Shown here: in pieces, positions 1 to 64,000 of the stretch
Layout of the letters: each line of letters starts with the position of its first letter
Position numbering within the stretch: the first letter of the stretch is position 1
Assembly: GCF_013122565.1 (NCBI RefSeq)
Contig: NZ_CP053258.1
Source of the DNA: Escherichia coli
Lineage (GTDB): Bacteria > Pseudomonadota > Gammaproteobacteria > Enterobacterales > Enterobacteriaceae
DNA length: 64,000 bases
Strand: one strand, 5' to 3'
Position numbers and translations under genes: made by a program
The notes under the pieces: generated by a model
The model's database searches: none
Seen by the model: only the letters and a program-made list of their open reading frames with translations
What the model was told of the DNA's origin: nothing

Positions 1-1125
1 CCATTATTGCTGGATGAACTGCTCGATCCAAACACTCTCTACCAGCCGACGGCGACCGATGCCTACCGTGATGAACTGCGCCAGTATTTGCTGCGCGTGC
101 CGGAAGATGACGAAGAACAACAGCTTGAGGCGCTGCGTCAGTTCAAACAGGCGCAGCTGTTACGCATTGCGGCAGCGGATATCGCCGGTACGCTACCGGT
201 GATGAAAGTGAGCGATCACTTAACCTGGCTGGCGGAAGCTATGATAGATGCCGTCGTTCAGCAGGCGTGGGTTCAAATGGTGGCCCGCTACGGTAAGCCA
301 AATCACCTCAACGAACGTGAAGGGCGCGGTTTTGCGGTGGTCGGCTACGGCAAGCTGGGCGGCTGGGAGTTAGGCTACAGCTCCGATCTTGACCTGATCT
401 TCCTCCATGATTGTCCAATGGATGCGATGACTGACGGCGAGCGGGAAATCGATGGGCGACAGTTTTATCTGCGTCTGGCGCAACGCATTATGCATCTGTT
501 CAGTACGCGTACCTCTTCCGGCATTTTGTATGAAGTAGATGCTCGACTGCGTCCGTCCGGGGCGGCGGGAATGCTGGTGACATCCGCAGAAGCATTTGCC
601 GATTATCAGAAAAACGAGGCCTGGACGTGGGAACATCAGGCGCTGGTGCGTGCGCGTGTAGTGTACGGCGATCCGCAGCTCACCGCGCACTTTGACGCGG
701 TGCGTCGCGAGATTATGACGCTGCCGCGTGAAGGTAAAACTCTGCAAACGGAAGTGCGGGAAATGCGCGAGAAAATGCGCGCTCATCTCGGCAATAAACA
801 TCGCGATCGCTTTGATATCAAAGCCGATGAAGGCGGAATTACCGATATCGAATTTATTACCCAATATCTGGTGTTGCGCTACGCTCATGAAAAACCGAAG
901 TTAACGCGCTGGTCAGACAACGTGCGCATTCTGGAACTACTGGCGCAAAACGACATTATGGAAGAGCAGGAAGCGATGGCGCTGACCCGTGCTTACACGA
1001 CGCTGCGCGATGAACTTCATCATCTTGCATTACAGGAATTGCCGGGCCATGTGTCGGAGGATTGCTTCACCGCAGAGCGTGAACTGGTGCGGGCAAGCTG
1101 GCAGAAGTGGCTGGTGGAAGAATGA
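1..1125 (+). CDS. glnE: Glutamine synthetase adenylyltransferase GlnE, C-terminal part; 5' end lies outside the window
   Basis: Open frame from position 1 to a stop at 1125; translation matches the GlnE nucleotidyltransferase C-terminal domain as remembered; followed directly by hldE as in E. coli. Confidence 0.9.
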
Positions 1126-1172
1126 AGTATGGTATTATCGCGCGCAAATTTTGAATCTCTCAGGAGACAGGA

Positions 1173-2606
1173 ATGAAAGTAACGCTGCCAGAGTTTGAAC
1201 GTGCAGGAGTGATGGTGGTTGGTGATGTGATGCTGGATCGTTATTGGTACGGTCCCACCAGCCGTATCTCGCCGGAAGCGCCGGTGCCCGTGGTTAAAGT
1301 GAATACCATCGAAGAACGTCCGGGCGGCGCGGCTAACGTGGCGATGAACATCGCTTCTCTCGGTGCTAATGCACGCCTGGTCGGGTTGACGGGCATTGAC
1401 GATGCAGCGCGTGCGCTGAGTAAATCTCTGGCCGACGTCAACGTCAAATGCGACTTCGTTTCTGTACCGACGCATCCGACCATCACCAAATTACGGGTAC
1501 TTTCCCGCAACCAACAGCTGATCCGTCTGGATTTTGAAGAAGGTTTCGAAGGTGTTGATCCGCAGCCGCTGCACGAGCGGATTAATCAGACGCTGAGTTC
1601 GATTGGCGCGCTGGTGCTTTCTGACTACGCCAAAGGTGCGCTGGCAAGCGTACAGCAGATGATCCAACTGGCGCGTAAAGCGGGCGTTCCGGTGCTGATT
1701 GATCCAAAAGGTACCGATTTTGAGCGCTACCGCGGCGCTACGCTGTTAACGCCGAATCTCTCGGAATTTGAAGCTGTTGTCGGTAAATGTAAGACCGAAG
1801 AAGAGATTGTTGAGCGCGGCATGAAACTGATTGCCGATTACGAACTCTCGGCTCTGTTAGTGACCCGTTCCGAACAGGGTATGTCGCTGCTTCAACCGGG
1901 TAAAGCGCCGCTGCATATGCCAACCCAGGCGCAGGAAGTGTATGACGTTACCGGCGCGGGCGACACGGTGATTGGCGTCCTGGCGGCAACGCTGGCAGCG
2001 GGTAATTCGCTGGAAGAAGCCTGCTTCTTTGCCAATGCGGCGGCAGGCGTGGTGGTCGGCAAACTGGGAACCTCCACGGTTTCGCCGATCGAGCTGGAAA
2101 ATGCTGTACGTGGACGTGCAGATACCGGCTTTGGCGTGATGACCGAAGAGGAACTGAAGCTGGCTGTAGCGGCAGCGCGTAAACGCGGTGAAAAAGTGGT
2201 GATGACCAATGGCGTCTTTGACATCCTGCACGCCGGGCACGTCTCTTATCTGGCAAATGCCCGTAAACTGGGTGACCGTTTGATTGTCGCCGTCAACAGC
2301 GATGCTTCCACCAAACGGCTGAAAGGGGATTCCCGCCCGGTAAACCCACTCGAACAGCGTATGATTGTGCTGGGCGCACTGGAAGCGGTCGACTGGGTAG
2401 TGTCGTTTGAAGAGGACACACCGCAGCGCTTGATCGCCGGGATCCTGCCAGACCTGCTGGTGAAAGGCGGCGATTATAAACCAGAAGAGATTGCCGGGAG
2501 TAAAGAAGTCTGGGCCAACGGCGGCGAAGTGTTGGTGCTCAACTTTGAAGACGGTTGCTCAACCACTAATATTATCAAGAAGATCCAACAGGATAAAAAA
2601 GGCTAA
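1173..2606 (+). CDS. hldE: Bifunctional D-glycero-beta-D-manno-heptose-7-phosphate kinase / heptose-1-phosphate adenylyltransferase
   Basis: 477-aa ORF; N-terminal ribokinase-like domain with GAGD motif, C-terminal cytidylyltransferase-like domain; ribosome-binding site GGAGA upstream. Confidence 0.95.
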
Positions 2607-2619
2607 CCGGAAAGCGGTT
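2593..2619 (-). terminator. Putative minus-strand intrinsic terminator (hairpin AACCG/CGGTT followed by a U-run) overlapping the hldE stop; candidate ibsD mRNA terminator
   Basis: Read on the minus strand: gaaccgctttccggtt then agccTTTTTT. Confidence 0.35.
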
Positions 2620-2686
2620 CACAGATCTCGCTTCGTAGCAGGCTGGCCTATTGACGCTGTTGTTTTTTCAACCTAAAGTAAAGGAA

Positions 2687-2834
2687 CAAGGGTAAGGGAG
2701 GATTTCTCCCCCCTCTGATGAGTTGTTAGTAAGTCGGGAAACTTAACAGTAACAACACAACCAGTATGATGACGAGCTTCATCATAACCCTTTCCTTCTA
2801 TAAGGCCCCTTCCTCGGGAGGGGCTTTCCCGTTT
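2687..2834 (+). ncRNA. sibD: Sib-type antisense sRNA (antitoxin of ibsD); ends approximate
   Basis: Sigma70-like promoter TTGACG (2651-2656), 17-bp spacer, TAAAGT (2674-2679); hairpin 2805-2824 followed by a weak T-tract; fully antisense to the 19-aa ibs ORF. Confidence 0.6.
2726..2785 (-). CDS. ibsD: Type I toxin Ibs family, 19-aa hydrophobic peptide MMKLVIILVVLLLLSFPTY
   Basis: Hand translation of the minus strand gives ATG ATG AAG CTC GTC ATC ATA CTG GTT GTG TTG TTA CTG TTA AGT TTC CCG ACT TAC TAA; AGGAAAGGG ribosome-binding site upstream; missing from the supplied ORF track because it is shorter than the length cutoff. Confidence 0.8.
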   Translation of the reverse strand: MMKLVIILVVLLLLSFPTY

Positions 2835-2976
2835 CAGCCCCTTGCTGACTCCCCGATTGTTGATGAGCGCCGGACCCCGCGCAACGCTTTCCCTGATGCA
2901 GTTTTCTCTTCCCCGAGTCGACTCGCAAAATGCTGCAACATCCTGATCATTTGCACTTTTTAGCGGAACGCAGATA

Positions 2977-3005
2977 TAAAAAATCCCCGGCTTTTTGGGC
3001 CAGGG
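2977..3005 (-). terminator. Minus-strand intrinsic terminator (CCCUGGC/GCCGGGG stem with G-U wobble, then U6), copy within repeat unit 1, downstream of ibsE
   Basis: Same motif as the terminator after yqiK. Confidence 0.45.
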
Positions 3006-3061
3006 ATATGTGTTAATGAAACCTTCTTGACGCTGATTTTTTTTCAACCTAAAGTAAAGGA

Positions 3062-3210
3062 ACAAGGGTAAGGGAGGATTTCTCCCCCCTCTGATTGGCT
3101 GTTAATAAGCTGCGAAACTTACGAGTAACAACACAATCAGTATGATGACGAGCTTCATCATAACCCTTTCCTTATACAAGGCCCCTTCTTCGGGAGGGGC
3201 TTTCCCGTTT
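3062..3210 (+). ncRNA. sibE: Sib-type antisense sRNA (antitoxin of ibsE); ends approximate
   Basis: Promoter TTGACG (3027-3032), 17-bp spacer, TAAAGT (3050-3055); hairpin 3181-3200 plus T-tract; antisense to ibsE. Confidence 0.6.
3102..3161 (-). CDS. ibsE: Type I toxin Ibs family, 19-aa peptide MMKLVIILIVLLLVSFAAY
   Basis: Hand translation of the minus strand gives ATG ATG AAG CTC GTC ATC ATA CTG ATT GTG TTG TTA CTC GTA AGT TTC GCA GCT TAT TAA. Confidence 0.8.
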   Translation of the reverse strand: MMKLVIILIVLLLVSFAAY

Positions 3211-3353
3211 CAGCCCCTTGCTGACTCCCCGATTGTTGATGAGCGCCGGACCCCGCGCAACGCTTTCCCTGAGGTAGTTTTGCCTTCCCCGAGCGGTCAC
3301 GCAAAATGCTGCAACAGCCCGATCATTTGCACTTTTTATCGGAACGCAGATAT

Positions 3354-3381
3354 AAAAAATCCCCGGCTTTTTGGGCCAGGG
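3354..3381 (-). terminator. Intrinsic terminator downstream of yqiK (minus strand)
   Basis: Minus-strand hairpin ccctggcccaaaaagccgggg followed by auuuuuu, 19 nt after the yqiK stop. Confidence 0.6.
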
Positions 3382-3399
3382 ACGTTCATAGCTGAAAAT

Positions 3400-5061
3400 T
3401 TATTCTACGTTTTCGGCGACGGGAGTTGTTGAGGTTAAGGGTGAAGTCAATGCCGCCAGTGAGCCGCCTGAAACGCCAATTTCATTGAGCAAGGAGTCAA
3501 TCAGCGGTGCCTGTGTGCGGTAAGAGAGAGCGGCTGATAATGCTTGTTCCGCCAGGTTTCCGCCCCCCACATTACCCGTGTTTGCATCACCCGCAGCGCT
3601 GCCACGATTCAGACCATCGACCTGAATAATCTTGATACCGTCAATAGATTTCATCGGCTCAACGGATTTTTCTATTACCGCAGGTAGCGCCTGCAACAAG
3701 GCCAGTTTGAATTTAAGGCTGGTTTGTTCATCAGAAAGTACGTTGATAGCATCGTTCAGCGCACGTTGTGCTTCTGCTTCCGCCAGACCCTTTTTACGTG
3801 TAGCTTCGGCTAACTCAACGATAGCCGCCGCCTGCATCTCTGCGGCTTCTTTTTCTGCTTTCGCCCGCACGGTCAGTTCAACCGCTTTGGTTTCTGCATC
3901 CTGCGCGGCAGCGATTAGGGCAACTTGTTTAGCACGATCGGCTTCGGCAGTCTGGCGAGTGGTTTCTACGTTTTGTTGGGCGCTTACCGCTTCTGCAAGT
4001 GCGAGATTAGCACGCGCTTCTGCCTGGGACTGTTGTTCCGATTTGGCGGCAATAGCGATCGATTTCGTCTGGTTAGCGATTTCGGTGACCTGCTGCTGTT
4101 CGATCTCTTTAATGCGAACTTCACGTTCAGCTTCAACCTTTCTTGAGCGGACGGCCTGTTCGCGGTCGATTTCTGTTTCCTGAATCTGTCGTTCAGCCAG
4201 AATTCGTGTCTGCTCTGCTTCACGACGACGTTCAGCTTCAAAAGCCGCAATACGTGCATTCTGTTCGGCAGTACGGGTTTTAACCTGCTGCTCCTGCTCA
4301 AGCGTCATAAACGCTTCTTGCTGTTCAATCTCCAGCTTGCGCGATAGCGCATCGCGATTTTTTTCACGCACCGCAACTTCTACATCCTGTTCAACTTCGT
4401 TACGTTCGCGGCGACGGCGCTCTGTTTCCTGAGTCAGTTTGGTTAAACCTTCGGCGTCAAAGGCATTGTTCGGATTGAAATGTTCTTTCGAGGTCTGGTT
4501 AAAGTTGGTAAGTGAAACGCTCTCCAGTTCCAGACCGTTTTTCGACAGGTCTTCTGCCACTGTATTTTGCACCCCCTGCACGAAGTTCTCGCGGGTATCC
4601 TGTAACTCATGCATGGTCATTTGCGCAGCTGTTGCACGGAGGGCATCGACAAATTTATCTTCAACCAACATACGTAAGTCTTCAGGCGACAGGGTGCGTT
4701 GCCCCAGCGTCTGGGCAGCGGTGGCAATCCCTTCTACTGAAGGTTTTACCCGCACAAAGAAAGCGACTACTACATCGACGCGCATACGATCTTTCGTAAT
4801 CAGGCTATCAATAGTTGAGCGGCTGACTTCCAGCTTCAGAGTATTCATATTGATGGGGATTATTTCATGAAAGATCGGCATCACGATTGCGCCACCGCTC
4901 ATTACCACTTTTTGCCCCCCTAAGCCGGTACGGACAAATGCTTGCTCTGCCGAAGCGCGACGATAGAGCCTGGCGAAAATAATTCCAATAATAAACAGAA
5001 TGCATACGGCAATAATCGCGGTAAACATCCAGGAGGGCACAGAATTAGCAATATCATCCAT
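3400..5061 (-). CDS. yqiK: Flotillin-like SPFH/band-7 membrane protein
   Basis: 553-aa ORF; N-terminal transmembrane segment, SPFH domain, long Ala/Glu/Gln-rich coiled-coil region. Confidence 0.9.
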   Translation of the reverse strand: MDDIANSVPSWMFTAIIAVCILFIIGIIFARLYRRASAEQAFVRTGLGGQKVVMSGGAIVMPIFHEIIPINMNTLKLEVSRSTIDSLITKDRMRVDVVVAFFVRVKPSVEGIATAAQTLGQRTLSPEDLRMLVEDKFVDALRATAAQMTMHELQDTRENFVQGVQNTVAEDLSKNGLELESVSLTNFNQTSKEHFNPNNAFDAEGLTKLTQETERRRRERNEVEQDVEVAVREKNRDALSRKLEIEQQEAFMTLEQEQQVKTRTAEQNARIAAFEAERRREAEQTRILAERQIQETEIDREQAVRSRKVEAEREVRIKEIEQQQVTEIANQTKSIAIAAKSEQQSQAEARANLALAEAVSAQQNVETTRQTAEADRAKQVALIAAAQDAETKAVELTVRAKAEKEAAEMQAAAIVELAEATRKKGLAEAEAQRALNDAINVLSDEQTSLKFKLALLQALPAVIEKSVEPMKSIDGIKIIQVDGLNRGSAAGDANTGNVGGGNLAEQALSAALSYRTQAPLIDSLLNEIGVSGGSLAALTSPLTSTTPVAENVE

Positions 5062-5087
5062 TATTAAATTTCCTTTTGATTAATAAA

Positions 5088-5717
5088 TTACAATATTTGG
5101 GGCCAGGGATTGTTTTCCGCCAAATATCGAGTTGCAGAAAGTCGGCAAATAATTAACACTTTGTCTCCTTTAGTGAAAATTTTTCCTTCTTCAGGCTCCA
5201 GTAGTAAATAATGTATTTGGCCAAATTGATCGGTGAGTTTTCCTTCGCAGGGATTACCTGAAGTGGCTTGATGACCGGTAATTAACGCCATGCTACCAAT
5301 ATATTCTTCTTCTGTAATAGCTGAACTATGATCGCGTGGAATCCAGGGCGCAACTATTTTACCGGTATAATGCACCGCAATAATCGTAAATAGTAAACTG
5401 ACAGGAACCACAAACAGGTTCGAGAGTGGTGATTGCCAGACCATGATGCAGGTATGCTGCAACAGGATGCCAATAAGACCAAAAAAACCAGCCAGTAAGC
5501 AAAGAACGACGAGAGCTGGCAATCTTCCGATATTGAGATAATGAAGTGCCTGGCTAATATGACCTGTGGTTATGGAATCATAATGGTCAAGATGTGCATC
5601 AAGTGCACCGGAGAGCATGTGACCGCAGATAAGCGCAAAAATTTCTAAAAGGCCGATCAACAGTACAAAGGAAATAGCGAAAAGATAAGGGGTGTTATAG
5701 TCGGCGAATAAAATCAT
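5088..5717 (-). CDS. yqiJ: NfeD-like inner membrane protein, partner of YqiK
   Basis: 209-aa polytopic hydrophobic ORF immediately upstream of yqiK on the same strand. Confidence 0.85.
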
Positions 5718-5985
5718 ATGTCACTCCAATGTCCATTTAGTGACGCAATATTTACTTTGGGATAGTTTCCTTGCTTACATTTATCTTTGTTAATAATAAC
5801 ACATGTTAGAGAAGTTCTGGAAGAAAAAGTCTTTTAATATGGTTTTTTATTTTTCACTAAAAAGTGTGATCGGGGACAATATATTTACGCACGTTATGTT
5901 TAAAGGCACTACACTGATTGGGGAATACTGAAATCAGAAAAAGCATATGGCCTTAAAAGGTATGCGATAACCGGAGGATGTGCTT

Positions 5986-6186
5986 ATGGATCATAGTCTT
6001 AATTCTTTAAATAACTTCGATTTCCTGGCGCGTAGTTTTGCCAGAATGCACGCAGAAGGTCGCCCGGTCGATATTCTGGCCGTTACTGGTAACATGGATG
6101 AAGAACATAGAACCTGGTTTTGCGCACGTTATGCCTGGTATTGCCAACAGATGATGCAAACCAGAGAACTTGAATTAGAACACTGA
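5986..6186 (+). CDS. glgS: Glycogen synthesis / surface-composition regulator GlgS (66 aa)
   Basis: Translation [66 protein letters not shown]; long AT-rich upstream region. Confidence 0.9.
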
Positions 6187-6190
6187 TATT

Positions 6191-6213
6191 ACGGGCCGTC
6201 TGGCCCGTTTTTG
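6191..6213. terminator. Terminator hairpin (CGGGCC gtct GGCCCG + T-run) in the convergent glgS/ubiK junction
   Basis: Perfect 6-bp GC stem followed by TTTTT; sits between the stop codons of convergent genes. Confidence 0.6.
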
Positions 6214-6220
6214 TGTTGCT

Positions 6221-6520
6221 TTATTCTGCTTTATCAATAGGCGGGATAGCCGGAGGAGATTGAAGATCTGCTACCGAATTATTGCGCGCTTCCAGTTCAC
6301 TGATGCGTTGCTCCAGTAACGCCAGTTTCTCACGAGTCCGTAACAGGACTTGCGTTTGGACGTCGAACTCTTCACGGCTTACAAGGTCGAGGCGCGTCAG
6401 CTGCGCTTGTAGGGTTTGGCGGATTTTTTTCTCCACATCTTCCCCGAACTCCCTGATTCCTTTAGGCATTGATTCGTGAACCTGGCGAGCGATTTGCTCA
6501 ATTTTTTTCGGGTCAATCAT
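6221..6520 (-). CDS. ubiK: Ubiquinone biosynthesis accessory factor UbiK (YqiC, BMFP family)
   Basis: ORF 6221-6580; start placed at internal Met ([13 protein letters not shown]...) to give ~99 aa; coiled-coil protein. Confidence 0.8.
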
Positions 6521-6606
6521 TGTAGTTTCCCTGTACTGATAGGTGTTGAGTGCCATTGTAGTGCGATAAGGGTAAGTCATAAACCAGAATTATGTGAAGC
6601 TATGCG

Positions 6607-6635
6607 TTGCTGCCGCTAATCATTAGCGTTATAGT
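6607..6635 (+). promoter_or_regulatory. Putative ribB promoter (-35 TTGCTG, 17-bp spacer, -10 TATAGT)
   Basis: Hexamers with canonical spacing just upstream of the riboswitch aptamer. Confidence 0.5.
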
Positions 6636-6644
6636 GAATCCGCT

Positions 6645-6795
6645 TATTCTCAGGGCGGGGCGAAATTCCCCACCGGCGGTAAATCAACTTGGTTGAAAGC
6701 CCGCGAGCGCTTTGAGTGCGAACTCAAAGGACAGCAGATCCGGTGTAATTCCGGGGCCGACGGTTAGAGTCCGGATGGGAGAGAGTAACGATTCT
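6645..6795 (+). promoter_or_regulatory. FMN riboswitch (RFN element) in the ribB leader; boundaries approximate
   Basis: Conserved RFN core: GGGCGGGGCGAAATTCCCCACCGGCGGTAAA...CCGGGGCCGACGGTTAGAGTCCGGATGGGAGAG upstream of ribB. Confidence 0.85.
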
Positions 6796-6893
6796 GTCGG
6801 GCATGGACCCGCTCACGTTATTTTGGCTATATGCCGCCACTCCTAAGACTGCCCTGATTCTGGTAACCATAATTTTAGTGAGGTTTTTTTACC

Positions 6894-7547
6894 ATGAATC
6901 AGACGCTACTTTCCTCTTTTGGTACGCCTTTCGAACGTGTTGAAAATGCACTGGCTGCGCTGCGTGAAGGACGCGGTGTAATGGTGCTTGATGATGAAGA
7001 CCGTGAAAACGAAGGTGATATGATCTTCCCGGCAGAAACCATGACTGTTGAGCAGATGGCGCTGACCATTCGCCACGGTAGCGGTATTGTTTGCCTGTGC
7101 ATTACTGAAGATCGCCGTAAACAACTTGATCTGCCAATGATGGTAGAAAATAACACCAGCGCCTATGGCACCGGTTTTACCGTGACCATTGAAGCGGCTG
7201 AAGGTGTGACTACCGGTGTTTCTGCCGCTGACCGTATTACGACCGTTCGCGCAGCGATTGCCGATGGCGCAAAACCTTCTGATCTGAATCGCCCTGGCCA
7301 CGTTTTCCCACTTCGCGCGCAGGCAGGTGGTGTACTGACGCGTGGCGGTCATACTGAAGCGACTATTGATCTGATGACGCTGGCAGGCTTTAAACCGGCT
7401 GGTGTGCTGTGTGAGCTGACTAATGACGATGGCACGATGGCGCGTGCACCAGAGTGCATTGAGTTTGCCAATAAACACAATATGGCGCTCGTGACTATTG
7501 AAGACCTGGTGGCATACCGTCAGGCACATGAGCGTAAAGCCAGCTGA
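6894..7547 (+). CDS. ribB: 3,4-dihydroxy-2-butanone 4-phosphate synthase
   Basis: 217-aa ORF matching RibB as remembered ([17 protein letters not shown]). Confidence 0.95.
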
Positions 7548-7580
7548 AAACCGCTGCTTAATTTACTGCCTTAATCAAGA

Positions 7581-7614
7581 AACCGAAGTTGTAGCAGGCT
7601 TCGGTTTTTATTTT
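7581..7614 (+). terminator. Intrinsic terminator after ribB
   Basis: Stem AACCGAAG / CTTCGGTT followed by TTTTTATTTT. Confidence 0.7.
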
Positions 7615-7808
7615 GCCCTGCTATGCAAGATGTTAATTCCGCTTCTCTTTCTATGAGAAAATTTCATTAATATCAGGCATTCTTTTTCATTATGATCAAA
7701 ATCATATAATTGTTCCGTTATTATGCGACCATATGAATATATCCGAAAAAGGATATGTGAAATTTATGCGCTAAATGTTTAGTATTGTTAAATATTAAGG
7801 GTAAAAGG

Positions 7809-7979
7809 ATGTTTATCGCCTGGTACTGGATTGTATTGATTGCTCTGGTTGTGGTGGGTTATTTCCTGCATTTGAAACGTTATTGTCGGGCGTTTCGCCA
7901 GGACAGAGACGCACTGCTTGAAGCGCGGAACAAATACTTAAACAGTACGAGAGAAGAGACAGCTGAAAAGGTAGAATAA
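7809..7979 (+). CDS. Small hypothetical membrane protein (~56 aa): one transmembrane helix plus a charged tail
   Basis: ATG with AAGGG ribosome-binding site; translation MFIAWYWIVLIALVVVGYFLHLKRYCRAFRQDRDALLEARNKYLNSTREETAEKVE; AT-rich upstream region. Confidence 0.4.
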   Translation: MFIAWYWIVLIALVVVGYFLHLKRYCRAFRQDRDALLEARNKYLNSTREETAEKVE

Positions 7980-8036
7980 GGCTTTCGTGAAGCTGGCAGA
8001 AGTTGTCCATGCGCTGGACAACTTCTGATGTTGTTT

Positions 8037-8810
8037 TTAACCAATTCCCGCCGTTTGTAGTAGCACTAAACTGAATCCCATCACTGACATTCCACATAGT
8101 ACGCCATAGCTGGGGTTATTATTAGGGTCAATCTCTTTGGCGAGCGGCATTAATTCATCAACCGAGAGCGCCACCATAATTCCTGCAACCGCCGCCATGA
8201 TTGCCGCCATGACCACCGGGGAAATCATGCTACCGAGGATTAACCACGCCAGCACACCACCAAGAATTTCTGCCAATCCAGAAATCCCCGCCCACAGAAT
8301 TGCCGTGCGTTTAGAACCCGTTGCTGCATAAACCGGGCCTGCAACCGCCAGACCTTCAGGAATATTGTGCAACGCGACGGCCAGTGCGATGCCAAATCCC
8401 AGCTCCAGGTTGCTGCTCGCCGTGACAAAGGTGGCAATCCCTTCCGGGAAGTTATGCAGACTGATGCCGAGAGTGAGCAGAATGGCTGTGCGCTTGATCG
8501 ATTTTGGCAACGGCTGCACCGATTTTTGCATTAAATCCTGCGGATGCGCATGTGGCAACATGCGGTCCAGGCCAAAATAGCCAAGCAGACCGAAGATAAA
8601 CATTCCATAACCCAACACAGGCGACATTCCTTCAGCGGCTAGTGCGGCAGGAAGCATTTCCATTAATGAGATGAGCAACATGATCCCCGCCGCAAATCCT
8701 AGCGAAAACGCCAGTAAGCGGTTCGAGGGTTTTTGCCCGAGAACGCCGAGAAACGCGCCAATAAACGTGGCTGCCCCCGCCAGTATGGTCAGAATGAGAG
8801 GTACTGACAT
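8037..8810 (-). CDS. zupT: Zinc transporter ZupT (ZIP family)
   Basis: ORF 8037-8852; start placed at [12 protein letters not shown] (257 aa); ZIP-family HNxPEG motifs. Confidence 0.9.
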
Positions 8811-8925
8811 CGACAACTCCTTATAAATCTTCACCTTCAGGCAGATTGTCAAAATAACTGATGATCATCATCATTGTTATCCGGGTTCTTACTCCGCCGA
8901 ACAAGCGTATTGTGAGGATATCAAA

Positions 8926-9741
8926 ATGACACCTTTAGTTAAGGATATCATCATGTCTTCAACACGTATGCCAGCATTGTTTTTAGGTCACGGTAGTCCG
9001 ATGAACGTGCTGGAAGATAATTTGTATACCCGCAGCTGGCAGAAGTTGGGGATGACATTGCCACGCCCGCAAGCGATTGTGGTGGTTTCGGCTCACTGGT
9101 TTACCCGTGGAACAGGAGTGACCGCGATGGAGACGCCGCCCACGATTCATGACTTTGGTGGCTTCCCGCAGGCGCTGTACGATACGCATTATCCTGCTCC
9201 GGGTTCGCCTGCGCTGGCACAGCGTCTGGTTGAGCTGTTAGCGCCGATCCCGGTGACGCTGGATAAAGAAGCCTGGGGCTTTGACCACGGCTCGTGGGGC
9301 GTGCTGATTAAGATGTATCCTGACGCTGATATCCCGATGGTGCAGTTGAGTATCGACAGTAGCAAACCTGCCGCCTGGCATTTCGAAATGGGGCGCAAAC
9401 TGACAGCGCTGCGAGATGAAGGAATAATGTTGGTCGCCAGCGGTAACGTGGTGCATAACCTGCGCACAGTGAAGTGGCACGGTGATAGTTCACCGTATCC
9501 GTGGGCGACGTCGTTTAATGAGTATGTGAAAGCGAATCTGACGTGGCAAGGGCCAGTGGAACAACATCCTCTGGTGAATTACCTCGACCATGAAGGTGGC
9601 GCGTTATCGAACCCAACGCCAGAGCATTATCTGCCGTTGTTGTATGTGTTAGGTGCGTGGGATGGGCAGGAGCCAATTACCATTCCGGTTGAGGGTATAG
9701 AAATGGGCAGCCTGAGTATGCTGTCGGTGCAGGTAGGTTAA
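8926..9741 (+). CDS. ygiD: Extradiol ring-cleavage dioxygenase class III (4,5-DOPA dioxygenase-like)
   Basis: 271-aa ORF; position between zupT and ygiC; exact start uncertain. Confidence 0.8.
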   Translation: MTPLVKDIIMSSTRMPALFLGHGSPMNVLEDNLYTRSWQKLGMTLPRPQAIVVVSAHWFTRGTGVTAMETPPTIHDFGGFPQALYDTHYPAPGSPALAQRLVELLAPIPVTLDKEAWGFDHGSWGVLIKMYPDADIPMVQLSIDSSKPAAWHFEMGRKLTALRDEGIMLVASGNVVHNLRTVKWHGDSSPYPWATSFNEYVKANLTWQGPVEQHPLVNYLDHEGGALSNPTPEHYLPLLYVLGAWDGQEPITIPVEGIEMGSLSMLSVQVG

Positions 9742-9778
9742 CAATTACCGGATGGCGAATGCCATCCGGTATCATTGA

Positions 9779-10939
9779 TTATTCAACAAAAATATGTGGA
9801 TAAAACCGAGACATATCCTGGGTGATCAATGCACGGTCTTCACGAATGCCAATTCCGGCAGGTTGATCGTTCACCAGCCAGCTACCAATCAGCATATAGC
9901 TGTCGCCGAATTTCGGTAACGGGTGGAATTGCTGAACAATCATTCCTTCTTCGCCATACGGACCTTCCGCTGCTTCAATGGTTTTGCCGTTCTCAATGAT
10001 CGACACGTTTGCGCCTTCACGGGAGAAGATTGGTTTAACCACATATTTTTCCATTTGCGGATGATCATCTTCCGCAAAATAAGCGGGCAGCAGGTTCGGG
10101 TGATTCGGGAACATCTCCCACAGTAGCGGCAGCAATGCTTTGTTGGAGATAATGCTCTTCCATGCCGGTTCCAGCCAGCGTACGCCTGCATCCTCCAGCT
10201 TGGTGGAGAACATCTCACGCAGCATAAATTCCCACGGATACAGCTTGAACAGGTTAGAAATCACCTGATCCTGTAAATCCGTGAACTGACCTTTTTCACC
10301 TAACCCGATATCGTCAATGTAGAGGAACTCGGTAGCGATTTCAGCTTCCGTCGCGCAGTCCTGCAAATACTGAATGGTTCCGCGATCTTCCACCGTGTCG
10401 CGACAGCAGGTGAGATGCAGCAACTGGAAGCCATACTGTTCACGCAGCTCAACGAAGCGATCGATCAGTTTTTCTTGCAGACTGTTAAACTGGTCGCTGC
10501 CCTCCGGCAAGTTACCGGCGTTAAGCTGATCTTCCAGCCAGATCCACTGAAAGAACGCCGCCTCGTATAGTGACGTTGGCGTATCGGCGTTATTTTCCAG
10601 AAGTTTAGGTTCGCCAGTGCCATCCCACGCCAGATCAAGACGCGAATAAAGCGATGGCTGGTGCGTCAGCCATGACTGGCGCACAAAACTCCAGGTGTGT
10701 TTTGGAATGCGGAATTTGGTCATCAGCTCATCGCTGGCGATCACTTTTTCCACCACTTTCAGGCACATCTGGTGCAGTTCGGCGGTGACTTCTTCCAGCT
10801 TTTCAACCTGGGCGAGGGTCAACTTGTAGTAAGCATCTTCACACCAGTACGGCTCGCCGTACATGGTGTGAAAATTGAAACCGTATTCGCGGGCTTTCTC
10901 ACGCCAGTCCGGGCGCTCGGTAATACTCACTCTTTCCAT
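9779..10939 (-). CDS. ygiC: Glutathionylspermidine synthase-like ATP-grasp protein
   Basis: 386-aa ORF; downstream of ygiB on the same strand. Confidence 0.85.
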
Positions 10940-10944
10940 CGGTA

Positions 10945-11616
10945 TCAGCCACCCATTGAACGAGAAGAGGTACCGGTTGCGCTACGCTGCATAGTGCTTT
11001 GTTTGGCAACAGATTCACCAAAACCGCCACGGGTAACGGTAGTGGTGGTCGCCGGTTTTGGTGCCATTGCCGTCTTCGGTACGGTCATGGTGCGGCCTGG
11101 CTGGGCTGCGCCATAGTTTTTACCCGTCGCGTCGGTATATTTACCGTAAGCCGGGCTGGCTGGGTTTTTCGAGGAGAACAGCGGCTGCTGTGCAAATCCC
11201 GCGCCGCCGCCCATCAGACGCCCCATCATGTAACCGGCCATCAGCGGCATCCAGAAACTCCCGCTGGATTGCTGAGCCTGCGCCTGGTTTTCTGGTGCCA
11301 TGCCAGCCTGGGCTGGTGCTTGCTGGCACTGACCTTCACCAAATTCAGCAACACAGTCTTCACGGGTGGCGTATTTCGGCGCAGTACGTTCGGCTTCTTT
11401 CAGCGCATTGTTGTACGCGGTGGTACATTCGGCGCTTTTGCCTGGGTTTGCAGCTGAACAGTCGTCAGCATTTTGATAGAGAGACACTGTTTCATCACTC
11501 TTTTCACAGCCAGCCAGCATAAAAACAGTGGCAACCGCGAGAGCGACTGGTGTCAGATGGCGTGCGCTCCAGTTTTTGCGGAACGATGCGTGGCGTATGG
11601 ATTTTGTCCGTTTCAT
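10945..11616 (-). CDS. ygiB: DUF1190-family protein
   Basis: ORF 10945-11649; start placed at MKRTKSIRH (223 aa). Confidence 0.8.
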
Positions 11617-11763
11617 TTTTGTCTTCCGGGACCAGTGGTAAATACCCATCAGAATAGAGGATGGCTGGTCGAAATTGAAGCGAGAAGGGGGAAGAATGCG
11701 GCAGATAACCCGTATCTTTACGTTGCCTTACGTTCAGACGGGGCCGAAGCCCCGTCGTCGTCA

Positions 11764-13245
11764 TCAGTTACGGAAAGGGTTATGACCGTTACTGGTGGTA
11801 GTGCGTGCGGATGTTTGCTGAACGACGGGTGCCGGGCTATCAGGCGCATAACCATCAGCAATAGCATTCTGTTCCGGCGTTTGCGGGGCAACGTTTTCCG
11901 GATTAGTGGAAACCGGTTTGCTCAGCGCATTGTTCAGTGCCAGCAGATCCTGCTCGTTCAACGTACCCAAGGCTGACTTAATATTCAGCTGATTAATCAG
12001 GTAGTTATAACGCGCATTCGCCAGCTCTTGCTTGGCGTTGTACAGCGTGGTGGTCGCATCCAACACATCAACAATGGTACGCGTACCGACCGAGTAGCCC
12101 GCTTCCATCGCGTCTAATGAGCTTTGAGCGGAAACTACGGCTTGTTTGTAGGCGTTAATGCTACTGATAGAAGCATTAATGTTGTTGAAGGAGGAACGTA
12201 CGGTTTGCACGACGCTGCGATGCGCGCTTTCCAGTTGCTCGCTGGCACCGACAAAGTTGTACTGGGCCTGTTTCACCTGCGAGTTAACCATTCCGCCCTG
12301 ATAAATCGGCAGCGAGAAGCTCAGGCCAACTTTGTTCTGGCCCATATTGCTATCGTCATACTGGGTACCAGCGGCACCACGGGTTTTCGAACCGCTATAA
12401 GAGGTGTCAGAAATCCCGGTAGAAGCCGTTAAATCCAGAGTCGGTAAGTGACCATCCTGCGCCTGGCGAATTTGCTCGCGCGCCAGGTCCTGGCTCAAGC
12501 GTGCCTGTAACAGCGACAGGTTGCGTTTTTCGGCTTCTTTCAGCAGCGCGTTAACCGGCTGTGGTTTGTCGGTTTTAAAGTTTTCGACATTCAGCGCCGC
12601 CAGTTCCGGATAGTAGTTACCGGTGATCTGGCGCAGCTGCTCTACCGCGTTATCAAGGTTATTACGTGCGGTCACTTCGTTCGCCAGCACGGTATCGTAC
12701 TGCGCGCGGGCGTTCTGCACGTCGGTGATCGCTACCAGGCCCACGTTAAAACGTTGGGTGGTTTGATCTAATTGACGGTAGATCGCTTCTTTTTGCGCCT
12801 GTGTATAGGAAAGAACGTCAATAGCATTCAACACGTTGAAATAAGCGGTCGCGGTGTTGAGGATCAAGGTTTGCTGATCGGTCTGATACGTGACGTCCTG
12901 AATCCCTGCTGCTTTTTCCTGCAGCGTTAACGCACGCCATTTCGACATATCAAAAATGGATTGAGTTAACTGCAGGGACGCACTGGTCGCGTTAGAGTTG
13001 ATGCCGTTCGCGTCGCGGTAGCCGTTGCTATAGGTGTAATCTGCACCTAAACCTAGCTGTGGCAGTAATGGACTGCGCGCTTCATTAATTTTTTCAAAGG
13101 CAGCATCACGATCGGCGGCAGATTTACGCAATTCCGGGTTACTAAGGCGTGCTTGCTGATAAACTTGCATCAGGTTCTCGGCCTGGCTCAACGAACTGAA
13201 CCCAGAAAGGCTCAGGCCGATAAGAATGGGGAGCAATTTCTTCAT
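11764..13245 (-). CDS. tolC: Outer membrane efflux channel TolC
   Basis: ORF 11764-13284; start placed at MKKLLPILIGLSLSGFSSLSQA signal peptide (493 aa). Confidence 0.95.
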   Translation of the reverse strand: MKKLLPILIGLSLSGFSSLSQAENLMQVYQQARLSNPELRKSAADRDAAFEKINEARSPLLPQLGLGADYTYSNGYRDANGINSNATSASLQLTQSIFDMSKWRALTLQEKAAGIQDVTYQTDQQTLILNTATAYFNVLNAIDVLSYTQAQKEAIYRQLDQTTQRFNVGLVAITDVQNARAQYDTVLANEVTARNNLDNAVEQLRQITGNYYPELAALNVENFKTDKPQPVNALLKEAEKRNLSLLQARLSQDLAREQIRQAQDGHLPTLDLTASTGISDTSYSGSKTRGAAGTQYDDSNMGQNKVGLSFSLPIYQGGMVNSQVKQAQYNFVGASEQLESAHRSVVQTVRSSFNNINASISSINAYKQAVVSAQSSLDAMEAGYSVGTRTIVDVLDATTTLYNAKQELANARYNYLINQLNIKSALGTLNEQDLLALNNALSKPVSTNPENVAPQTPEQNAIADGYAPDSPAPVVQQTSARTTTSNGHNPFRN

Positions 13246-13321
13246 TTGCATTCCTTGTGGTGAAGCAGTATTTAGCGCGATCAAACTGTAAAATTATTGC
13301 GGATTCTAGCAGAAGCCGCTA

Positions 13322-13348
13322 CCGCAAAAGGTTGGCGTTACGTGCCAT
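13322..13348. promoter_or_regulatory. Putative mar/sox/rob box in the tolC promoter region
   Basis: Sequence ccgcaaaaggttggcgttacgtgccat (reverse complement ATGGCACGTAACGCCAACCTTTTGCGG) upstream of tolC; resembles the marbox consensus from memory. Confidence 0.4.
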
Positions 13349-13449
13349 AGGGCGTTAATGTGCCTCAATTTAACACATGACTGCTCAAACGGCAGTCAAA
13401 CGTCGCTGAAATTCACATTTAATTCACTATTAGTGCCAGGACATTAACA

Positions 13450-14079
13450 ATGCTTAAGCCAGACAACCTGCCCGTTACATTTGGCAAAAACGATGTAGAA
13501 ATTATTGCACGAGAAACACTTTATCGCGGCTTTTTTTCATTAGATCTTTATAGATTTCGTCATCGTCTATTCAACGGGCAAATGAGTCATGAGGTACGGC
13601 GGGAAATTTTTGAGCGCGGTCACGCCGCAGTCTTGCTACCCTTTGACCCAGTGCGTGATGAAGTTGTGCTGATTGAGCAGATTCGAATTGCCGCGTACGA
13701 CACTAGCGAAACCCCCTGGCTACTGGAGATGGTTGCCGGGATGATTGAAGAGGGTGAAAGTGTGGAAGATGTTGCCCGTCGCGAAGCGATTGAAGAGGCG
13801 GGGCTGATAGTCAAACGGACCAAACCGGTGTTAAGTTTCCTGGCAAGCCCGGGGGGCACCAGTGAGCGTTCGTCAATTATGGTGGGCGAAGTGGACGCCA
13901 CGACCGCAAGCGGTATTCATGGTCTGGCTGATGAAAACGAAGATATTCGCGTTCATGTGGTAAGCCGGGAACAGGCATACCAGTGGGTAGAAGAGGGGAA
14001 AATCGACAACGCAGCGTCGGTCATCGCTTTGCAATGGCTGCAGCTGCATCATCAAGCGTTAAAAAATGAGTGGGCATAA
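13450..14079 (+). CDS. nudF: ADP-ribose pyrophosphatase (Nudix)
   Basis: 209-aa ORF with Nudix box ([23 protein letters not shown]). Confidence 0.9.
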
Positions 14080-14502
14080 ATGAAGCGTTACACACCTGAC
14101 TTTCCTGAAATGATGCGCCTGTGCGAGATGAACTTTTCACAATTGCGCCGTTTGTTACCGCGCAATGACGCACCCGGCGAAACTGTAAGCTATCAGGTGG
14201 CAAACGCACAATATCGGCTGACGATTGTGGAATCGACCCGATACACTACCCTGGTGACAATAGAGCAGACTGCGCCTGCGATCAGTTACTGGAGCCTTCC
14301 GTCAATGACGGTGCGTCTGTATCATGACGCGATGGTGGCTGAAGTGTGTTCAAGCCAGCAGATTTTTCGCTTCAAAGCGCGGTATGATTATCCTAATAAA
14401 AAGTTGCATCAACGCGACGAAAAGCATCAAATTAATCAGTTTTTAGCGGACTGGTTGCGATACTGTTTAGCACATGGAGCGATGGCGATTCCGGTTTATT
14501 AG
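14080..14502 (+). CDS. yqiB: DUF1249-family protein
   Basis: 140-aa ORF starting immediately after the nudF stop. Confidence 0.8.
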
Positions 14503-14526
14503 CGTCGTGAAACCTAAGGACACCAT

Positions 14527-15354
14527 TTGGAAAGCCTGTTAACCCTTCCTCTGGCTGGTGAGGCCAGAGTCAGGATTTTACAAATTACCGATACTCACCT
14601 GTTTGCACAAAAGCACGAAGCCCTGTTAGGGGTAAACACCTGGGAAAGCTACCAGGCGGTGCTGGAGGCGATTCGTCCACATCAGCACGAATTCGACCTG
14701 ATTGTCGCGACAGGTGATTTAGCGCAGGATCAATCCTCTGCGGCCTATCAGCATTTCGCTGAAGGCATCGCAAGTTTTCGTGCGCCCTGCGTCTGGCTGC
14801 CGGGCAACCACGATTTCCAGCCCGCGATGTACAGCGCGTTACAGGATGCGGGTATCTCCCCGGCGAAGCGGGTATTTATTGGTGAGCAATGGCAAATCCT
14901 GTTGCTGGATAGCCAGGTGTTTGGCGTGCCGCACGGTGAGCTAAGCGAGTTTCAGCTTGAGTGGCTGGAACGTAAACTGGCTGATGCGCCAGAGCGCCAT
15001 ACGTTGCTGCTGCTGCATCATCATCCGCTACCTGCGGGTTGTAGTTGGCTTGATCAACACAGCCTGCGTAACGCGGGCGAACTGGATACCGTGCTGGCGA
15101 AGTTTCCGCACGTCAAATACTTGCTGTGCGGTCATATTCATCAGGAGCTGGATCTCGACTGGAATGGTCGCCGCCTGCTGGCAACGCCGTCGACCTGTGT
15201 GCAGTTTAAGCCGCACTGTTCCAACTTTACGCTGGATACTATCGCGCCCGGCTGGCGTACTCTCGAGTTACATGCTGATGGCACGCTGACCACCGAGGTG
15301 CATCGCCTGGCGGACACACGTTTCCAACCTGATACCGCTTCAGAAGGCTACTGA
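14527..15354 (+). CDS. cpdA: 3',5'-cyclic AMP phosphodiesterase (calcineurin-like metallophosphatase)
   Basis: 275-aa ORF; TTG start; metallophosphatase motifs GDLAQD, GNHD. Confidence 0.9.
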
Positions 15355-15935
15355 TGTCTACGCTTCTTTATTTACACGGTTTCAACAGCTCGCCGCGCTC
15401 TGCAAAAGCGAGCTTGTTAAAAAACTGGCTGGCGGAACATCACCCTGACGTTGAGATGATCATTCCTCAGTTGCCGCCGTATCCTTCCGACGCGGCAGAA
15501 CTGCTGGAATCCATTGTCCTGGAACATGGCGGCGATTCGCTGGGTATTGTCGGTTCGTCACTGGGGGGATATTACGCCACCTGGTTGTCGCAATGTTTTA
15601 TGCTGCCCGCAGTGGTGGTAAACCCGGCGGTGCGCCCGTTTGAACTGCTGACGGACTATCTCGGTCAGAACGAGAACCCCTACACCGGGCAGCAATATGT
15701 GCTAGAGTCACGCCATATTTACGATCTCAAAGTCATGCAGATTGACCCGCTGGAAGCGCCGGATTTGATCTGGCTGCTGCAACAGACGGGAGATGAAGTG
15801 CTGGATTACCGCCAGGCGGTGGCGTACTACGCTTCCTGCCGCCAGACTGTCATAGAAGGCGGCAACCACGCATTCACGGGCTTCGAAGATTATTTCAACC
15901 CGATCGTCGATTTTCTTGGTCTGCACCATCTCTGA
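15354..15935 (+). CDS. yqiA: Esterase YqiA (alpha/beta hydrolase)
   Basis: 193-aa ORF overlapping the cpdA stop by 1 nt (TGATG); GSSLGG nucleophile elbow. Confidence 0.85.
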
Positions 15936-15960
15936 CGATCAACTCGAATTGCTAACTTAA

Positions 15961-17856
<1,896 letters not shown>

Positions 17857-17867
17857 TAATCTTAACC

Positions 17868-17892
17868 CGGCAAACATGTGTTTTGCCGGGTT
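17868..17892. terminator. Terminator hairpin after parE (CCCGGCAAA cat gtg TTTGCCGGG)
   Basis: 9-bp perfect palindrome with T-rich flank; lies between parE and the first islet gene. Confidence 0.6.
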
Positions 17893-17900
17893 GTCGTTGA

Positions 17901-18770
17901 TTATTTTATTGGGCACAGTTTGTTACGATCTGGAAATAGTGTTGCCAGCGAACCAGCCAGAGTTTTCCAGTCCGTAGCCATTTTTTCTGCTTGTGCAGTT
18001 GTTATTACTGCACCTTGTTGTTTAATAAGCTCATCCTCCACTCTGGTATAGTGAATAATGGTAAAATCCGTAGAGGACCATTTATCCTTAGAGAACATCT
18101 TCGTCATCGCATGAATGTTTGCTTGCCCGTCATCGATAAAAATAATCGCGTCATATTTGTTCCCCATTTTATCCAGCATATAATCGAGAATTACGCCTTT
18201 ATCTTGCCCGGAAGAAAAAAATACCCCCTGGCTGTACAGCCATGACCGTTTGAGTTTCCCTTTTTCAAAGGGTGGCAAAGTATCCTCTTTCTTCCTGAGT
18301 GCGGAAGACGAAAAATCAATGCCGTTTCGCTTTAATTCCCGCAATGTCGGAAAGAGAGTATCCGGTGCACGGGATGTCAGAGCAAAAGCGGTATGCTTTT
18401 GTTGCCACTGTTTTAACATTGTCGGTAACTGTGGCTCGGTAAGCTGCATAGGGCTAAGTTCGTAAAGCATACTGATTGTATTTTCATACAGGCAAGGAAC
18501 TTTTTGCGAGTCATCCGGCTTTAAGGGCAATTTATCGGTTTGCCATTGATACCAGATATCACCGCCAATGCGTGTGCCACTCGTTAATAACGTATTATCA
18601 ATGTCAAAAACCAATAATATCTTATCGGATGGATAGAGAGTTTCCTTTTCGGTGATAATTTTACTGACCGCACTATATTCGCCAGTAACTATATTTTTTA
18701 CCTGTGCGTAAGATAAAGCAGGCAGAGCAGAGAGCATCATCCAGAGAATGATTTTAAATTTATTATTCAT
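17901..18770 (-). CDS. Secreted HAD-superfamily phosphatase (acid phosphatase-like)
   Basis: 289-aa ORF; N-terminal signal peptide (MNNKFKIILWMMLSALPALSYAQ); HAD motif I DIDNTL; later FIDDGQ motif. Confidence 0.65.
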   Translation of the reverse strand: MNNKFKIILWMMLSALPALSYAQVKNIVTGEYSAVSKIITEKETLYPSDKILLVFDIDNTLLTSGTRIGGDIWYQWQTDKLPLKPDDSQKVPCLYENTISMLYELSPMQLTEPQLPTMLKQWQQKHTAFALTSRAPDTLFPTLRELKRNGIDFSSSALRKKEDTLPPFEKGKLKRSWLYSQGVFFSSGQDKGVILDYMLDKMGNKYDAIIFIDDGQANIHAMTKMFSKDKWSSTDFTIIHYTRVEDELIKQQGAVITTAQAEKMATDWKTLAGSLATLFPDRNKLCPIK

Positions 18771-18783
18771 TTTTTATTCCAGA

Positions 18784-19518
18784 TTAGAAAGTATAAGTCA
18801 GACCCCAGCGCCAGCGGATTTGGCGATTACTTGATGTTTTATCCACACCTTTATAATCCGCAATACTCATATAGGGTATCCACGATCCAATTTTGTACCC
18901 TACTTTAAATGATGCGGTATAGTTTTTATGGCCATCATTCCACGTTAAATAACCATTATTGTAATAGACCAGGTTTAACTGATATTGGAAGTTGGTTTTT
19001 TGTGGTCGATAGTCGATCCACACATCATAACGGCGGTTATTACGATCATCGTTGCCATAACCTTTGGATTTATCGGTGGCTTTATCCATGTCATAACGAA
19101 ACCGACCCGAAACTTTCCATTCTTTGCTGAAGTCATAACCCGCAGAAAGACCATATTCGTAAGTTGACCAATATTGCGTGGTATCAAGCCAGAACATGGG
19201 TTCTAACCAGAATTTTTTGTCATCCAGCGGCTTAAAGCGGTAAACAACAGATAATCCTGTTCCGTTATTGCCAAATTGTGAGGGGTCCCACTTATCTTTA
19301 TCACCTTCATCGGTGTTATAGCGTAATTCTCCCATCAAACCGATACCATTACTAAAAAATGTACCAAATTCAACGCGGTCCGCGTGGGTGCGAGTATCAT
19401 CAAGATACTCATGACGATAATCAATAAATCCATGCGGCTGTTCTGCACAGACTAGTGTAGGTGACAGGCAGGATAACATTGTTATTCCTGCAAGTGATAT
19501 TTTAAGATAAGAATTCAT
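18784..19518 (-). CDS. Outer-membrane beta-barrel porin, KdgM/NanC family (tentative)
   Basis: 244-aa ORF; signal peptide; Tyr/Trp/Gly-rich alternating pattern; C-terminal ...GLTYTF; IDYRHE motif near the N-terminus. Confidence 0.6.
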   Translation of the reverse strand: MNSYLKISLAGITMLSCLSPTLVCAEQPHGFIDYRHEYLDDTRTHADRVEFGTFFSNGIGLMGELRYNTDEGDKDKWDPSQFGNNGTGLSVVYRFKPLDDKKFWLEPMFWLDTTQYWSTYEYGLSAGYDFSKEWKVSGRFRYDMDKATDKSKGYGNDDRNNRRYDVWIDYRPQKTNFQYQLNLVYYNNGYLTWNDGHKNYTASFKVGYKIGSWIPYMSIADYKGVDKTSSNRQIRWRWGLTYTF

Positions 19519-19613
19519 AATATTCCCTTTCAGAATAAAATATATTTTTGGTGATCGAATACACCATCTGATGATTCCAGGTATTAGAATGTTTTTGTAT
19601 CTATAGTTTGACT

Positions 19614-20738
19614 TTAAACTTTAAGTTTGTTTTCCTTATCAATGAATAGATAAAATTTCGTCTGTTGATGGGGCTGGAAATTATTATCAGATACAAATAT
19701 TAACGATGTATGCCCATCAATCAGAGGACCGAAGGTTACCCCTTCAATACAATCCGCAGAGGAAGTGTAATCAGCAAAATCAATTAATAATTTTTTACTG
19801 ACGGGTTGTAACGTGGATTTATTGGACCAATCTTGCAGACTGTCAATATTCTTGATATCGCTGGCAGCAGTTAAATCGACCATATAAACTCTGACAGAGT
19901 AATCCCAGTCATTGAACCCAGCACTGACGTTTCTGCCGGAACGTTCGATGACCAACAATTGGTGATCATTCAGCGCCAGGACCTCGGATACGCCATTATC
20001 ATTAATACCGAACTTACTCACTTGCGGAACAGGATCAGTAATATAGAGATATTCATGCAATTGCTTTGAAGGTCGACCGTCTGCATCTATAGAAAATTGC
20101 AGTAAGCGTGCTGTGCCTGAATTTATTGGACTTGCAATAGGCCCATCCTGTTTAAGGCTGCTTTCAACGGCGATAAAAAGTGATTTTCCATCTGGTGTAA
20201 CTGTCAGGCCCTCCCAGGCGTTGCCGCTGCGAATACCATTGCTGCTCTCTTTGTCAGAACTAATATTAAAGCGAGCAGGAAATAAAGACGTAAAATCTTT
20301 CTCCATTACGCCATCGAGAGTGCTCAGACGCAGTGGAGCACCTAACTCCGAACTCCAGAGTAATGATTTACCATTGTGTGTCAGGGCCAGACCTTCGGCA
20401 TCCACCGTATTGGTCACGAAAGGCTGCTGTTTTGCATCAAGCAGTGGACGCTGGTTGAGAAAATTCACTTGCTCAATGCCCCTGGATGATACCTGTATTT
20501 TTAGTGTATAAAGACTGGCATCTCCTTCTTTATTATTGTTTCTGCTATCGTTAATAGCATAGAAAATATTTTTTTTTGCATCAAATGTGATGGCTGATAG
20601 CCCCGCGATTGTGACATTGTTCTGCTTTTCTCCCGTCCGGAAGTTAAACTCCCCAGCATAATGAAGAAAACTGTTTGCCTGCGCTGTTGTGCATAACAGC
20701 GGTAATGCCAGAAAAATAGCGGCATATCTTATTTTCAT
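19614..20738 (-). CDS. Secreted beta-propeller-like protein, phytase-like esterase family (tentative)
   Basis: 374-aa ORF; signal peptide MKIRYAAIFLALPLLCTTAQA; repeated AEGLA / EGLTVTPDG / IEGVTF motifs. Confidence 0.5.
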   Translation of the reverse strand: MKIRYAAIFLALPLLCTTAQANSFLHYAGEFNFRTGEKQNNVTIAGLSAITFDAKKNIFYAINDSRNNNKEGDASLYTLKIQVSSRGIEQVNFLNQRPLLDAKQQPFVTNTVDAEGLALTHNGKSLLWSSELGAPLRLSTLDGVMEKDFTSLFPARFNISSDKESSNGIRSGNAWEGLTVTPDGKSLFIAVESSLKQDGPIASPINSGTARLLQFSIDADGRPSKQLHEYLYITDPVPQVSKFGINDNGVSEVLALNDHQLLVIERSGRNVSAGFNDWDYSVRVYMVDLTAASDIKNIDSLQDWSNKSTLQPVSKKLLIDFADYTSSADCIEGVTFGPLIDGHTSLIFVSDNNFQPHQQTKFYLFIDKENKLKV

Positions 20739-20765
20739 GATATTTACCTTTGTATATATATGATT

Positions 20766-21680
20766 TTAGTCGTGTTGTGAAAGAAAAAGATTAACCTCCG
20801 ATGGTGTCGGCAGATGACCTCTGGCACCTAATGCAGTAATATTTATTGCTGCTGTGGCAGAAGCAAATTTTAGTGCTTCAATTAAGGGCATGTTTTTTAT
20901 TAAGCTATAAACAAATGCACCATTAAAAGTATCTCCAGCGCCTGTGGTATCAATAACGGGAATTGTATAACTACCTATTTTTACTTGCTCATTGCCTTTG
21001 ACTGCAATTACTCCCCTAACATCCAGCGTAACCACGACAGCGTCAAGTTGATACTCGTCTTGTATATCATGCAGAAGTGTAAAATCTGGCTCTGTTGCAT
21101 AGCCACGAATAAAACCGTCATAATTAAATATCGCAATATCAGCAAGGTGTAAAATTCTGGCAAGGTGTTCAGGTGTTGCAATGATATGAGGCTCAATATC
21201 AACGACAACTTTTGTCATTTGGCTACGGGAATATTCGGCCAGCATACGAAATTTCTCGATATCTGCTGGCATCGTATAAAAATAACGGCTTTGCGCAATT
21301 GCCTGCAGGGCTTTTTCTTTATCCCACTCATGATCACTACCAGGCGAGTAAACCAACGTTTTTTCACCTAATTCATCAATAAAGATAATCGCGGTATTGG
21401 CAATCAATTCCGGAATTACCTGAACGAAATCACAATTTACATGATATTTTTTAAATCCATCAAGAATGATCGAGGCTGAATGATCATTGCCCACACATGA
21501 AACAGATACCACATTGAGACCCAGTTGTCCCATCGCACAGGCACTGTTGGCGACTGTGCCGCCAGCTTGTTCACCCAGACGTGTCCCGACAACTTTACCG
21601 CCACGAGTGGGGAGTGACGGGATAGATAAAAAAATATCTATATTTCCACTGCCTAAAGCGGCGACATCAAATTTCTTCAT
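20766..21680 (-). CDS. PfkB-family carbohydrate/nucleoside kinase
   Basis: ORF 20766-21734; start placed at MKKFDVAALG with GGGAGA ribosome-binding site; PfkB signature DTTGAGDTFNGAF. Confidence 0.8.
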   Translation of the reverse strand: MKKFDVAALGSGNIDIFLSIPSLPTRGGKVVGTRLGEQAGGTVANSACAMGQLGLNVVSVSCVGNDHSASIILDGFKKYHVNCDFVQVIPELIANTAIIFIDELGEKTLVYSPGSDHEWDKEKALQAIAQSRYFYTMPADIEKFRMLAEYSRSQMTKVVVDIEPHIIATPEHLARILHLADIAIFNYDGFIRGYATEPDFTLLHDIQDEYQLDAVVVTLDVRGVIAVKGNEQVKIGSYTIPVIDTTGAGDTFNGAFVYSLIKNMPLIEALKFASATAAINITALGARGHLPTPSEVNLFLSQHD

Positions 21681-21684
21681 AGTC

Positions 21685-22683
21685 TTATTTCTCCCTATGG
21701 CTAACGCGTTGCCCGCCTGCGTCGACATAATCACAACTTAAATGCCAGCACATTTCATATAACCACTGCATGACCAGAAATAAATTGTTGGACTCACTGG
21801 CGTCAGGTATAAAACTGATTAATTCTGCTGTCGCTCCCTGTTCAACAATTGCTTTTTGGGTTGCAAGGTAAAATGGGGACTCGCAGGATGTGGCTGGTAG
21901 TAAAATATAATGCTGACCGACACCAGCCTGATGTAAGCGTAATGAATGATAAAATTCTTCCAGTGGAAGGGCTGTCGCACGAATCTGTGGGCCGCAAGAA
22001 AGTAAATTGCTCCCCGATATTGCCAGTCCCCAACTTAAGCCACTCCCAAGAAACGTTATCTCTTTTTGTTGGTAAAAATGGCGCTTCTTTTGCTGCCAGT
22101 GCTGATTAATCTGGCTAAATTTCCCTTCCAAATCCTCTTCAATCTGCAGTGGTGTTAAGCCTGGACATAATTTTTGCGCTAAGCGCAGGAGGGCATAAAG
22201 TGTGACGCTACTACTTTGCGTTGGAATACCCTGCTTATTCGCCCATGTATAGAGCATGTTTTCTGTTATTGCGCAAAATGGTGTTCCAGGGCAATTCGTC
22301 ACACCCAGCACTTGCGCGTTTGAGCATACTGCGTGGCAGAGGGCGTCAACGGTCATTGATGGTCTGCCACTTGCACTGAGAATAATGATTAACGTTTCTT
22401 TCTGATAACGGGTTAAATCAGTCTGAAGGAAATCCCACGTTTGCAATGCGTAACAAAACAGATGTGTGTATTTCCCCAGCCAGGCGGCGGCACATAGTGC
22501 CACCGTCCAGGAGTCGCCCGATCCCACTATACAGACGCGTTCAACAGCACGTTTATCGAGCTGAAAAGTAGAAAAACATTCACCCCAGATAGCTGCCAAA
22601 TGGCGTAACGATGCCGCGGTAGCATTTATTTCCTCACGAGTTTGCGCTAATGGCATAACAGGAGTACGGGCTGGCATGTTCAT
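21685..22683 (-). CDS. SIS-domain sugar-phosphate isomerase/deglycase-like protein
   Basis: 332-aa ORF; SIS motifs (VGSGDSW, SASGRPS); start codon overlaps the stop of the upstream gene by 1 nt. Confidence 0.7.
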   Translation of the reverse strand: MNMPARTPVMPLAQTREEINATAASLRHLAAIWGECFSTFQLDKRAVERVCIVGSGDSWTVALCAAAWLGKYTHLFCYALQTWDFLQTDLTRYQKETLIIILSASGRPSMTVDALCHAVCSNAQVLGVTNCPGTPFCAITENMLYTWANKQGIPTQSSSVTLYALLRLAQKLCPGLTPLQIEEDLEGKFSQINQHWQQKKRHFYQQKEITFLGSGLSWGLAISGSNLLSCGPQIRATALPLEEFYHSLRLHQAGVGQHYILLPATSCESPFYLATQKAIVEQGATAELISFIPDASESNNLFLVMQWLYEMCWHLSCDYVDAGGQRVSHREK

Positions 22684-23759
22684 TATTTCTCCTGTGCCTG
22701 TAATGCAAGCAATGTCAGACCCGATGCGATCGCTTCAATATCGAAATCTTTATTATTTACGGCGCGGAAAAAGGCATATTTATCTTCAGGGAGCGCATCA
22801 AAACCGCGCCATGCCCCTGCAATTGCGCCTGCCATCGTAGCGATGCTATCGGTGTCATTGCCAATATTGGCGCAGGCATGAATGGTTTCCCAGGGTTCTC
22901 CTTTGCAGTACAGCAATAGACCGATTGCCGCAGGAATGGATTCATGGGCGGCAACAGAGTTACCAACCAAACCTTCCATTTCTCGCAGACAAGACTCCAG
23001 GTCATTGGCTCGTCTGGCGATGTCCGCTGCAAGTTGGATGCGCATGGCGATAGATGGCCCTGCGACACATCGTGCATATTGTTTGGCCAGGCGTTCGCCG
23101 TAATTCGCTCCCCAGATTGCGGCGTCCAGTAATGATGTGAGCGAGGCTTCTGGTAACATAGCTTGTGATGTCGCCGCAGCGATGGCGCAAGCGCTGGCAA
23201 TCGCAATATTGGTGTCATGCGAAGGTAGGCAAGTTATTAGCGCCAGGTGACACGCTTTTTCTTTCTTGCCTGGCCAGATCAATCCTGCCGGGGCTACACG
23301 CATTCCTGCGCCGTTCGTGGTGCCGACATTGGGTGCCTGACGAGAAGATGTTCCAATACGCCCAATGGTGTTTGTTGGTCTACCTTCTTTTAGTGCCTTG
23401 ACGATTTGTTCTGTTGTGGGGCCTTTATAATTTGCGTAGGGCTGCATATCGGCCCAACGCAGAAGACAAGCTAACCAGTCATTATTGGTGAAGTTATCAA
23501 ATCCAGCCTCAATTAACCCTTCTGAAAATACATACATTTGGCTGGAATCGTCGGTAATAAGTCCCGCAATACCATTTAATGAGCCAGCAAAGGTATCGGC
23601 AGGAGGAGAAACAAAGGCATTTAAAAAACCTCCCCATTGCGCTTTTATTTCATCAATGCTGTAGAGTTCAGTCGCTGCGCCTAATGCATCGCCCATACCC
23701 GCGCAGGCTAAAGAACCTAATATTTTGTTATAAATTACGGCTTGTTCTATTTTGTTCAC
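22683..23759 (-). CDS. ADP-ribosylglycohydrolase-family protein
   Basis: 358-aa ORF; N-terminal GMGDALGAATE and C-terminal GNDTDSIATMAG motifs typical of the family. Confidence 0.75.
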   Translation of the reverse strand: MNKIEQAVIYNKILGSLACAGMGDALGAATELYSIDEIKAQWGGFLNAFVSPPADTFAGSLNGIAGLITDDSSQMYVFSEGLIEAGFDNFTNNDWLACLLRWADMQPYANYKGPTTEQIVKALKEGRPTNTIGRIGTSSRQAPNVGTTNGAGMRVAPAGLIWPGKKEKACHLALITCLPSHDTNIAIASACAIAAATSQAMLPEASLTSLLDAAIWGANYGERLAKQYARCVAGPSIAMRIQLAADIARRANDLESCLREMEGLVGNSVAAHESIPAAIGLLLYCKGEPWETIHACANIGNDTDSIATMAGAIAGAWRGFDALPEDKYAFFRAVNNKDFDIEAIASGLTLLALQAQEK

Positions 23760-23772
23760 AATATTCTCTCTG

Positions 23773-24525
23773 TTACACGCTAAAACTGTCTTTTGTAATT
23801 CGTGCTTTGTAGGAGTACCGACTTGCGGGATAAACCATCTCTACATACTCCATTGGTTTGCGTTCCACGGATAACGTGACGCGGGTACAACTTAATACGA
23901 CGTCATCGGCAGTCAGTTCCAGTAATTGACGCTCAAGAGGCGAGGGAAGTCGGGCAGAGATAATTTCCGTTGCTTCTAAAGGTTTAATAGCGAGTTTTTC
24001 TTCCAGTAAAATATAGAGGGAACCCGTCGCCAGCAGCTCTTCCTGAGTTATTTCTTGTCCGTCATTTAACGCAAGCCATGATGTCTGAATACCCAGCGGC
24101 GTACTTCCCATATAGCGAATGCGTTTTATACAGAAAACGGTATGGACATGGATATCAAGTTCGAGATTTTTTCTGATAATATCACTTAGAGGAATATAAC
24201 CTATTTCAAGAATATTCTGTGCAGGTACGCCGCCACGAGCCTTAATGTCATCAGTAAAACTATGTAATAAATGATTTTCCCGACTGCGAGCCGGTAATGT
24301 AAATGTTCCTTGCCCGTGGACACTATGCAGGTATCCGCGTTGTTTCAAACTTTCTATTGCTTTCCGAATTGTTGTTCTGCTGCTTAAAAAATGTTCAGCA
24401 AGTTCTCTTTCTGTTGGTATAGCTTTGCCTTCTTTCCATTCACCGTTATCAATCTTTTTCTTTATTTCATCAAAAATTTCACGATGCTTAAGCTGACCTT
24501 TACTGGCTTTATAAATTCTTATCAT
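23773..24525 (-). CDS. GntR/HutC-family transcriptional regulator (winged-HTH + UTRA domain)
   Basis: 250-aa ORF; N-terminal HTH (PTERELAEHFLSSRTTIRKAIESL); first gene of the minus-strand cluster, divergent from the transporter. Confidence 0.8.
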   Translation of the reverse strand: MIRIYKASKGQLKHREIFDEIKKKIDNGEWKEGKAIPTERELAEHFLSSRTTIRKAIESLKQRGYLHSVHGQGTFTLPARSRENHLLHSFTDDIKARGGVPAQNILEIGYIPLSDIIRKNLELDIHVHTVFCIKRIRYMGSTPLGIQTSWLALNDGQEITQEELLATGSLYILLEEKLAIKPLEATEIISARLPSPLERQLLELTADDVVLSCTRVTLSVERKPMEYVEMVYPASRYSYKARITKDSFSV

Positions 24526-24707
24526 GACAAAGCCTCATTTCAAGTGGTTGATACCAACTCTACATTCTTTTATTTTTATTGCGCAGTATGCTTCTTTGTT
24601 ATCTGTGATATAAAACAGAAAAAACCACATTTATTATTAAAAATCATTCAGTTAAATGAGATTGGTTTTTATGTGATGCTGCTCAATATTAACTCAGTGG
24701 TTTGTTG

Positions 24708-24719
24708 TGGTATCTACCA
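24708..24719. promoter_or_regulatory. Palindrome TGGTATCTACCA in the divergent promoter region; candidate GntR/HutC operator
   Basis: Perfect inverted repeat TGGTA-tc-TACCA between the regulator and transporter genes. Confidence 0.4.
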
Positions 24720-24811
24720 ATGCATTTATTCTCACTCGTAAAGTTATGTGCTGAATGAGTTCCGATACATTTGTTTTTAATATAATTTCACGTGATCAAT
24801 GAGTGCTGTGT

Positions 24812-26143
24812 ATGAAACTGACAATAAATGAAAAGATAGGTTTTGGTGCCGGTGATATGGCTATTGCGATAGTAATGATGTCTTTAGCCATGATCATCAC
24901 TTATTTTTACACGGATGTATTTGGTCTGAAACCCGTCGACTTAGGTATTCTGTTATTTTCTGTACGTATCCTTGATGCTGTGATTGATCCAGTTGTGGGA
25001 ACAATGACAGACAGAACGAATACACGTTGGGGAAAATATCGGCCGTGGTTGCTTTTTATGTCAATACCGTTTGGGATAAGCATTTGGTTGATGTTCACCA
25101 CACCTGATACCGATTATTCAGTTAAGCTTTTATGGGCCTGGGCTACCTATGTGTTACTTACCTTGACCTATACGTTAATCGCTATTCCTTATGTTTCATT
25201 AATCAGCGTTATCACGGATGATCCACAAGAGCGATTGAGCGCCAATGGTTATCGTTTTGTTATGACAAAAATTGCCATGTTCGCCGTAACAATTATTGTT
25301 CCTTTATCTGCAATGTATCTTGGGAAGAATAACGTACAACTGGGTTATCAAATAGCAATGGGGGCAATGGGAATTCTGGCAACGTGTTTATGCCTGTATT
25401 GTTTTTTTAGCGTGAGAGAGCGCATCTACCATCCAAAACCCAGTCTCGGTATGGCCGCGCAGTTTCGGTTACTGATCAAAAATGATCAATGGCTCATTTT
25501 GGGCGCTGTAATTGCGATCATTATGTTTGGCGGGATTATTCGTAACTCTGTCGCTGCATATTATGCAAAATATTACCTGAATGGTGGGGATGCTTTAATT
25601 TCACCGTTTTTAACTTCAGGCGTGATCGCCTCTGTTCTGGCTATGATCGCTTGTACCTGGCTTACTCGACTCTACGACAAAATAAAAATATTTCGTTATA
25701 CCCAATTACTGGCGTTCGTGGTGGGTGGTGCGATGTATTTCGTGCAACCAAATTCTATAGTGTTAGCTTTTACATTTTATATTGTGGTGACCTTCCTGAC
25801 GGATATTCAGCTTCCCATTTATTGGGCATCCATTGCTGAGTCCGTGGATTACGGTGAAATGAAAACGGGGCAACGTGTTTCTGGCCTGGCATTTGGCGGG
25901 ATTCTCTTTTTCCAAAAGTTCGGTATGGGGCTGGCAGGGGGCTTTATCGGAATCGCTTTAGCCTATTTGGATTATCAACCTGGTGTAGAACAAACACCAC
26001 AGGCGCTGTGGGGGATCTGCCTGTTAATGACGATCATTCCCGCGATACTTAACCTGATTACCGGACTCATCATGCGATTTTATCTGATTAATAATGAATT
26101 TTACGAACAGATTAAAGCACGGTTACAGACGGCGGAAGAGTGA
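24812..26143 (+). CDS. GPH-family (glycoside-pentoside-hexuronide) cation symporter
   Basis: ORF 24803-26143 with about 12 predicted transmembrane helices; N-terminal GxGxGD and RWGKYRPW motifs typical of MelB/YicJ-like transporters; start uncertain. Confidence 0.75.
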   Translation: MKLTINEKIGFGAGDMAIAIVMMSLAMIITYFYTDVFGLKPVDLGILLFSVRILDAVIDPVVGTMTDRTNTRWGKYRPWLLFMSIPFGISIWLMFTTPDTDYSVKLLWAWATYVLLTLTYTLIAIPYVSLISVITDDPQERLSANGYRFVMTKIAMFAVTIIVPLSAMYLGKNNVQLGYQIAMGAMGILATCLCLYCFFSVRERIYHPKPSLGMAAQFRLLIKNDQWLILGAVIAIIMFGGIIRNSVAAYYAKYYLNGGDALISPFLTSGVIASVLAMIACTWLTRLYDKIKIFRYTQLLAFVVGGAMYFVQPNSIVLAFTFYIVVTFLTDIQLPIYWASIAESVDYGEMKTGQRVSGLAFGGILFFQKFGMGLAGGFIGIALAYLDYQPGVEQTPQALWGICLLMTIIPAILNLITGLIMRFYLINNEFYEQIKARLQTAEE

Positions 26144-26186
26144 ATATAAATGGCCGGCAAACAGCACCGGCCTCTTTTCAGGAATG

Positions 26187-26501
26187 TTAAATCCCTGGCT
26201 GCAGAATACGAATATTCATCTCCAGCACGTCACCTTTTACGGCTTCGCTATACGCCTTCATGTGCGGGGTTTGCAGATGCGCTTCAAGATGCGCGATGCT
26301 TTCCCACTGCTCTATCATCACGATAGAATCCGGTGCCATAGACTGGAAACTCACGCCAGCAGCGCAATCCACCATTGGCGCATAGCCGTGGCAACCTTCT
26401 TCTTTCAGTACGGTTGGAACGATTTTAGCAAACTGATCCAATACCGCCTGACGGTGATGTTGACCAGGACGAGTACGGATTTCTGCGATTACGGTAAGCA
26501 T
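26187..26501 (-). CDS. ygiN: Quinol monooxygenase
   Basis: 104-aa ORF (MLTVIAEIRTRPG...) downstream of mdaB. Confidence 0.9.
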   Translation of the reverse strand: MLTVIAEIRTRPGQHHRQAVLDQFAKIVPTVLKEEGCHGYAPMVDCAAGVSFQSMAPDSIVMIEQWESIAHLEAHLQTPHMKAYSEAVKGDVLEMNIRILQPGI

Positions 26502-26531
26502 GGTTAACTCCTTCTAAAGCCTGAGCTCTAG

Positions 26532-27113
26532 TTAACCAAAAATTTCCACAAGATGCTTGCGATATTCTTCAGTATAGCGGGGAACATCAGGCATTTTTAT
26601 CACGTCATTAGCGATAAATGTCGGCAGCGGTTCCATGCCAAGGAATTGGTTTGCTTTATGGAACGGCAGATACACACCGTCAACGCCAACGCCGTGGAAG
26701 AACTGATCTTTTTCGGTGAAGGCTTCCATTGGTGCGTTCCAGGTCAGAGAGAGCATATATTTTTTTCCCTGTACCAGGCCGCCGGAACCGTATTTTTTCG
26801 ACGGATCTTTGCGGGTACGACCATCGCTGGCATACAGCGTGCCGTGACCTTCGGTGAATACATCATCAATGTATTTTTTCACTGTCCACGGCGCGCCCAT
26901 CCACCAGCCTGGCATCTGCCAGATCACCACATCAGCCCAGAGAAAGTTTTGTACTTCCGCTTTGACATCGTAGTCGCTGTCGGCGCGAACGATGCGGACA
27001 TCATGCCCGAGGTCGCGCAGTGTGCCATCCGCGACTTCGGTCAGGGTGTCGTTCAGTTGACCATTGGAGTGGGCGAATTTTTTCGCGCCGTTGATAATCA
27101 GGATGTTGCTCAT
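26532..27113 (-). CDS. mdaB: NADPH:quinone oxidoreductase MdaB
   Basis: 193-aa flavodoxin-like ORF (MSNILIINGAKKF...). Confidence 0.9.
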   Translation of the reverse strand: MSNILIINGAKKFAHSNGQLNDTLTEVADGTLRDLGHDVRIVRADSDYDVKAEVQNFLWADVVIWQMPGWWMGAPWTVKKYIDDVFTEGHGTLYASDGRTRKDPSKKYGSGGLVQGKKYMLSLTWNAPMEAFTEKDQFFHGVGVDGVYLPFHKANQFLGMEPLPTFIANDVIKMPDVPRYTEEYRKHLVEIFG

Positions 27114-27222
27114 TTTTTAACCTCAAGGTGAGACGTTTTCCGACTATAGTACGTCACAGAGCGGTACGGTGAAATTAGCAAAATGTGCAAAGTCTTTTGC
27201 GAATTTAGCAAAAATCTTACCC

Positions 27223-28572
27223 TTACCAGCTTACCTTCGCCTCAAATCCACCTTGTTTCGCATTCCCAAATTCAACATTCATGCCATGCAATTTGGCGAT
27301 TCGCTGGACAATCGATAGCCCAAGCCCGCTGCCGGTAGCGGTTTGTCCGGGTGGGCGATAGAAGCGTTCGCCAATTCTCGCCAGTGCCTCTGGTGTCACA
27401 CCGGGGCCGTTATCCCTCACGATGAAATTATCAGCATTCAGCGTGACGTCTACCACGCTGCCCTGTGGACTGTAGCGCACGGCGTTATCCAGCAAATTTC
27501 GCACCAACAAACTTAGCAATAGCGGTTGTCCGGTGCGTTTGATGCCGTGGGCATTGAGTGTCAGTCGCACGTCAATTTTCGCCTGCTGCGCCGTGTGGTA
27601 AATATCCATCACCGACGATTGCAGGAGATCTTCAAGCGGGATCTCCGCGACGTCCTGAAGGTTATCCAGTGAGTCCAGCCGCGATAGCGTGAGCAGTTGA
27701 TCAACCAGACGAGTAGCGCGATCGATCCCGGAATGTAATTGAAGCAGTGCTTTTTTCCGCGCCTGCGGATCATCGTCAGAGAGCTGCGCAACTTCGGTTT
27801 GCACTTTCAGCGCTGTTAACGGGCTACGAAGTTCGTGAGCTGCGTCGGAGGTAAAGCGTCGTTCACGAACCATCATCGCATGTGTGCGGGCGAACAGTTG
27901 ATTTAGCGACTCAACCAACGGACGCACTTCGCTGGGTACGCCAGTCGCGTTTAGTGGTTTTTCCGAGTCAGGGTCACGCATACGTAGCGCCAGCGCCAGC
28001 TTGTTCAGCGGCGCGAGTTCACGACCCAGTAGTACCATCATGATGATTAACATAATCGGCAGTGCGACCAGCCACGGGAGCAATTGCCCGGTAACAATCG
28101 CCAGCGCCATGTCTTCACGGTATTCCCATTCCTGACCAACAACGATGCGATATTTGCCATCAGGTGAGGTCATCCAGACAAAACGCCATTGATCTTTATC
28201 GCCCACCAGTTGCCCGTCAGCAAAACCTTCCCGTTGATAGCTATAGGGAATATCTTCTCCGTTATCGCCATCGTTAAGGACCATTCTGCCGTCGTGGGTA
28301 AAGATGGCAAAGGTCAGCGCATCGTCATCAACATGACCGTGTTTTAATTTATTTGGCGTCTGTGCCATGCGATCCGCCGCGTTGATTTCGTTGAGATCGA
28401 GCGTACTTAACCGCTTGGCAAACAGCATCAGTTGGGTGTCGAACAACTCATCGACGTTATCCGTTGTTTGTTTCCAGGCGACAAAGCTGGAAAGCAGCCA
28501 GGTCACCGAGGCCAGAATTAAAAAGATTAGCGTCAGCCTGACACGCAGACTAAGACGTTGGGTAAATTTCAT
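27223..28572 (-). CDS. qseC: Sensor histidine kinase QseC
   Basis: 449-aa ORF; two transmembrane segments, H-box HELRSPL, ATPase domain; overlaps qseB by 4 nt. Confidence 0.9.
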
Positions 28573-29228
28573 TTCTCACCTAATGTGTAGCCAATACCAT
28601 GCACGGTACGAATAAAATCACTGCCGAGTTTGCGTCGCAGATGATGCACATGCACTTCAACGGCATTACTGGTGACCTCTTCGTCCCAGGTATACAGTTT
28701 CTCTTCAATCAGTTTGCGCGGCAGTACCCGACCAGCGTTACGCATCAGTAATTCCAGCAGAGCAAATTCTTTTGGTTTCAGTATTAAGGGTTCGCCAGCC
28801 AGCGTGGCGATACGTTTGCCGGGGTCGAGCATGACGTTACCGTGGCGCAGTTCGTTGCTGGCCTGGCCGTTGGTTCGGCGCATCAGAGCTTCCAGCCTGG
28901 CGGCGACTTCTATCAACGCAAAAGGTTTACACAGATAATCGTCAGCTCCCAGACGCAGCCCCTCAACACGTTCCGCTAACGCATCGCGCGCGGTCAGGAT
29001 CAGTACCGGCTCACGCTGACCTTTTTCTCGCCATTCGCGCAAAATATCGCGACCATCCATGCCTGGTAAGGTTAAATCCAGGATCACCGCATCATAAGGC
29101 GCACTATATAGCGCCTCTTTTCCCTGACGACCTTGTGTAAACCAGTCGACGCTAAAACCCATTTTACCAAGGCCAGTTTTGATGCCGTCGCCAATCAGCA
29201 TGTCATCTTCTATCAGTAAAATTCGCAT
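28569..29228 (-). CDS. qseB: Response regulator QseB (OmpR family)
   Basis: 219-aa ORF; receiver domain (MRILLIEDD...DLTLPGMDG) and winged-helix output domain. Confidence 0.9.
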
Positions 29229-29379
29229 TTTTTCATCCCTGCGATAACCGTATTTGCTGCCAGTAAACCGTGTTGTAACGCGCTCTGTACAGCATTAAAT
29301 TTTATTTTTTTCCCTTAAGAAGTTGTTAAGGACTATCTTGTTAAATGCTCGGAAACAGACATTAAAGGGAGTAATAAAC

Positions 29380-29772
29380 ATGAAAAAATTCGCAGCAGTA
29401 ATCGCAGTAATGGCCCTGTGCAGCGCACCGGTGATGGCAGCAGAGCAGGGCGGTTTTTCTGGCCCATCGGCAACGCAAAGTCAGGCTGGAGGATTCCAGG
29501 GGCCGAACGGCAGCGTAACGACCGTAGAAAGCGCAAAATCCCTGCGTGACGACACCTGGGTAACCCTGCGCGGCAATATCGTTGAACGCATCTCTGACGA
29601 TCTCTACGTGTTCAAAGATGCCAGCGGTACTATCAATGTTGATATCGACCACAAACGCTGGAACGGCGTGACGGTGACGCCGAAAGATACGGTTGAGATC
29701 CAGGGGGAAGTCGATAAAGACTGGAATTCTGTTGAAATTGACGTAAAACAGATCCGCAAAGTAAATCCGTAA
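29380..29772 (+). CDS. ygiW: Periplasmic BOF (OB-fold) family protein YgiW
   Basis: ORF 29323-29772; start placed at MKKFAAVIAVMALCSAPVMA signal peptide (130 aa). Confidence 0.85.
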   Translation: MKKFAAVIAVMALCSAPVMAAEQGGFSGPSATQSQAGGFQGPNGSVTTVESAKSLRDDTWVTLRGNIVERISDDLYVFKDASGTINVDIDHKRWNGVTVTPKDTVEIQGEVDKDWNSVEIDVKQIRKVNP

Positions 29773-29824
29773 TTGTTACCGCTCCCGGGACGCGTTCCCG
29801 GGAATAATTTCGCAGGGAGGCAAA

Positions 29825-30307
29825 ATGACAAACCTGACACTGGATGTAAACATTATCGATTTCCCATCAATCCCTGTGGCGATGTTGCCGCACCGCTGTA
29901 GCCCTGAATTGCTCAACTACAGCGTGGCGAAATTTATCATGTGGCGTAAAGAGACGGGGCTTTCTCCTGTTGACCAAAGCCAGACTTTTGGCGTCGCCTG
30001 GGACGACCCTGCCACCACCGCACCGGAAGCGTTTCGCTTTGATATCTGCGGCAGCGTTAGCGAACCGATTCCCGATAATCGTTATGGTGTGAGTAATGGT
30101 GAACTTACCGGTGGACGTTATGCCGTGGCCCGCCACGTTGGCGAGCTGGACGATATTTCACACACGATATGGTGCATCATTCGCCACTGGCTGCCTGCAA
30201 GCGGCGAGAAAATGCGTAAAGCACCGATTCTGTTTCACTACACCAATCTTGCCGAAGGGGTGACAGAGCAGCGACTGGAAACGGATGTTTATGTGCCGTT
30301 GGCGTGA
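29825..30307 (+). CDS. ygiV: GyrI-like small-molecule-binding protein YgiV
   Basis: 160-aa ORF following ygiW. Confidence 0.8.
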   Translation: MTNLTLDVNIIDFPSIPVAMLPHRCSPELLNYSVAKFIMWRKETGLSPVDQSQTFGVAWDDPATTAPEAFRFDICGSVSEPIPDNRYGVSNGELTGGRYAVARHVGELDDISHTIWCIIRHWLPASGEKMRKAPILFHYTNLAEGVTEQRLETDVYVPLA

Positions 30308-30437
30308 TGCCTGACTCCAGCTTCCCTTATAAATTCCTGCTTCAAACTGGCGCTACTAATGCGCCACTTTCTTATATGGTCAATCACTTTCCTTAAAGAA
30401 TACGTTTTGTGTGGTCACTATCTCCGTACATCTAACT

Positions 30438-30481
30438 AACCTTTTAGGTGCTTTTTCATTGCTGTAATTAACCTTTTAGGT
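30438..30481. promoter_or_regulatory. Two AACCTTTTAGGT palindromes (30438-30449 and 30470-30481): MqsA operator sites in the mqsRA promoter
   Basis: Two perfect ACCT-n4-AGGT palindromes about 20 bp apart, 30-70 bp upstream of mqsR. Confidence 0.75.
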
Positions 30482-30511
30482 TATAACTAAAGTAACAGGG
30501 AGGCGGGGGTT

Positions 30512-30808
30512 ATGGAAAAACGCACACCACATACACGTTTGAGTCAGGTTAAAAAACTTGTCAATGCCGGGCAAGTTCGTACAACACGTAGTGCACTGTT
30601 AAATGCAGATGAGTTAGGTTTGGATTTTGATGGTATGTGTAATGTTATCATTGGATTATCAGAGAACGACTTTTATAAAAGCATGACCACCTACTCTGAT
30701 CATACTATCTGGCAGGATGTTTACAGACCCAGGCTTGTTACAGGCCAGGTTTATCTTAAAATTACGGTAATTCATGACGTACTGATCGTCTCATTTAAGG
30801 AGAAGTAA
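30512..30808 (+). CDS. mqsR: Type II toxin MqsR (mRNA interferase)
   Basis: 98-aa ORF MEKRTPHTRLSQVKKLV...; immediately precedes mqsA. Confidence 0.9.
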   Translation: MEKRTPHTRLSQVKKLVNAGQVRTTRSALLNADELGLDFDGMCNVIIGLSENDFYKSMTTYSDHTIWQDVYRPRLVTGQVYLKITVIHDVLIVSFKEK

Positions 30809-30809
30809 T

Positions 30810-31205
30810 ATGAAATGTCCGGTTTGCCACCAGGGAGAAATGGTTTCTGGCATTAAAGATATTCCATACACCTTCCGTGGACGAAAAACAGTATTGAAAG
30901 GTATCCACGGTTTATATTGTGTCCATTGCGAAGAGAGCATCATGAATAAAGAAGAGTCAGATGCTTTCATGGCGCAAGTAAAGGCATTTCGGGCTTCGGT
31001 GAATGCCGAAACAGTGGCACCTGAATTTATAGTGAAGGTTCGAAAAAAGCTCTCTCTTACACAAAAAGAGGCAAGCGAAATTTTTGGGGGAGGTGTAAAT
31101 GCGTTTTCGCGTTACGAAAAAGGCAATGCCCAACCTCATCCTTCCACAATCAAACTTTTACGTGTTCTGGATAAGCATCCAGAACTATTAAATGAAATCC
31201 GTTAA
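30810..31205 (+). CDS. mqsA: Antitoxin MqsA (zinc-ribbon + HTH-XRE)
   Basis: 131-aa ORF; N-terminal CxxC...CxxC zinc ribbon; C-terminal HTH; starts 2 nt after the mqsR stop. Confidence 0.9.
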   Translation: MKCPVCHQGEMVSGIKDIPYTFRGRKTVLKGIHGLYCVHCEESIMNKEESDAFMAQVKAFRASVNAETVAPEFIVKVRKKLSLTQKEASEIFGGGVNAFSRYEKGNAQPHPSTIKLLRVLDKHPELLNEIR

Positions 31206-31337
31206 TTAATGGAAAAGCGGGGGCAACTCGCTTTTTTCTTTACCGGAGTGTGAGCCAAATCACTCGTGATAAGTTTGAGCAAACAATGCCACAGGCGTAT
31301 TGTTGTCGGGCTTATAATTTCTCCGGTAAGGAATACC

Positions 31338-32945
31338 ATGTATACGCGAAATTTATTATGGCTGGTCAGCCTGGTAAGTGCGGCTCCTCTCTACGCTGCT
31401 GACGTTCCCGCCAATACACCGCTCGCCCCGCAACAAGTCTTTCGTTACAACAATCATAGCGACCCAGGTACGCTCGACCCGCAAAAGGTGGAGGAGAATA
31501 CTGCCGCGCAGATTGTGCTGGATCTGTTTGAAGGTCTGGTATGGATGGACGGTGAAGGCCAGGTGCAGCCCGCTCAGGCTGAACGCTGGGAGATACTGGA
31601 CGGCGGCAGGCGCTATATTTTCCATCTGCGTAGCGGTTTGCAGTGGTCCGACGGTCAGCCTCTGACGGCAGAGGATTTTGTCCTCGGCTGGCAGCGCGCG
31701 GTTGACCCGAAAACGGCAAGCCCTTTTGCTGGCTATCTGGCACAGGCGCACATTAACAATGCCGCGGCTATTGTTGCGGGTAAAGCAGATGTTACATCGC
31801 TGGGTGTCAAAGCGACGGATGATCGTACTCTTGAGGTTACGCTTGAGCAGCCGGTTCCTTGGTTCACGACGATGCTCGCCTGGCCGACGCTGTTCCCGGT
31901 TCCTCATCATGTCATCGCTAAACATGGCGATAGCTGGAGTAAGCCAGAGAACATGGTTTACAACGGTGCCTTTGTGCTTGATCAGTGGGTAGTTAACGAA
32001 AAGATTACTGCACGCAAAAATCCAAAGTACCGCGATGCGCAACATACAGTATTGCAACAGGTTGAGTATCTGGCGCTGGATAATTCGGTCACCGGCTATA
32101 ACCGCTATCGCGCGGGAGAGGTCGATCTCACCTGGGTTCCGGCGCAGCAAATTCCCGCCATTGAAAAATCACTGCCTGGCGAGCTACGAATTATCCCGCG
32201 GCTGAACAGCGAATATTACAACTTTAACCTTGAGGAACCGCCATTTAACGATGTGCGGGTGCGTCGGGCGCTATATCTTACGGTTGATCGACAGCTTATT
32301 GCGCAAAAGGTACTGGGGTTGAGGACGCCCGCAACCACGCTGACGCCGCCAGAGGTAAAAGGCTTTAGCGCGACGACGTTCGATGAACTGCAAAAGCCAA
32401 TGAGTGAGCGCGTCGCGATGGCAAAAGCCTTGCTGAAACAGGCGGGATACGACGCCTCTCATCCGCTACGCTTTGAGCTTTTCTACAACAAGTACGATCT
32501 GCATGAAAAGACCGCGATAGCGTTGTCTTCCGAATGGAAAAAATGGCTGGGTGCACAGGTGACGCTGCGCACAATGGAGTGGAAAACTTATCTTGATGCC
32601 CGACGAGCCGGTAATTTCATGCTGTCTCGGCAGTCGTGGGATGCGACGTATAATGATGCTTCCAGCTTCCTGAACACGCTCAAAAGCGATAGTGAAGAAA
32701 ACGTCGGTCACTGGAAAAATGCGCAGTATGACGCCTTACTAAACCAGGCCACGCAGATCACTGATGCGACAAAGCGTAATGCGTTGTATCAGCAGGCAGA
32801 AGTGATCATCAACCAACAGGCACCGCTGATTCCTATCTACTATCAGCCGTTAATCAAACTGCTTAAACCCTACGTTGGCGGTTTTCCGCTGCATAATCCC
32901 CAGGATTATGTCTACAGCAAAGAGTTGTATATCAAGGCACATTGA
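31338..32945 (+). CDS. ygiS: Periplasmic solute-binding protein, family 5 (oligopeptide/deoxycholate-binding-like)
   Basis: ORF 31266-32945; start placed at MYTRNLLWLVSLVSAAPLYA signal peptide (535 aa). Confidence 0.85.
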   Translation: MYTRNLLWLVSLVSAAPLYAADVPANTPLAPQQVFRYNNHSDPGTLDPQKVEENTAAQIVLDLFEGLVWMDGEGQVQPAQAERWEILDGGRRYIFHLRSGLQWSDGQPLTAEDFVLGWQRAVDPKTASPFAGYLAQAHINNAAAIVAGKADVTSLGVKATDDRTLEVTLEQPVPWFTTMLAWPTLFPVPHHVIAKHGDSWSKPENMVYNGAFVLDQWVVNEKITARKNPKYRDAQHTVLQQVEYLALDNSVTGYNRYRAGEVDLTWVPAQQIPAIEKSLPGELRIIPRLNSEYYNFNLEEPPFNDVRVRRALYLTVDRQLIAQKVLGLRTPATTLTPPEVKGFSATTFDELQKPMSERVAMAKALLKQAGYDASHPLRFELFYNKYDLHEKTAIALSSEWKKWLGAQVTLRTMEWKTYLDARRAGNFMLSRQSWDATYNDASSFLNTLKSDSEENVGHWKNAQYDALLNQATQITDATKRNALYQQAEVIINQQAPLIPIYYQPLIKLLKPYVGGFPLHNPQDYVYSKELYIKAH

Positions 32946-33082
32946 TGCCTTTATCGCCGTCGGAGCACGTCCGGCGGCGCTATTCACGCTGATCTCCTGT
33001 GACTCGACGCGGCAGATAATGTAGTATCTCCGGCAATATTGCCCCTTTGAAGGCTGGCGAATAAGTTGAGGAATCAGAATTA

Positions 33083-35341
33083 ATGAGCGATATGGCAGAG
33101 CGCCTTGCGCTACATGAATTTACGGAAAACGCCTACTTAAACTACTCCATGTACGTGATCATGGACCGTGCGTTGCCGTTTATTGGTGATGGTCTGAAAC
33201 CTGTTCAGCGCCGCATTGTGTATGCGATGTCTGAACTGGGCCTGAATGCCAGCGCCAAATTTAAAAAATCGGCCCGTACCGTCGGTGACGTACTGGGTAA
33301 ATACCATCCGCACGGCGATAGCGCCTGTTATGAAGCGATGGTCCTGATGGCGCAGCCGTTCTCTTACCGTTATCCGCTGGTTGATGGTCAGGGGAACTGG
33401 GGCGCGCCGGACGATCCGAAATCGTTCGCGGCAATGCGTTACACCGAATCCCGGTTGTCGAAATATTCCGAGCTGCTATTGAGCGAGTTGGGGCAGGGGA
33501 CGGCTGACTGGGTGCCAAACTTCGACGGCACTTTGCAGGAGCCGAAAATGCTACCTGCCCGTCTGCCAAACATTTTGCTTAACGGCACCACCGGTATTGC
33601 CGTCGGCATGGCGACCGATATTCCACCGCATAACCTGCGTGAAGTGGCTCAGGCGGCAATCGCATTAATCGACCAGCCGAAAACCACGCTCGATCAGCTG
33701 CTGGATATCGTGCAGGGGCCGGATTATCCGACTGAAGCGGAAATTATCACTTCGCGCGCCGAGATCCGTAAAATCTACGAGAACGGACGTGGTTCAGTGC
33801 GTATGCGCGCGGTGTGGAAGAAAGAAGATGGCGCGGTGGTTATCAGCGCATTGCCGCATCAGGTTTCAGGTGCGCGCGTACTGGAGCAAATTGCTGCGCA
33901 AATGCGCAACAAAAAGCTGCCGATGGTTGACGATCTGCGCGATGAATCTGACCACGAGAACCCGACCCGTCTGGTGATTGTGCCGCGTTCCAACCGCGTG
34001 GATATGGATCAGGTGATGAACCACCTCTTCGCTACCACCGATCTGGAAAAGAGCTATCGCATTAACCTCAATATGATCGGTCTGGATGGTCGTCCGGCGG
34101 TGAAAAACCTGCTGGAAATTCTCTCCGAATGGCTGGTGTTCCGCCGCGATACCGTGCGCCGCCGACTGAACTATCATCTGGAGAAAGTCCTCAAGCGCCT
34201 GCATATCCTCGAAGGTTTGCTGGTGGCGTTTCTCAATATCGACGAAGTGATTGAGATCATTCGTAATGAAGATGAACCGAAACCGGCGCTGATGTCGCGG
34301 TTTGGCCTTACGGAAACCCAGGCGGAAGCGATCCTCGAACTGAAACTGCGTCATCTCGCCAAACTGGAAGAGATGAAGATTCGCGGTGAGCAGAGTGAGC
34401 TGGAAAAAGAGCGCGACCAGTTGCAGGGCATTTTGGCTTCCGAGCGTAAAATGAATAACCTGCTGAAGAAAGAACTGCAGGCAGACGCGCAAGCCTACGG
34501 TGACGATCGTCGTTCGCCGTTGCAGGAACGCGAAGAAGCGAAAGCGATGAGCGAGCACGACATGCTGCCGTCTGAACCTGTCACCATTGTGCTGTCGCAG
34601 ATGGGCTGGGTACGCAGCGCTAAAGGCCATGATATCGACGCGCCGGGCCTGAATTATAAAGCGGGTGATAGCTTCAAAGCGGCGGTGAAAGGTAAGAGCA
34701 ACCAACCGGTAGTGTTTGTTGATTCCACCGGTCGTAGCTATGCCATTGACCCGATTACGCTGCCGTCGGCGCGTGGTCAGGGCGAACCGCTCACCGGCAA
34801 ATTAACGTTGCCGCCTGGGGCGACCGTTGACCATATGCTGATGGAAAGCGACGATCAGAAACTGCTGATGGCTTCCGATGCGGGTTACGGTTTCGTCTGC
34901 ACCTTTAACGATCTGGTGGCGCGTAACCGTGCAGGTAAGGCTTTGATCACCTTACCGGAAAATGCCCATGTTATGCCGCCGGTGGTGATTGAAGATGCTT
35001 CCGATATGCTGCTGGCAATCACTCAGGCAGGCCGTATGTTGATGTTCCCGGTAAGTGATCTGCCGCAGCTGTCGAAGGGCAAAGGCAACAAGATTATCAA
35101 CATTCCATCGGCAGAAGCCGCGCGTGGCGAGGATGGTCTGGCGCAACTGTACGTTCTGCCGCCGCAAAGCACGCTGACCATTCATGTTGGGAAACGCAAA
35201 ATTAAACTGCGTCCGGAAGAGCTACAGAAAGTCACTGGCGAACGTGGACGCCGCGGTACGTTGATGCGCGGTTTGCAGCGTATCGATCGTGTTGAGATCG
35301 ACTCTCCTCGCCGTGCCAGCAGCGGTGATAGCGAAGAGTAA
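33083..35341 (+). CDS. parC: DNA topoisomerase IV subunit A
   Basis: 752-aa ORF; GyrA-like N-terminus with active-site region AAMRYTE. Confidence 0.95.
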
Positions 35342-35574
35342 TATGCCGGGGCGGGCGCTGTTTCCTCCCGCTTGCAAGGAACGCCGGATGAAACGTTAAG
35401 TCGTCATCCGGCAGCGTATTCAACCCCCGGAAACGATAAAAATTCCCTTGAAACCGTTGTTTATTCATGCGTTGCGATTAACAATACGCTTTTCCAGAGA
35501 GCGGCTTTTAACAATGCCCTAACCTGATTTCAGGTGACGTACAATGCCAGTCTCTCAGACCTTCAGAGGGTGTT

Positions 35575-36312
35575 ATGCTATATATCTTTCGTCTTATTAT
35601 TACCGTGATTTACAGCATCTTAGTCTGTGTATTCGGCTCCATTTACTGCCTTTTCAGCCCGCGTAACCCGAAACATGTGGCCACCTTTGGGCATATGTTT
35701 GGCCGTCTTGCGCCGCTGTTCGGCCTGAAAGTTGAGTGCCGCAAACCTGCAGACGCTGAAAGCTACGGCAATGCTATCTATATCGCTAACCACCAGAACA
35801 ACTATGACATGGTGACAGCATCGAACATTGTGCAACCGCCGACGGTGACGGTAGGTAAAAAGAGCTTGCTGTGGATCCCCTTCTTCGGGCAGTTGTACTG
35901 GTTAACCGGCAACTTATTGATCGACAGAAACAATCGCACTAAAGCTCACGGCACTATTGCGGAAGTCGTGAATCACTTCAAAAAACGCCGTATTTCCATC
36001 TGGATGTTCCCGGAAGGAACCCGCAGTCGTGGTCGCGGCCTGCTACCGTTCAAAACCGGGGCATTTCACGCGGCAATTGCGGCAGGCGTCCCGATTATTC
36101 CCGTGTGCGTCTCTACAACTTCGAATAAGATTAATCTTAATCGACTGCACAACGGTCTGGTGATTGTCGAAATGCTGCCGCCAGTTGATGTCAGTCAGTA
36201 TGGCAAAGATCAGGTTCGTGAGCTGGCTGCCCATTGTCGTTCGATAATGGAACAAAAAATCGCCGAGCTCGATAAAGAAGTCGCAGAGCGCGAAGCCGCC
36301 GGAAAAGTTTAA
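35575..36312 (+). CDS. plsC: 1-acyl-sn-glycerol-3-phosphate acyltransferase
   Basis: 245-aa ORF; acyltransferase motifs NHQNNYD and FPEGTR. Confidence 0.9.
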   Translation: MLYIFRLIITVIYSILVCVFGSIYCLFSPRNPKHVATFGHMFGRLAPLFGLKVECRKPADAESYGNAIYIANHQNNYDMVTASNIVQPPTVTVGKKSLLWIPFFGQLYWLTGNLLIDRNNRTKAHGTIAEVVNHFKKRRISIWMFPEGTRSRGRGLLPFKTGAFHAAIAAGVPIIPVCVSTTSNKINLNRLHNGLVIVEMLPPVDVSQYGKDQVRELAAHCRSIMEQKIAELDKEVAEREAAGKV

Positions 36313-36386
36313 GTCGGCAATCTGTATTTTTGCGGGGAACACTTTCCTGCACGGTATTACTTTAGCCAGTTTTACATGGAGCAAAT

Positions 36387-37799
36387 ATGTCACTCAGTCG
36401 GCGTCAGTTCATTCAGGCATCGGGGATTGCACTTTGTGCAGGCGCTGTTCCCCTGAAGGCCAGCGCAGCCGGGCAACAGCAACCGCTACCCGTTCCGCCG
36501 CTGCTTGAATCTCGCCGTGGGCAACCGCTGTTTATGACTGTACAACGCGCGCACTGGTCATTTACGCCAGGGACACGCGCGTCGGTCTGGGGAATCAATG
36601 GTCGTTACCTGGGGCCGACTATCCGCGTCTGGAAGGGCGACGATGTTAAGCTTATTTACAGCAACCGGCTGACAGAAAATGTCTCAATGACGGTGGCCGG
36701 GCTACAGGTACCTGGCCCGCTGATGGGCGGGCCGGCACGGATGATGTCGCCAAACGCTGACTGGGCACCCGTACTGCCTATTCGCCAGAACGCAGCTACT
36801 CTGTGGTATCACGCCAATACTCCCAACCGCACGGCTCAGCAGGTCTATAACGGCCTTGCCGGAATGTGGCTGGTGGAAGATGAAGTCAGCAAGTCGCTGC
36901 CTATCCCCAACCATTATGGTGTGGATGATTTTCCGGTCATTATCCAGGATAAACGGCTGGATAACTTTGGTACGCCAGAATACAACGAACCGGGAAGCGG
37001 CGGCTTTGTTGGTGATACACTACTGGTTAACGGTGTGCAAAGCCCGTACGTTGAAGTCTCGCGTGGCTGGGTGCGCTTGCGACTGCTGAACGCGTCGAAC
37101 TCTCGTCGCTATCAACTACAGATGAGCGATGGTCGCCCGTTACATGTGATTTCTGGCGATCAGGGATTCCTGCCTGCTCCTGTATCGGTGAAGCAACTTT
37201 CGCTGGCACCGGGCGAGCGCCGCGAGATTCTGGTGGATATGAGCAACGGTGATGAAGTGTCGATCACCTGTGGCGAAGCGGCGAGCATTGTTGATCGTAT
37301 TCGTGGCTTCTTTGAGCCATCCAGCATTCTGGTTTCTACCCTGGTGCTAACGCTGCGCCCAACCGGCCTTCTGCCGCTGGTCACAGACAGTCTTCCTATG
37401 CGCTTGCTGCCAACTGAAATCATGGCCGGTTCGCCGATTCGCAGTCGCGATATCAGTCTGGGTGATGACCCGGGTATTAATGGACAACTGTGGGACGTCA
37501 ACCGTATTGATGTCACCGCGCAGCAAGGAACGTGGGAACGCTGGACGGTACGCGCGGACGAGCCGCAAGCGTTCCATATTGAAGGTGTGATGTTCCAGAT
37601 CCGTAACGTGAATGGCGCGATGCCGTTCCCGGAAGACAGAGGCTGGAAAGATACCGTTTGGGTTGACGGACAAGTGGAGCTGCTTGTTTATTTCGGTCAG
37701 CCTTCCTGGGCGCACTTCCCGTTCTACTTCAACAGTCAGACGCTGGAAATGGCGGACCGTGGCTCGATAGGGCAACTGTTAGTCAATCCGGTACCGTAA
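36387..37799 (+). CDS. ftsP: Cell division protein FtsP (SufI), multicopper-oxidase fold, Tat-secreted
   Basis: 470-aa ORF; twin-arginine signal SRRQFIQASG. Confidence 0.9.
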   Translation: MSLSRRQFIQASGIALCAGAVPLKASAAGQQQPLPVPPLLESRRGQPLFMTVQRAHWSFTPGTRASVWGINGRYLGPTIRVWKGDDVKLIYSNRLTENVSMTVAGLQVPGPLMGGPARMMSPNADWAPVLPIRQNAATLWYHANTPNRTAQQVYNGLAGMWLVEDEVSKSLPIPNHYGVDDFPVIIQDKRLDNFGTPEYNEPGSGGFVGDTLLVNGVQSPYVEVSRGWVRLRLLNASNSRRYQLQMSDGRPLHVISGDQGFLPAPVSVKQLSLAPGERREILVDMSNGDEVSITCGEAASIVDRIRGFFEPSSILVSTLVLTLRPTGLLPLVTDSLPMRLLPTEIMAGSPIRSRDISLGDDPGINGQLWDVNRIDVTAQQGTWERWTVRADEPQAFHIEGVMFQIRNVNGAMPFPEDRGWKDTVWVDGQVELLVYFGQPSWAHFPFYFNSQTLEMADRGSIGQLLVNPVP

Positions 37800-37849
37800 T
37801 GGACCAATTCATCGCTCCACTGAGTGGTGGGGCGATACAAGGATGAAAC

Positions 37850-39274
37850 ATGGATGGCATGGGATGGATGATTATTTTGGTACTTCCCTTTCTTTGGATG
37901 GGGTATGGACTGGCGTTGTTAATCATAACGGGGTGCGCTTTTGAATCTAAGGGGATTCGTCGCGTTCTGCTATGGGGTGTTGCGCCTCAGTTTATTATTC
38001 TTTGTATTGCGACCTTATTGCTTTACTGGACTAACTCTCGGTTAATTTATGTTTTTGTCTTTTTTCAGCCAGTTTTATGTATCACCACGGCAATTTTTTT
38101 ATTTGCTGGTAAAAAAACACAATATTCCAGATTGCTGTTTACTCTGTCTCATGTGATTTTTCTCGCTGGCGTTTTATATCAGGGGCATAGGGAAAATCTG
38201 CAATACATAATTAATAACGACTGGAAGGAATATAAAATAACGCGTTTATTTGAGCAAGTGCAGGACAATGGGGCGCATGCGCTGAATAACGATGTAACTT
38301 GTTCAGAATTAATGCAACTACTCACACTGGCAGCGGAACGTAATGACGTCAAAGAAGAGACGTTACGTACTCTTATTGCAAAGAAAGTATCGCCATTTCT
38401 GACAATGTCAGATAACTGTACGGGTGAGAATTCAGTAGAGACTTATTCTGTATATACTACGCCTTTTATGGCAGCTATTCAAAATCATAATATACATTCT
38501 GTCCGTTTTTTTAGTCAATTGCTTATGGGAAACTCATCAAAAGCAAAAAATAATCGTGACATTGTGCGCCGGGCAAACCCATTGATCGAAGTGTATAAAT
38601 ATAGTCATGGTTCTAAAAAACAACGTAAGTCAGGGTTAGAAATAAGTAAGCAATTAATGGCCATTATGCCAGAGCTATTAACAGATGCCGTCTGGCGTGC
38701 CGTGCTCAATGTATATGATGCCGATGCAGCACGATGGTTCTGGCGTAAGCAACCACCAGAAAATCGGTTGTATCGCTTAAAGGCTATGGCATTAATACCA
38801 CAAACGGATGCGCTATTGGCGGAGATTCGACAAACTCCAGAGGTACTGAATATCTCGTCTGAGGGAGACCTGAATGAAGAGGAGTTTCTCCATTTCTTAA
38901 TTTATGGAGGAGATACCGCTGTAATACATGCACTGGTTGAAAAAGGAATAGTTAACTGGCAGCACCTTATGAACATTGAGGGGTTTGATAAGGACCCCTT
39001 AATTTGGGCTATTTCAAAACTGGGAGAAAATGACAATGACCGGGAGGTTTTGACATTAATTATTCATGATATTAATGCGCAAAATGCACTGCCGGAGGAT
39101 CGCATAGCCAAATATTTAACGCGGACGGGATCAATGGGCGAGATTTTTTTAAAGGCGGGCGTACATTGTGATAAGTTATATGCGGCAATTGAGTCCGACA
39201 AAAAGCGAAATAATGGTATGTATAGTCAAAACGCCAGGGAAGAAGTGGATCGAGTATGTACGCCCGCAAAATAG
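37850..39274 (+). CDS. Hypothetical membrane protein, paralog A: about four N-terminal transmembrane helices and a helical (possibly ankyrin-like) C-terminal domain
   Basis: 474-aa ORF with AGGA ribosome-binding site; AT-rich codon usage; clear paralogy to the next ORF; not part of the K-12 gene order I recall. Confidence 0.6.
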   Translation: MDGMGWMIILVLPFLWMGYGLALLIITGCAFESKGIRRVLLWGVAPQFIILCIATLLLYWTNSRLIYVFVFFQPVLCITTAIFLFAGKKTQYSRLLFTLSHVIFLAGVLYQGHRENLQYIINNDWKEYKITRLFEQVQDNGAHALNNDVTCSELMQLLTLAAERNDVKEETLRTLIAKKVSPFLTMSDNCTGENSVETYSVYTTPFMAAIQNHNIHSVRFFSQLLMGNSSKAKNNRDIVRRANPLIEVYKYSHGSKKQRKSGLEISKQLMAIMPELLTDAVWRAVLNVYDADAARWFWRKQPPENRLYRLKAMALIPQTDALLAEIRQTPEVLNISSEGDLNEEEFLHFLIYGGDTAVIHALVEKGIVNWQHLMNIEGFDKDPLIWAISKLGENDNDREVLTLIIHDINAQNALPEDRIAKYLTRTGSMGEIFLKAGVHCDKLYAAIESDKKRNNGMYSQNAREEVDRVCTPAK

Positions 39275-39319
39275 GTGCAGTTTGGGGCGGTTAAGGAATA
39301 AAAAATAAAGGACTAAGCC

Positions 39320-40729
39320 ATGCGTAATGATGAATTTTTTCACCATTTTACTTTGACACTGTTTATGTTGGGTGGCTATCTACTGACTCTGTTCATCGTT
39401 ATCGTCCTTTCCTTTTTTAGCCCATTATGCCGAAAAATGGTCTTCCATGGCGCATTGCCGCAATTGATGATGGCAATAACGGTGTCGCTCGGTTTATATT
39501 ATCTGGAACGATACTCTTTTGCGGTATGGGCCTTACTGGATTCTTTTTGGATATTATTCCCCTGCCTGTTATTGATCATAGTGATAAATAAATGGTTAAA
39601 GCGTTCCCTTGTATGGATGAGTGCTTGTCATATTATGTGCTTGCTGTTGTTACTCTGGCAGGTGCAGCCCACGTTATTTAAAATCAGCTTTTATCACCAA
39701 CAATTAAGTCACCTGGCTCAGGCAGAGCAGGAAAATTTCCGCACACTGGATGCGATTCACGATACGCAACGTCTGGAAGCGATGTTACTGGTAGCGTTGA
39801 AATCCCCGGAAAATCAAACCTCTGAAAATGCCTTTCGCTATCTGTCAGGGCGAATCTCACCATTTGCTATACCTTCCATTGGCGATGAACAGTATTCTAC
39901 CCGCACTTTTTTTACGATTGCGTTGGAACATTACAACGCCCGCGCCATCCGCGCGTTTAGCCGCTTTCTGCAAGGAAATTCCTCAAAAGCGCAGGAATAT
40001 CGTGCGATTGTTCATCAAAAAAATCCACTGCAGCAGATGTACCGGGGAATAAGTTTGCCAATTCGTTTTAGTGAAGAAGAGATCGCCCGTCACATTATTG
40101 CCGCTCGCGAGATAAGCCTCACCTTACTGCCCCTGATGCCAGAATTATTAAACGAAGAGGCGTATGCAAATGTCATTGATGCTTATGACAGCGCAACGCT
40201 GAAGGCTTTTTGGCAGTTCCAGCTGCCGCCTACGCCGGTTTTGCGCCTGGAAGCGATGTCGGTAATTCCCATGACAGCGGCACTGGTTCAACAGGTGAGA
40301 GAGTCACCAAAACGGCTTGAACTGGAAGATAAAAGTGGCAGGACAGTACTAACTTACATCGTGCGCTTTGGAAATATTGCCGCAGTACAGGCACTGATTG
40401 ACGCTAATCTGATCGACTGGCAACGGCTTCGCCAATCGACAGAAAGGTCAACACCATTATTACTGGCGACCTGGCGACAAAAATACGACGATGATCATGT
40501 AATCTTCCCATTGATTTTAAAGGACATGCTGGCAAAAAATGCGCCACCCTCAGCAGAGGAAATAATGAACTGCCTTAAGGATGGTATGACCGCAGATGAT
40601 TTTTTCTCTGCCGGAATGAGCAACACGCAATTCTGTTCTGCGATTGAACAAAGCCTCCAGGCGAAAACGTCAGTATTACCGGCGAATCGATTACGCCATC
40701 TGCAATCCTCGCTGTGTGCAAAGCTGTAA
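39320..40729 (+). CDS. Hypothetical membrane protein, paralog B, same architecture as paralog A
   Basis: 469-aa ORF; shared blocks with paralog A, e.g. FSRFLQGNSSKAQEYRAIV vs FFSQLLMGNSSKAKNNRDIV and RLEAMSVIPMTAAL vs RLKAMALIPQTDAL. Confidence 0.6.
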   Translation: MRNDEFFHHFTLTLFMLGGYLLTLFIVIVLSFFSPLCRKMVFHGALPQLMMAITVSLGLYYLERYSFAVWALLDSFWILFPCLLLIIVINKWLKRSLVWMSACHIMCLLLLLWQVQPTLFKISFYHQQLSHLAQAEQENFRTLDAIHDTQRLEAMLLVALKSPENQTSENAFRYLSGRISPFAIPSIGDEQYSTRTFFTIALEHYNARAIRAFSRFLQGNSSKAQEYRAIVHQKNPLQQMYRGISLPIRFSEEEIARHIIAAREISLTLLPLMPELLNEEAYANVIDAYDSATLKAFWQFQLPPTPVLRLEAMSVIPMTAALVQQVRESPKRLELEDKSGRTVLTYIVRFGNIAAVQALIDANLIDWQRLRQSTERSTPLLLATWRQKYDDDHVIFPLILKDMLAKNAPPSAEEIMNCLKDGMTADDFFSAGMSNTQFCSAIEQSLQAKTSVLPANRLRHLQSSLCAKL

Positions 40730-40844
40730 CCAACCGGAAGTTAAGTCATCCGCTGAAAACATCGCATTAACTTTTCGATTTCTCTTTCGTTCCGGCTTAT
40801 AATCCCCGGCCTTTGATTATTTTTTTATCATTTCTGGAAGCAAA

Positions 40845-43064
40845 ATGAGCTCTATCTCCCTGATCCAACCGGATCGCGACCTGTTCTCCTGGCCGCAGTA
40901 CTGGGCCGCCTGTTTTGGACCGGCACCGTTTTTGCCGATGTCTCGTGAAGAGATGGATCAACTTGGCTGGGATAGCTGCGACATCATTTTGGTTACTGGC
41001 GACGCGTATGTCGATCACCCAAGCTTCGGGATGGCGATTTGCGGTCGTATGCTGGAAGCGCAGGGCTTTCGCGTCGGGATCATCGCCCAGCCGGACTGGA
41101 GCAGCAAAGACGACTTTATGCGTCTGGGTAAACCGAATCTGTTTTTCGGCGTTACTGCTGGCAACATGGATTCGATGATCAACCGCTATACCGCCGATCG
41201 CCGTTTACGTCATGACGATGCCTACACGCCGGATAACGTCGCGGGTAAGCGACCGGATCGCGCCACACTGGTTTATACCCAGCGTTGTAAAGAGGCGTGG
41301 AAAGATGTGCCGGTGATCCTCGGCGGTATTGAGGCTAGTCTGCGCCGTACCGCGCATTATGATTACTGGTCCGATACCGTGCGCCGTTCCGTGCTGGTGG
41401 ATTCCAAAGCCGACATGCTGATGTTCGGTAACGGTGAGCGTCCGTTGGTGGAGGTGGCGCACCGTCTGGCGATGGGCGAGCCGATTAGTGAAATCCGCGA
41501 TGTGCGTAATACTGCGATTATCGTAAAAGAGGCGTTGCCAGGCTGGAGCGGTGTGGATTCCACCCGTCTCGATACCCCAGGGAAAATCGACCCGATCCCG
41601 CATCCGTATGGCGAAGATCTGCCGTGCGCGGATAACAAACCTGTTGCGCCGAAAAAGCAGGAAGCGAAAGCCGTAACCGTGCAGCCGCCGCGCCCGAAAC
41701 CGTGGGAAAAAACCTACGTATTGCTGCCTTCTTTCGAGAAAGTGAAGGGCGATAAAGTGCTGTACGCCCATGCTTCGCGCATTCTGCACCACGAAACCAA
41801 CCCTGGCTGCGCCCGCGCATTGATGCAAAAACACGGCGACCGCTATGTGTGGATCAACCCGCCTGCTATCCCGCTTTCTACCGAAGAGATGGACAGCGTT
41901 TTTGCGCTGCCGTACAAGCGCGTGCCGCATCCGGCCTATGGCAATGCCCGTATTCCGGCTTACGAAATGATCCGTTTCTCGGTCAACATTATGCGCGGCT
42001 GCTTTGGCGGCTGCTCTTTCTGTTCTATCACTGAGCACGAAGGGCGCATTATTCAGAGCCGTTCGGAAGATTCGATCATTAATGAGATTGAAGCGATCCG
42101 CGACACCGTTCCAGGTTTTACGGGCGTAATTTCCGATCTCGGTGGGCCAACTGCCAACATGTATATGTTGCGCTGCAAATCGCCACGCGCTGAGCAAACC
42201 TGCCGCCGTTTGTCCTGCGTTTACCCGGATATTTGTCCGCATATGGACACGAACCACGAACCAACGATCAACCTCTATCGCCGTGCGCGTGATCTGAAAG
42301 GCATTAAAAAGATCCTGATTGCCTCTGGTGTGCGTTATGACATCGCCGTAGAAGATCCGCGCTATATCAAAGAACTGGCGACCCATCACGTCGGCGGTTA
42401 TCTGAAGATTGCCCCGGAACATACCGAAGAAGGGCCGTTATCGAAGATGATGAAGCCGGGCATGGGCAGCTATGACCGCTTTAAAGAGCTGTTCGATACC
42501 TACTCGAAACAGGCAGGTAAAGAGCAGTATCTGATCCCCTATTTCATCTCCGCGCACCCGGGTACGCGTGATGAAGATATGGTGAATCTGGCGCTGTGGC
42601 TGAAAAAGCATCGTTTCCGTCTCGACCAGGTACAGAACTTCTACCCATCGCCGCTGGCTAACTCGACCACCATGTATTACACCGGGAAAAACCCGCTGGC
42701 GAAGATTGGTTATAAGAGTGAAGACGTCTTCGTACCGAAGGGCGACAAGCAGCGTCGTTTGCATAAAGCGTTGTTGCGTTACCACGATCCGGCAAACTGG
42801 CCGTTAATCCGCCAGGCGCTGGAAGCGATGGGCAAAAAGCATCTGATTGGCAGCCGTCGCGATTGCTTAGTGCCTGCGCCAACCATTGAAGAGATGCGTG
42901 AAGCTCGTCGCCAGAACCGCAATACCCGTCCGGCGTTGACGAAACATACGCCGATGGCGACCCAGCGTCAGACGCCTGCTACGGCAAAAAAAGCGTCGTC
43001 TACGCAATCTCGTCCGGTGAATGCTGGTGCGAAGAAACGCCCTAAAGCGGCGGTTGGACGTTAA
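40845..43064 (+). CDS. ygiQ: Radical-SAM protein YgiQ (UPF0313)
   Basis: 739-aa ORF; radical-SAM cysteine motif CFGGCSFC; Lys/Arg-rich C-terminal tail. Confidence 0.9.
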
Positions 43065-43134
43065 ATTCGCTGTTCCCGGTAGCAGAATTGCTACCGGGGA
43101 TATTACTTCAGAATCTATCTCATTAGGCATTTAT

Positions 43135-43491
43135 TTATATGCCGAAATGTATCATGTGTTTATTTTCTCTGATAGCTTTTTGTATTACTTCTGATAAAGA
43201 AAGAAGTAAAGGATCGTGCTGGAATTTTGTATCCGATACAACAATATGAAGAAACTGATTTAATGAATCTGGTGGGATAATGGTGACTCCGTAGCGAGCA
43301 AGCGCATAACCTGGACGATTTAAACTATGATAGAAGGTTTTTATTGTCTGAAGTTGTTCCCACCATTCATCAATATAAATGTCATCATCAATATAAACGC
43401 AATTATATTTTTCAGGTTCATAGTGACCATAATCTTTATCAGTATCAATTTCATCAATAATACCAAATTCGGTTTTAATCATAATGACCAT
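43135..43491 (-). CDS. Small acidic hypothetical protein (118 aa)
   Basis: ORF with AT-rich composition downstream of the yqhG-like paralog on the same strand; no family recognised. Confidence 0.4.
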   Translation of the reverse strand: MVIMIKTEFGIIDEIDTDKDYGHYEPEKYNCVYIDDDIYIDEWWEQLQTIKTFYHSLNRPGYALARYGVTIIPPDSLNQFLHIVVSDTKFQHDPLLLSLSEVIQKAIRENKHMIHFGI

Positions 43492-43673
43492 GCTTTTTAA
43501 TTGTTATGCAGAAAAATGCCAGGAAAATGATTTAAATTGAATTTTCTGGGGTGATTTGTAATCTTGCTTGTCATATAGATGAGCCATCCAACGAGGTTGT
43601 GCAACATTTAATGAGGGAGACTGGACCAGAACAAGGCTGGGGATTAATATAGAAATGATTAACAATAGTGGCT

Positions 43674-44597
43674 TCATTTTGTCGTTGTTTCCATATTATT
43701 TTTAGCAGATTCCGCCTGTAATTTTTTGATTTCTTGTTCTCTGTGGCGTGCAAACTCTTTACGGGTCGTGACGCGTTCATACAAAGTAATATCGGTAATC
43801 CCCCCACTCCGCATGCCCAAATGACCTCGTATATCCATATCAAATGTTCCAGCTATCCGGACATAATCGCCATTTAGCTGACGAGCACGAGTTAAGGTCA
43901 CGACTGGGTTTGGGAAATCAATATCCAACCACACGCTATCACTTTGAACAAAATTTTCCCAGGATTCTTTATTTAAATATAAGGCGTTGCCTTCAAACTC
44001 AATATTGCCGACACCTTCGACAACCACCTTTTGCAAATGGTATTTTTCTGGCTGCGCAAGTAGTGCCGTCATTGATATCGAATGAGAAAAATGATCGCTT
44101 GAGGGTTCATTAATTACAGCTCTGCGTTTCATTCGCGTATCTTCACGTATTTCTGCCCGTAGACTGTTAGGCATTTCATTACCATCATCGATGTCTTCTA
44201 TTAGCCAGCGATGATTATCATTTTCACGAACCAGCATCAGCCCCAGTAACCGGTGGACATTGGTGCGATTTTGTTTGATAACCAACTGCAACAGTACATG
44301 CGTTCGGCCGCCATTTAGGTGTGTGCTTTGGATTATTTCTGCAGAAACGAAAGTATCATCAACACAGCGACACAAAAGATTATTATTCAGCCAGGGTGTC
44401 ATTTTGCCAGGAGTAGCGCTCATATTACTTCGCAAATCGAGACTGAATTCATCGGTTATTGGTATATCGCCATTACTGGTCAATGGTTGGTACAAACGTT
44501 CTATCGCTTCATTAATCGATTCTTTGCACAACACGTTTCCGCTGAAGCCACAGAACAGCAGAATAAAAAAACAGGTGTGCCAGCGTCGCATAATCAT
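43674..44597 (-). CDS. Secreted YqhG-like (DUF3828-like) protein, second paralog
   Basis: 307-aa ORF with signal peptide; shares motifs with the dkgA-proximal yqhG ORF (NHRWLIEDI vs NGRWVIDDI). Confidence 0.6.
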   Translation of the reverse strand: MIMRRWHTCFFILLFCGFSGNVLCKESINEAIERLYQPLTSNGDIPITDEFSLDLRSNMSATPGKMTPWLNNNLLCRCVDDTFVSAEIIQSTHLNGGRTHVLLQLVIKQNRTNVHRLLGLMLVRENDNHRWLIEDIDDGNEMPNSLRAEIREDTRMKRRAVINEPSSDHFSHSISMTALLAQPEKYHLQKVVVEGVGNIEFEGNALYLNKESWENFVQSDSVWLDIDFPNPVVTLTRARQLNGDYVRIAGTFDMDIRGHLGMRSGGITDITLYERVTTRKEFARHREQEIKKLQAESAKNNMETTTK

Positions 44598-44670
44598 GCC
44601 CTTATGTTTGGCTTTTTCTTAGCAAACAGCCTCTAACCCGGCAACTGACATGCTGCCGGGGATTTTTTTA

Positions 44671-44928
44671 TCATTCTGCGTACATACGCATGCAGCGCAG
44701 GCAATCAAAATAGTCCTGTGCATCAAGACGCGTATTGGCTCTGTTAGCTTCGGATTTGGCAGCATAGATTTGTGGGCGTAGTGCTTTCATATCCTGCTCA
44801 AGCCGGGCGATTTTGGCATTTAATGTTTGTACATTGCTCGCCAGTTGATTGACCTTTTGCTCATTGACGCAGCCACTGAGCAAGCAGGTTGCCAGAACAA
44901 CAGCTCCCACGGTGAAAATCGTTTTCAT
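44671..44928 (-). CDS. yqhH: Lpp-like small lipoprotein YqhH
   Basis: 85-aa ORF; lipobox LLSGC; coiled-coil; C-terminal Cys-rich tail. Confidence 0.85.
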
Positions 44929-44978
44929 ATAGTGTTCCCTTTTATTTATTGTTCCGGCTAATTGTTATTTAATTCAGC

Positions 44979-45905
44979 TCATTGCTTTAATCTGGCGGCG
45001 GTTTTCGCCTCAATCTGCTTAAGTAGGCTGCCGCTGTTCGGGCGGATAAAATCAGCGATTTCCCACTTACCTTCGCGCCGCTGTAAAACCAGCTCTTGCT
45101 CTTCGTTGTTGCCATTGGTCAGCGTAAAACGAACATGAATGCGGGCGGAATCGGCGGTTTTCTCCAGGACTCGAATTTCATCAACGCGTGAAAATAGCGA
45201 CTCTTCGCCAAAACAGATCGGATTGTCGTAAATAAATTGCCGTTCTATTTGCATATCTTCATCGGGATTGTTGGCCGTCTTGAAGGTGGTTTTATAGAAG
45301 GCATTGACCGCCTGGCGGTAAGAGTCGGAAACCACCCACGTCCACGGCCAGCTATAATCAGCAATATGTTCAAAGAGTTCAGCAACAAAGGATTCTGGCT
45401 GTTCTTTTTGCAACGAAGCTAAAGCGGCCAGCGTTTTTTCATTCTCGCTATTAACGGCATGCCAGATACTGCCATGATTGCTGACAATATCATCAATGAC
45501 CCAACGACCATTTTCCGCCACCATTTTCAGTGTCTGTGTGGTCTTTTCTTTATCATCTTTAAAGATACGAAAGCGCACAACGGCATCGGCATGATCGACG
45601 TCAGTTTGGGTTATCGCTACGCTTTCTAACACCAGCTCGCCAAAATCCTGACAATCACAAACCGGATCATAATCCAGCCAGCCAATATTGCCCGGTAGTG
45701 TAAGATTGTCGTTCAGGGTAAGCGCCTGTTGAATACGCGCTGAAGTTATCGCCCGCTCTCCGGTTTCACCGAAATAAGGCGTACTGGCATCTGATTTATA
45801 GTTCTGATAAATCTGCCGGACTGTTTGTTCTACGGTCTGTGAAGGAGGCTGCGCGTGTACGGTAAAACTTGCCAGGGCTGCTAAAAACAGAAGTATTATT
45901 TTCAT
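44979..45905 (-). CDS. yqhG: Secreted DUF3828-family protein YqhG
   Basis: 308-aa ORF with signal peptide MKIILLFLAALASFTVHA; adjacent to dkgA. Confidence 0.75.
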   Translation of the reverse strand: MKIILLFLAALASFTVHAQPPSQTVEQTVRQIYQNYKSDASTPYFGETGERAITSARIQQALTLNDNLTLPGNIGWLDYDPVCDCQDFGELVLESVAITQTDVDHADAVVRFRIFKDDKEKTTQTLKMVAENGRWVIDDIVSNHGSIWHAVNSENEKTLAALASLQKEQPESFVAELFEHIADYSWPWTWVVSDSYRQAVNAFYKTTFKTANNPDEDMQIERQFIYDNPICFGEESLFSRVDEIRVLEKTADSARIHVRFTLTNGNNEEQELVLQRREGKWEIADFIRPNSGSLLKQIEAKTAARLKQ

Positions 45906-46104
45906 CTGTTTTTCACCTCTCCGTTGCGTTTATCCCGGGTGTAGATGAGTTGTTCCTTTAAGAGCTTCCGGCTCTGCATGATGATGTCCTTATATTTGGC
46001 ATTCCTGAACAAGGAAGAGTAACAATGGGCAGGACGCGAGGGGAATAAATGATTTCTGAAAAGTCCGGTAGCGGAACATTACCGCCACCGGGAAAATTTG
46101 CACG

Positions 46105-46932
46105 TTAGCCGCCAAACTGGTCAGGATCGGGACCGAGACGCTTGCCCTGATCGAGTTTTGCAATCTCGCCGAGTTCGTCTTTGTCGAGACGGAAATCCCA
46201 GACATCAAAGTTTTCGGCAATACGTGAAGGTGTGACCGATTTCGGGATCACCACCAGGCCGCTATCCAGATGCCAGCGGATAACAATCTGCGCCGGGGTT
46301 TTGCCGTATTTATCTGCCAGATCGCGAATGACTTTCTGATCGAAAACGCCTTTCCCTCCTTGCGCTAATGGGCTCCAGGATTCGGTCTGGATTTTGTGTG
46401 TCGCGTTCCAGGCATGTAGCTGGCGTTGTTGCATCAGCGGGTGAAGTTCGATCTGATTAATAACAGGCGTCACGCCAGTTTCATCAATCAGGCGTTGCAG
46501 GTGATGGATCTGGAAGTTGCACACGCCGATGCTTTTGATTAATCCCTCTTTTTGCAATTCGATCATGCCTTTCCATGCTTCGACATAATGGTCGATAGCG
46601 GGAACGGGCCAGTGCATTAAGTAGAGGTCGATATAATCAAGCTGGAGTTTTTTCAGGCTGTCGAGCAGGGCTTCGCGGGGGCGCTTGTGGTCGTCGTTCC
46701 ACAGCTTAGTGGTGATGAACAGTTCTTCTCTGTTGACTGAGGCATTTTTCAGGGCTTTGCCGACACCTTCTTCGTTCTTATAGGCCGCGGCGGTATCAAT
46801 CGAGCGATAACCCACTTCTAACGCTTTTTGAATGGCGGTGATTACTTCCTCATTACTTGCTTGCCAGACGCCCAGTCCCAGCTGGGGCATGACATTGCCA
46901 TCCTGTAGCTTAATAACGGTTGGATTAGCCAT
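46105..46932 (-). CDS. dkgA: 2,5-diketo-D-gluconate reductase A / methylglyoxal reductase (aldo-keto reductase)
   Basis: 275-aa ORF with aldo-keto reductase motifs. Confidence 0.9.
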   Translation of the reverse strand: MANPTVIKLQDGNVMPQLGLGVWQASNEEVITAIQKALEVGYRSIDTAAAYKNEEGVGKALKNASVNREELFITTKLWNDDHKRPREALLDSLKKLQLDYIDLYLMHWPVPAIDHYVEAWKGMIELQKEGLIKSIGVCNFQIHHLQRLIDETGVTPVINQIELHPLMQQRQLHAWNATHKIQTESWSPLAQGGKGVFDQKVIRDLADKYGKTPAQIVIRWHLDSGLVVIPKSVTPSRIAENFDVWDFRLDKDELGEIAKLDQGKRLGPDPDQFGG

Positions 46933-47036
46933 ACGTTCCTCCTTTATATGAACTCACCGGAGCAGGCTCCGGTGAGGTGTTGTGAACTTAAGTCTGGACG
47001 AAATGCCCGAAAACGAAAGTTTGAGGCGTAAAAAGC

Positions 47037-48200
47037 TTAGCGGGCGGCTTCGTATATACGGCGGCTGACATCCAGCGTAATGTCATGATTTTCGCCCAGT
47101 TGGGTCATGCCGTGCTCTTCCAGTTTTTTCAGCAAAGCCGGGATGGAGCTGCCGTCCAGACCGTAGTCGGAGAGGTGGGTCGGCACGCCTAATTGCTCAA
47201 AGAAATTGCGGGTTGCGGCAATCGCGGCGTCAATACGCTCATCGTCGGAACCTTCAGTGATGTTCCAGACGCGTTCAGCATATTGCAGCAGCTTAGCGCG
47301 CTTGGTATCGCGTTTTTCATTCCACAGTGCAGGCAGGATGATAGCCAGTGTTTGCGCGTGATCCAGACCGTGCATCGCAGTCAGTTCGTGGCCCAGCATA
47401 TGCGTTGCCCAGTCCTGCGGTACGCCAGCGCCGATCAAACCGTTCAGCGCCTGAGTCGCCGCCCACATGACGTTGGCGCGCACATCGTAGTTTTCTGGCT
47501 CTTTCAGGGCTTTCGGACCATCTTCGATCAGCGTCAACAAAATGCCTTCTGCGAAACGGTCCTGAATTTTGGCATCAACCGGTTTGGTAACATACTGTTC
47601 CACGGTGTGTACAAAGGCGTCCACTACGCCGTTAGCCACCTGACGCGGCGGCAGGGTGTAGGTATAAACCGGATCGAGCACGGCAAATACGGGCTGAACA
47701 TGGGCAGAATGGAACGCCTGCTTGTCGCCTGTGGTTTTACGGGAGATCACCGCACCGGCGTTGGATTCTGAACCGGTTGCTGGCAGCGTCAGCACACAGC
47801 CCATCGGGATGGCGCTTTTAATCTCTTTACCGCCCGTTTGCAGAATGTGCCACGGATCGATATTTTCCGGATAGTTAGCCGCTGCGGCGATAAATTTGGT
47901 GCCGTCCAGTACAGAACCGCCGCCAACCGCCAGCAGGAAAGTCACTTTTTGTTCGCGAACCAGTTTCACGGCGTTCATCAGCGTTTCATAAGCCGGGTTT
48001 GGCTCAATACCGCCAAATTCCAGCACGTCCATGCCTTTCAGGGCATCCAGAACTTGATCGAGAACGCCGGTTTTTTTCACGCTGCCGCCGCCGTAGGTAA
48101 TCAATACGCGAGCATCGTGAGGAATTTGTTCGCGTAAACCAGCGATTGCGCCTTTACCAAACAGAATGCGGGTTGGGGTGTGCAGATTAAAGTTGTTCAT
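47037..48200 (-). CDS. yqhD: NADPH-dependent aldehyde reductase (iron-containing alcohol dehydrogenase family)
   Basis: ORF 47037-48224; start placed at [17 protein letters not shown] (387 aa). Confidence 0.9.
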
Positions 48201-48336
48201 TACTTGCTCCCTTTGCTGGGTCAATATGAGGGCAGAGAACGATCTGCCTGATGTTTTTCATTGTGGTCGCCAGCGCCGTACCTCTCAATGCTTATTTCTG
48301 CCAATGTCTTGCCTATTTCTCCAGAGTGCTGGAGAA

Positions 48337-49293
48337 ATGCTACAAAATTGCGCACAATCAAATTGCCGCATTCTTCCTAAGAAATTACGCGATATGAAAC
48401 GTGAAGAGATTTGCCGCTTGCTGGCGGATAAAGTTAATAAACTGAAAAATAAAGAAAATAGTTTGTCAGAACTGTTGCCCGATGTGCGTTTGTTGTATGG
48501 CGAGACGCCTTTCGCACGCACACCGGTGATGTACGAGCCTGGCATCATAATTCTCTTTTCCGGACATAAAATCGGTTATATCAATGAACGCGTGTTTCGT
48601 TATGATGCCAATGAATACCTGCTGCTGACGGTGCCGTTGCCGTTTGAGTGCGAAACCTATGCCACGTCAGAGGTGCCGCTGGCAGGGTTGCGTCTCAATG
48701 TCGATATTTTGCAGTTACAGGAACTGTTGATGGACATTGGCGAAGATGAGCATTTCCAGCCGTCGATGGCAGCCAGCGGGATTAACTCCGCCACGTTATC
48801 AGAAGAGATTTTATGCGCGGCGGAGCGGTTACTCGACGTGATGGAGCGACCACTGGATGCGCGTATTCTCGGCAAACAGATCATCCGCGAAATTCTGTAC
48901 TACGTGCTGACCGGACCTTGCGGCGGCGCGTTACTGGCGCTGGTCAGTCGCCAGACTCACTTCAGTCTGATTAGCCGCGTGCTGAAACGGATTGAGAATA
49001 AATACACCGAAAACCTGAGCGTCGAGCAACTGGCGGCAGAAGCCAACATGAGCGTATCGGCGTTCCACCATAATTTTAAGTCTGTCACCAGCACCTCGCC
49101 GTTGCAGTATTTGAAGAATTACCGTCTGCATAAGGCGCGGATGATGATCATCCACGACGGCATGAAGGCCAGCGCAGCAGCGATGCGCGTCGGCTATGAA
49201 AGCGCATCGCAATTTAGCCGTGAGTTTAAACGTTATTTCGGTGTGACGCCGGGAGAAGATGCGGCAAGAATGCGGGCGATGCAGGGGAATTAA
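48337..49293 (+). CDS. yqhC: AraC-family transcriptional regulator YqhC
   Basis: ORF 48166-49293 truncated to an internal Met to give 318 aa; C-terminal AraC HTH; divergent from yqhD. Confidence 0.8.
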
Positions 49294-49332
49294 ATACGTT
49301 CCCGGTACAGCAACCGGGAACGGGGAAAATCG

Positions 49333-49992
49333 TCAGGCGTTACAGTATTTTTTTTTAATCACCACAAACAGCGTGCCTAACAAGCCAGCGGTTAACAAGG
49401 CAATTGGCAGGATCATCAGGAACGTCATTACCTGATCTTCATGGCGTTTAACGAACGGAATCATACTTAAGGCATAGCCGAAACTGGTTACCACGCTGAC
49501 CCACAGCAATCCGCTTAACCAGTTGAAAAACTGGAAACGGCGGTTTGGCAGACCGGAAATTCCCGCCATGGTTGGCAGCAGCGTACGGACAAATGCAAGA
49601 AAACGTCCAGCCAGCAGCGCCAGCAGACCGTGGCGGTCAAACATGCAGGTGGCGCGCTGGTGATATTTAGCAGGAAGCTGTGCCAGCCAGCCTTTCACCG
49701 TTTTGGTATTCCCTAACCAGCGCCCCTGAATATAACTTAGCCAGCAGCCCAGACTTGCTGCGGCGGTCAGAATCGCAATCGTAGGCAGAAAATCCATAAC
49801 CCCCTGGGCAATCAATGCGCCTGCCAGTATCAACAAGCTGTCGCCTGGCAAAAATGAGGCGGGCAGCAGGCCGTTTTCTAAAAACAGCGTGGCAAACATG
49901 ACAAAGTAAACAACGCTAACAATATGAGGATCCGCCAGCGCGGCAAAGTCGTGTTGCCAGAGCGCAGCGATGATATCTTGAATAACAGCCAT
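49333..49992 (-). CDS. yghB: DedA-family inner membrane protein
   Basis: 219-aa polytopic ORF. Confidence 0.85.
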
Positions 49993-50131
49993 GGACTTTC
50001 CTGTGGAACAGCGTTTAAGCCTTTATCTGCCTATTGTACTCCTGAATCGTCCGGGACGCCTTGATCCCGGACGCAACAATTTAAGACTTTTCACAATAAA
50101 ATGTCTGCAAAATTGTCCAAAAGTGGCAATG

Positions 50132-51319
50132 TTATACAATCCGCGCAAAACCGGCGTCCAGATCGGCAATCAGATCGTCGACATCTTCCAGACCAATATG
50201 CAGGCGAATCAAGGTCCCGCTAAAATCGATCTCGCCTTGTGGGCGAATGGCGGCGATATGTTCTGGTTGATTTGCCAGGATCAACGATTCATACCCGCCC
50301 CACGAGTAGGCCATGCTGAATAAACTGAAGTTATCCAGATAGTTCGCCAGCTCTTCATCATTGAGTTTTTTCTTAAGCACAAAGGAAAATAGCCCGCTGC
50401 TGCCTGTAAAGTCTCGTTTCCAGAATTCGTGTCCTTTACTGCCAGGCAGGGCAGGGTGGTTAACTCGCGCAACTTGCGGATGTTCTGCCAGCCATTCGGC
50501 CACTTTCAGACTGCTTTCATGATGTTGACGCAAACGCACACCTAATGTGCGCAGGCCACGGCTGGTTATATAGGCGGTATCGGCATCGACCATCTGGCCC
50601 ATCAGATAGGCATTTTCCCGTAGCTGCTCCCAGCAACGGGCATTGCACACGGCAGTGCCAATCATCGCATCTGAATGCCCAACCAGATATTTGGTGGCGG
50701 CCTGAATAGAAACATCGATGCCAAAATCCAGCGCCTTAAACAGCACACCGGCTGCCCAGGTGTTGTCGATCATAATGATGGCATCCGGCACCACACTGCG
50801 CACGGCGGCAACAATCGCCGGAACGTCGTGGACTTCCATAGTGATGGAACCCGGCGATTCCAGAAACACGATTTTAGTGTTTGGCTGCAGATGCTTAACG
50901 ATATCGGCACCAATCAGCGGATCAAACCACGATGTCGTTACGCCCAGTTTGCTGAGGATTTTGCTACAGAAATCCTGACTCGGTTCATAGGCGGTGTTGG
51001 TCATCAACACATGATCGCCCTGTTCGACAAAAGCAAGAATCGAATTAGCAACCGCTGCCGCCCCGCAGGGAAATAGCGCGCAGCCTGCGCCACCTTCCAG
51101 TTCACACATCGCTTGTTGTAAGGAAAAATGGGTTAACGTTCCGCGCCGTCCATAGAACAACTCGCCATTGGCGCGATTGCGCGTCGCGTGCTTTTTGGCT
51201 TCCATACTCTCAAATACCAGCGAAGAAGCGCGCTGAATCACGCTATTTACCGCGCCGAGAGTGTATTTTTTGCTGCGTCCTGCATTCACCAGTTGAGTAT
51301 CAAGCTTTTTGTCCGCCAT
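50132..51319 (-). CDS. metC: Cystathionine beta-lyase (PLP-dependent)
   Basis: ORF 50132-51454; start placed at [14 protein letters not shown] (395 aa); PLP lysine region. Confidence 0.9.
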
Positions 51320-51337
51320 GTCGGGATTCCTGTTTTT

Positions 51338-51356
51338 ATACGTCTGGATGTCTAAA
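51338..51356 (-). promoter_or_regulatory. Putative tandem MetJ boxes (AGACATCC AGACGTAT on the minus strand) in the metC leader
   Basis: Two 8-bp repeats resembling the AGACGTCT met-box consensus just upstream of the metC ribosome-binding site. Confidence 0.4.
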
Positions 51357-51482
51357 CTAGCATGAATATTCGCGGGCGCATCCTGAAGAATTGGCATAAA
51401 GCAGAAAATTTTCGCAAATGGCGTGCTGGTGACTTTTTTACTGCGTAAACGCAAGGAAAAGAAAGCAAAGGTACGGCAGTAT

Positions 51483-51510
51483 GCAAATAGTAATGAGAAC
51501 GACTATCAAT
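51483..51510 (+). promoter_or_regulatory. Putative Fur box upstream of exbB
   Basis: AATAGTAATGAGAACGAC hexamer-repeat pattern resembling GATAAT-type Fur sites; exbBD is a classic Fur target. Confidence 0.3.
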
Positions 51511-51570
51511 TCGACGTCGTTTTGATATTATTATGCGCAGATTTTGTGACTTGCGTCCTGGAGATACACA

Positions 51571-52305
51571 GTGGGTAATAATTTAATGCAGACGGACCTT
51601 TCCGTCTGGGGTATGTATCAGCACGCCGATATTGTCGTTAAGTGCGTGATGATTGGGCTTATTTTGGCCTCCGTAGTCACCTGGGCAATCTTCTTCAGTA
51701 AGAGCGTAGAGTTCTTCAATCAGAAGCGTCGCCTTAAGCGCGAGCAGCAACTGCTGGCTGAAGCGCGTTCCTTAAACCAGGCCAACGATATCGCCGCTGA
51801 TTTTGGTAGCAAAAGCTTAAGCCTGCATTTGCTCAATGAAGCGCAGAATGAGCTGGAACTGTCAGAAGGCAGCGACGATAACGAAGGTATTAAAGAACGT
51901 ACCAGCTTCCGTCTGGAGCGTCGGGTCGCCGCAGTAGGTCGTCAAATGGGCCGCGGTAACGGCTATCTGGCAACCATCGGCGCGATTTCGCCGTTCGTTG
52001 GTCTGTTTGGTACGGTCTGGGGCATCATGAACAGCTTTATTGGTATCGCGCAAACGCAGACTACTAACCTGGCAGTCGTTGCGCCGGGTATCGCAGAAGC
52101 TCTGTTAGCAACGGCAATCGGCCTCGTGGCAGCGATTCCTGCGGTCGTTATCTATAACGTATTTGCACGCCAGATTGGCGGCTTTAAAGCGATGCTGGGT
52201 GATGTTGCAGCGCAGGTATTGTTGCTGCAAAGCCGTGACCTGGATCTGGAAGCCAGCGCCGCTGCGCATCCGGTTCGTGTCGCACAAAAATTACGCGCAG
52301 GATAA
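51571..52305 (+). CDS. exbB: TonB-system energiser ExbB
   Basis: 244-aa ORF with three transmembrane segments. Confidence 0.95.
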   Translation: MGNNLMQTDLSVWGMYQHADIVVKCVMIGLILASVVTWAIFFSKSVEFFNQKRRLKREQQLLAEARSLNQANDIAADFGSKSLSLHLLNEAQNELELSEGSDDNEGIKERTSFRLERRVAAVGRQMGRGNGYLATIGAISPFVGLFGTVWGIMNSFIGIAQTQTTNLAVVAPGIAEALLATAIGLVAAIPAVVIYNVFARQIGGFKAMLGDVAAQVLLLQSRDLDLEASAAAHPVRVAQKLRAG

Positions 52306-52311
52306 TGCCCG

Positions 52312-52737
52312 ATGGCAATGCATCTTAACGAAAACCTCGATGATAACGGCGAAATGCATGATATCAACGTGACGCCGTTTATCGACGTGATGTTGGTTCT
52401 GCTGATTATCTTTATGGTGGCGGCACCGTTAGCGACGGTAGATGTGAAGGTGAACTTGCCTGCTTCTACCAGCACGCCGCAGCCGCGCCCGGAAAAACCG
52501 GTTTATCTGTCGGTGAAGGCAGACAACTCGATGTTTATCGGTAACGATCCGGTCACCGATGAAACAATGATTACGGCGTTGAATGCGTTAACCGAAGGCA
52601 AGAAAGACACCACCATCTTCTTCCGAGCGGATAAAACCGTCGATTACGAGACGTTGATGAAGGTAATGGATACGCTGCATCAGGCGGGTTACCTGAAGAT
52701 AGGTCTGGTCGGCGAAGAAACCGCCAAAGCGAAGTAA
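52312..52737 (+). CDS. exbD: TonB-system energiser ExbD
   Basis: 141-aa ORF immediately after exbB. Confidence 0.95.
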   Translation: MAMHLNENLDDNGEMHDINVTPFIDVMLVLLIIFMVAAPLATVDVKVNLPASTSTPQPRPEKPVYLSVKADNSMFIGNDPVTDETMITALNALTEGKKDTTIFFRADKTVDYETLMKVMDTLHQAGYLKIGLVGEETAKAK

Positions 52738-52743
52738 AGTAGA

Positions 52744-52962
52744 ATTGCCTGATGCGCTACGCTCATCAGGCCTACAAAATCTATTGCAACATGTTGAATC
52801 TTCGTGCGTTTGTAGGCCGGATAAGGCGTTCACGCCGCATCCGGCATTAGGGGCTCAATGCCTGATGCGCTACGCTCATCAGGCCTACAAAATCTATTGC
52901 AACATGTTGAATCTTCATGCGTTTGTAGGCGGATAAGGCGTTTTCGCCACATCAGGTAAGAG
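52744..52962. repeat. REP/BIME cluster: two tandem ~113-bp units, each with paired REP palindromes
   Basis: Repeated gcctgatgcgctacgctcatcaggcctaca and gtaggccggataaggcgtt...gccgcatccggca motifs. Confidence 0.85.
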
Positions 52963-53008
52963 TGAATTCACAATGATGCCCGGTTGCTTTTCACAACCGG
53001 GCATTTTT

Positions 53009-53893
53009 TTAACCTAAATGCTCGCCGCCGCACACGCCGTGCACTTCTGCGGTGACGTAGCTCGACTCCTGACTTGCCAGATAAACATATACAGGGGCCA
53101 GTTCCGCCGGTTGCCCCGCACGCTTCATCGGCGTTTGCTGACCAAACTGCGGGATCTTATCCTGCGTTTGTCCGCCGGAAATTTGCAGTGCTGTCCAGAT
53201 TGGGCCTGGCGCGACAATATTCACCCGAATACCTTTCTCTGCGACCTGTTTTGCCAGGCCACGGCTGTAGTTCAGAATTGCCGCCTTCGTAGCCGCATAG
53301 TCCAGTAAATGCGGGCTTGGCTGGTATGCCTGGATTGACGAAGTGGTGATGATACTTGCACCTTTCGGTAGCAGGGGGATCGCTTCCTGGGTTAGCCAGA
53401 ACAGCGCGAAAACGTTAATGGCAAAGGTCTTTTGAAACTGTTCGCTGGTGAGGTCTGCAATATCAGGAATGGCAACCTGTTTCCCGGCGACCAGCGCCAT
53501 AATATCCAGCCCGCCTAAGGCCTTATGCGCTTCGTGAACCAGCGAACGGGCAAATTTCTCATCGCTTAAATCGCCTGGCAGCAGAACGGCTTTGCGTCCG
53601 CATTCTTCAATGATCTTTTTCACATCCTGAGCGTCTTCTTCTTCCACGGGAAGATAACTGATCGCCACGTCAGCCCCTTCACGCGCGTAAGCGATGGCGG
53701 CAGCGCGACCGATTCCGGAATCGCCCCCTGTCACCAGGGCTTTACGATCTTTCAGGCGACCGCTACCAACATAGGTTTTCTCGCCGCAATCCGGTACCGG
53801 TGTCATCTTCGCCTGGATGCCTGGCGTCGGTTGTTTCTGTTTGGGATATTCACCAGTGTAATACTGCGTGGTCGGGTCTTTTAAATGAGACAT
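53009..53893 (-). CDS. yghA: Short-chain dehydrogenase/reductase YghA
   Basis: 294-aa ORF; Rossmann motif [10 protein letters not shown]. Confidence 0.9.
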
Positions 53894-54014
53894 CGTTTTT
53901 CTCCCTTCAGGTTCAACGTCCTTTAAGGGTAGACGCTCTCGATGCGTTGATAAGGGAACCAGGAAAATCCCTAAACCTCAGAATTATGCGACAAAGGTTT
54001 AATGGATATGTTGA

Positions 54015-54578
<564 letters not shown>

Positions 54579-54617
54579 TCTGATTCGGGCGCGGTTCTCG
54601 CGCCCGTTATTAACAGG

Positions 54618-55658
54618 TCATTTATCGGAAGACGCCTGCCACAGATTCAGCTCGCCATCGGCGATATGCTGATCAATCTGCGCCAGCTCCTCGGTGCTAA
54701 ATGTCAGATTATTCAGCGCCTGCACGTTCTCCTCTAGTTGCTCCGCGCGGCTGGCACCAATCAATACCGACGTCACGCGATCATCTTTCAGCAACCAGCT
54801 TAACGCCATTTGCGCCATTGATTGTCCACGATGCTGTGCCATGTCATTCAATAATCGCAGGCTGTTGAGGTTGGCTTCGGTGAGCATTTTCGGCGTCAGG
54901 CCACGAACTTTATTCCCTTCACGATGCATCCGTGAATCTTGCGGAATGCCGTTGAGATATTTTCCGGTCAGCAATCCCTGAGCCAGAGGAGTAAAGGCAA
55001 TGCAGCCCACGCCGTTATTTTGCAGGGTATCCAGCAGGCCGCTTTTATCCACCCAGCGGTTCAGCAAATTGTACGAAGGTTGATGAATTAACAACGGAAT
55101 TTTCCACTCGCGCAGTAACTCGACCATTTTTTGCGTCCGCTCTGGCGAGTAAGAGGAGATCCCGACATAAAGCGCCTTACCGCTTTGTACCGCATGAGCC
55201 AGCGCAGAGGCGGTTTCTTCCATCGGCGTATTTTCATCAACGCGATGAGAGTAAAAGATATCGACATACTCAAGCCCCATACGCTTCAGGCTTTGGTCGA
55301 GGCTGGCGAGCAGGTATTTACGTGAACCGCCAGAGCCGTAAGGGCCGGGCCACATATCGTAGCCAGCCTTGGTAGAGATAATCAGTTCATCGCGATAAGC
55401 GGCAAAATCCTCCCGCAGCAGGCGACCAAAGTTCTCTTCTGCGCTTCCTGGAGGCGGCCCGTAATTGTTGGCTAAATCAAAGTGCGTAATGCCTAAATCA
55501 AACGCTTTACGCAGGATCGCACGCTGTGATTCCAGCGCGTTAACGTGACCGAAATTGTGCCATAAACCGAGCGATAACGCGGGCAGGCGTAAACCGCTTT
55601 TTCCGCAATAACGGTACTGCATCTGCCCGTAACGCTCGGGATTCGCTAACCAGACCAT
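54618..55658 (-). CDS. gpr: L-glyceraldehyde 3-phosphate reductase (aldo-keto reductase)
   Basis: 346-aa ORF (MVWLANPERYGQMQYRYCGKSGLRLPALSLG...). Confidence 0.9.
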   Translation of the reverse strand: MVWLANPERYGQMQYRYCGKSGLRLPALSLGLWHNFGHVNALESQRAILRKAFDLGITHFDLANNYGPPPGSAEENFGRLLREDFAAYRDELIISTKAGYDMWPGPYGSGGSRKYLLASLDQSLKRMGLEYVDIFYSHRVDENTPMEETASALAHAVQSGKALYVGISSYSPERTQKMVELLREWKIPLLIHQPSYNLLNRWVDKSGLLDTLQNNGVGCIAFTPLAQGLLTGKYLNGIPQDSRMHREGNKVRGLTPKMLTEANLNSLRLLNDMAQHRGQSMAQMALSWLLKDDRVTSVLIGASRAEQLEENVQALNNLTFSTEELAQIDQHIADGELNLWQASSDK

Positions 55659-55811
55659 GACCTCTCCTTTCCACCATTCAATTTCGAAACAATGTTTCTA
55701 GTTTAGCGATTCATCAGTGCGTATCCCGTAGTCTGGCTCACAGAGTGACGAAAAACTGGGCAAAAACACGTGCTTATGCTTTGCTTAAAAAAACACCAAG
55801 TGAGGAGTGCA

Positions 55812-56702
55812 ATGATGCCGCGTTTAACCGCCAAAGATTTCCCACAAGAGTTGCTGGATTACTACGACTATTACGCTCACGGGAAAATCTCGAAACGTGA
55901 GTTCCTCAACCTTGCGGCGAAGTATGCGGTAGGCGGGATGACGGCATTAGCGTTGTTTGATTTGCTCAAGCCAAATTATGCGCTGGCGACTCAGGTAGAG
56001 TTTACCGACCCGGAAATTGTTGCTGAGTACATCACGTATCCTTCGCCAAATGGTCACGGCGAGGTGCGGGGTTATCTGGTGAAGCCCGCAAAGATGAGCG
56101 GCAAAACGCCAGCCGTAGTGGTGGTGCATGAGAATCGTGGACTGAATCCGTATATCGAAGATGTGGCACGGCGAGTGGCGAAGGCGGGGTATATCGCCCT
56201 GGCACCTGACGGCTTAAGTTCCGTTGGAGGTTATCCGGGAAATGATGATAAAGGTCGTGAGCTGCAACAGCAGGTTGATCCAACCAAACTGATGAATGAT
56301 TTCTTTGCCGCAATTGAGTTTATGCAACGCTATCCGCAAGCGACAGGCAAAGTGGGTATTACTGGATTTTGCTATGGCGGTGGCGTATCGAACGCGGCGG
56401 CTGTCGCGTATCCGGAACTGGCCTGCGCGGTGCCGTTTTATGGTCGACAGGCACCCACCGCCGATGTGGCGAAGATTGAAGCGCCTTTACTGCTCCACTA
56501 CGCGGAACTGGACACCCGAATCAACGAGGGCTGGCCCGCTTACGAGGCGGCGTTGAAAGCCAATAATAAGGTTTATGAGGCGTATATCTATCCGGGGGTT
56601 AATCACGGATTCCATAATGATTCCACGCCCCGTTATGACAAATCTGCCGCCGATCTTGCCTGGCAAAGAACGCAGAAATGGTTCGATAAATATCTCTCCT
56701 GA
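55812..56702 (+). CDS. yghX: Dienelactone hydrolase-family protein, apparently intact
   Basis: ORF 55770-56702; start placed at MMPRLTAKDF with GAGGAG ribosome-binding site; uninterrupted 296-aa frame. Confidence 0.75.
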   Translation: MMPRLTAKDFPQELLDYYDYYAHGKISKREFLNLAAKYAVGGMTALALFDLLKPNYALATQVEFTDPEIVAEYITYPSPNGHGEVRGYLVKPAKMSGKTPAVVVVHENRGLNPYIEDVARRVAKAGYIALAPDGLSSVGGYPGNDDKGRELQQQVDPTKLMNDFFAAIEFMQRYPQATGKVGITGFCYGGGVSNAAAVAYPELACAVPFYGRQAPTADVAKIEAPLLLHYAELDTRINEGWPAYEAALKANNKVYEAYIYPGVNHGFHNDSTPRYDKSAADLAWQRTQKWFDKYLS

Positions 56703-56820
56703 TAGGTTTATCTCTTACGGGATTACGTCTTAAACAAGCATGAAAAAATAGCGTGCGCAAAAGTCGTTCTTTGCCTAAAATATCGCTATATATAACAATA
56801 TATAGCGAATGAGGTGAACG

Positions 56821-57108
56821 ATGAATAACCATTTTGGTAAAGGCTTAATGGCGGGATTAAAAGCAACGCATGCCGACAGTGCGGTTAATGTGACTAAATA
56901 CTGTGCCGATTATAAACGCGGTTTTGTATTAGGCTACTCACACCGGATGTACGAAAAGACCGGAGATCGCCAGCTTAGCGCCTGGGAAGCGGGTATTCTG
57001 ACGCGCCGCTATGGACTGGATAAAGAGATGGTAATGGATTTCTTTCGTGAGAATAATTCCTGTTCTACGTTGCGCTTTTTTATGGCCGGTTATCGCCTCG
57101 AAAATTGA
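56821..57108 (+). CDS. yghW: DUF2623-family protein YghW
   Basis: 95-aa ORF upstream of the hyb operon. Confidence 0.8.
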
Positions 57109-57296
57109 TCAAACATACGTATTATCTTGCTTTAATTAATTACACTAATGCTTCTTCCCTTCGTTTTAGCGCCCCGCCGCAGTATCATGATATCGATAAC
57201 CATAATAAATGTGTGGTAAATGGCGCATCGATCGCATTATTGATTTTGCGATTGAGGCAAAATATATGCCAGGTCTTCGCAACGGAATAACAATAA

Positions 57297-58415
57297 ATGA
57301 CTGGAGATAACACCCTCATCCATTCTCACGGCATTAACCGTCGTGATTTCATGAAGCTTTGTGCAGCATTAGCCGCCACCATGGGGTTAAGTAGCAAAGC
57401 CGCTGCAGAGATGGCCGAATCGGTTACTAACCCGCAGCGTCCGCCAGTTATCTGGATTGGCGCGCAGGAGTGCACCGGTTGTACGGAATCTCTGCTTCGT
57501 GCAACGCATCCAACGGTAGAAAACCTCGTGCTGGAGACTATCTCTCTGGAATATCACGAAGTGCTTTCCGCCGCCTTCGGTCATCAGGTCGAAGAGAACA
57601 AACATAACGCTCTTGAGAAGTACAAAGGGCAGTATGTGTTAGTGGTGGATGGTTCCATCCCATTAAAAGATAATGGGATTTATTGCATGGTCGCCGGTGA
57701 GCCGATTGTGGATCACATCCGCAAAGCGGCGGAAGGCGCAGCAGCGATTATCGCTATCGGTTCCTGCTCTGCGTGGGGCGGTGTTGCCGCAGCTGGAGTT
57801 AACCCGACTGGCGCAGTCAGCCTGCAAGAAGTTCTGCCAGGCAAAACCGTTATCAACATTCCGGGCTGCCCGCCGAACCCGCACAACTTCCTCGCGACCG
57901 TTGCGCACATCATCACTTACGGCAAGCCGCCGAAACTGGATGACAAAAACCGTCCGACCTTCGCCTATGGCCGTCTGATTCACGAACACTGCGAACGTCG
58001 CCCGCACTTCGATGCTGGTCGTTTTGCCAAAGAGTTCGGTGATGAAGGCCACCGCGAAGGCTGGTGCCTGTACCACCTCGGCTGTAAAGGGCCAGAAACT
58101 TACGGCAACTGCTCAACGCTGCAATTCTGCGATGTTGGCGGTGTGTGGCCGGTGGCGATTGGTCACCCGTGCTATGGCTGTAACGAAGAAGGTATCGGCT
58201 TCCATAAAGGCATCCATCAGCTTGCCAACGTCGAAAATCAGACTCCGCGTTCACAGAAACCGGACGTTAATGCTAAAGAAGGCGGCAACGTCTCGGCAGG
58301 CGCTATTGGTTTGCTCGGCGGTGTGGTTGGGCTGGTTGCCGGTGTCAGCGTGATGGCGGTGCGTGAACTGGGTCGTCAGCAAAAGAAAGATAACGCTGAC
58401 TCACGGGGAGAATAA
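57297..58415 (+). CDS. hybO: Hydrogenase-2 small subunit (Tat signal)
   Basis: 372-aa ORF; twin-arginine motif RRDFMK; Fe-S cysteine clusters. Confidence 0.95.
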
Positions 58416-58417
58416 CC

Positions 58418-59404
58418 GTGAACAGACGTAATTTTATTAAAGCAGCCTCCTGCGGGGCATTGCTGACGGGCGCGCTGCCGTCTGTCAGTCATGCGGCTGC
58501 TGAAAACCGCCCGCCAATTCCGGGATCGCTGGGGATGTTGTACGACTCGACCTTGTGCGTTGGCTGCCAGGCTTGCGTCACCAAGTGTCAGGATATCAAT
58601 TTCCCTGAACGTAACCCGCAAGGGGAACAGACCTGGTCGAACAACGACAAACTGTCGCCGTATACCAATAACATCATTCAGGTGTGGACCAGCGGCACAG
58701 GGGTCAACAAAGACCAGGAGGAGAACGGCTACGCGTACATTAAGAAACAGTGTATGCACTGCGTCGATCCGAACTGTGTCTCTGTGTGCCCGGTCTCTGC
58801 ACTGAAAAAAGATCCGAAAACCGGCATTGTCCATTACGACAAAGATGTGTGCACCGGCTGCCGTTACTGCATGGTCGCCTGCCCATACAATGTGCCGAAG
58901 TACGACTACAACAACCCGTTTGGTGCGCTGCATAAGTGCGAGCTGTGCAACCAGAAAGGTGTGGAACGTCTCGATAAAGGCGGTCTGCCTGGCTGCGTAG
59001 AAGTGTGCCCGGCGGGCGCGGTGATTTTTGGTACGCGTGAAGAGCTGATGGCGGAGGCGAAAAAACGTCTGGCGCTGAAGCCTGGCAGCGAATACCACTA
59101 TCCGCGTCAGACGCTGAACTCTGGTGACACTTACCTGCATACGGTGCCGAAATATTATCCGCATCTGTACGGCGAGAAAGAGGGCGGCGGTACTCAGGTT
59201 CTGGTACTGACGGGTGTGCCTTATGAAAATCTCGACCTGCCGAAACTGGACGATCTTTCTACCGGTGCGCGTTCCGAAAATATTCAACACACCCTGTATA
59301 AAGGCATGATGCTACCACTGGCTGTGCTGGCGGGCTTAACCGTGCTGGTTCGTCGCAACACCAAAAACGACCATCACGACGGAGGAGACGATCATGAGTC
59401 ATGA
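58418..59404 (+). CDS. hybA: Hydrogenase-2 ferredoxin-type Fe-S subunit
   Basis: 328-aa ORF; Tat motif RRNFIK; four CxxCxxCxxxCP ferredoxin motifs. Confidence 0.95.
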
Positions 59405-60572
59405 TCCACAACCGCTGGGCGGCAAAATCATCAGTAAACCGGTCATGATTTTTGGACCGTTAATCGTCATCTGTATGCTCCTGATTGTGAAGCGTCTGGT
59501 GTTCGGTCTGGGCTCTGTCTCTGACCTGAACGGCGGCTTCCCGTGGGGCGTGTGGATCGCGTTTGACCTGCTGATTGGCACCGGCTTTGCCTGTGGCGGC
59601 TGGGCGCTGGCGTGGGCGGTATACGTCTTTAACCGTGGGCAATACCATCCGCTGGTGCGTCCGGCGCTGTTGGCGAGTCTGTTCGGTTACTCACTGGGTG
59701 GCTTGTCGATCACTATCGACGTGGGTCGCTACTGGAACCTGCCGTACTTCTACATTCCGGGTCACTTCAACGTGAACTCGGTACTGTTCGAGACGGCGGT
59801 CTGTATGACCATCTACATCGGCGTGATGGCTCTGGAGTTTGCTCCGGCACTGTTTGAACGTCTGGGCTGGAAGGTGTCGCTACAGCGTCTGAACAAGGTG
59901 ATGTTCTTCATCATCGCGCTCGGCGCGCTGTTGCCGACCATGCACCAGTCTTCAATGGGGTCACTGATGATCTCGGCGGGCTACAAGGTGCATCCGCTGT
60001 GGCAGAGCTATGAAATGTTGCCGCTGTTCTCGCTGCTGACGGCGTTCATCATGGGCTTCTCGATTGTCATCTTTGAAGGTTCGCTGGTGCAGGCGGGTCT
60101 GCGTGGCAACGGTCCGGATGAAAAGAGCCTGTTCGTCAAGCTGACCAACACCATCAGTGTGTTGCTGGCAATTTTCATCGTGCTGCGCTTTGGCGAGCTT
60201 ATCTATCGCGACAAGCTGTCGTTAGCGTTTGCCGGTGACTTCTACTCCGTGATGTTCTGGATTGAAGTCCTGCTGATGCTCTTCCCGCTGGTCGTTCTGC
60301 GTGTGGCGAAGCTGCGTAATGATTCCCGCATGCTGTTCCTGTCAGCACTGAGCGCACTGTTAGGTTGTGCAACCTGGCGTCTGACCTATTCGCTGGTGGC
60401 ATTCAACCCGGGCGGCGGTTACGCCTACTTCCCGACCTGGGAAGAACTGTTGATTTCTATTGGTTTTGTGGCTATTGAGATTTGCGCTTACATCGTACTC
60501 ATTCGTCTACTGCCGATACTTCCTCCTTTAAAACAAAACGATCATAATCGTCATGAGGCGAGCAAAGCATGA
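59394..60572 (+). CDS. hybB: Hydrogenase-2 integral membrane subunit
   Basis: 392-aa polytopic ORF overlapping hybA by 11 nt. Confidence 0.95.
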
Positions 60573-62272
60573 GCCAGAGAATTACTATTGATCCGGTAAC
60601 CCGTATTGAGGGGCATTTACGCATCGATTGCGAAATCGAAAATGGCGTCGTTTCGAAAGCATGGGCTTCCGGTACCATGTGGCGCGGCATGGAAGAGATC
60701 GTGAAAAACCGCGATCCGCGCGATGCATGGATGATTGTGCAACGTATCTGTGGCGTATGTACTACCACTCACGCGCTGTCTTCCGTTCGTGCGGCAGAAA
60801 GTGCGCTGAATATCGACGTTCCGGTTAACGCGCAATACATCCGTAACATCATTCTGGCTGCGCACACCACGCATGACCATATCGTTCATTTCTATCAGCT
60901 TTCGGCGCTGGACTGGGTGGACATCACTTCTGCACTGCAAGCTGATCCAGCCAAAGCCTCCGAAATGCTGAAAGGTGTTTCGACCTGGCATCTGAACAGT
61001 CCGGAAGAGTTCACCAAAGTTCAGAACAAGATCAAAGATCTGGTTGCCAGCGGTCAGTTGGGTATTTTCGCCAATGGCTACTGGGGTCACCCGGCGATGA
61101 AACTGCCGCCGGAAGTGAACCTGATTGCGGTAGCGCACTACCTGCAAGCGCTGGAGTGCCAGCGTGACGCTAACCGCGTCGTGGCGCTGCTGGGCGGTAA
61201 AACGCCGCACATTCAGAACCTGGCGGTAGGTGGGGTCGCTAACCCGATCAACCTCGACGGTCTGGGCGTGCTGAACCTTGAGCGCCTGATGTACATCAAG
61301 TCTTTCATCGACAAGCTGAGCGACTTTGTTGAGCAGGTTTATAAGGTTGATACCGCCGTTATCGCCGCTTTCTACCCGGAATGGCTGACGCGCGGTAAAG
61401 GTGCAGTGAACTACCTGAGCGTGCCGGAGTTTCCAACCGACAGCAAAAACGGCAGCTTCCTGTTCCCGGGCGGCTACATTGAGAATGCGGATCTGTCCTC
61501 GTATCGTCCGATCACTTCTCATTCCGATGAATACCTGATTAAAGGCATTCAGGAGAGCGCGAAGCACTCCTGGTATAAAGACGAAGCGCCGCAGGCTCCG
61601 TGGGAAGGCACCACCATTCCGGCTTATGATGGTTGGTCTGACGACGGTAAATACTCCTGGGTGAAATCACCGACTTTCTACGGCAAAACGGTAGAAGTGG
61701 GTCCGCTGGCTAACATGCTGGTGAAACTGGCGGCAGGACGTGAGTCTACCCAGAACAAACTGAATGAAATCGTTGCGATTTATCAGAAACTGACTGGCAA
61801 CACGCTGGAAGTGTCACAGCTGCACTCCACGCTGGGCCGTATTATTGGTCGTACCGTTCACTGCTGCGAATTGCAGGATATCCTGCAAAATCAATACAGT
61901 GCACTGATCACCAATATCGGCAAAGGCGATCACACCACCTTCGTGAAACCGAACATTCCGGCAACGGGTGAGTTCAAAGGTGTTGGCTTCCTCGAAGCGC
62001 CGCGCGGTATGCTCTCTCACTGGATGGTGATCAAAGACGGTATCATCAGCAACTACCAGGCAGTTGTTCCATCAACCTGGAACTCTGGCCCGCGTAACTT
62101 CAATGATGACGTCGGTCCTTACGAGCAGTCGCTGGTGGGTACACCGGTTGCTGATCCGAATAAACCGCTGGAAGTGGTGCGTACCATTCACTCCTTCGAC
62201 CCGTGCATGGCCTGTGCGGTACACGTAGTGGATGCCGACGGCAACGAAGTGGTTTCAGTGAAGGTTCTGTAA
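60569..62272 (+). CDS. hybC: Hydrogenase-2 large [NiFe] subunit
   Basis: 567-aa ORF; N-terminal RICGVCTTTH and C-terminal DPCMACAVH nickel-binding motifs. Confidence 0.95.
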   Translation: MSQRITIDPVTRIEGHLRIDCEIENGVVSKAWASGTMWRGMEEIVKNRDPRDAWMIVQRICGVCTTTHALSSVRAAESALNIDVPVNAQYIRNIILAAHTTHDHIVHFYQLSALDWVDITSALQADPAKASEMLKGVSTWHLNSPEEFTKVQNKIKDLVASGQLGIFANGYWGHPAMKLPPEVNLIAVAHYLQALECQRDANRVVALLGGKTPHIQNLAVGGVANPINLDGLGVLNLERLMYIKSFIDKLSDFVEQVYKVDTAVIAAFYPEWLTRGKGAVNYLSVPEFPTDSKNGSFLFPGGYIENADLSSYRPITSHSDEYLIKGIQESAKHSWYKDEAPQAPWEGTTIPAYDGWSDDGKYSWVKSPTFYGKTVEVGPLANMLVKLAAGRESTQNKLNEIVAIYQKLTGNTLEVSQLHSTLGRIIGRTVHCCELQDILQNQYSALITNIGKGDHTTFVKPNIPATGEFKGVGFLEAPRGMLSHWMVIKDGIISNYQAVVPSTWNSGPRNFNDDVGPYEQSLVGTPVADPNKPLEVVRTIHSFDPCMACAVHVVDADGNEVVSVKVL

Positions 62273-62766
62273 TGCGTATTTTAGTCTTAGGGGTCGGCAA
62301 TATTTTGCTGACCGATGAAGCCATCGGCGTGCGGATTGTCGAAGCGTTAGAGCAACGATACATTCTGCCGGATTATGTTGAGATCCTCGATGGCGGCACG
62401 GCGGGAATGGAGCTGCTTGGCGACATGGCAAATCGCGATCATCTGATTATTGCGGATGCCATTGTGTCGAAGAAGAGCGCGCCGGGAACGATGATGATCC
62501 TGCGGGATGAAGAAGTTCCGGCGTTGTTTACCAACAAAATATCTCCGCATCAGCTTGGCCTGGCCGACGTATTGTCGGCCCTGCGCTTCACCGGTGAGTT
62601 TCCGAAAAAGCTGACCCTGGTCGGCGTGATCCCGGAATCGCTGGAGCCACACATCGGCTTAACACCGACGGTTGAAGCAATGATTGAACCTGCGCTTGAG
62701 CAGGTTCTGGCTGCGCTGCGCGAATCAGGCGTGGAAGCCATCCCACGGGAGGCGATTCATGACTGA
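62272..62766 (+). CDS. hybD: Hydrogenase-2 maturation endopeptidase
   Basis: ORF 62203-62766; start placed at MRILVLGVGN (164 aa), overlapping the hybC stop by 1 nt (TAATG). Confidence 0.9.
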   Translation: MRILVLGVGNILLTDEAIGVRIVEALEQRYILPDYVEILDGGTAGMELLGDMANRDHLIIADAIVSKKSAPGTMMILRDEEVPALFTNKISPHQLGLADVLSALRFTGEFPKKLTLVGVIPESLEPHIGLTPTVEAMIEPALEQVLAALRESGVEAIPREAIHD

Positions 62767-63247
62767 AGAGATAGCAGGTTTCCAGACCTCCCCGAAGGCG
62801 CAAGTACAGGCAGCGTTTGAAGAAATTGCCCGGCGTTCGATGCACGATCTCTCTTTTCTGCATCCTTCAATGCCGGTGTATGTTTCTGACTTTACGCTGT
62901 TTGAAGGTCAGTGGACGGGGTGTGTGATCACCCCGTGGATGCTGAGTGCGGTTATCTTCCCCGGCCCGGATCAACTCTGGCCGCTGCGCAAAGTGAGTGA
63001 AAAAATTGGTCTACAACTGCCGTATGGCACTATGACCTTTACCGTTGGCGAACTGGACGGTGTTTCGCAATATCTCTCCTGTTCGCTGATGTCGCCGCTT
63101 TCGCATAGCATGTCGATTGAAGAGGGCCAACGCCTGACGGATGACTGCGCACGAATGATCCTTTCGCTGCCAGTCACCAATCCGGATGTACCACACGCAG
63201 GGCGTCGCGCCCTGCTGTTTGGCCGCAGGAGTGGCGAAAATGCATGA
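62759..63247 (+). CDS. hybE: Hydrogenase-2 operon chaperone HybE
   Basis: ORF 62684-63247; start placed at MTEEIAGFQTSPKAQ (162 aa). Confidence 0.85.
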   Translation: MTEEIAGFQTSPKAQVQAAFEEIARRSMHDLSFLHPSMPVYVSDFTLFEGQWTGCVITPWMLSAVIFPGPDQLWPLRKVSEKIGLQLPYGTMTFTVGELDGVSQYLSCSLMSPLSHSMSIEEGQRLTDDCARMILSLPVTNPDVPHAGRRALLFGRRSGENA

Positions 63248-63581
63248 GTTGTCGCTTTGCCAGAGCGCCCTTGAAATTATCCAACGGCAGGCGGAGCAGC
63301 ACGATGTTAAGCGCGTCACCGCCGTGTGGCTGGAAATTGGCGCGCTCTCCTGCGTTGAGGAGAGCGCCGTCCGTTTTAGTTTTGAAATTGTCTGCCACGG
63401 AACGGTGGCGCAAGGGTGCGATTTACATATCGTCTATAAACCCGCCCAGGCCTGGTGCTGGGATTGCAGCCAGGTGGTGGAGATTCATCAGCACGATGCG
63501 CAGTGTCCGATCTGTCATGGCGAGCGGTTGCGTGTCGATACCGGCGATTCGCTGATCGTCAAAAGTATTGAAGTTGAATAA
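63240..63581 (+). CDS. hybF: Hydrogenase nickel-incorporation protein (HypA-like)
   Basis: ORF 63186-63581; start placed at MHELSLCQSALEI (113 aa); CxxC...CxxC zinc motif. Confidence 0.9.
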   Translation: MHELSLCQSALEIIQRQAEQHDVKRVTAVWLEIGALSCVEESAVRFSFEIVCHGTVAQGCDLHIVYKPAQAWCWDCSQVVEIHQHDAQCPICHGERLRVDTGDSLIVKSIEVE

Positions 63582-63593
63582 CCGGAGTTAACA

Positions 63594-63842
63594 ATGTGTA
63601 TTGGCGTTCCAGGCCAGGTGCTGGCTGTCGGTGAAGATATTCACCAGCTTGCGCAGGTTGAAGTATGTGGTATCAAGCGCGACGTGAATATCGCCCTGAT
63701 TTGTGAAGGTAACCCTGCCGATCTGCTGGGCCAGTGGGTGCTGGTACACGTCGGATTTGCCATGAGCATCATCGACGAAGATGAAGCCAAAGCCACATTA
63801 GACGCGCTGCGCCAAATGGATTACGACATTACCAGCGCGTGA
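63594..63842 (+). CDS. hybG: Hydrogenase maturation factor (HypC-like)
   Basis: 82-aa ORF beginning MCIGVPGQV (conserved N-terminal Cys). Confidence 0.9.
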
Positions 63843-63854
63843 TGATTAGCTTTT

Positions 63855-63935
63855 GTAGGCCTGATAAGACGCGATAGCGTCGCATCAGGCATTGTGCTCG
63901 ATTGCCGGATGCGGCGTGAATGCCTTATCCGGCCT
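63855..63935. repeat. REP palindromic units downstream of hybG
   Basis: gtaggcctgataagacgcgatagcgtcgcatcaggc and gccggatgcggcgtgaatgccttatccggcc. Confidence 0.8.
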
Positions 63936-64000
63936 GGATGGCTTGCTGCGACGAACACCAATCCTTACCCCTGACGCTTATCTTCCGTATTCGTCTCGAA

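What the first reader, a model, noticed from the sequence alone, without database searches (positions are those of the whole stretch)
2651..3400. Tandemly duplicated Ibs/Sib type I toxin-antitoxin units between hldE and yqiK
Two ~375-bp direct repeats each encode a 19-aa hydrophobic Ibs-type toxin on the minus strand, too short for the supplied ORF track. Each is overlapped by a plus-strand antisense transcript with a near-consensus sigma70 promoter (TTGACG-17-TAAAGT) and a GC-rich terminator hairpin. The plus-strand ORFs that the track reports across these repeats (2766-2963, 3142-3432) are almost certainly not genes. This matches the sibD/ibsD and sibE/ibsE arrangement described for E. coli. 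The two toxins differ at four positions (V9I, L14V, P17A, T18A).
Basis: partly seen in the sequence, partly recalled or inferred. Interest (0 to 1): 0.45.

Follow-up and report, generated by a model that had tools for sequence, protein, structure and literature searches.

The report
Known sibE/ibsE and sibD/ibsD toxin-antitoxin pair
Two tandem copies of a well-studied E. coli module, each a 19-residue membrane toxin gene silenced by an antisense small RNA from the opposite strand, sit where they sit in E. coli K-12; this is ordinary and already described.

Summary
Window 2651-3010 and 3027-3386 are two 360-bp direct repeats, 331/360 identical, with a period of 376 bp. Each scores far above threshold for Rfam SIB_RNA on the + strand (143 and 151 bits; cutoff 56). 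Each carries a 19-codon minus-strand ORF that matches Pfam Ibs_toxin.

Alignment to the annotated K-12 chromosome gives the identities. The hldE-proximal unit is sibE (2686-2829, +) with ibsE (2726-2785, -). The yqiK-proximal unit is sibD (3062-3205, +) with ibsD (3102-3161, -). Both peptides are identical to K-12 IbsE and IbsD.

The two-unit region is present in 5415 of 5426 complete E. coli genomes. Across 63 enterobacterial Sib copies, the ibs frame stays at 18-19 codons in 61. The Sib fold shows compensatory changes, and the TTGAC -35 element is kept in 62. The + strand ORFs are frameshifted in K-12 and vary from 3 to 100 codons in relatives, so they are not genes.

The only modest novelty is that one recognition element (TRD2) is exchanged between the D and E units relative to K-12. 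Many E. coli genomes, including O157:H7, carry the same allele.

Verdict: already known, low interest.

The parts
2651..3010 (.). Repeat unit 1 (the sibE/ibsE unit)
   Evidence: Direct repeat with unit 2, 331/360 identical, no gaps.
3027..3386 (.). Repeat unit 2 (the sibD/ibsD unit)
2651..2679 (+). sibE promoter: -35 TTGACG (2651-2656), 17-bp spacer, -10 TAAAGT (2674-2679)
   Evidence: It is 34/35 identical to K-12. TTGAC is conserved in 62/63 Sib copies.
2686..2829 (+). SibE antitoxin sRNA, 144 nt, starting with A
   Evidence: Boundaries transferred from K-12 sibE b4611, 141/144 identical. Rfam 142.8 bits. MFE -51.8 kcal/mol, z -3.6.
2726..2785 (-). ibsE, 19-aa toxin MMKLVIILVVLLLLSFPTY, plus stop codon
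   Evidence: Identical to K-12 IbsE.
2732..2754 (+). SibE TRD1 (recognition domain inside the ibs ORF)
   Evidence: Mapped from SibC +46..+68 (PMC2943612) through alignment A1. It differs from SibD at 5 of 23 positions.
2785..2804 (+). SibE TRD2 (recognition domain over the ibsE translation initiation region)
   Evidence: Mapped from SibC +99..+115. Positions 2798 and 2801 differ from SibD. The type is swapped relative to K-12.
2802..2826 (+). SibE terminator hairpin
   Evidence: 11-bp stem, -19.3 kcal/mol. Compensatory changes in helix 6.
2688..2849 (-). ibsE mRNA (about 162 nt). The 5' end is inferred; the 3' end is approximate.
   Evidence: The +1 G of GTCAGCA was derived from the ibsD primers of PMC2943612 and located in the window. 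Fold -61.1 kcal/mol, z -3.0.
2856..2884 (-). ibsE promoter: -10 AACAAT (2861-2856), -35 TTGCGC (2884-2879), 17-bp spacer
   Evidence: Inferred from the -21..+1 sequence of the K-12 ibsD construct. Coordinates. Only 7/12 to consensus, so not flagged.
2973..3007 (-). Intrinsic terminator (duplicate of the yqiK terminator), downstream of ibsD
   Evidence: -15.3 kcal/mol, followed by UUUUUUAU.
3027..3055 (+). sibD promoter: TTGACG-17-TAAAGT
   Evidence: The -35..-1 stretch is 35/35 identical to K-12. That 35-bp stretch is the experimentally defined minimal sibD promoter (PMC12956327).
3062..3205 (+). SibD antitoxin sRNA, 144 nt, starting with A
   Evidence: Rfam 150.8 bits. MFE -52.4 kcal/mol, z -4.5.
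3102..3161 (-). ibsD, 19-aa toxin MMKLVIILIVLLLVSFAAY, plus stop codon
   Evidence: Identical to K-12 IbsD.
3108..3130 (+). SibD TRD1
3161..3180 (+). SibD TRD2
3178..3202 (+). SibD terminator hairpin
   Evidence: -18.2 kcal/mol.
3064..3225 (-). ibsD mRNA (about 162 nt). The 5' end is inferred from K-12 primer-extension constructs.
   Evidence: Fold -67.3 kcal/mol, z -4.9.
3232..3260 (-). ibsD promoter: -10 AACAAT, -35 TTGCGC
3349..3383 (-). yqiK intrinsic terminator, which forms the distal end of repeat unit 2

Best explanation
The region holds two adjacent, intact type I toxin-antitoxin modules: sibE/ibsE next to hldE and sibD/ibsD next to yqiK.

In each unit a weak minus-strand promoter makes an ibs mRNA of about 162 nt. 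Its 64-nt leader, Shine-Dalgarno sequence (AAGGAAAGG) and 19-codon ORF encode a very hydrophobic membrane peptide. A stronger sigma-70 promoter on the + strand (TTGACG-17-TAAAGT, +1 A) makes a 144-nt Sib RNA. That RNA is perfectly complementary to almost the whole ibs mRNA, including the ribosome-binding site and ORF.

Sib contacts its cognate mRNA first through two exposed recognition domains, TRD1 inside the ORF and TRD2 over the translation initiation region. Pairing then spreads, which blocks translation and destabilises the mRNA, so toxin is not made.

The two units differ at 13 of 144 Sib positions, and 12 of these lie in or beside the TRDs. Each Sib is therefore expected to silence only its own toxin.

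If toxin is made, it inserts in the inner membrane, depolarises it and lowers ATP.

Shown here: the sequence anatomy, family membership, conservation of the ORF, fold and promoter, and identity with the K-12 genes. Inferred from published K-12 and Salmonella experiments: transcription, repression, specificity and toxicity.
For: - Rfam SIB_RNA scores 142.8 and 150.8 bits on the + strand against a gathering score of 56. Minus-strand mirror hits fall below threshold.
- Pfam Ibs_toxin scores 46.3 and 40 bits against a cutoff of 27.
- The locus aligns collinearly to the K-12 sibD/ibsD and sibE/ibsE annotation. Peptides are identical, the Sib RNAs are 141/144 and 141/145 identical, and the sibD minimal promoter is 35/35 identical.
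- RefSeq annotates ibsE and an Ibs-family toxin at this place, and 5415 of 5426 complete E. coli genomes cover at least 80% of the two-unit region.
- Among 63 Sib copies from 56 enterobacterial loci, 90.4% of structure cells pair, against 33-60% when partners are slid. Thirteen pairs carry compensatory changes, and there are many G-U pairs, which only work on the Sib strand.
- The ibs frame is 18-19 codons in 61 of 63 copies, with codon-position entropy 0.51/0.23/0.76.
- The TTGAC -35 element is kept in 62 of 63 copies.
- Differences between the two Sib RNAs cluster in TRD1 and TRD2. PMC2943612 reports this for the family and shows experimentally that the TRDs set specificity.
- SibD, SibE and SibC transcription from +1 A and NAD capping are documented in K-12 (PMC12956327).
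- Membrane depolarisation by Ibs is cited in the preprint 10.1101/2025.05.26.656083, which also reports inhibition of FoF1 ATP synthase by the Salmonella toxin at this same locus.
Against: - No expression data exist for the source strain.
- The Sib terminators lack a good U-run and were not flagged by the scanner.
- The ibs promoters match only 7/12 consensus positions, and their start sites are transferred from K-12 plasmid constructs.
- The 3' end of ibs mRNA was never mapped, even in K-12 (PMC2943612).
- The physiological role of chromosomal Ibs toxins in E. coli is still unsettled.
- TRD2 of the two units differs at only 2 of 20 positions, so some cross-repression cannot be excluded.
Confidence: 0.95

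Rival explanations
1. The + strand ORFs (2766-2963, 65 aa; 3142-3432, 96 aa) are the real genes, and the repeats are a duplicated small protein gene.
For: Both ORFs exist and start with ATGATG. Their first 42 residues are nearly identical between the two units.
Against: - Both frames are broken by 1-bp indels in K-12.
- They have no significant Pfam or NCBIfam match.
- In 63 related loci the ORF from the same ATGATG ranges from 3 to 100 codons.
- No CDS is annotated there in RefSeq or K-12.
- The ATGATG is only the mirror of the ibs start within the inverted repeat ATGATGA-N6-TCATCAT.
Confidence: 0.01
2. The units are decaying relics: the sequences are recognisable, but one or both toxins or antitoxins are no longer expressed or active in this strain.
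For: - Some relatives do carry disrupted ibs frames while the Sib model score stays above 100 bits (L034 Citrobacter sedlakii, L051 Citrobacter sp. MGH106).
- K-12 IbsA is reported to be non-lethal without SibA (PMC2943612).
- K-12 annotates IbsD only as 'putative toxic peptide'.
Against: - Both ORFs, both Shine-Dalgarno sequences, both sib promoters and both terminators are intact.
- They are identical or nearly identical to the K-12 versions.
- ibsD expression constructs needed SibD for transformation in the K-12 assays (PMC2943612).
Confidence: 0.03
3. The Sib RNAs act mainly in trans, or as NAD-capped RNAs with another role, and ibs repression is secondary.
For: A large share of SibD, SibE and SibC transcripts is NAD-capped, and their transcription responds to ppGpp and DksA (PMC12956327).
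Against: - No trans target is known.
- Full antisense overlap with a conserved toxin ORF (61/63 intact) and TRD-based specificity explain the conservation without a second function.
- This reading adds to the best explanation rather than excluding it.
Confidence: 0.01

Closest known systems
sibE/ibsE (b4611/b4666) and sibD/ibsD (b4447/b4664) of E. coli K-12 MG1655, between yqiK and hldE
   Same: Same locus, same gene order and same 376-bp tandem arrangement. The toxin peptides are identical. The Sib RNAs are 141/144 and 141/145 identical, and the sibD minimal promoter is identical.
   Different: The intergenic region is only about 95% identical (750/788). The TRD2 sequence types are exchanged between the two units: the window has E = CTATAAGG and D = ATACAAGG, while K-12 has E = ATACAAGG and D = CTGTAAGG. 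The sibE -10 element is TAAAGT rather than TAGAGT.
sibA/ibsA and sibB/ibsB (tandem, yegL-mdtA) and sibC/ibsC (fau-serA) of E. coli K-12
   Same: Same family. Homology runs from the sib -35 element through the Sib terminator to the ibs start-site region. The A/B pair is also a local tandem duplication.
   Different: These are different loci, and their ibs promoter and upstream regions are unrelated to those of D/E. SibA and SibB start with G and are not NAD-capped (PMC12956327). IbsB is 18 aa.
Salmonella Typhimurium ibsA/sibA at yqiK-rfaE(hldE)
   Same: An orthologous position and the same family. The 19-aa toxin was shown experimentally to start at the internal ATG (preprint 10.1101/2025.05.26.656083).
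   Different: It is a single copy. My loci from Salmonella, Citrobacter, Kluyvera and Phytobacter also show one copy downstream of hldE. The tandem duplication is seen in E. coli, E. albertii and Escherichia sp. E1V33.
ldr/rdl (LDR repeats) and hok/sok type I systems
   Same: Each has a small hydrophobic toxin repressed by a cis-encoded antisense RNA, and chromosomal copies are often tandemly repeated (PMC2887945).
   Different: The sequences are unrelated. In those systems the antisense RNA overlaps only part of the mRNA, whereas Sib covers the whole functional ibs mRNA (PMC2943612).

Membership tests
Sib antitoxin RNA (Rfam RF00113 SIB_RNA) | Covariance-model score at or above the curated gathering score, on the strand opposite ibs | tested here: met
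   142.8 and 150.8 bits against 56, + strand, full model 1-147. Antisense mirror hits score 28.7 and 39.8 bits, below threshold.
Sib antitoxin RNA (Rfam RF00113 SIB_RNA) | A conserved multi-helix fold (P1 closing stem, 5' hairpin, TRD1 stem-loop, ATGATGA/TCATCAT hairpin, terminator) | tested here: met
   Both RNAs fold this way with z -3.6 and -4.5. Across 63 homologues, 90.4% of cells pair, against 33-60% when slid, and 13 pairs carry compensatory changes. Caveat: that alignment was fitted to the model.
Sib antitoxin RNA (Rfam RF00113 SIB_RNA) | Its own sigma-70 promoter and an RNA of about 140 nt that spans the whole ibs ORF and translation initiation region | tested here: met
   TTGACG-17-TAAAGT with +1 A. 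Transferred boundaries give 144 nt, covering the ibs ORF plus Shine-Dalgarno sequence. The -35 element is conserved in 62/63 copies.
Sib antitoxin RNA (Rfam RF00113 SIB_RNA) | The RNA is actually transcribed and represses the cognate ibs | not testable with these tools
   Documented for K-12 only (PMC2943612; PMC12956327).
Ibs toxin (Pfam PF13956) | Profile match above the curated cutoff over the full 19-residue profile | tested here: met
   46.3 and 40 bits against 27, profile positions 1-19 of 19. The peptides had to be padded with 4-6 upstream in-frame residues because the tool needs at least 20 aa. NCBIfam returned no Ibs model.
Ibs toxin (Pfam PF13956) | An 18-19 aa, strongly hydrophobic peptide with an MM start, a Shine-Dalgarno sequence and a conserved frame | tested here: met
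   19 aa, GRAVY 2.25 and 2.59. AAGGAAAGG lies upstream. The frame is kept in 61/63 relatives with a coding-type substitution pattern.
Ibs toxin (Pfam PF13956) | Toxic when expressed without Sib | not testable with these tools
   The peptides are identical to K-12 IbsD and IbsE. Toxicity is reported in the literature cited.
Type I toxin-antitoxin system | [quoted passage not shown] | tested here: met
   The Sib RNA and the inferred ibs mRNA come from opposite strands of the same 142 bp, so complementarity is perfect by construction. Whether pairing occurs in vivo was not tested.

The most novel reading that the evidence does not exclude
The two tandem units appear to exchange specificity modules by gene conversion.

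- Relative to K-12 and E. albertii, the TRD2 element (and parts of the downstream unit) is swapped between the D and E copies in this window. The same state occurs in FDAARGOS_943 and in O157:H7-type genomes.
- The 55-bp ibs promoter and leader block is 55/55 identical between the units, while the Sib RNAs differ at 13 sites.
- In Escherichia sp. E1V33 both copies carry the same TRD2. By the published rule that either TRD suffices, this predicts cross-repression between the two modules.

If this holds, natural populations reassort the two recognition domains, and the insulation between paralogous type I modules varies by lineage.
Probability: 0.3. Interest if true: 0.3.

Novelty: already known. 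Interest (0 to 1): 0.08.

Why it matters
It matters little as a discovery. The locus is the textbook sibD/ibsD and sibE/ibsE pair, described in K-12 in 2008 and dissected since. The practical value lies in annotation:

- 19-codon toxin genes and their antisense RNAs are routinely missed by ORF callers.
- The two longer + strand ORFs that a caller would report here are artefacts.
- The Rfam hit coordinates include the promoter and omit the terminator, so they should not be used as RNA boundaries.

The lineage-specific swap of TRD2 between the copies is a small, cheap lead for anyone studying how paralogous antisense RNAs stay insulated from one another.

Tried and rejected
- The primary paper (Fozo et al. 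2008, PMC2597788) is not held. Its results are cited only through PMC2943612, PMC2887945 and the 2025 preprint.
- NCBIfam gave no Ibs match. Pfam did.
- The consensus scanners missed the Sib terminators because of their poor U-tract. They also missed the ibs promoters, which match 7/12. These parts rest on folding and on start sites derived from K-12 primers.
- A first batch fold failed on the length limit.
- I looked for the source genome among GTDB species representatives. The best match is K-12 at 97.6%, and other Escherichia species are at most 93.4%. The best of 5426 complete E. coli genomes is 97.9-98.9% identical. The source is therefore an E. coli-group lineage without a near-identical complete genome in the collection, and I did not resolve it further.
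- I considered whether the swapped TRD2 makes this locus unusual. It does not: the exact 120-nt sibE core is at least 99% identical in 1411 genomes and the sibD core in 283, including O157:H7.
- The internal promoter-like site at 2743-2770 occurs in one copy only and was treated as chance.
- A literature search for gene conversion between sibD and sibE found nothing relevant.
Full report
**Observation**

One direct-repeat family covers 2651-2950 and 3027-3326 at 92% identity without gaps, with start-to-start spacing of 376. Extended by global alignment, the units are 2651-3010 and 3027-3386. They are 331/360 identical with no indel and are separated by 16 nt.

The units lie between hldE (1173-2606, +) and yqiK (3400-5061, -). 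On the minus strand each unit has a 19-codon ORF: 2726-2785 encodes MMKLVIILVVLLLLSFPTY and 3102-3161 encodes MMKLVIILIVLLLVSFAAY.

TTGACG-17-TAAAGT is present at 2651-2679 and 3027-3055 and matches 9 of 12 consensus positions. GC-rich 11-bp hairpins lie at 2802-2826 and 3178-3202, with -19.3 and -18.2 kcal/mol. Their U-tract is weak, which is why the scanner missed them.

**Identity**

Rfam SIB_RNA (RF00113) matches the + strand of both units at 142.8 and 150.8 bits. The gathering score is 56, and E = 3.5e-31 and 3.9e-33. These are the only Sib hits in the 64-kb window. Note that the Rfam model begins at the -35 element and stops before the terminator, so its coordinates (2651-2800, 3027-3176) are not the RNA boundaries.

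Both peptides match Pfam PF13956 Ibs_toxin over the whole 19-position profile at 46.3 and 40 bits, against a cutoff of 27. I had to pad them with the in-frame upstream residues because the tool needs at least 20 aa.

The K-12 MG1655 record annotates, between yqiK and hldE, sibD (b4447), ibsD (b4664), sibE (b4611) and ibsE (b4666). Aligning the window to it gives:

| Feature | Window coordinates | Strand | Identity to K-12 |
|---|---|---|---|
| sibE | 2686-2829 | + | 141/144 |
| ibsE | 2726-2785 | - | peptide identical |
| sibD | 3062-3205 | + | 141/145 |
| ibsD | 3102-3161 | - | peptide identical |

The copy next to hldE is therefore E and the copy next to yqiK is D.

The 821-bp region is covered at 80% or more in 5415 of 5426 complete E. 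coli genomes. RefSeq annotates 'ibsE' and 'Ibs family toxin' under it.

The primer table of Han et al. 2010 (PMC2943612) fixes the K-12 ibsD start site. The pBAD-ibsD forward primer starts at -21 (GCGCTCATCAACAATCG...), and the T7 template starts at GTCAGCAG. So +1 is the G of GTCAGCA, with AACAAT as the -10 element.

In the window this places the minus-strand features as follows:

| Feature | ibsE unit | ibsD unit |
|---|---|---|
| ibs start site | 2849 | 3225 |
| -10 hexamer | 2861-2856 | 3237-3232 |
| -35 hexamer (TTGCGC), 17-bp spacer | 2884-2879 | 3260-3255 |

Each ibs mRNA of about 162 nt then ends at about Sib +3, so Sib and ibs transcripts overlap over about 142 nt. The paper itself notes that the ibs 3' end was only estimated from length.

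The predicted ibs mRNAs fold stably, with z -3.0 and -4.9. The start codon is buried in the AUGAUGA/UCAUCAU hairpin.

The far end of each unit is a minus-strand intrinsic terminator, at 3383-3359 and 3007-2983. The first is the yqiK terminator. The second is its duplicate and lies downstream of ibsD. The duplicated segment therefore ran from the sib -35 element to the yqiK terminator.

Comparison with K-12 sibA, sibB and sibC shows where family-wide homology stops. It runs only from the sib -35 element to the ibs start-site region. The rest of the unit is shared only between D and E, and a different sequence is shared between A and B. This indicates separate local tandem duplications.

**Independent comparative tests**

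A scan of GTDB species representatives with a degenerate pattern over the ATGATGA-N-TCATCAT-CCCT core gave 86 stretches. A covariance model built from the window and K-12 copies (A1, R1) then found 63 strong Sib copies (87-168 bits). They came from Escherichia, Citrobacter, Salmonella, Kluyvera, Pseudocitrobacter, Phytobacter, Pluralibacter, Hafnia, Chimaeribacter and others.

On that alignment:

- 90.4% of structure cells form standard pairs, against 33-60% when partners are slid by 1-3 columns.
- Thirteen of 42 pairs show compensatory changes; for example, one pair is CG in 39 copies and GC in 24.
- Several pairs are frequently G-U, which would be A-C mismatches on the ibs strand.

The alignment was fitted to the model, so these numbers lean towards the structure.

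The ibs-strand ORF is 19 codons in 54 copies, 18 in 7 and disrupted in 2. Codon-position entropy is 0.51/0.23/0.76, a coding signature. The Sib-sense ORF from the mirrored ATGATG ranges from 3 to 100 codons in the same loci. The window's two + strand ORFs are frameshifted in K-12 and have no significant family match, so they are not genes. TTGAC at the sib -35 is kept in 62 of 63 copies.

**Mechanism**

This part is inferred from published work on identical or near-identical K-12 sequences, not shown here.

- Sib RNAs are constitutively expressed RNAs of about 140 nt that repress the cognate ibs mRNA. Repression is cognate-specific except for ibsA (PMC2943612).
- SibC uses two independent recognition domains, TRD1 (+46..+68, within the ORF) and TRD2 (+99..+115, over the translation initiation region). 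Swapping either to the SibD sequence retargets SibC to ibsD.
- Mapped onto the window, TRD1 is 2732-2754 in sibE and 3108-3130 in sibD. TRD2 is 2785-2804 and 3161-3180.
- The two Sib RNAs differ at 13 positions. Ten lie at 2720-2761, two lie in TRD2 and one lies in the terminator loop. This is the pattern expected if divergence serves to insulate the copies.
[quoted passage not shown] In K-12 it drives NAD capping of +1A transcripts and responds to ppGpp and DksA (PMC12956327).
- Ibs overexpression is reported to depolarise the membrane. The single Ibs toxin at the orthologous Salmonella locus is reported to bind Fo subunits a and b and lower ATP (preprint 10.1101/2025.05.26.656083).

**What differs from K-12**

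The intergenic region is about 95% identical to K-12 (750/788), and most differences lie outside the Sib/ibs overlap.

The one notable point is that the TRD2 types are exchanged. The window has CTATAAGG in the E unit and ATACAAGG in the D unit. K-12 and E. albertii have ATACAAGG in E and CTGTAAGG in D. Several downstream sites follow the same swap.

The ibs promoter and leader block at 2830-2884 is 55/55 identical between the units. Escherichia sp. E1V33 has the same TRD2 in both units. These patterns suggest gene conversion between the tandem copies.

The swap is not special to this window. The exact 120-nt sibE core is at least 99% identical in 1411 E. coli genomes and the sibD core in 283, with 100% matches in O157:H7 strains. 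I found no paper in the searchable library that describes this exchange.

**Evolutionary context**

Downstream of hldE there is one Sib/ibs unit in the Salmonella, Citrobacter, Kluyvera and Phytobacter loci and in 'E. coli' SCPM-O-B-8794 (a separate GTDB species). There are two units, 376 bp apart, in E. coli, E. albertii and Escherichia sp. E1V33. The Salmonella preprint states the same contrast with MG1655.

**Verdict**

The finding is accurate, and it is the already-described sibE/ibsE and sibD/ibsD locus. Novelty: already known. Interest is low.

Noticed in passing
window 2798-2801 and 3174-3177; L002, L009, L078: TRD2 sequence types are swapped between the sibD and sibE units relative to K-12 and E. 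albertii. Escherichia sp. E1V33 has the same TRD2 in both units. This suggests gene conversion between the tandem copies.
   Followed up: partly
window 2830-2884 vs 3206-3260: The ibs promoter plus leader block is 55/55 identical between the two units, although the adjacent Sib RNA region differs at 13/144 positions and the upstream spacer at 11/88. The cause could be homogenisation or strong constraint.
   Followed up: no
window 2743-2770 (+): A promoter-like site, TTAACA-16-TATGAT (10/12), lies inside sibE. It is present only in unit 1, because unit 2 has TTACGA at the first hexamer. It is probably chance.
   Followed up: no
window 2605-2619 (-): A minus-strand terminator-like hairpin has its T-run overlapping the last hldE codons. 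It would stop read-through from ibsE into antisense hldE.
   Followed up: no
window 2678-2826 (-) and 3054-3202 (-): There are sub-threshold mirror hits of the SIB_RNA model on the ibs strand (28.7 and 39.8 bits), and the same occurs in relatives. The ibs mRNA can adopt a mirror image of the Sib fold.
   Followed up: partly
window 6186-6642: Homology to K-12 stops just after glgS (5980-6186). The window runs straight into ubiK/yqiC on the minus strand and then the ribB leader. The ygiL-yqiGHI fimbrial operon that K-12 carries here is therefore absent, as in Escherichia sp. E1V33, Citrobacter and Salmonella loci.
   Followed up: partly
window 6642-6790 (+): An FMN riboswitch (RF00050, 121.4 bits) is presumably the ribB leader.
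   Followed up: no
window 46971-47034 (-), 52815-52885 (+), 63858-63934 (-): Rfam hits to ES173 sRNA (99 bits) and two naRNA4/CssrE elements (65.5 and 85.7 bits).
   Followed up: no
whole window; 1-2606 and 20000-44000 tested: No complete E. coli genome of 5426 is closer than 97.9% (glnE-hldE) or 98.9% (parC-ygiS region). Only 77 genomes cover at least 80% of 20000-44000, so that stretch holds variable content. Low-GC blocks (about 0.40) lie at 18-22 kb, 24-26 kb and 38-40 kb. The source is an E. coli-group lineage that I did not identify.
   Followed up: partly
L034 4757-4894; L051 5942-6079: In Citrobacter sedlakii and Citrobacter sp. MGH106 the ibs frame is disrupted (open beyond 30 codons), while the Sib model still scores 107 and 120 bits. 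These may be decaying copies or antitoxin-only remnants.
   Followed up: no

What the first reader, a model, noticed from the sequence alone, without database searches (positions are those of the whole stretch)
2977..3381. The yqiK terminator is part of the sib/ibs repeat unit and is duplicated
The same minus-strand terminator (CCCUGGC-loop-GCCGGGG then U6) occurs at 3354-3381, right after the yqiK stop, and again at 2977-3005 inside the first repeat unit. The duplication that created the second ibs/sib copy therefore carried the terminator along. The 2977-3005 copy probably terminates ibsE mRNA about 100 nt past the toxin ORF, giving a long 3' UTR that is fully complementary to part of the Sib RNA. 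A further hairpin at 2593-2619 overlaps the hldE stop codon and may terminate ibsD mRNA.
Basis: seen in the sequence. Interest (0 to 1): 0.25.

Follow-up and report, generated by a model that had tools for sequence, protein, structure and literature searches.

The report
Duplicated yqiK terminator in ibs/sib repeat
An ordinary transcription stop signal after the yqiK gene sits at the start of each of two tandem copies of a known toxin/antitoxin repeat, so it occurs twice, but published RNA-end maps show that the toxin mRNA ends well before the second copy.

Summary
An identical hairpin plus U6 lies on the minus strand at 3383..3354, 20 nt after the yqiK stop, and again at 3007..2978. Each copy is the first element of a ~376-bp tandem ibs/sib unit. 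E. coli K-12 has the same layout. In other Enterobacteriaceae the hairpin is present wherever an ibs/sib unit lies between yqiK and hldE. It is replaced by an unrelated REP-like hairpin where there is none. It is absent from the sibA/B and sibC loci, so it belongs to this locus's module and not to the SIB repeat family as a whole.

- The gene names are swapped: the yqiK-proximal gene is ibsD and the hldE-proximal gene is ibsE.
- Two published K-12 3'-end analyses put the ibsD mRNA end about 30 nt after its stop, at the base of the GGGGGGAGAAAUCCUCCC hairpin.
- Neither analysis lists an ibs-strand end at either terminator copy.
- The hldE-stop hairpin is weak (-5.2 kcal/mol, no better than shuffles).

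Most likely this is yqiK's intrinsic terminator, which also shields the ibs promoter. The inter-unit copy would stop only the ibsD transcripts that pass their usual end. This is ordinary, known biology.

The parts
3400..5061 (-). yqiK (flotillin family) coding sequence; stop codon at 3402..3400
   Evidence: ORF list and translation; annotated as yqiK in matching E. coli records
3354..3383 (-). yqiK-side intrinsic terminator: stem 3383..3359 (GUCCCUGGC / GCCGGGGAU, 7-nt loop), U-run to 3354
   Evidence: Terminator scan; fold -15.9 kcal/mol, z -2.9; terminator score d = +26.8; conserved with maintained pairing across genera
3225..3260 (-). ibsD promoter by homology to K-12: -35 TTGCGC 3260..3255, -10 AACAAT 3237..3232, start site G at 3225
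   Evidence: Primer-extension start site and primer sequences in PMC2943612, mapped onto L001 and the window
   Evidence: Sequence; K-12 annotation of ibsD next to yqiK with the identical peptide
3027..3206 (+). sibD promoter (TTGACG-17-TAAAGT, 3027-3055) and SibD antitoxin RNA (about 3062-3206, ending at the GGCCCC..GGGGCUUUCCCGUUU terminator)
   Evidence: Rfam SIB_RNA 150.8 bits; promoter scan; K-12 sibD annotation; Sib 3' ends in PMC10687069
3072..3089 (-). Proximal ibsD 3' hairpin GGGGGGAGAAAUCCUCCC. The published K-12 ibsD mRNA 3' end corresponds to window 3072, giving an mRNA of about 154 nt
   Evidence: Term-seq 3194855(+) in PMC7815308 and TRS 3194852-61(+) in PMC10687069; fold -15.4 kcal/mol
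3008..3026 (.). 19-nt junction between the two units (tatgtgttaatgaaaccttc region). It is present in 3928 of 5426 complete E. coli genomes and in near-identical form in E. albertii and Escherichia sp. E1V33
   Evidence: Alignment; junction search; flanks
2978..3007 (-). Inter-unit copy of the terminator: stem 3007..2983 (AUCCCUGGC / GCCGGGGAU), U-run to 2978. It lies 95 nt downstream of the ibsD stop and about 95 nt upstream of the ibsE -35
   Evidence: No ibs-strand 3' end is listed here in either published data set. A Sib-strand 3' end maps 10 nt beyond it (K-12 3194912(-), about window 3016 on +)
2849..2884 (-). ibsE promoter by homology: -35 TTGCGC 2884..2879, -10 AACAAT 2861..2856, start site G at 2849
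   Evidence: Homology to the ibsD promoter
   Evidence: Sequence; K-12 annotation and H1 annotation 'ibsE'
2651..2829 (+). sibE promoter (2651-2679) and SibE antitoxin RNA (about 2686-2829)
   Evidence: Rfam SIB_RNA 142.8 bits; promoter scan; K-12 annotation
2595..2619 (-). Weak hairpin AACCGCUUUCCGGUU (2619..2605), then AGCC, then U6 (2600..2595, the complement of the last hldE lysine codons). It is a doubtful terminator for ibsE
   Evidence: -5.2 kcal/mol, z -1.3, d = -84.8 (-6.1 for a 48-nt imperfect version). No mapped 3' end
1173..2606 (+). hldE coding sequence, convergent with yqiK
   Evidence: ORF list; annotation in matching records

Best explanation
The repeated element is a canonical Rho-independent terminator on the yqiK/ibs strand. 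It forms the upstream boundary of the ibs/sib toxin-antitoxin module that sits between yqiK and hldE.

The copy next to yqiK ends yqiK transcription 20-50 nt after the stop codon. In doing so it keeps yqiK read-through out of the ibsD promoter and toxin gene about 95 nt further on.

A ~376-bp tandem duplication ran from just upstream of the hairpin to the sib promoter. It produced the second module and, with it, a second terminator between ibsD and ibsE. That inter-unit copy stops whatever ibs-strand transcription passes the normal ibsD 3' end, and so insulates ibsE.

The main ibsD mRNA is not made there. It ends about 30 nt after the stop codon, at the hairpin that is the complement of the Sib 5' stem-loop.

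Shown: the sequence, the fold, the duplication, the co-occurrence with the module, and the published ibsD 3' end. Inferred: that termination actually occurs at either copy, and the insulating role.
For: - **Terminator anatomy.** 9-bp GC-rich stem, 7-nt loop and U6; -15.3/-15.9 kcal/mol with z about -2.9; score d = +26.8. Both copies were flagged by the scan.
- **Position.** The first copy lies 20 nt after the yqiK stop.
- **K-12.** The layout and hairpin sequence are the same.
- **Other genera.** Every sampled genome with an ibs/sib unit between yqiK and hldE has the hairpin after yqiK. These are Escherichia spp., two Citrobacter, two Phytobacter, Kluyvera, Klebsiella spallanzanii, an unnamed Enterobacteriaceae genome and Kosakonia. 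All except Kosakonia also have a T6-7 run. Pairing is kept through wobble shifts and one G-C to A-U double change. Six genomes with yqiK and hldE adjacent but no unit have a REP-like hairpin instead.
- **Copy number.** Hairpin number tracks unit number in 5408 E. coli genomes.
- **Conservation of the inter-unit copy.** It keeps the E. coli stem sequence in E. albertii (whole hairpin identical) and in Escherichia sp. E1V33 (two loop changes), where the yqiK-side copy has changed.
- **ibsD 3' end.** It maps to the proximal hairpin in two analyses (PMC7815308 and PMC10687069). ibsA ends at the homologous hairpin. This fits the ~160-nt ibsC mRNA cited in PMC2943612.
Against: - Neither 3'-end list shows a plus-strand (K-12) end at either terminator copy, so termination there is not demonstrated. 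yqiK may simply be too weakly expressed under the conditions used.
- The sibA/sibB tandem has no terminator between its units. An inter-unit insulator is therefore not a general requirement, and the inter-unit copy could be a passenger of the duplication.
- Covariation is thin, because the hairpin sequence is almost invariant.
- The Kosakonia homologue has no U-run.
Confidence: 0.75

Rival explanations
1. One reading: the inter-unit terminator is where the upstream ibs mRNA (properly ibsD) normally ends. This would give a ~247-nt mRNA with a ~120-nt 3' UTR, and the hldE-stop hairpin would do the same for the other ibs gene.
For: - The geometry fits. The hairpin starts 95 nt after the ibsD stop on the same strand and is a strong terminator.
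- The proximal hairpin has a poor U-tract (d = -18.8), so some read-through is expected.
- ibsC has a mapped distal 3' end 110 nt past its stop (PMC10687069).
Against: - Two K-12 3'-end analyses list the ibsD end at 3194854/5(+), and nothing at 3194949-55(+).
- A terminator hairpin should protect such an end from trimming, so a major long form ought to be visible.
- The ibsC mRNA is about 160 nt by northern blot, as cited in PMC2943612.
- The hldE-stop hairpin is no more stable than shuffled sequence.
- The proven Sib terminators also score d < 0. The poor score of the proximal hairpin therefore does not argue against termination there.
Confidence: 0.15
2. The inter-unit copy is a functionless passenger. 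It is there only because the duplicated segment happened to include yqiK's terminator.
For: - The sibA/sibB tandem works without any terminator between its units.
- No 3' end is mapped at the inter-unit copy on the ibs strand.
- About 27% of complete E. coli genomes lack the inter-unit junction and so most likely carry a single unit, that is, no inter-unit copy.
Against: - The inter-unit stem is identical in E. coli, E. albertii and Escherichia sp. E1V33, while the yqiK-side copy has diverged in the latter two.
- The hairpin segment is the best-conserved part of the D/E comparison, at 97-100% against 80-92% for neighbouring 40-nt blocks.
- Gene conversion between the copies could also produce this pattern.
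Confidence: 0.25
3. The hairpin also, or mainly, works on the opposite (Sib) strand. There it would be a 3' stem-loop at which read-through Sib transcripts, stopped by Rho, are trimmed and stabilised. This would keep SibE read-through out of the sibD promoter and SibD read-through out of antisense yqiK.
For: - A Sib-strand 3' end at K-12 3194911-19(-) lies 10 nt past the inter-unit hairpin (PMC10687069 Suppl. Data 3).
- A Rho termination region has its peak at 3194538(-), 8 nt past the yqiK-side hairpin. Its score is 24.5, and downstream coverage rises from 53 to 1439 with bicyclomycin (PMC7815308 Suppl. file 2).
- The hairpin also folds on that strand, at -12 to -13.5 kcal/mol.
Against: - There is no U-run on that strand (tails AUAUGUGUU and CGUUCAUAG; d = -33 and -56).
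- The 3194912 site ranks low (statistic 0.63).
- The Rho coordinate comes from 800-nt windows and is only approximate.
- The conserved T6-7 run makes sense only for the yqiK/ibs strand.
Confidence: 0.3

Closest known systems
Rho-independent (intrinsic) transcription terminators of Enterobacteriaceae
   Same: GC-rich 9-bp stem, 7-nt loop and an immediately following U6. It lies 20 nt after a stop codon on the coding strand and has a strongly positive terminator score.
   Different: Nothing unusual. The only notable point is that it is duplicated as part of a tandem repeat, and that no in vivo 3' end has yet been listed at either copy.
SIB (formerly QUAD) repeats, i.e. the ibs/sib type I toxin-antitoxin loci of E. 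coli (Rfam RF00113; PMC3531124, PMC2943612)
   Same: Two full SIB_RNA matches (151 and 143 bits) each lie antisense to a 19-codon Ibs ORF. The arrangement is the K-12 sibD/ibsD-sibE/ibsE arrangement.
   Different: The terminator hairpin and the ~170 nt between it and the Sib terminator are shared only by the D and E units. Homology to sibA, sibB and sibC covers only about 150-160 nt of the unit, and those loci lack the hairpin.
serA terminator upstream of ibsC
   Same: The architecture is the same: an upstream gene on the ibs strand, its intrinsic terminator, then the ibs promoter within about 100 nt.
   Different: The hairpin sequence is unrelated and it is not part of a repeat.
REP-type hairpins between convergent genes
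   Same: In Citrobacter and Phytobacter genomes without ibs/sib, the yqiK-hldE spacer holds a GCCGGATG..CATCCGGC hairpin in the same place.
   Different: That hairpin belongs to a different sequence family. The hairpin studied here is not dispersed: it occurs twice in the window and 1-4 times per E. coli genome. The places listed or fetched all lie in the yqiK-hldE spacer, but the location of every place was not checked.

Membership tests
Intrinsic (Rho-independent) terminator | Stable GC-rich stem-loop | tested here: met
   9-bp stem with 6 G-C pairs; -15.3/-15.9 kcal/mol; z about -2.9 against shuffles
Intrinsic (Rho-independent) terminator | Run of U immediately 3' of the stem on the transcribed strand | tested here: met
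   U6 directly after the stem in both copies. T6-7 in all homologues except Kosakonia
Intrinsic (Rho-independent) terminator | Transcript 3' ends map to the U-run in vivo | tested here: inconclusive
   No plus-strand 3' end at K-12 3194546-73 or 3194922-49 in PMC7815308 Suppl. file 1 or PMC10687069 Suppl. Data 2-3. These are thresholded lists, two of the TRS files were cut when stored, and yqiK may be too weakly expressed
Intrinsic (Rho-independent) terminator | Base pairing conserved in relatives | tested here: met
   In 17 copies from 8 genera, 15 keep all nine positions paired. Changes are wobble shifts and one compensatory G-C to A-U. One interior mismatch occurs in the E. albertii yqiK-side copy, and the closing A-U pair is lost in Phytobacter ursingii
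Bidirectional terminator | U-run on both strands (A-run 5' and T-run 3' of the stem) | tested here: not met
   On the + strand the stem is followed by AUAUGUGUU or CGUUCAUAG; d = -33 and -56
SIB/QUAD repeat (ibs/sib type I toxin-antitoxin) | Sib RNA matching Rfam RF00113 above the gathering score | tested here: met
   150.8 and 142.8 bits against a gathering score of 56, + strand, 3027-3176 and 2651-2800
SIB/QUAD repeat (ibs/sib type I toxin-antitoxin) | 18-19-codon hydrophobic Ibs ORF fully antisense to Sib | tested here: met
   ORFs 3161..3102 and 2785..2726, identical to K-12 IbsD and IbsE
SIB/QUAD repeat (ibs/sib type I toxin-antitoxin) | The terminator hairpin is shared by all family members (needed for the title claim 'part of the sib/ibs repeat unit' in the general sense) | tested here: not met
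   Absent from the sibA/sibB (L004) and sibC (L005) loci. BLAST homology is limited to unit positions ~161-320. It is part of the yqiK-hldE module only
Tandem duplication that includes the terminator | Hairpin count equals unit count, and single-unit genomes have one hairpin | tested here: met
   3928 genomes with a junction (3943 junction places) and 5408 genomes with 9429 hairpin places. Single-unit loci L003, L035, L037 and other genera have one hairpin

The most novel reading that the evidence does not exclude
Each ibs/sib module at the yqiK-hldE locus is a self-contained, transcriptionally insulated cassette.

- Its boundary hairpin is under selection and acts on both strands. On the toxin strand it is an intrinsic terminator that keeps foreign transcription out of the toxin promoter. 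On the antitoxin strand it is the stem-loop at which Rho-terminated Sib read-through RNAs are trimmed.
- The near-identical ~75-nt hairpin-proximal stretches are the substrate for the unequal crossing-over that gives 1 to 4 modules in natural E. coli.
Probability: 0.25. Interest if true: 0.3.

Novelty: already known. Interest (0 to 1): 0.12.

Why it matters
It matters little beyond annotation.

- It corrects the D/E naming.
- It fixes the boundaries of the duplicated module: hairpin to sib promoter, about 376 bp.
- It shows that the hairpin travels with the ibs/sib module across genera.
- It records that published 3'-end maps place the ibsD mRNA end at the proximal hairpin and not at the terminator.

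For type I toxin-antitoxin work, the useful reminder is that the toxin promoter is preceded by a terminator, here and at ibsC. Constructs that drop the terminator may expose the toxin gene to read-through.

Tried and rejected
- **Fozo et al. 2008 and the 2008 MMBR review.** These are the primary descriptions of the SIB repeats and the ibs northern blots. They are not held, so I could not check whether the terminator is already drawn in their figures.
- **Other transcript-end sources.** The SMRT-Cappable-seq supplements do not mention these genes. No supplements are held for the Rend-seq annotation paper, Conway 2014 or Dar and Sorek 2018.
- **Salmonella IbsA preprint.** It gives no transcript-end mapping.
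- **MAFFT alignment of the hairpins (A2).** It misplaced the gap for the two 8-nt-loop copies, so I counted pairs with a script instead.
- **Terminator score as evidence against the proximal ibs hairpin.** I rejected this use. The experimentally established Sib terminators score even lower, d = -25 to -30.
- **Member of a dispersed repeat family.** Rejected: there are only two copies in the window and 1-4 per E. coli genome.
- **Rfam matches to mir-7 and GadY in the region.** These are chance-level (E 0.45-0.89, far below gathering).

Full report
**What is in the sequence**

On the minus strand, yqiK (5061..3400) ends with TAA at 3402..3400. Twenty nucleotides later comes GUCCCUGGC-CCAAAAA-GCCGGGGAU followed by U6 (3383..3354). 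The same 29 nt recur at 3006..2978. These are the only two matches in the 64-kb window with up to three mismatches, and none is expected by chance. Each folds as a 9-bp stem with a 7-nt loop, at -15.3 and -15.9 kcal/mol with z about -2.9. Both were picked by the terminator scan. Both score d = +26.8 on a d'Aubenton-Carafa-type measure.

The two copies are the first element of a tandem direct repeat, 2651-3007 and 3027-3383. The period is 376 and the units are about 92% identical. Read in the yqiK direction, each unit contains:
- the hairpin;
- about 95 nt of spacer;
- an ibs promoter;
- a 19-codon ibs ORF (3161..3102 and 2785..2726);
- on the other strand, a Sib RNA with its promoter (Rfam SIB_RNA, 151 and 143 bits).

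**Identity of the locus and the naming error**

E. coli K-12 has exactly this arrangement: yqiK, hairpin, sibD/ibsD, hairpin, sibE/ibsE, hldE. The hairpin sequence is the same. The yqiK-proximal peptide here (..LLLVSFAAY) is IbsD and the hldE-proximal one (..LLLLSFPTY) is IbsE.

The window itself is at most 97.8% identical to any complete E. coli genome over its first 8 kb. It therefore comes from a somewhat divergent Escherichia lineage.

**Is the hairpin part of the sib/ibs repeat?**

It is part of the repeat at this locus, but not of the family as a whole. The sibA/sibB and sibC loci of K-12 share only about 150-160 nt with these units and lack the hairpin. At ibsC the unrelated serA terminator occupies the equivalent place.

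I fetched yqiK loci from one genome per species. The hairpin follows yqiK in every genome that has an ibs/sib unit between yqiK and hldE. These are several Escherichia, Citrobacter youngae CCUG 30791, Citrobacter sp. FP75, two Phytobacter, Kluyvera sichuanensis, Klebsiella spallanzanii, an unnamed Enterobacteriaceae genome and Kosakonia. All of them except Kosakonia also carry a T6-7 run after the hairpin. Six genomes in which yqiK and hldE are adjacent without a unit carry a REP-like GCCGGATG hairpin instead.

Pairing is kept through wobble shifts (CCCUGGC to CCUCGGC), a C-G for U-G change, and one compensatory G-C to A-U change.

**The duplication**

The inter-unit junction is found in 3928 of 5426 complete E. 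coli genomes, and twice in 15 of them. The hairpin segment is found in 5408 genomes at 9429 places, 1 to 4 per genome. Hairpin number therefore equals unit number.

The same junction flank (cattaacaca..) is present in E. albertii and Escherichia sp. E1V33. The duplication is therefore old.

Single-unit alleles L003 and L035 are E-type at all or nearly all of the 12 D/E diagnostic positions. This fits loss of the D unit by recombination between the near-identical hairpin regions. An ancestral single unit is not excluded.

**Does the inter-unit copy terminate the upstream ibs mRNA?**

Han et al. mapped the ibsD start by primer extension and stated that ibs 3' ends were undefined. They assumed about 160 nt from the ibsC northern blot (PMC2943612).

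Two later genome-wide analyses give the ibsD 3' end.
- Term-seq puts it at K-12 3194855(+) in LB at OD 0.4. This is the last C of GGGGGGAGAAAUCCUCCC (PMC7815308 Suppl. file 1).
- The TRS analysis puts it at 3194852-61(+), with the peak at 3194854 (PMC10687069 Suppl. Data 3).

That position corresponds to window 3072. It implies an mRNA of about 154 nt with a 30-nt 3' UTR. Neither list has a plus-strand end at either terminator copy. ibsA ends at the homologous hairpin.

Three caveats apply:
- the lists are thresholded;
- ibsC has only a distal end, 110 nt past its stop;
- the proximal hairpin has a poor U-tract (d = -18.8), although the proven Sib terminators score lower still.

A minor long form ending at the U6 remains plausible. 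Even then, only the first ~40 nt of its 3' UTR (3101..3062) would pair with Sib RNA. The rest is antisense to the sib promoter.

**The hldE-stop hairpin**

This is a 5-bp stem at -5.2 kcal/mol with z = -1.3, separated from its U6 by 4 nt. The U6 is simply the complement of the terminal lysine codons of hldE. A longer imperfect stem that abuts the U6 is no better than shuffled sequence. No ibsE 3' end is mapped there. I regard it as unsupported.

**The other strand**

The TRS list has a Sib-strand 3' end at 3194911-19(-), 10 nt beyond the inter-unit hairpin. The bicyclomycin data define a Rho termination region that peaks at 3194538(-), just beyond the yqiK-side hairpin. Downstream coverage there rises from 53 to 1439. 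Sib read-through is thus ended by Rho near these hairpins. The stem-loops may mark where such RNAs are trimmed. There is no U-run on that strand, so the element is not a bidirectional intrinsic terminator.

**Conclusion**

The element is an ordinary intrinsic terminator for yqiK. It also bounds and shields the ibs/sib module, and it was copied when the module was duplicated. The inter-unit copy most likely acts as a backstop and insulator in front of ibsE. The case for that function rests on its strict conservation, which exceeds that of the yqiK-side copy in E. albertii and E1V33. The case against rests on the terminator-free sibA/sibB tandem. This is known biology with a small annotation gain, so interest is low.

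Noticed in passing
window 2651-3383; E. coli complete genomes: The ibs/sib module varies in copy number. The inter-unit junction is present in 3928 of 5426 complete E. coli genomes and twice in 15 of them. The hairpin segment occurs 1-4 times per genome. Single-unit alleles L003 and L035 are E-type, and L037 is a D/E mosaic.
   Followed up: partly
window about 3016 (+), equivalent to K-12 3194912(-); K-12 3194538(-), about window 3391 (+): Published data show a Sib-strand 3' end 10 nt beyond the inter-unit hairpin. They also show a strong Rho-dependent termination region (score 24.5) just beyond the yqiK-side hairpin, running antisense into yqiK.
   Followed up: partly
window 2951-2980 and 3327-3356, + strand: A promoter-like TTGCAC-18 nt-TATAAA lies just upstream of each hairpin on the Sib strand. 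The consensus scan did not flag it because the last base of the -10 is A. It could start antisense transcripts through the hairpin.
   Followed up: no
L010, L016, L017, L018, L033, L039 (yqiK-hldE spacers): In Citrobacter and Phytobacter genomes without an ibs/sib unit, yqiK and hldE converge on a short spacer. It holds a REP-like GCCGGATG..CATCCGGC hairpin in place of the CCCTGGC hairpin.
   Followed up: partly
L036:4202-4240 (Kosakonia sp. S29): The homologous hairpin has a longer 12-bp stem with a compensatory G-C to A-U change but no T-run (-22.5 kcal/mol). There it cannot be a standard intrinsic terminator.
   Followed up: no
L011 and L012, about 4215-4250 (Pseudocitrobacter): A different hairpin (GCCTCC..GGAGGC) follows yqiK but is followed by the same TTTTTTATATCTGG tail as in Escherichia. 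No ibs/sib unit or hldE was detected downstream.
   Followed up: no
L005 (K-12 3056781, minus strand): The only listed ibsC-strand 3' end is distal. It lies 110 nt past the ibsC stop, at the hairpin shared with the convergent fau gene. ibsA and ibsD, by contrast, end at the proximal hairpin.
   Followed up: partly
K-12 3195130(+), about window 2792 on the minus strand: A 3' end within the ibsE 5' UTR, just upstream of the start codon, is listed in PMC10687069. This suggests premature termination or processing of ibsE mRNA opposite the SibE terminator.
   Followed up: no
window 1-8000: The window is at most 97.8% identical to any of 5426 complete E. coli genomes over its first 8 kb. Its yqiK-proximal unit is 100% identical to that of strain FDAARGOS_943, while its hldE-proximal unit is only 96% identical. 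The locus is therefore mosaic.
   Followed up: partly

Follow-up and report, generated by a model that had tools for sequence, protein, structure and literature searches.

The window analysed here, a 64,000-nucleotide stretch of Escherichia coli DNA taken as a whole (contig NZ_CP053258.1), contains the flotillin-family gene pair yqiJ-yqiK beside two ibs/sib toxin-antitoxin units, which raises the question of whether their proximity reflects a shared function or the history of the locus. The best overall explanation, and very probably the correct one, is that a yqiJK operon and separate ibs/sib modules have come to lie next to each other through locus history rather than through a shared function.

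Organization of the yqiJ-yqiK locus

The features of the locus are as follows:

2651-3001, both strands: hldE-proximal ibs/sib unit, corresponding to sibE/ibsE of K-12
3027-3377, both strands: yqiK-proximal ibs/sib unit, corresponding to sibD/ibsD of K-12
3359-3383, minus strand: predicted terminator hairpin 3′ of yqiK, with a 9-bp stem, 7-nt loop and T6 tail
3400-5061, minus strand: yqiK, encoding a 553-amino acid flotillin-family SPFH protein (Pfam, composition, AlphaFold2 and RefSeq)
5062-5087, minus strand: yqiJ-yqiK spacer of 26 nt, with an AGGA ribosome-binding site and without a terminator
5088-5717, minus strand: yqiJ, encoding a 209-amino acid protein of the inner membrane, for which three membrane helices are predicted, followed by an OB-fold domain at the C-terminus
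5718-5979, between the divergent genes: AT-rich yqiJ/glgS control region (33.6% GC)

The open reading frame calls for the two protein-coding genes coincide exactly with the coordinates in a preliminary description of this DNA, and its gene identities and operon reading are borne out by Pfam, RefSeq (where yqiK is named a flotillin family protein and yqiJ an OB-fold-containing protein) and the K-12 gene order. In K-12 (b3050-b3051, sibD/ibsD and sibE/ibsE) the order and orientation of hldE, the two ibs/sib units, yqiK, yqiJ and glgS are as observed here, with DNA identities of 98.8% for yqiK and 98.1% for yqiJ, while the ibs/sib units have diverged further (93-95% identity). K-12 also differs in harboring the fimbrial yqiGHI genes beyond glgS, which is followed directly by ubiK and ribB in the window. 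Across positions 2400-6400 the best match among complete E. coli genomes reaches only 97.4% identity, and the hldE-ibs/sib-yqiK junction is recovered at ≥ 80% coverage in 5407/5426 complete E. coli genomes, with the yqiJK pair found in at least 5318. The yqiJ-yqiK pair is the chromosomal flotillin operon of Escherichia, and the K-12 annotation and literature already describe the two genes, how they are paired and their location next to sibD/sibE.

No minus-strand terminator-like site is found in the 5062-5087 spacer, and from its short length, its AGGA motif and this lack of a terminator we infer that yqiJ and yqiK are co-transcribed. A consensus promoter scan returned five sites, compared to 4.7 in shuffled sequences, none of them on the minus strand of the yqiJ/glgS region, where a candidate extended -10 element for yqiJ (TGtTATTAT; 5801-5793, minus strand) was read by eye. 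At the other end of the operon, the 3359-3383 hairpin, which bounds the ibs/sib repeat unit on its yqiK side, begins 16 nt past the yqiK stop codon (3400-3402), so that the operon can fairly be described as directly abutting the toxin-antitoxin repeats. Folded in context, the hairpin has a free energy of -21 kcal/mol (z -4.3), and a second minus-strand copy occurs at 2983-3007, in the hldE-proximal unit and ahead of the second ibs. Each of the twelve units aligned from sib-bearing loci has this hairpin after yqiK, with the T tract lost in one of them (Kosakonia L032), while species with zero sib copies lack it and carry a REP-like hairpin in its place. Its sequence features are those of an intrinsic terminator, placed between the yqiK stop and the promoter region of ibs, and the tandem duplication copied this yqiK terminator hairpin together with the ibs/sib unit. 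The possibility that the hairpin is a general part of ibs/sib units was rejected, as the K-12 ibsA, ibsB and ibsC units are homologous only from TTTGCGAG onward and lack it.

The toxin-antitoxin repeats named in the preliminary description are real, as evidenced by two plus-strand matches to the Rfam SIB_RNA model (2651-2800; Bitscore: 142.8 and 3027-3176; Bitscore: 150.8; gathering score: 56) and by antisense Ibs reading frames. The latter are 19-codon ORFs at 2726-2785 and 3102-3161 (minus strand), which encode MMKLVIILVVLLLLSFPTY and MMKLVIILIVLLLVSFAAY, respectively, so that each unit comprises a hydrophobic ORF of 18-19 codons wholly overlapped on the opposite strand; the hldE-proximal peptide is identical to RefSeq IbsE. 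The Sib RNA of the yqiK-proximal unit, whose ends were mapped from the K-12 annotation, lies at about 3061-3205 (plus strand), with a promoter at 3027-3055 (TTGACG-17-TAAAGT; plus strand) and a terminator hairpin near 3178-3204, while that of the hldE-proximal unit lies at about 2686-2829 (plus strand). The two units share 92% identity over 300 nt at a spacing of 376, and alignment of ibs reveals a conserved promoter-like block (TTGCGC-17-AACAAT). Ibs toxicity and its repression by the cognate Sib are known for the K-12 copies (PMC2943612; PMC9426594). The ibs/sib units are separate, self-contained type I toxin-antitoxin modules.

YqiK, YqiJ and their relationship to known SPFH systems

The YqiK protein combines the three features of the flotillin family, namely an SPFH domain (Band_7, PF01145; residues 39-192; Bitscore: 67.5, cut-off: 23.6; e-value: 2.1e-18), a Flot domain (PF15975; residues 406-530; e-value: 1.2e-40) following an Ala/Glu-rich helix, and an N-terminal membrane anchor. 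The anchor is located at about residues 10-33, where hydropathy windows with starts at residues 4-13 exceed 1.6 and peak at 2.98, and AlphaFold2 places an N-terminal helix at residues 10-38. The long Ala/Glu/Gln-rich stretch ascribed to YqiK is confirmed by the composition of residues 201-440 (19.6% Ala, 17.5% Glu and 10.8% Gln, together 47.9%, with zero proline) and by predicted helices at 203-351 and 366-471 (block-mean pLDDT mostly 70-87, falling at the helix ends), so that the helical region spans about residues 203-471. The AlphaFold2 model was built from a 24-sequence alignment and is poor as a whole, with a mean pLDDT of 58 and an unresolved SPFH domain. YqiK scores 87.1 bits against the NCBIfam FloT equivalog model (NF058507), below its cut-off of 700, and is thus related to FloT without being a FloT equivalog. 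Across proteobacterial classes YqiK retains 70-78% identity, compared to 32-37% for YqiJ, with a mean column identity for YqiK of 81%. Published yqiK deletion mutants show no clear phenotype and native YqiK-GFP is undetectable (PMC2636767, PMC10434171), with very low native expression reported (PMC10434171).

The partner protein, YqiJ, contains three hydrophobic segments and matches the Pfam models YqiJ_N (e-value: 1.5e-15) and YqiJ_OB (e-value: 1.7e-14). Its description as NfeD-like holds by fold and gene partnership, as the membrane-spanning N-terminal part is joined to a C-terminus with a five-stranded OB-fold β-barrel resembling the solved NfeD domains, and yqiJ is an operon partner of an SPFH gene; by sequence, in contrast, YqiJ is not a member of the Pfam NfeD family. 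The Pfam model of the NfeD C-terminal domain (PF01957) is not among the YqiJ matches even at e-values ≤ 10, with only YqiJ_N and YqiJ_OB being significant. Pfam and NCBIfam scans of YqiJ likewise did not detect the ClpP-like serine protease domain of the long NfeD forms, and at 209 amino acids YqiJ would be a short NfeD form. Published NMR shift data on the YqiJ C-terminus agree with an NfeD-type partner (PMC2636767).

Several characterized systems resemble this pair, including the QmcA-YbbJ, HflK/C and flotillin complexes, which form membrane-enclosing cages (PMC12478178, PMC13086221). E. coli QmcA-YbbJ (PDB 8z5g) likewise consists of a cytoplasm-facing SPFH protein and an NfeD-type operon partner, and its solved cage comprises 26 heterodimers (PMC13086221). 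The gene order is, however, reversed, with qmcA located upstream of ybbJ (PMC10434171), and QmcA is stomatin-like, lacking both the Flot domain and the approximately 270-residue helical region of YqiK. For the yuaF-floT (yuaG) pair of Bacillus subtilis, the YqiK score on the FloT model is that given above, and a phmmer search against the PDB revealed no sequence similarity between YqiJ and YuaF. Eukaryotic flotillin-1/2 and Staphylococcus aureus FloA-NfeD, which are oligomeric membrane scaffolds, share the Band_7 and Flot architecture with YqiK, and the S. aureus flotillin and its operon partner NfeD have been shown to stabilise unfolded membrane proteins (PMC11222466); in contrast to these systems, neither client proteins nor a stress phenotype have been described for YqiK. 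YqiK shows no significant similarity to the flotillin chains of solved structure (flotillin-2; profile e-value: 0.29). Neither YqiK nor YqiJ had a significant match in the PDB, whether the query was the single sequence or a profile, and homology to solved flotillin and NfeD chains can therefore not be claimed by sequence.

The QmcA-YbbJ complex serves as the template for the mechanism proposed for YqiJK. The N-terminal helix of YqiK would hold the protein in the inner membrane, leaving the remainder in the cytoplasm, and by analogy to the SPFH assemblies of known structure many copies may be expected to build a closed dome or cage, in which the SPFH domains would rest on the membrane while the long Ala/Glu-rich helices would form a wall fencing off a membrane patch. 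YqiJ, with its three membrane helices and cytoplasmic NfeD-type OB domain, would be a co-translated partner in cage binding or assembly, as YbbJ is for QmcA. The YqiK cage is purely an analogy, because the AlphaFold2 model of YqiK is poor.

Distribution of yqiJK and ibs/sib

The comparative sample comprised 36 loci from other species, found via exact peptide patterns, in all of which yqiJ lies directly upstream of yqiK, including those of Cupriavidus, Paraburkholderia and two alphaproteobacterial MAGs. By contrast, ibs/sib was restricted to the gap between hldE and yqiK in certain Enterobacteriaceae, with two, one, zero or decaying copies. Among the 36 loci, sib lies beside yqiK in eleven and as a decaying copy in one, and is absent from eight syntenic and fourteen non-syntenic loci, with the remaining two cut off and uninformative for sib. 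Two copies are present in the window and in L001, L003 and L021, and a single copy in L004, L005, L009, L010, L011, L028, L031, L033, L034 and Salmonella L042. In Kosakonia L032 a decaying copy (Bitscore: 64.7) with a broken ibs ORF lies beside intact yqiJK, while L006, L012, L013, L014, L015, L024, L029 and L035 carry no sib in an unchanged hldE...yqiK synteny. The possibility that blastn had missed diverged copies was rejected by a scan of 18 sib-negative or doubtful loci with the Rfam covariance model, which recovered only the decaying L032 copy. Copy number further varies within Citrobacter, with two genomes named C. youngae differing (one versus zero), and within E. coli, where about 9/40 evenly spaced records contain a single unit. 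The same-strand ibs unit beside yqiK is found in Escherichia, Salmonella, Citrobacter, Kluyvera, Phytobacter and Klebsiella spallanzanii, while K-12 sibA/B and sibC adjoin yegL/mdtA and fau/serA and have no SPFH neighbour.

A second, mobile version of the gene pair is found on pO113, an IncI-type conjugative plasmid, where, as in yqiJK, an OB-fold gene immediately precedes a flotillin gene, with the pair located between traC and type IVb pilus (pil) genes. Its products share 82% (YqiK) and 54% (YqiJ) identity with those of the chromosomal pair, and ibs/sib is absent. About 346 plasmid records, mostly of conjugative plasmids of E. coli and Shigella, match yqiK at 60-80% DNA identity, among which the YqiJ partner was inspected on pO113 only. 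Further 'plasmid' matches to yqiJK at 95-98% identity are to Mb-sized or core-gene-carrying records, likely mislabelled chromosomes, as is likely also the case for the 728-kb Salmonella 'plasmid 2', and these records were left out of the mobility evidence.

The co-occurrence of ibs/sib with yqiJK, put forward as a check in the preliminary description, is thus not observed in the eight syntenic and fourteen non-syntenic loci or in the plasmid pair. The link between yqiJK and Ibs that it had called intriguing fails on the sib-less syntenic loci and the three K-12 ibs/sib units located elsewhere, while, of its interpretation, it is the remark that the placement is probably coincidental that finds support.

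History or coupling of the adjacent genes

A single ibs/sib unit has very probably been present in the hldE-yqiK gap since before the divergence of Escherichia, Salmonella, Citrobacter, Kluyvera, Phytobacter and Klebsiella, and was later lost or decayed in several lineages and tandemly duplicated in Escherichia. An old, self-contained unit with such a history argues for the adjacency being a matter of locus history.

The presence of an ibs unit fixed at one site, on the yqiK strand, in at least six genera counts against a purely neutral history, which allows such a pattern but does not require it.

Coupling could be transcriptional, with a leaky yqiK hairpin permitting read-through into ibsD and then ibsE and so tying flotillin expression to toxin potential. 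The ibs and yqiK genes share a strand, with the closest ibs start codon only 239 nt from the end of yqiK, and the ibs unit starts with the yqiK-ending hairpin, which is conserved in every sib-bearing species. However, the 9-bp GC-rich stem and T6 tract have the form of an efficient intrinsic terminator, the retention of the hairpin in both copies fits insulation better than coupling, ibs has a conserved promoter-like block of its own, and the reported native expression of yqiK is very low (PMC10434171), all of which make read-through coupling very improbable. Such read-through would add toxin mRNA for the Sib RNAs to neutralise.

Coupling could also be functional, with a YqiJK assembly guarding the inner membrane against Ibs, or with the Ibs peptides as its clients or modulators, and selection keeping the genes together. 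The Ibs peptides depolarise the inner membrane (PMC9426594), the ibs unit occurs on the yqiK strand beside yqiK in six genera, and yqiJK directly follows a gene for the membrane-stress protein PspA/IM30 in Cupriavidus and two alphaproteobacterial MAGs, in agreement with a PSP survey. Against this, intact yqiJK occurs without sib in the eight loci of identical synteny, as well as in the fourteen non-syntenic loci and the plasmid pair, and beside a decaying ibs in Kosakonia; of the five ibs/sib units in K-12, three are far from any SPFH gene; and ibs neighbours are not reported for other E. coli SPFH operons. The literature searched on yqiJ/yqiK and ibs/sib does not connect them, and the most relevant Sib papers make no mention of yqiJ or yqiK. 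Even given the old same-strand adjacency, functional coupling is unlikely, and the specific proposal of a protective or client relationship seems very improbable. That coupling through either read-through or the buffering of Ibs damage by a YqiJK cage has kept ibs directly 3′ of yqiK and in the same orientation from before the Escherichia/Salmonella split is similarly very doubtful; if true, it would give the E. coli flotillin its first physiological role.

That the locus is instead an island of foreign DNA, acquired recently and largely silent, with yqiJK as a passenger without a role in its present host, is extremely improbable, since the GC content of yqiJ (41.9%; GC3: 37.6%) and of its upstream region (33.6%), well below that of hldE (55.4%), the paralogous pair on conjugative plasmids, the 70-78% identity of YqiK to beta- and alphaproteobacterial proteins, and the low expression and lack of a reported deletion phenotype are set against the occupation of one chromosomal site from Escherichia to Salmonella, Citrobacter and Klebsiella (and in almost all complete E. 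coli genomes, as counted above), the intactness of both ORFs everywhere and the very strong constraint on YqiK across classes.

The history of the locus rather than a common function thus remains the preferred explanation for the adjacency, and the yqiJK pair appears, from its gene content and distribution, to be a functional unit independent of ibs/sib. The discovery value of the locus is small, as it consists of an ordinary, already known gene pair and its neighbours. The useful outcome is negative and specific, in that the comparative test gives no support to a flotillin-Ibs link, while the linkage of yqiJK with PspA/IM30 in distant Proteobacteria points to membrane stress as the setting in which the missing YqiK phenotype may be found.

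The yqiJ-yqiK genes and the hairpin beyond yqiK

The interval 3400-5717, named in the preliminary description as a yqiJ-yqiK operon abutting toxin-antitoxin repeats, is the exact stop-to-start span of two minus-strand ORFs. The features of this region, followed by the further Rfam matches in the window, are:

2651-2800, plus strand: SIB_RNA match (Rfam, 142.8 bits)
2726-2785, antisense to the preceding match: hydrophobic ibs ORF, 19 codons
2983-3007, minus strand: hairpin with T6 tract, yqiK-side end of the hldE-proximal ibs/sib unit
3027-3176, plus strand: SIB_RNA match (Rfam, 150.8 bits)
3102-3161, antisense to the preceding match: hydrophobic ibs ORF, 19 codons
3359-3383, minus strand: hairpin with T6 tract, yqiK-side end of the yqiK-proximal ibs/sib unit
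3400-5061, minus strand: yqiK ORF, 553 aa
5088-5717, minus strand: yqiJ ORF, 209 aa
6642-6790: FMN riboswitch upstream of ribB
46971-47034: ES173 sRNA
52815-52885 and 63858-63934: two copies of naRNA4, a REP-derived nucleoid-associated RNA

YqiK contains a Pfam Band_7/SPFH domain (residues 39-192; E 2.1e-18) followed by Flot, the C-terminal domain of flotillins (residues 406-530; E 1.2e-40). YqiJ matches Pfam YqiJ_N and YqiJ_OB. Megablast with window positions 2400-6400 matched 5425 of 5426 complete E. coli genomes; the annotation beneath the match names yqiK a 'flotillin family protein' and yqiJ an 'OB-fold-containing protein', with hldE, two genes for Ibs toxins, glgS and ubiK as neighbours. 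The order in K-12 MG1655 is identical (yqiJ, b3050; yqiK, b3051; sibD/ibsD; sibE/ibsE; hldE), with DNA identities of 98.8% for yqiK and 98.1% for yqiJ. Domains, gene order and gene names agree with the original annotation of what is an already known locus. The repeats are equally real, consisting of two SIB_RNA matches (Rfam gathering score: 56), the only ones in the 64-kb window, each with its antisense 19-codon ORF. The long Ala/Glu/Gln-rich coiled coil attributed to YqiK is likewise evident, as residues 201-440 comprise 47.9% A+E+Q and no proline, and AlphaFold2 predicts helices at 203-351 and 366-471.

The two ibs/sib units form a direct tandem repeat with 376-nt spacing (92% identity over 300 nt, gap-free), and their similarity extends, by eye, to about 3001 and 3377. 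Both carry the same minus-strand hairpin at the yqiK-side end, and the copy at 3359-3383 (-21 kcal/mol in context, z -4.3, predicted fold) begins 16 nt beyond the yqiK stop codon, suggesting that the likeliest yqiJK terminator is the first element of the repeat unit itself. This hairpin is most plausibly a candidate terminator of yqiJK transcription. The 26-nt spacer between yqiJ and yqiK contains a ribosome-binding site, and no terminator was found within it. Transcription reading through from yqiK into ibs is improbable, given that the hairpin following yqiK resembles an efficient terminator and is duplicated ahead of the second ibs gene.

An alignment of the window with ten single-copy related loci places the hairpin immediately 3′ of yqiK in every case; these loci represent Escherichia, Citrobacter, Kluyvera, Phytobacter, Klebsiella spallanzanii, Kosakonia and one further enterobacterial isolate. 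Relatives without sib that retain hldE-yqiK synteny have a gap of only about 75-320 nt, which in most cases contains a REP-like GCCGGATG...CATCCGGC hairpin instead of the terminator-like one. The hairpin is also absent from the K-12 ibsA, ibsB and ibsC units, whose homology to the sibD/ibsD and sibE/ibsE units starts only at the TTTGCGAG block. The simplest reading of these alignments would be that the hairpin is a feature of this hldE-yqiK locus and was carried along in the tandem duplication of the unit; each ibs gene would thereby have acquired an upstream insulator.

Several features of the surrounding sequence were also observed. Across window positions 1-9000, identity to the best complete E. 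coli genome is just 97.4-97.9%, with encoded proteins 99-100% identical, while the best match to 30000-36000 reaches 99.3%; the left end was possibly introduced by recombination from a lineage missing among complete genomes. At the glgS-ubiK junction (6186-6221), ubiK and ribB come straight after glgS, as in strain MS 196-1, whereas in K-12 the yqiGHI fimbrial genes adjoin glgS, and their occurrence beside the operon is a presence/absence polymorphism. The mechanically called ubiK ORF (6221-6580, minus strand) encodes 119 aa, against 99 aa (300 nt) in RefSeq, where translation starts at an internal ATG. The 30000-36000 region holds parC, ygiS, plsC and the antitoxin gene mqsA (annotation under the best matches); as mqsA belongs to a type II system, this represents a second, unrelated toxin-antitoxin locus.

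Distribution of ibs/sib beside yqiJ-yqiK

A YqiK scan of the GTDB set, with a single genome for each species, yielded 36 loci, onto which the window proteins and sib sequences were mapped, with sib-negative loci rechecked using the Rfam covariance model. The loci include Hafnia, Serratia, Erwinia, Buttiauxella, Cupriavidus, Paraburkholderia and two alphaproteobacterial MAGs, and yqiJ is directly upstream of yqiK in 36/36. Where sib occurs beside the pair, it is confined to the hldE-yqiK gap.

Copies of sib beside yqiK in the window and related loci (L numbers)
Two copies: window, L001, L003 (Escherichia sp.), L021 (E. albertii)
One copy: L004, L005, L009, L010, L011, L028, L031, L033, L034
One decaying copy (64.7 bits, ibs ORF broken): L032 (Kosakonia)
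None, synteny unchanged: L006, L012, L013, L014, L015, L024, L029, L035
None, yqiJK in another context: 14 loci

Copy number varies even between two genomes named Citrobacter youngae (one copy in L004, none in L006). In Salmonella Senftenberg the same site holds a single unit (146.5 bits). Within E. coli, 5407/5426 genomes carry the hldE-yqiK junction with ibs/sib, and about 9 of 40 evenly spaced records have a single unit (725-bp span), a share of about one fifth that is a rough estimate from 40 records. In K. spallanzanii (L028, about 9050-9190) a ~105-nt insertion within the sib gene separates the ibs ribosome-binding site from its ATG; it is possibly a small repetitive element that interrupts the unit. 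The unit of Kosakonia sp. S29 (L032, 8819-8962) is decaying; its ibs frame no longer codes for a hydrophobic peptide and much of its upstream region is deleted, with the adjoining yqiJK intact.

A related gene pair is found on plasmids. yqiK has matches at 60-80% DNA identity in about 346 plasmid records, the majority of them conjugative plasmids of E. coli/Shigella. In pO113 (NC_007365.1, 4874-7215) a yqiJ-like OB-fold gene precedes the flotillin gene (proteins 54% and 82% identical to YqiJ and YqiK, respectively) between traC and type IVb pilus genes, a position hinting at a function in conjugation or in the assembly of pili; no sib is present beside it. A 728-kb Salmonella Senftenberg record labelled 'plasmid 2' (NZ_LN868944.1) instead carries the core genes glnE, hldE, ribB and ubiK in chromosomal synteny and, like several Mb-sized E. 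coli 'plasmid' records in PLSDB, is probably mislabelled chromosome.

The invariant pairing, the plasmid pair and the variable sib copies together indicate that the conserved, mobile unit is the yqiJ-yqiK pair. The ibs/sib units are locus-bound passengers, whose gains, duplications and losses leave yqiJK unchanged. The preliminary description had speculated on a link between the flotillin and the Ibs toxins, to be checked by co-occurrence. Such functional coupling could draw on the age of the same-strand yqiK-ibs adjacency, which extends from Escherichia to Salmonella and Klebsiella, on the depolarisation of the membrane by Ibs peptides (PMC9426594) and on the association of yqiJK with PspA genes in other bacteria. 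It is nevertheless very unlikely, as ibs/sib has been lost repeatedly with yqiJK untouched, sib being missing from eight syntenic and 14 other loci, and every transplanted pair, that of pO113 included, is without it. Furthermore, the three remaining K-12 units lie elsewhere, sibA/ibsA and sibB/ibsB in the yegL-mdtA interval and sibC/ibsC in the fau-serA interval, with no SPFH gene near any of them. The comparative test thus lends the proposed link no support.

YqiJ as a short NfeD partner and the putative YqiJ-YqiK assembly

YqiJ had been described as NfeD-like, which holds for its fold but not for its Pfam membership. The Pfam NfeD model is not among its matches even at E <= 10, and sequence and profile searches against the PDB returned nothing. 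An AlphaFold2 model built from 29 homologues (mean pLDDT 79; block means of 74-89 over the barrel, residues 141-200) shows a beta-barrel at the C-terminus in addition to three long membrane helices. NMR chemical shifts of the C-terminus led Hinderhofer et al. to the same NfeD-fold conclusion (PMC2636767), and Wessel et al. termed yqiJ 'NfeD-like' (PMC10434171). As modelled, YqiJ is an NfeD protein by fold, not by sequence family; it would act like a short NfeD partner, its formal Pfam membership being the separate YqiJ_OB family.

The solved SPFH assemblies, namely HflK/C, QmcA-YbbJ, flotillin-1/2 and prohibitin, are all closed cages round a membrane patch (PMC12478178). That of E. coli QmcA-YbbJ comprises 26 SPFH-NfeD heterodimers on the cytoplasmic face (PMC13086221; PDB 8z5g), and YqiK is likewise predicted to face the cytoplasm (PMC10434171). 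NfeD partners have been proposed to promote oligomerisation, and under stress conditions FloA-NfeD of S. aureus keeps unfolded membrane proteins stable (PMC11222466). Domain architecture, membrane segments, the 26-nt spacing and the invariant gene pairing are directly observed in yqiJ-yqiK and, by analogy with these systems, YqiK would build a closed membrane dome with a roughly 270-residue helical wall and a Flot cap, with YqiJ positioned at or under its rim. Between E. coli and the Beta-/Alphaproteobacteria, YqiK retains 70-78% identity, including the coiled-coil region (mean column identity 81%), against only 32-37% for YqiJ, an imbalance that agrees with an assembly having nearly all of its surface as interface. 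Within Escherichia, the protein alignments (A1, A3) give 88-89% identity for YqiJ and 97-98% for YqiK.

In published work, deletions lacked a clear phenotype and native YqiK-GFP was undetectable (PMC2636767, PMC10434171). The GC content of yqiJ (41.9%) and its upstream region (33.6%), relative to hldE (55%), would fit a foreign origin and a low level of expression, but a silent foreign island is highly improbable given the strong conservation of the pair and its fixed chromosomal site. In Cupriavidus and two alphaproteobacterial MAGs (L017, 4847-6200; L030, 4468-5704; L037, 5089-6309) a PspA/IM30-family gene lies directly upstream of yqiJ on the same strand, and a protein of 174-194 aa without a Pfam match also precedes yqiJ; a PSP survey likewise reported the PspA/IM30-yqiJ neighbourhood. 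This linkage and the low GC content are context clues that point to membrane stress. To a known locus, the co-duplicated terminator, the copy-number polymorphism, the plasmid paralogue, the PspA linkage and the unequal conservation of the two partners add modest further details.

Follow-up and report, generated by a model that had tools for sequence, protein, structure and literature searches.

The convergent glgS–ubiK junction of an Escherichia coli strain as a probable unoccupied, ancestral-type site

Gene order and hairpin at the junction

The glgS–ubiK junction is described here within the window, that is, the whole 64-kb stretch of Escherichia coli DNA that was analysed. The glgS coding sequence (5986–6186, + strand) encodes 66 amino acids; it was taken from the list of open reading frames (ORFs), is matched over its full length by the Pfam family GlgS (PF08971, E = 1.1e-45) and carries the same annotation in matching E. 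coli genomes. Its conserved left-hand neighbour is yqiJ (5088–5717, − strand), placed by the ORF list and by the annotation of matching genomes. On the other side of the junction lies ubiK, also named yqiC (6221–6520, − strand), an ORF whose product of 99 amino acids is matched over residues 1–78 by the Pfam family BMFP (PF04380). This protein, which belongs to the isoform treated below as ancestral-type, is identical to UbiK of E. coli N3 (WP_001298379.1). Further to the right, an FMN riboswitch (6642–6790, + strand; Rfam RF00050, 121 bits, E = 3.6e-29) is located upstream of ribB (6894–7547, + strand), which is directly followed by yqiD (7785–7979, + strand) and then by zupT (− strand), all three genes being taken from the ORF list.

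As read from the nucleotides and the list of ORFs, glgS and ubiK run towards each other, and their stop codons are separated by a spacer of exactly 34 bp (6187–6220) with no ORF in it. The nearly abutting arrangement with a gap of about 34 bp, claimed in the original prediction, is thus reproduced. The predicted absence of a fimbrial operon also holds beyond the junction itself: there are no fimbrial ORFs between the two genes, and a tblastn search with the K-12 proteins YgiL, YqiG, YqiH and YqiI (E ≤ 1e-5) yielded no relatives in the whole 64-kb window. An Rfam scan of positions 5000–8000 at a permissive threshold produced no match at the junction, only the FMN riboswitch and sub-threshold noise. 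A weak sub-threshold match of this kind to STnc240, an enterobacterial sRNA, is located just past the ribB stop codon (7546–7616; 30 bits against a gathering score of 55).

The spacer contains a GC-rich hairpin (6191–6208, no strand assigned; ACGGGCC-GTCT-GGCCCGT), recognized by a + strand match in the terminator scan, by folding and by conservation. The single GC hairpin common to both genes that had been expected is therefore present. Its stem of 7 bp includes six GC pairs, closes a 4-nt loop and is followed on the + strand by TTTTTGTGTT, with a T-run (6209–6213) directly 3′ of the hairpin in the glgS sense. The core hairpin has a free energy of −13.3 kcal/mol on either strand, and in a 66-nt context its fold is more stable than 200 of 200 shuffled sequences (z = −4.4 for the + strand and −5.3 for the − strand). 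A GC-rich stem-loop directly before a U-run is the sequence pattern of a Rho-independent terminator, and it is found here in the glgS sense. The pattern scan calls a terminator on the + strand only. The hairpin with its U-run is inferred to be the Rho-independent terminator of glgS, a prediction made from the nucleotide pattern.

The opposite direction is less clear-cut. No − strand terminator was returned by the pattern scan of the junction, and the ubiK-sense tail AAUAUCAG breaks the U-tract rule of the scan; on the − strand the DNA after the stem reads AATATCAG. On the + strand, the sequence 5′ of the stem is TGATATTA, with no A-run. The flanking T-runs claimed earlier are thus found on the 3′ side of the + strand and not on the 5′ side, where neither TGATATTA nor the ubiK-sense RNA AAUAUCAG provides one. 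Ju, Li and Liu are said to have described, in Nature Microbiology in 2019, intrinsic terminators common to convergent genes under the name of bidirectional terminators. The junction resembles such elements in having a single GC-rich hairpin in the 34 bp between the stop codons of convergent genes and a U-run in the glgS sense. It differs from them in the lack of a proper U-tract in the opposite sense (AAUAUCAG) and of an A-run 5′ of the stem on the + strand, which leaves the symmetric layout of A-tract, hairpin and U-tract incomplete. The window's junction does not have U-runs following the stem in both senses, with an A-tract on the 5′ side and a T-tract on the 3′ side.

Transcription of ubiK arriving from the opposite side would find only this glgS hairpin as a stem-loop to halt on, the hairpin at 6191–6208 being the sole one downstream of ubiK in the window. 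A lower efficiency is to be expected for ubiK since the U-tract is poor on the ubiK strand. Bidirectional action at the hairpin is therefore possible, and the sequence points to it weakly; the structure suggested as a bidirectional terminator is canonical for glgS, and on the − strand there is no scan match and the ubiK U-tract is poor. A literature search on termination at glgS, including the term "bidirectional terminator", yielded no published account.

Comparison with K-12 and the two forms of UbiK

In E. coli K-12 MG1655 the gene order is ubiK–ygiL–yqiG::IS2–yqiH–yqiI–glgS (b3043–b3048). The original prediction had placed an IS2-containing chaperone-usher cluster between yqiC/ubiK and glgS on the K-12 map, and it is indeed seen in MG1655, with IS2 inside yqiG and not at the edge of the island. 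Alignment of the window's junction to K-12 and other E. coli genomes, proposed as a check, confirmed that the K-12 junction is occupied and not tight. The K-12 operon locus (ygiL–yqiG–yqiH–yqiI) and the window share the flanking genes and the chromosomal neighbourhood; all four fimbrial genes are present in K-12 and none of the four in the window.

The difference between the two alleles is not a mere insertion into the spacer. In blastn alignments, positions 5000–6217 of the window correspond to the glgS side of K-12, and positions 6290–7600 to the ubiK side. Between these two blocks, 72 bp (6218–6289, − strand) lack a counterpart in K-12, their place being taken by 6,637 bp, including the 1.3-kb IS2. 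As delimited by the blastn breakpoints, the translations and the alignment, this stretch specific to the empty allele consists of 3 bp of the spacer, the ubiK stop codon and UbiK codons 78–99. Codon 78 of ubiK, and not the 34-bp spacer, is where the boundary of the island falls. The picture of a simple empty site is accordingly right with regard to the missing operon and incomplete with regard to its edges, where 72 bp are exchanged for 6,637 bp. K-12 keeps the hairpin beside glgS, with a different loop and facing yqiI, and the 3′ end of its glgS has diverged from that of the window. K-12-type alleles also possess an additional hairpin of their own just past ubiK (pair I6 in strain D3).

As a consequence of the boundary inside ubiK, the two alleles encode different UbiK C-termini, which may be of use to genome annotators and to those working on UbiK. 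The proteins of the window and of K-12 are identical through residue 77, and their tails differ from residue 78 onwards (tail-specific stretches compared: window 6218–6289 and L001 5072–5131). The ancestral form found in the window has 99 amino acids, and the K-12 type has 96. The motif PAIPP(V/I)D is kept in the tail of the window protein and is missing from the K-12 tail. In its wider form, PAIP[PS][VI][DE], the motif is found in the window and in 37 of the 80 loci obtained by a UbiK scan of species-representative genomes. The Pfam BMFP domain ends at residue 78, where the two isoforms part. The coiled coil of UbiK (residues 53–80) contacts UbiJ (PMC9499169), and the point of tail divergence is near the end of this coiled coil.

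Distribution of the alleles and the ancestral state

The population set comprises 5,426 complete E. coli genomes. A contiguous glgS–ubiK junction is present in 2,066 of them (~38%). The yqiI–glgS junction is found in 3,264 and the ubiK–ygiL junction in 3,255 of the 5,426, so that about 3,260 genomes (~60%) carry the operon. Empty junctions are exemplified by O157:H7, LF82, ST131, N3 and LHM10-1; the occupied strains K-12, D3, EC6, 700481 and IAI39 have the same operon in the same place. Presence or absence of the K-12-type yqi operon is an already known, ordinary polymorphism of E. coli. The case is in this respect a small matter, which leaves the understanding of fimbriae, of terminators and of ubiquinone synthesis unchanged.

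Approximately 100 of the 5,426 genomes fall into neither count, for example those with an IS1 insertion or a deletion. In H17 (ampC_0069; NZ_CP046396.1, 722778–724754), IS1 is located within an otherwise empty yqiJ–glgS–ubiK–ribB stretch. In E. coli BS-01 (L093 2501–2970), ubiK is only 267 bp long (88 amino acids) and ends 2 bp from glgS, the tail and the hairpin region having apparently been deleted.

A collapse or mis-join during assembly that dropped the operon could in principle produce a tight junction. The identical 34-bp junction, hairpin and UbiK tail occur in 2,066 finished E. coli genomes, and other genera have the arrangement as well; the probability of such an artefact is close to nil.

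The neighbourhood has two alternative sites for fimbrial operons, ubiK–glgS and yqiD–ribB, and both are empty in this strain, a point that may also be helpful for annotation. In LF82 and ST131 the glgS–ubiK junction is empty and a chaperone-usher operon is located between yqiD and ribB (loci of such operons: L090 1–2127, L092 1–1822 and L087 1950–7625). An operon abuts ribB in 991 of the 5,426 E. coli genomes, and ribB and yqiD are contiguous in 4,429, as they are in the window (6894–7979). If the two operons are assumed to be mutually exclusive, roughly one genome in five has neither. According to Wurpel et al. 2013 (PMC3559732), Yqi and Yqi-like fimbriae are specific to lineages and exclude one another, and the cluster of ExPEC adhesin I (EA/I, "yqi") has been described as absent from MG1655 (Antão et al. 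2009, PMC2771359). EA/I and the Yqi/Yqi-like fimbriae are related chaperone-usher operons, whose presence or absence by lineage in E. coli is thus already documented. Since EA/I is reported absent from MG1655, where the K-12 ygiL-yqiGHI operon is present, and since Yqi and Yqi-like fimbriae exclude each other, EA/I is probably the ribB-side operon rather than ygiL-yqiGHI.

In E. fergusonii, where no operon separates ubiK from glgS, a Yqi-related operon (35–60% amino acid identity) is located on the ribB side. A Yqi-related four-gene chaperone-usher operon at yqiD–ribB is also present in many Enterobacter, Citrobacter and Klebsiella.

Among the 80 species loci, glgS is convergent with ubiK and abuts it in all 19 that have glgS, and fimbrial genes lie between them in none of the 19. 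These loci belong to E. albertii, a divergent Escherichia representative (L003), S. enterica arizonae, eight Citrobacter, and two each of Raoultella, Klebsiella, Superficieibacter and Pseudocitrobacter. The spacer measures 28–73 bp in 18 of the 19 loci and 241 bp in one; most fall within 28–34 bp, including those of E. albertii, L003, Citrobacter and Raoultella. Escherichia, Salmonella, Citrobacter, Raoultella and Klebsiella share the stem ACGGGCC/GGCCCGT, which is invariant wherever present and closes a loop that varies between genera; at the equivalent position, Superficieibacter and Pseudocitrobacter form another hairpin. In Citrobacter and Raoultella the T/A-rich runs on the two sides of the hairpin are more symmetric than in the window. 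For S. Typhimurium, YqiC has been described as a protein of 99 residues whose gene is convergent with glgS (PMC3107778).

Salmonella, Citrobacter, E. albertii and the empty E. coli share with the window the order of yqiJ, glgS, ubiK and the FMN riboswitch–ribB unit, a spacer of about 30 bp, the stem ACGGGCC/GGCCCGT and the long PAIPP(V/I)D tail of UbiK. Because all outgroups with glgS have abutting genes and the tail motif is family-wide, the empty junction with the long UbiK tail is ancestral and the occupied allele derived. On these comparisons, the window very probably (at a probability of about 0.88) carries an unoccupied, ancestral-type allele of the glgS–ubiK junction. The original prediction had read the junction as the unoccupied ancestral site, and the same layout in every glgS-bearing outgroup, together with the published Salmonella arrangement, speaks for it.

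The polarity could be reversed if the occupied state were ancestral for E. coli and the empty allele had been re-imported from another species. Occupied genomes do form the majority (~60%), and the operon is spread across several phylogroups, as K-12 and IAI39 illustrate. The outgroups, however, are all empty, and the tail of the empty-type UbiK bears the family-conserved motif. Moreover, the flanks of the empty junction resemble those of E. albertii and the other Escherichia representative, whereas the occupied flanks carry states of their own. A re-import of the empty allele is thus very unlikely.

Origin of the occupied allele and history of the window

The differences fixed between occupied and empty alleles are concentrated next to the island. 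On the glgS side, 13 of them occur within 74 bp (6144–6217), and the 426 bp beyond contain none; for ubiK, 13 occur within 103 bp (6290–6392), all of them synonymous, and the 500 bp beyond are again free of them. The resulting flank divergence of 13–18% is at the level observed between genera. The boundaries of this mosaic are identical in K-12, D3, EC6 and 700481, the occupied alleles of the SNP table. The island has a GC content of 35–46%, against ~50% for the ribB-side and yqiK-side flanks.

Entry of the island by transposition or through an integrase was considered and rejected, because the ends of the island have no terminal repeats and no mobility gene. The boundaries of the intact D3 island were searched for terminal direct and inverted repeats, and only chance-level matches were obtained, none of them at the boundaries; the island annotations of K-12 and D3 contain no integrase.

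The simplest reading of the flanks is probably a single import of the operon together with foreign flanking DNA. An AT-rich chaperone-usher operon of ~5.3 kb (ygiL-yqiGHI) would have entered in one event of homologous recombination with DNA of a diverged enterobacterium, the crossovers falling within ubiK around nt 129–200 and within glgS around nt 144–160. In the same event, a foreign tail would have taken the place of the final ~20 ubiK codons. Alternatively, the high divergence beside the indel could reflect alleles of great age in tight linkage, with no import at all.

A K-12-type UbiK tail was found in none of the 80 species loci, and none of them combines the tail with the operon. In a protein search, K-12-type tails were confined to E. 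coli and Shigella, apart from a single diverged relative, P0022, with the tail …NRSTVTVVKDDQETLPPTL. The contigs encoding P0022 (L085 152–846 and L086 235–929; Logan SRR33454298 and ERR3179213) come from an enterobacterial taxon ~78–82% identical to E. coli. In both, ubiK and glgS are separated by 191 bp of AT-rich spacer with two hairpins and no fimbrial operon. A relative of the K-12-type tail is thus present in a different taxon, which is in line with an import, and this taxon may have affinities with the lineage that donated the flank of the island in E. coli.

A functional consequence of the import is conceivable, though improbable. The acquisition would have overwritten the end of ubiK and divided E. 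coli into strains with the 99-residue ancestral UbiK and strains with a 96-residue UbiK bearing a foreign tail, and the tail would matter for UbiJ–UbiK assembly or for membrane behaviour. The 96-residue form is present in ~60% of E. coli strains, including K-12, where UbiK was characterised. If the proposal were true, conclusions on ubiquinone biology drawn in K-12 would not be representative of the ancestral UbiK, the fimbrial island would be genetically hitch-hiked to a variant of a respiratory-cofactor protein, and the allele of the window would be a natural case of island removal with restoration of the native tail.

The allele of the window itself combines states of both types. In the SNP table, the 3′ end of glgS and the hairpin (6144–6217, + strand) are empty-type at 13 of 13 discriminating sites. 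The UbiK tail, the spacer, the hairpin loop and the glgS 3′ end are all native; the tail, the loop and the glgS 3′ end match those of other empty E. coli exactly and resemble those of E. albertii. Positions 6356–6392 (− strand, ubiK nt 129–165) form an occupied-type patch of eight synonymous SNPs, in which all 8 states are shared with the four occupied alleles of the table and with none of its five further empty alleles. This patch sets the window apart from other empty E. coli, as it occurs in none of the 2,058 empty-junction complete genomes. The best identity of these genomes over positions 6187–6420 (234 bp) is 96.2%; because no empty genome exceeds this value, the combination of the 8-SNP patch with an empty junction is unique in the complete-genome set. 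On its pattern of SNPs, the ubiK allele of the window is a recombinant.

This bears on the alternative left by the original prediction, in which the operon was either never acquired or cleanly lost. Recent and precise excision of the operon from a K-12-type allele, whether illegitimate or repeat-mediated, would account for its absence and for nothing else. Such an event would leave a K-12-type or hybrid UbiK tail, glgS 3′ end and hairpin loop, whereas the window has the native version of each, and there are no repeats flanking the island to mediate excision. With the tail, spacer, hairpin loop and glgS 3′ end all native, de novo deletion is so improbable that it is treated as excluded. A clean loss is therefore tenable only as replacement by an empty allele through homologous recombination.

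Two histories would fit the observed pattern: an occupied ancestor that lost the island to an incoming empty allele, or an empty ancestor that gained a short patch from an occupied donor. The former is a particular case of the preferred reading, concerned with the history of the strain, and is held tentatively, at somewhat less than even odds. In it, ygiL-yqiGHI would once have been present and would have been lost by homologous replacement with empty-allele DNA, one crossover falling in a 35-bp stretch of identical ubiK sequence (6321–6355). The patch at 6356–6392, with its 8 of 8 states otherwise confined to occupied alleles, is consistent with such a loss, as is the occurrence of patch and empty junction together in 0 of the 2,058 empty genomes. 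The closest complete genomes on the left (IAI39) and on the right (700481) are also both occupied. The same pattern would nevertheless be left by a short patch from an occupied donor in a recipient that had always been empty; positions 6500–8250 are nearly identical to the empty LHM10-1, and the best matches reach only 98.0–99.0%, with no close clonal relative. The claim that the operon was never acquired thus corresponds to one of the two fitting histories and is not established, because the occupied-type SNP patch shows exchange with occupied alleles in the lineage. In either history, the junction of the window is read as the unoccupied, ancestral-type allele.

The wider window also has a mixed ancestry. 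Sliding mismatch counts against 12 references describe a fine mosaic over positions 1–14000, in which the nearest relative switches every 1–2 kb. Some stretches are identical to IAI39/K-12 (3501–4750) or to LHM10-1 (7001–8250). The nearest complete genome is IAI39 on the far left and 700481 on the far right, and between positions 6500 and 8250 it is LHM10-1, with 0–2 mismatches per 250 bp. Among the 5,426 complete genomes the best identity is 98.0% for positions 1–5700 and 99.0% for positions 7600–30000; the strain is not closely represented in this set. The most divergent part of the left flank is located between hldE and yqiK (~2650–3400), where two tandem units of the Ibs/Sib type (type I toxin-antitoxin) are present, corresponding to ibsD/sibD and ibsE/sibE of K-12.

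Follow-up and report, generated by a model that had tools for sequence, protein, structure and literature searches.

The ribB locus and its allele

The window analysed here, a 64,000-nt stretch of an Escherichia coli chromosome, carries in order sibD/sibE, yqiK, yqiJ, glgS, ubiK, ribB, yqiD, zupT and ygiD, and our subject is the segment 6607-6893 that lies directly upstream of ribB (Table 1). The open reading frame at 6894-7547 matches the DHBP_synthase family (PF00926; 280.7 bits, E 6.2e-84), and its translation is 100% identical to E. coli RibB. On the same strand, upstream of this gene, a cmscan search with Rfam 15 placed the sole FMN riboswitch match (RF00050) of the window, at 6642-6790, with 121.4 bits against a gathering score of 66.2 (E 7.8e-28) and an untruncated alignment to model positions 1-138 of 138. 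A preliminary description of this DNA had recognised an FMN riboswitch in a ribB leader, and had named a covariance-model score below threshold as grounds for giving up that assignment; the score lies above the threshold, and the PF00926 reading frame downstream of the match confirms that the leader is that of ribB. The same description had rated the element as known and of low interest, which agrees both with the PGAP annotation, in which E. coli genomes have an FMN riboswitch at the same bases as the aptamer of the window, and with the prior literature. The FMN riboswitch of K-12 ribB has reportedly been studied by Winkler (2002), Hollands (2012), Pedrolli (2015), Bastet (2017) and Eschbach (2024).

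All but one of 5426 complete E. coli genomes (5425) carry the segment 6560-6900 (341 nt) at an identity of at least 95%. Aligned with K-12 MG1655 as far as 6900, the leader has only three differing positions. Two of these are adjacent, 6690-6691, which read TG here and CA in K-12 and fall in the loop of the P3 extension (UUG versus UCA); the third, 6715, is A here and G in K-12 and turns a G.U pair of the P4 extension into A-U. From 6716 to the end of the aligned stretch at 6900, start codon included, the two sequences are identical. All three differences are structure-neutral, and other E. coli genomes carry a leader allele 100% identical to that of the window. The K-12 ribB (SroG) leader has the same locus, promoter and leader length of 252 nt as the window, and its P1, core, anti*-P1, switch strand, Shine-Dalgarno sequence and AUG are all as in the window; it differs by the substitutions at 6690 and 6691 (P3 loop) and 6715 (P4 extension), so that the allele of the window contributes three neutral polymorphisms only.

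For comparison across genera we used 80 ribB loci from other Enterobacteriaceae, with RibB identities of 87-100% and leader identities of 62-99%. Promoters were compared in the window together with the 79 loci that had enough upstream sequence (80 leaders, 75 distinct sequences), and structures were counted in 29 diverse Enterobacteriaceae leaders or in all 80.

On the far side of ubiK, at the glgS-ubiK junction (6187-6230), the window is without the ygiL-yqiGHI fimbrial operon that separates these two genes in K-12 and in strain 504239. The contiguous junction is common to 2062 of 5426 complete E. coli genomes (~38%), and with it ubiK (6221-6520) has 99 codons, not 96. Within the ubiK coding sequence (minus strand), the stretch 6308-6392 holds ten substitutions relative to strain N3, the closest genome of the same junction type, eight of them lying a multiple of 3 nt apart, which suggests that a divergent ubiK allele, differing at third codon positions, was brought in by recombination. 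Across 5700-6700 the highest identity was only 98.6%.

Table 1. Features of the ribB promoter, leader and coding sequence in the window
Feature	Coordinates	Strand	Remarks
-35 hexamer TTGCTG	6607-6612	+	3/6 vs TTGACA
Promoter spacer	6613-6629	+	17 nt
-10 hexamer TATAGT	6630-6635	+	5/6 vs TATAAT
Inferred +1 (G)	6642	+	from published numbering; RF00050 match starts here too
FMN aptamer (RFN element)	6642-6790	+	RF00050
P1	6644-6651/6781-6788	+	pairs in 96.7% of cells (29 leaders)
P2	6658-6660/6668-6670	+	pairs in 94% of cells (29 leaders)
Junction pairs	6674-6675/6758-6759	+	
P3	6676-6679/6701-6704	+	pairs in 99% of cells (29 leaders)
P3 extension	6684-6688/6692-6696	+	1 pair changed on both sides
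P4	6707-6709/6733-6735	+	
P4 extension	6710-6717/6722-6729	+	6/8 pairs changed on both sides
P5	6739-6743/6751-6755	+	pairs in 100% of cells (29 leaders)
P6	6761-6763/6771-6773	+	pairs in 100% of cells (29 leaders)
Hairpin H1 (GUCGGG...CCCGC)	6796-6812	+	in MFE
C-rich, G-poor stretch, candidate rut	6802-6871 (C/G ratio raised over 6802-6881)	+	+161 to +240; from base composition
anti*-P1 3' strand CGUUAUUUU	6816-6824	+	pairs with AGAGUAACG at 6782-6790
Small hairpin H2 (GGC-UAUAU-GCC)	6825-6835	+	in MFE
Switch strand GCCCUGAUUCUGGUAA	6851-6866	+	complementary to both 6644-6656 and 6889-6902
anti-P1 (ON)	6650-6656/6851-6857	+	CAGGGC/GCCCUG plus U-A
Weak ON helix UUAUU/GGUAA	6644-6648/6862-6866	+	
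Sequestering stem (OFF)	6854-6866/6889-6902	+	13 pairs, U6895 bulged
Shine-Dalgarno GAGG	6880-6883	+	in loop of sequestering stem
ribB CDS	6894-7547	+	217 aa; 3,4-dihydroxy-2-butanone-4-phosphate synthase; ORF

Promoter and probable transcription start

The two promoter hexamers match the consensus at 8 of 12 positions in total and were not listed by the consensus scanner. Shuffling gave an expectation of 0.37 occurrences of TTG-N20-TATAGT per window, and 31 of 100 shuffles held one or more. The preliminary description had spoken of an identifiable TTGCTG-17-TATAGT promoter; its hexamers and spacing proved exact, but at 8/12 the promoter is not identifiable from the sequence of the window alone. 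Because the consensus match is weak and unlisted by the scanner, the support for this promoter is comparative. Not one of the 80 Enterobacteriaceae leaders departs from TTG, a 17-nt spacing and TATAGT; the -35 variants among relatives are TTGCCG, TTGCCC, TTGATG, TTGCCA and TTGCTG. The hexamers stand 8 nt upstream of the TTATTCTCAGGGC P1 motif (9 nt in two loci), and the discriminator and most other spacer positions vary among the same 80 leaders. An invariant TTG-17-TATAGT at a fixed distance from P1 is, as judged from these alignments, a clear phylogenetic footprint of a promoter.

The position of the transcription start can be read from published work on the K-12 leader, in which the transcript studied was 282 nt long, comprising the leader and 10 codons, and the anti*-P1 stem was given as 141-149/175-183, with the pair G149:C175 and exactly two G-C pairs (Eschbach et al. 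2024, PMC11571811). With +1 at 6642, this stem falls base for base on 6782-6790/6816-6824 and the 282-nt construct puts the AUG at +253, which is 6894. From the numbering of the construct we infer that transcription starts at about 6642. The -10 hexamer then occupies -12 to -7, ending 6 nt upstream of the inferred +1, and the G at +1 is invariant in 75 of 75 distinct sequences. The arrangement is that expected of a sigma-70 promoter, with a -35/-10 spacing within 16-18 nt and a -10 hexamer 5-9 nt upstream of the inferred start.

The spacer of this promoter includes a perfect 15-bp palindrome at 6614-6628 (CGCTAAT-C-ATTAGCG), which is Escherichia-specific. What is conserved across genera is the block TAATCAWTRGCGT (-25 to -13), in which A-20, G-16 and G-14 are invariant and C-15 is present in 74 of the 75 distinct Enterobacteriaceae sequences; positions -29 to -26 vary in this set. 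By this comparison, conservation of the block exceeds what contacts with sigma-70 would explain. That the block is an operator for some transcription factor, adding an FMN-independent layer of ribB control that responds to pH, iron or redox, is conceivable, and we consider it quite improbable. A survey of the literature limited to iron and Fur yielded no regulator of the ribB promoter; enterobacterial ribB is described as lacking Fur repression, and iron induces ribB in Shigella. Induction of RibB at low pH, and overexpression of ribB in Salmonella ST313, have been reported with no mechanism given (PMC7456131). A reading of the palindrome as a Fur box, which reached 13/19 in an alignment made by hand, was not supported; a search for the 19-mer Fur consensus that allowed up to 3 mismatches gave no hit.

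The aptamer and its expression platform

Several lines of comparison bear on the aptamer fold. In the 29 diverse leaders the whole OFF-state structure pairs in 93.9% of alignment cells, compared with 40-51% for controls slid by 1-3 columns. The covariation score was 0.144 versus 0.074 in shuffles, with none of 500 shuffles reaching the observed value, and the sources of this signal were the P3 extension, the P4 extension and the platform hairpin H1. The third P4 pair (G6709/A6733) is canonical in none of the 29 leaders. RF00050 was found at the same position in 18 of the 20 relatives scanned. By every feature that can be checked in sequence the locus is a member of RF00050; FMN binding itself rests on the literature for K-12, the leader of which binds FMN with a Kswitch of 176-206 nM by RNase H probing (PMC11571811).

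The P3 hairpin is expanded in some relatives, and these expansions are lineage-specific. Expansions of 50-57 nt were seen in Salmonella arizonae/diarizonae, Citrobacter sedlakii and Kluyvera genomosp. 1 (loci L013, L017, L018 and L044; about 2190-2395). P3 loop regions of 136 nt occur in a Pseudocitrobacter MAG and in Kluyvera genomosp. 3 (L021 and L038; leaders of 376-377 nt), both with a further hairpin nested within the extension. These two leaders score below the Rfam gathering score, and their P1, core and platform are intact.

Between the end of the aptamer and the AUG of ribB lie 103 nt (6791-6893), close to the ~100 nt that the preliminary description had allotted to an expression platform, and this platform holds a nearly invariant block, ACUCCUAAGACUGCCCUGAUUCUGGUAACC. 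Its first element, H1, has changed on both sides at 3 of 5 pairs among genera and pairs in 92% of cells. H1 ends at +171, 10 nt before the pause site at 181; published work located pauses at 175/181 and 247-249 and studied mutants of anti*-P1 (PMC11571811). We think that H1 is probably the hairpin behind the pauses at +175/+181. Downstream of H1 lies the 3' strand of anti*-P1, the partner of which at 6782-6790 takes in most of the P1 3' strand, and the helix is extended by pairing of GGGAG (6777-6781) with CUCCU (6840-6844). Both anti*-P1 and its extension form in the unconstrained minimum free energy (MFE) structure, and across 80 sequences they pair in 95% and 99% of cells, respectively. The U run in the anti*-P1 3' strand is U4 here and U7 in 46 of 81 leaders; its length ranges from 1 to 8 among genera, and for this reason distal anti*-P1 is not strictly conserved. 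The small hairpin H2 pairs in 49% of cells and is missing in several genera, which suggests that it is probably dispensable.

The remainder of the platform is built around the switch strand, which can pair either with the 5' end of the aptamer or with the start of ribB. The AUG and codons 2-3 of ribB make up the 3' strand of the sequestering stem, and the Shine-Dalgarno sequence in its loop is weakly paired to AAUUUU at 6871-6876, a pairing seen in 89-90% of cells without covariation. A start-codon-sequestering stem and a competing anti-P1 helix are thus both present in the 103 nt, in line with the earlier proposal of translational sequestration. The two helices each pair in 98-100% of cells (29-80 leaders), and 12 of the 13 pairs of the sequestering stem never vary among Enterobacteriaceae leaders. 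Neither stem showed covariation in the 80 leaders, in which their sequences are essentially invariant; with so little variation across genera, covariation can neither support nor contradict these pairings, the support for which comes from complementarity and conservation. Overlapping constraints from the AUG, the codons and the aptamer core could also account for this conservation. In K-12, an RNase H probe to 218-227 reports increased protection with FMN (PMC11571811). An alternative anti-sequester helix that uses P6, GGUUAGAGUC with GAUUC..UAACC, was tried and rejected; it was 40-58% paired, scored one base out of register, and the published description is better fitted by anti-P1 with the 5' end of the aptamer.

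Folding models give a succession of helices as the transcript lengthens. In MFE structures P1 forms in a 150-nt transcript, the CAGGGC/GCCCUG anti-P1 helix forms in transcripts of 226 and 247 nt, and the sequestering stem forms in transcripts of at least 262 nt. In these models the order of helices matches published binding data, according to which complexes halted at +175 bind FMN tightly (23 nM) and those at +247 are refractory (about 7.7 uM; PMC11571811). In constrained ensembles, the unpaired probabilities within the AUG were 0.04 for A and 0.00 for G when the aptamer was enforced, and 0.96 for A, 0.85 for U and 0.24 for G when anti-P1 was enforced. The full-length MFE was -89.0 kcal/mol, compared with -81.2 for the modelled ON state and -70.8 for the modelled OFF state. 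Because this structure is neither the ON nor the OFF state, the nearest-neighbour model alone fails to reproduce the switch, a failure that agrees with published accounts in which control is kinetic and cotranscriptional. The folding energy of the leader was not below that of shuffled sequence (z -0.67 and -0.47), and thermodynamic stability is no evidence for this element.

Proposed control of ribB by FMN

Taken as a whole, 6607-6893 is almost certainly a sigma-70 promoter followed by the 252-nt E. coli ribB leader with the single FMN riboswitch of the genome, its OFF/ON mechanism included. The riboswitch leader is real, intact, ordinary and already known. Transcription would begin at about 6642, and the first 149 nt would fold into the six-helix FMN aptamer. 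Should FMN bind before RNA polymerase has left the platform, P1 (6644-6651/6781-6788) would be locked; published data place this binding window before the pause near +247 (PMC11571811). The 5' end of the aptamer would then be barred from pairing with the switch strand (6851-6866), which would instead pair with 6889-6902, burying the AUG, holding the Shine-Dalgarno sequence in a closed loop and blocking translation initiation. With the C-rich platform unprotected and untranslated, Rho would terminate transcription in the leader or early in ribB. When FMN is absent, 6816-6824 would capture the 3' strand of P1 as anti*-P1, and the switch strand would capture the 5' strand of P1 together with the AGGGC core as anti-P1; the AUG would then be free, ribosomes would load and access of Rho would be reduced. 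Deletion of the leader derepresses ribB and riboflavin production (PMC9885008).

Two parts of this scheme, sequestration of translation and Rho-dependent termination, are both described for the K-12 platform (PMC11571811, PMC5499598, PMC10085680), and the Rho dependence proposed here rests on the literature for that identical platform. In the ribB leader the rut site is described as held within a hairpin when FMN is absent and as accessible when the ligand is present (PMC10085680, PMC5499598); ribB had a Rho termination score of 3.1 in a rho R66S ChIP experiment (PMC5499598), and ligand-dependent Rho termination at ribB was seen in vitro in single-molecule assays (PMC10085680). In the window, the C/G ratio in 40-nt windows is 1.3-2.0 over +161 to +240 versus 0.3-0.9 in the 3' half of the aptamer, consistent with a candidate rut region there. 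It is only in the FMN-free model that the C-rich segments CUCCU and GCCCUG are paired to the ends of the aptamer, in agreement with the published account of the rut site; the mean modelled unpaired probability of 6836-6861 barely shifts between the states (0.43-0.47).

These data also bear on how Rho would come into play. If the switch acted on translation only, Rho termination would be an indirect result of an untranslated ribB mRNA, a route that has been shown for thiM (PMC5499598). The sequestering stem does cover the AUG, a second stretch with C in excess of G lies in the first codons (+251 to +290), and the effect of ligand on Rho termination at ribB is modest, at +7.0 or -3.0 percentage points depending on the route (PMC10085680). 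Against this, ribB is described as a case of direct control (PMC5499598, PMC10085680), its Rho termination depends on ligand in vitro, where ribosomes are absent (PMC10085680), and the FMN-free restriction of the CUCCU and GCCCUG pairing is what a direct route would have. We therefore regard a purely translational switch as unlikely, and favour the dual mechanism set out above.

An FMN-controlled intrinsic terminator in the leader, a hairpin with a U-tract of the kind used by Bacillus subtilis ribD, would be very unlikely. A U run does follow 8 nt after H1, reaches U7 in 46 of 81 related leaders and coincides with the published pause sites 175/181. In the window, however, the run is U4 only and its length is 1-8 nt among genera, UCACGUUA intervenes between the run and the G+C stem, and the run also makes up the 3' strand of anti*-P1, a helix that would form in the ON state. 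A terminator scan of 6642-6893 found no intrinsic terminator, and the riboswitches of E. coli are stated to do without such terminators (PMC11571811).

The leader has also been viewed from the side of its RNA, since an sRNA named SroG derives from it (PMC7456131). It is nonetheless most improbable that the main product is a stable trans-acting SroG, a fragment of ~150 nt corresponding to the aptamer, with control of ribB in cis being secondary. Leader deletion derepresses ribB in cis (PMC9885008), SroG and ribB of Salmonella share one promoter and one transcript (PMC7456131), SroG has no known target, and the OFF state would be expected to yield a terminated or processed fragment as a by-product. 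That the match might be functionless, a riboswitch look-alike arisen by chance or through decay, is backed by nothing more than the non-significant folding-energy z-scores and has a negligible likelihood given the full-length model match (E 7.8e-28), near-universal presence in E. coli (5425/5426 complete genomes) and a core conserved across genera with compensatory changes.

The cis-acting FMN riboswitch of ribB can be set beside other leaders. The B. subtilis ribD riboswitch shares the aptamer family and the ligand, and there too FMN stabilises P1 and turns expression off, under kinetic control that, as for ribB, involves pause sites (PMC11571811). The two differ in output: ribD uses an intrinsic terminator and antiterminator, whereas the leader in the window would use start-codon sequestration plus Rho. 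The TPP riboswitches of E. coli thiM and thiC and the mgtA leader of Salmonella resemble ribB in that they have an anti-P1 competitor, pause transcription in a regulatory manner close to the start codon and lower their mRNA through Rho (PMC5499598, PMC5234074); they differ from it in aptamer and ligand. In thiM the action of Rho is indirect and follows the block of translation, whereas ribB is described as exposing its rut site directly.

As an antibacterial target the ribB FMN riboswitch has been validated (ribocil, roseoflavin), and it also serves as a model of cotranscriptional riboswitch control and of its coupling to Rho. As a positive control for the noncoding RNA content of the window, the scan recovered this textbook riboswitch at the right coordinates, together with its promoter and expression platform. 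The present comparison makes modest additions, namely that the promoter and switch strand are invariant in Enterobacteriaceae, that H1 covaries and that P3 is expanded in some lineages, and leaves the established picture unchanged.

Other elements of the window were noted in passing. Downstream of ribB, 7580-7614 on the plus strand consists of AAACCGAAG, a 10-nt loop and CUUCGGUUU, followed by a U-rich stretch, and is likely the intrinsic terminator of ribB; the scanner missed it because its loop exceeds 8 nt. A match to the ES173 sRNA (RF02753) lies at 46971-47034 on the minus strand (99.0 bits against a gathering score of 90), and matches to naRNA4, a REP-derived family (RF02564), lie at 52815-52885 on the plus strand (65.5 bits) and 63858-63934 on the minus strand (85.7 bits). 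Two tandem SIB RNAs (RF00113) on the plus strand, at 2651-2800 (142.8 bits) and 3027-3176 (150.8 bits), are the counterparts of K-12 sibD and sibE; the ibsD and ibsE toxin reading frames run antisense to them, making type I toxin-antitoxin pairs.
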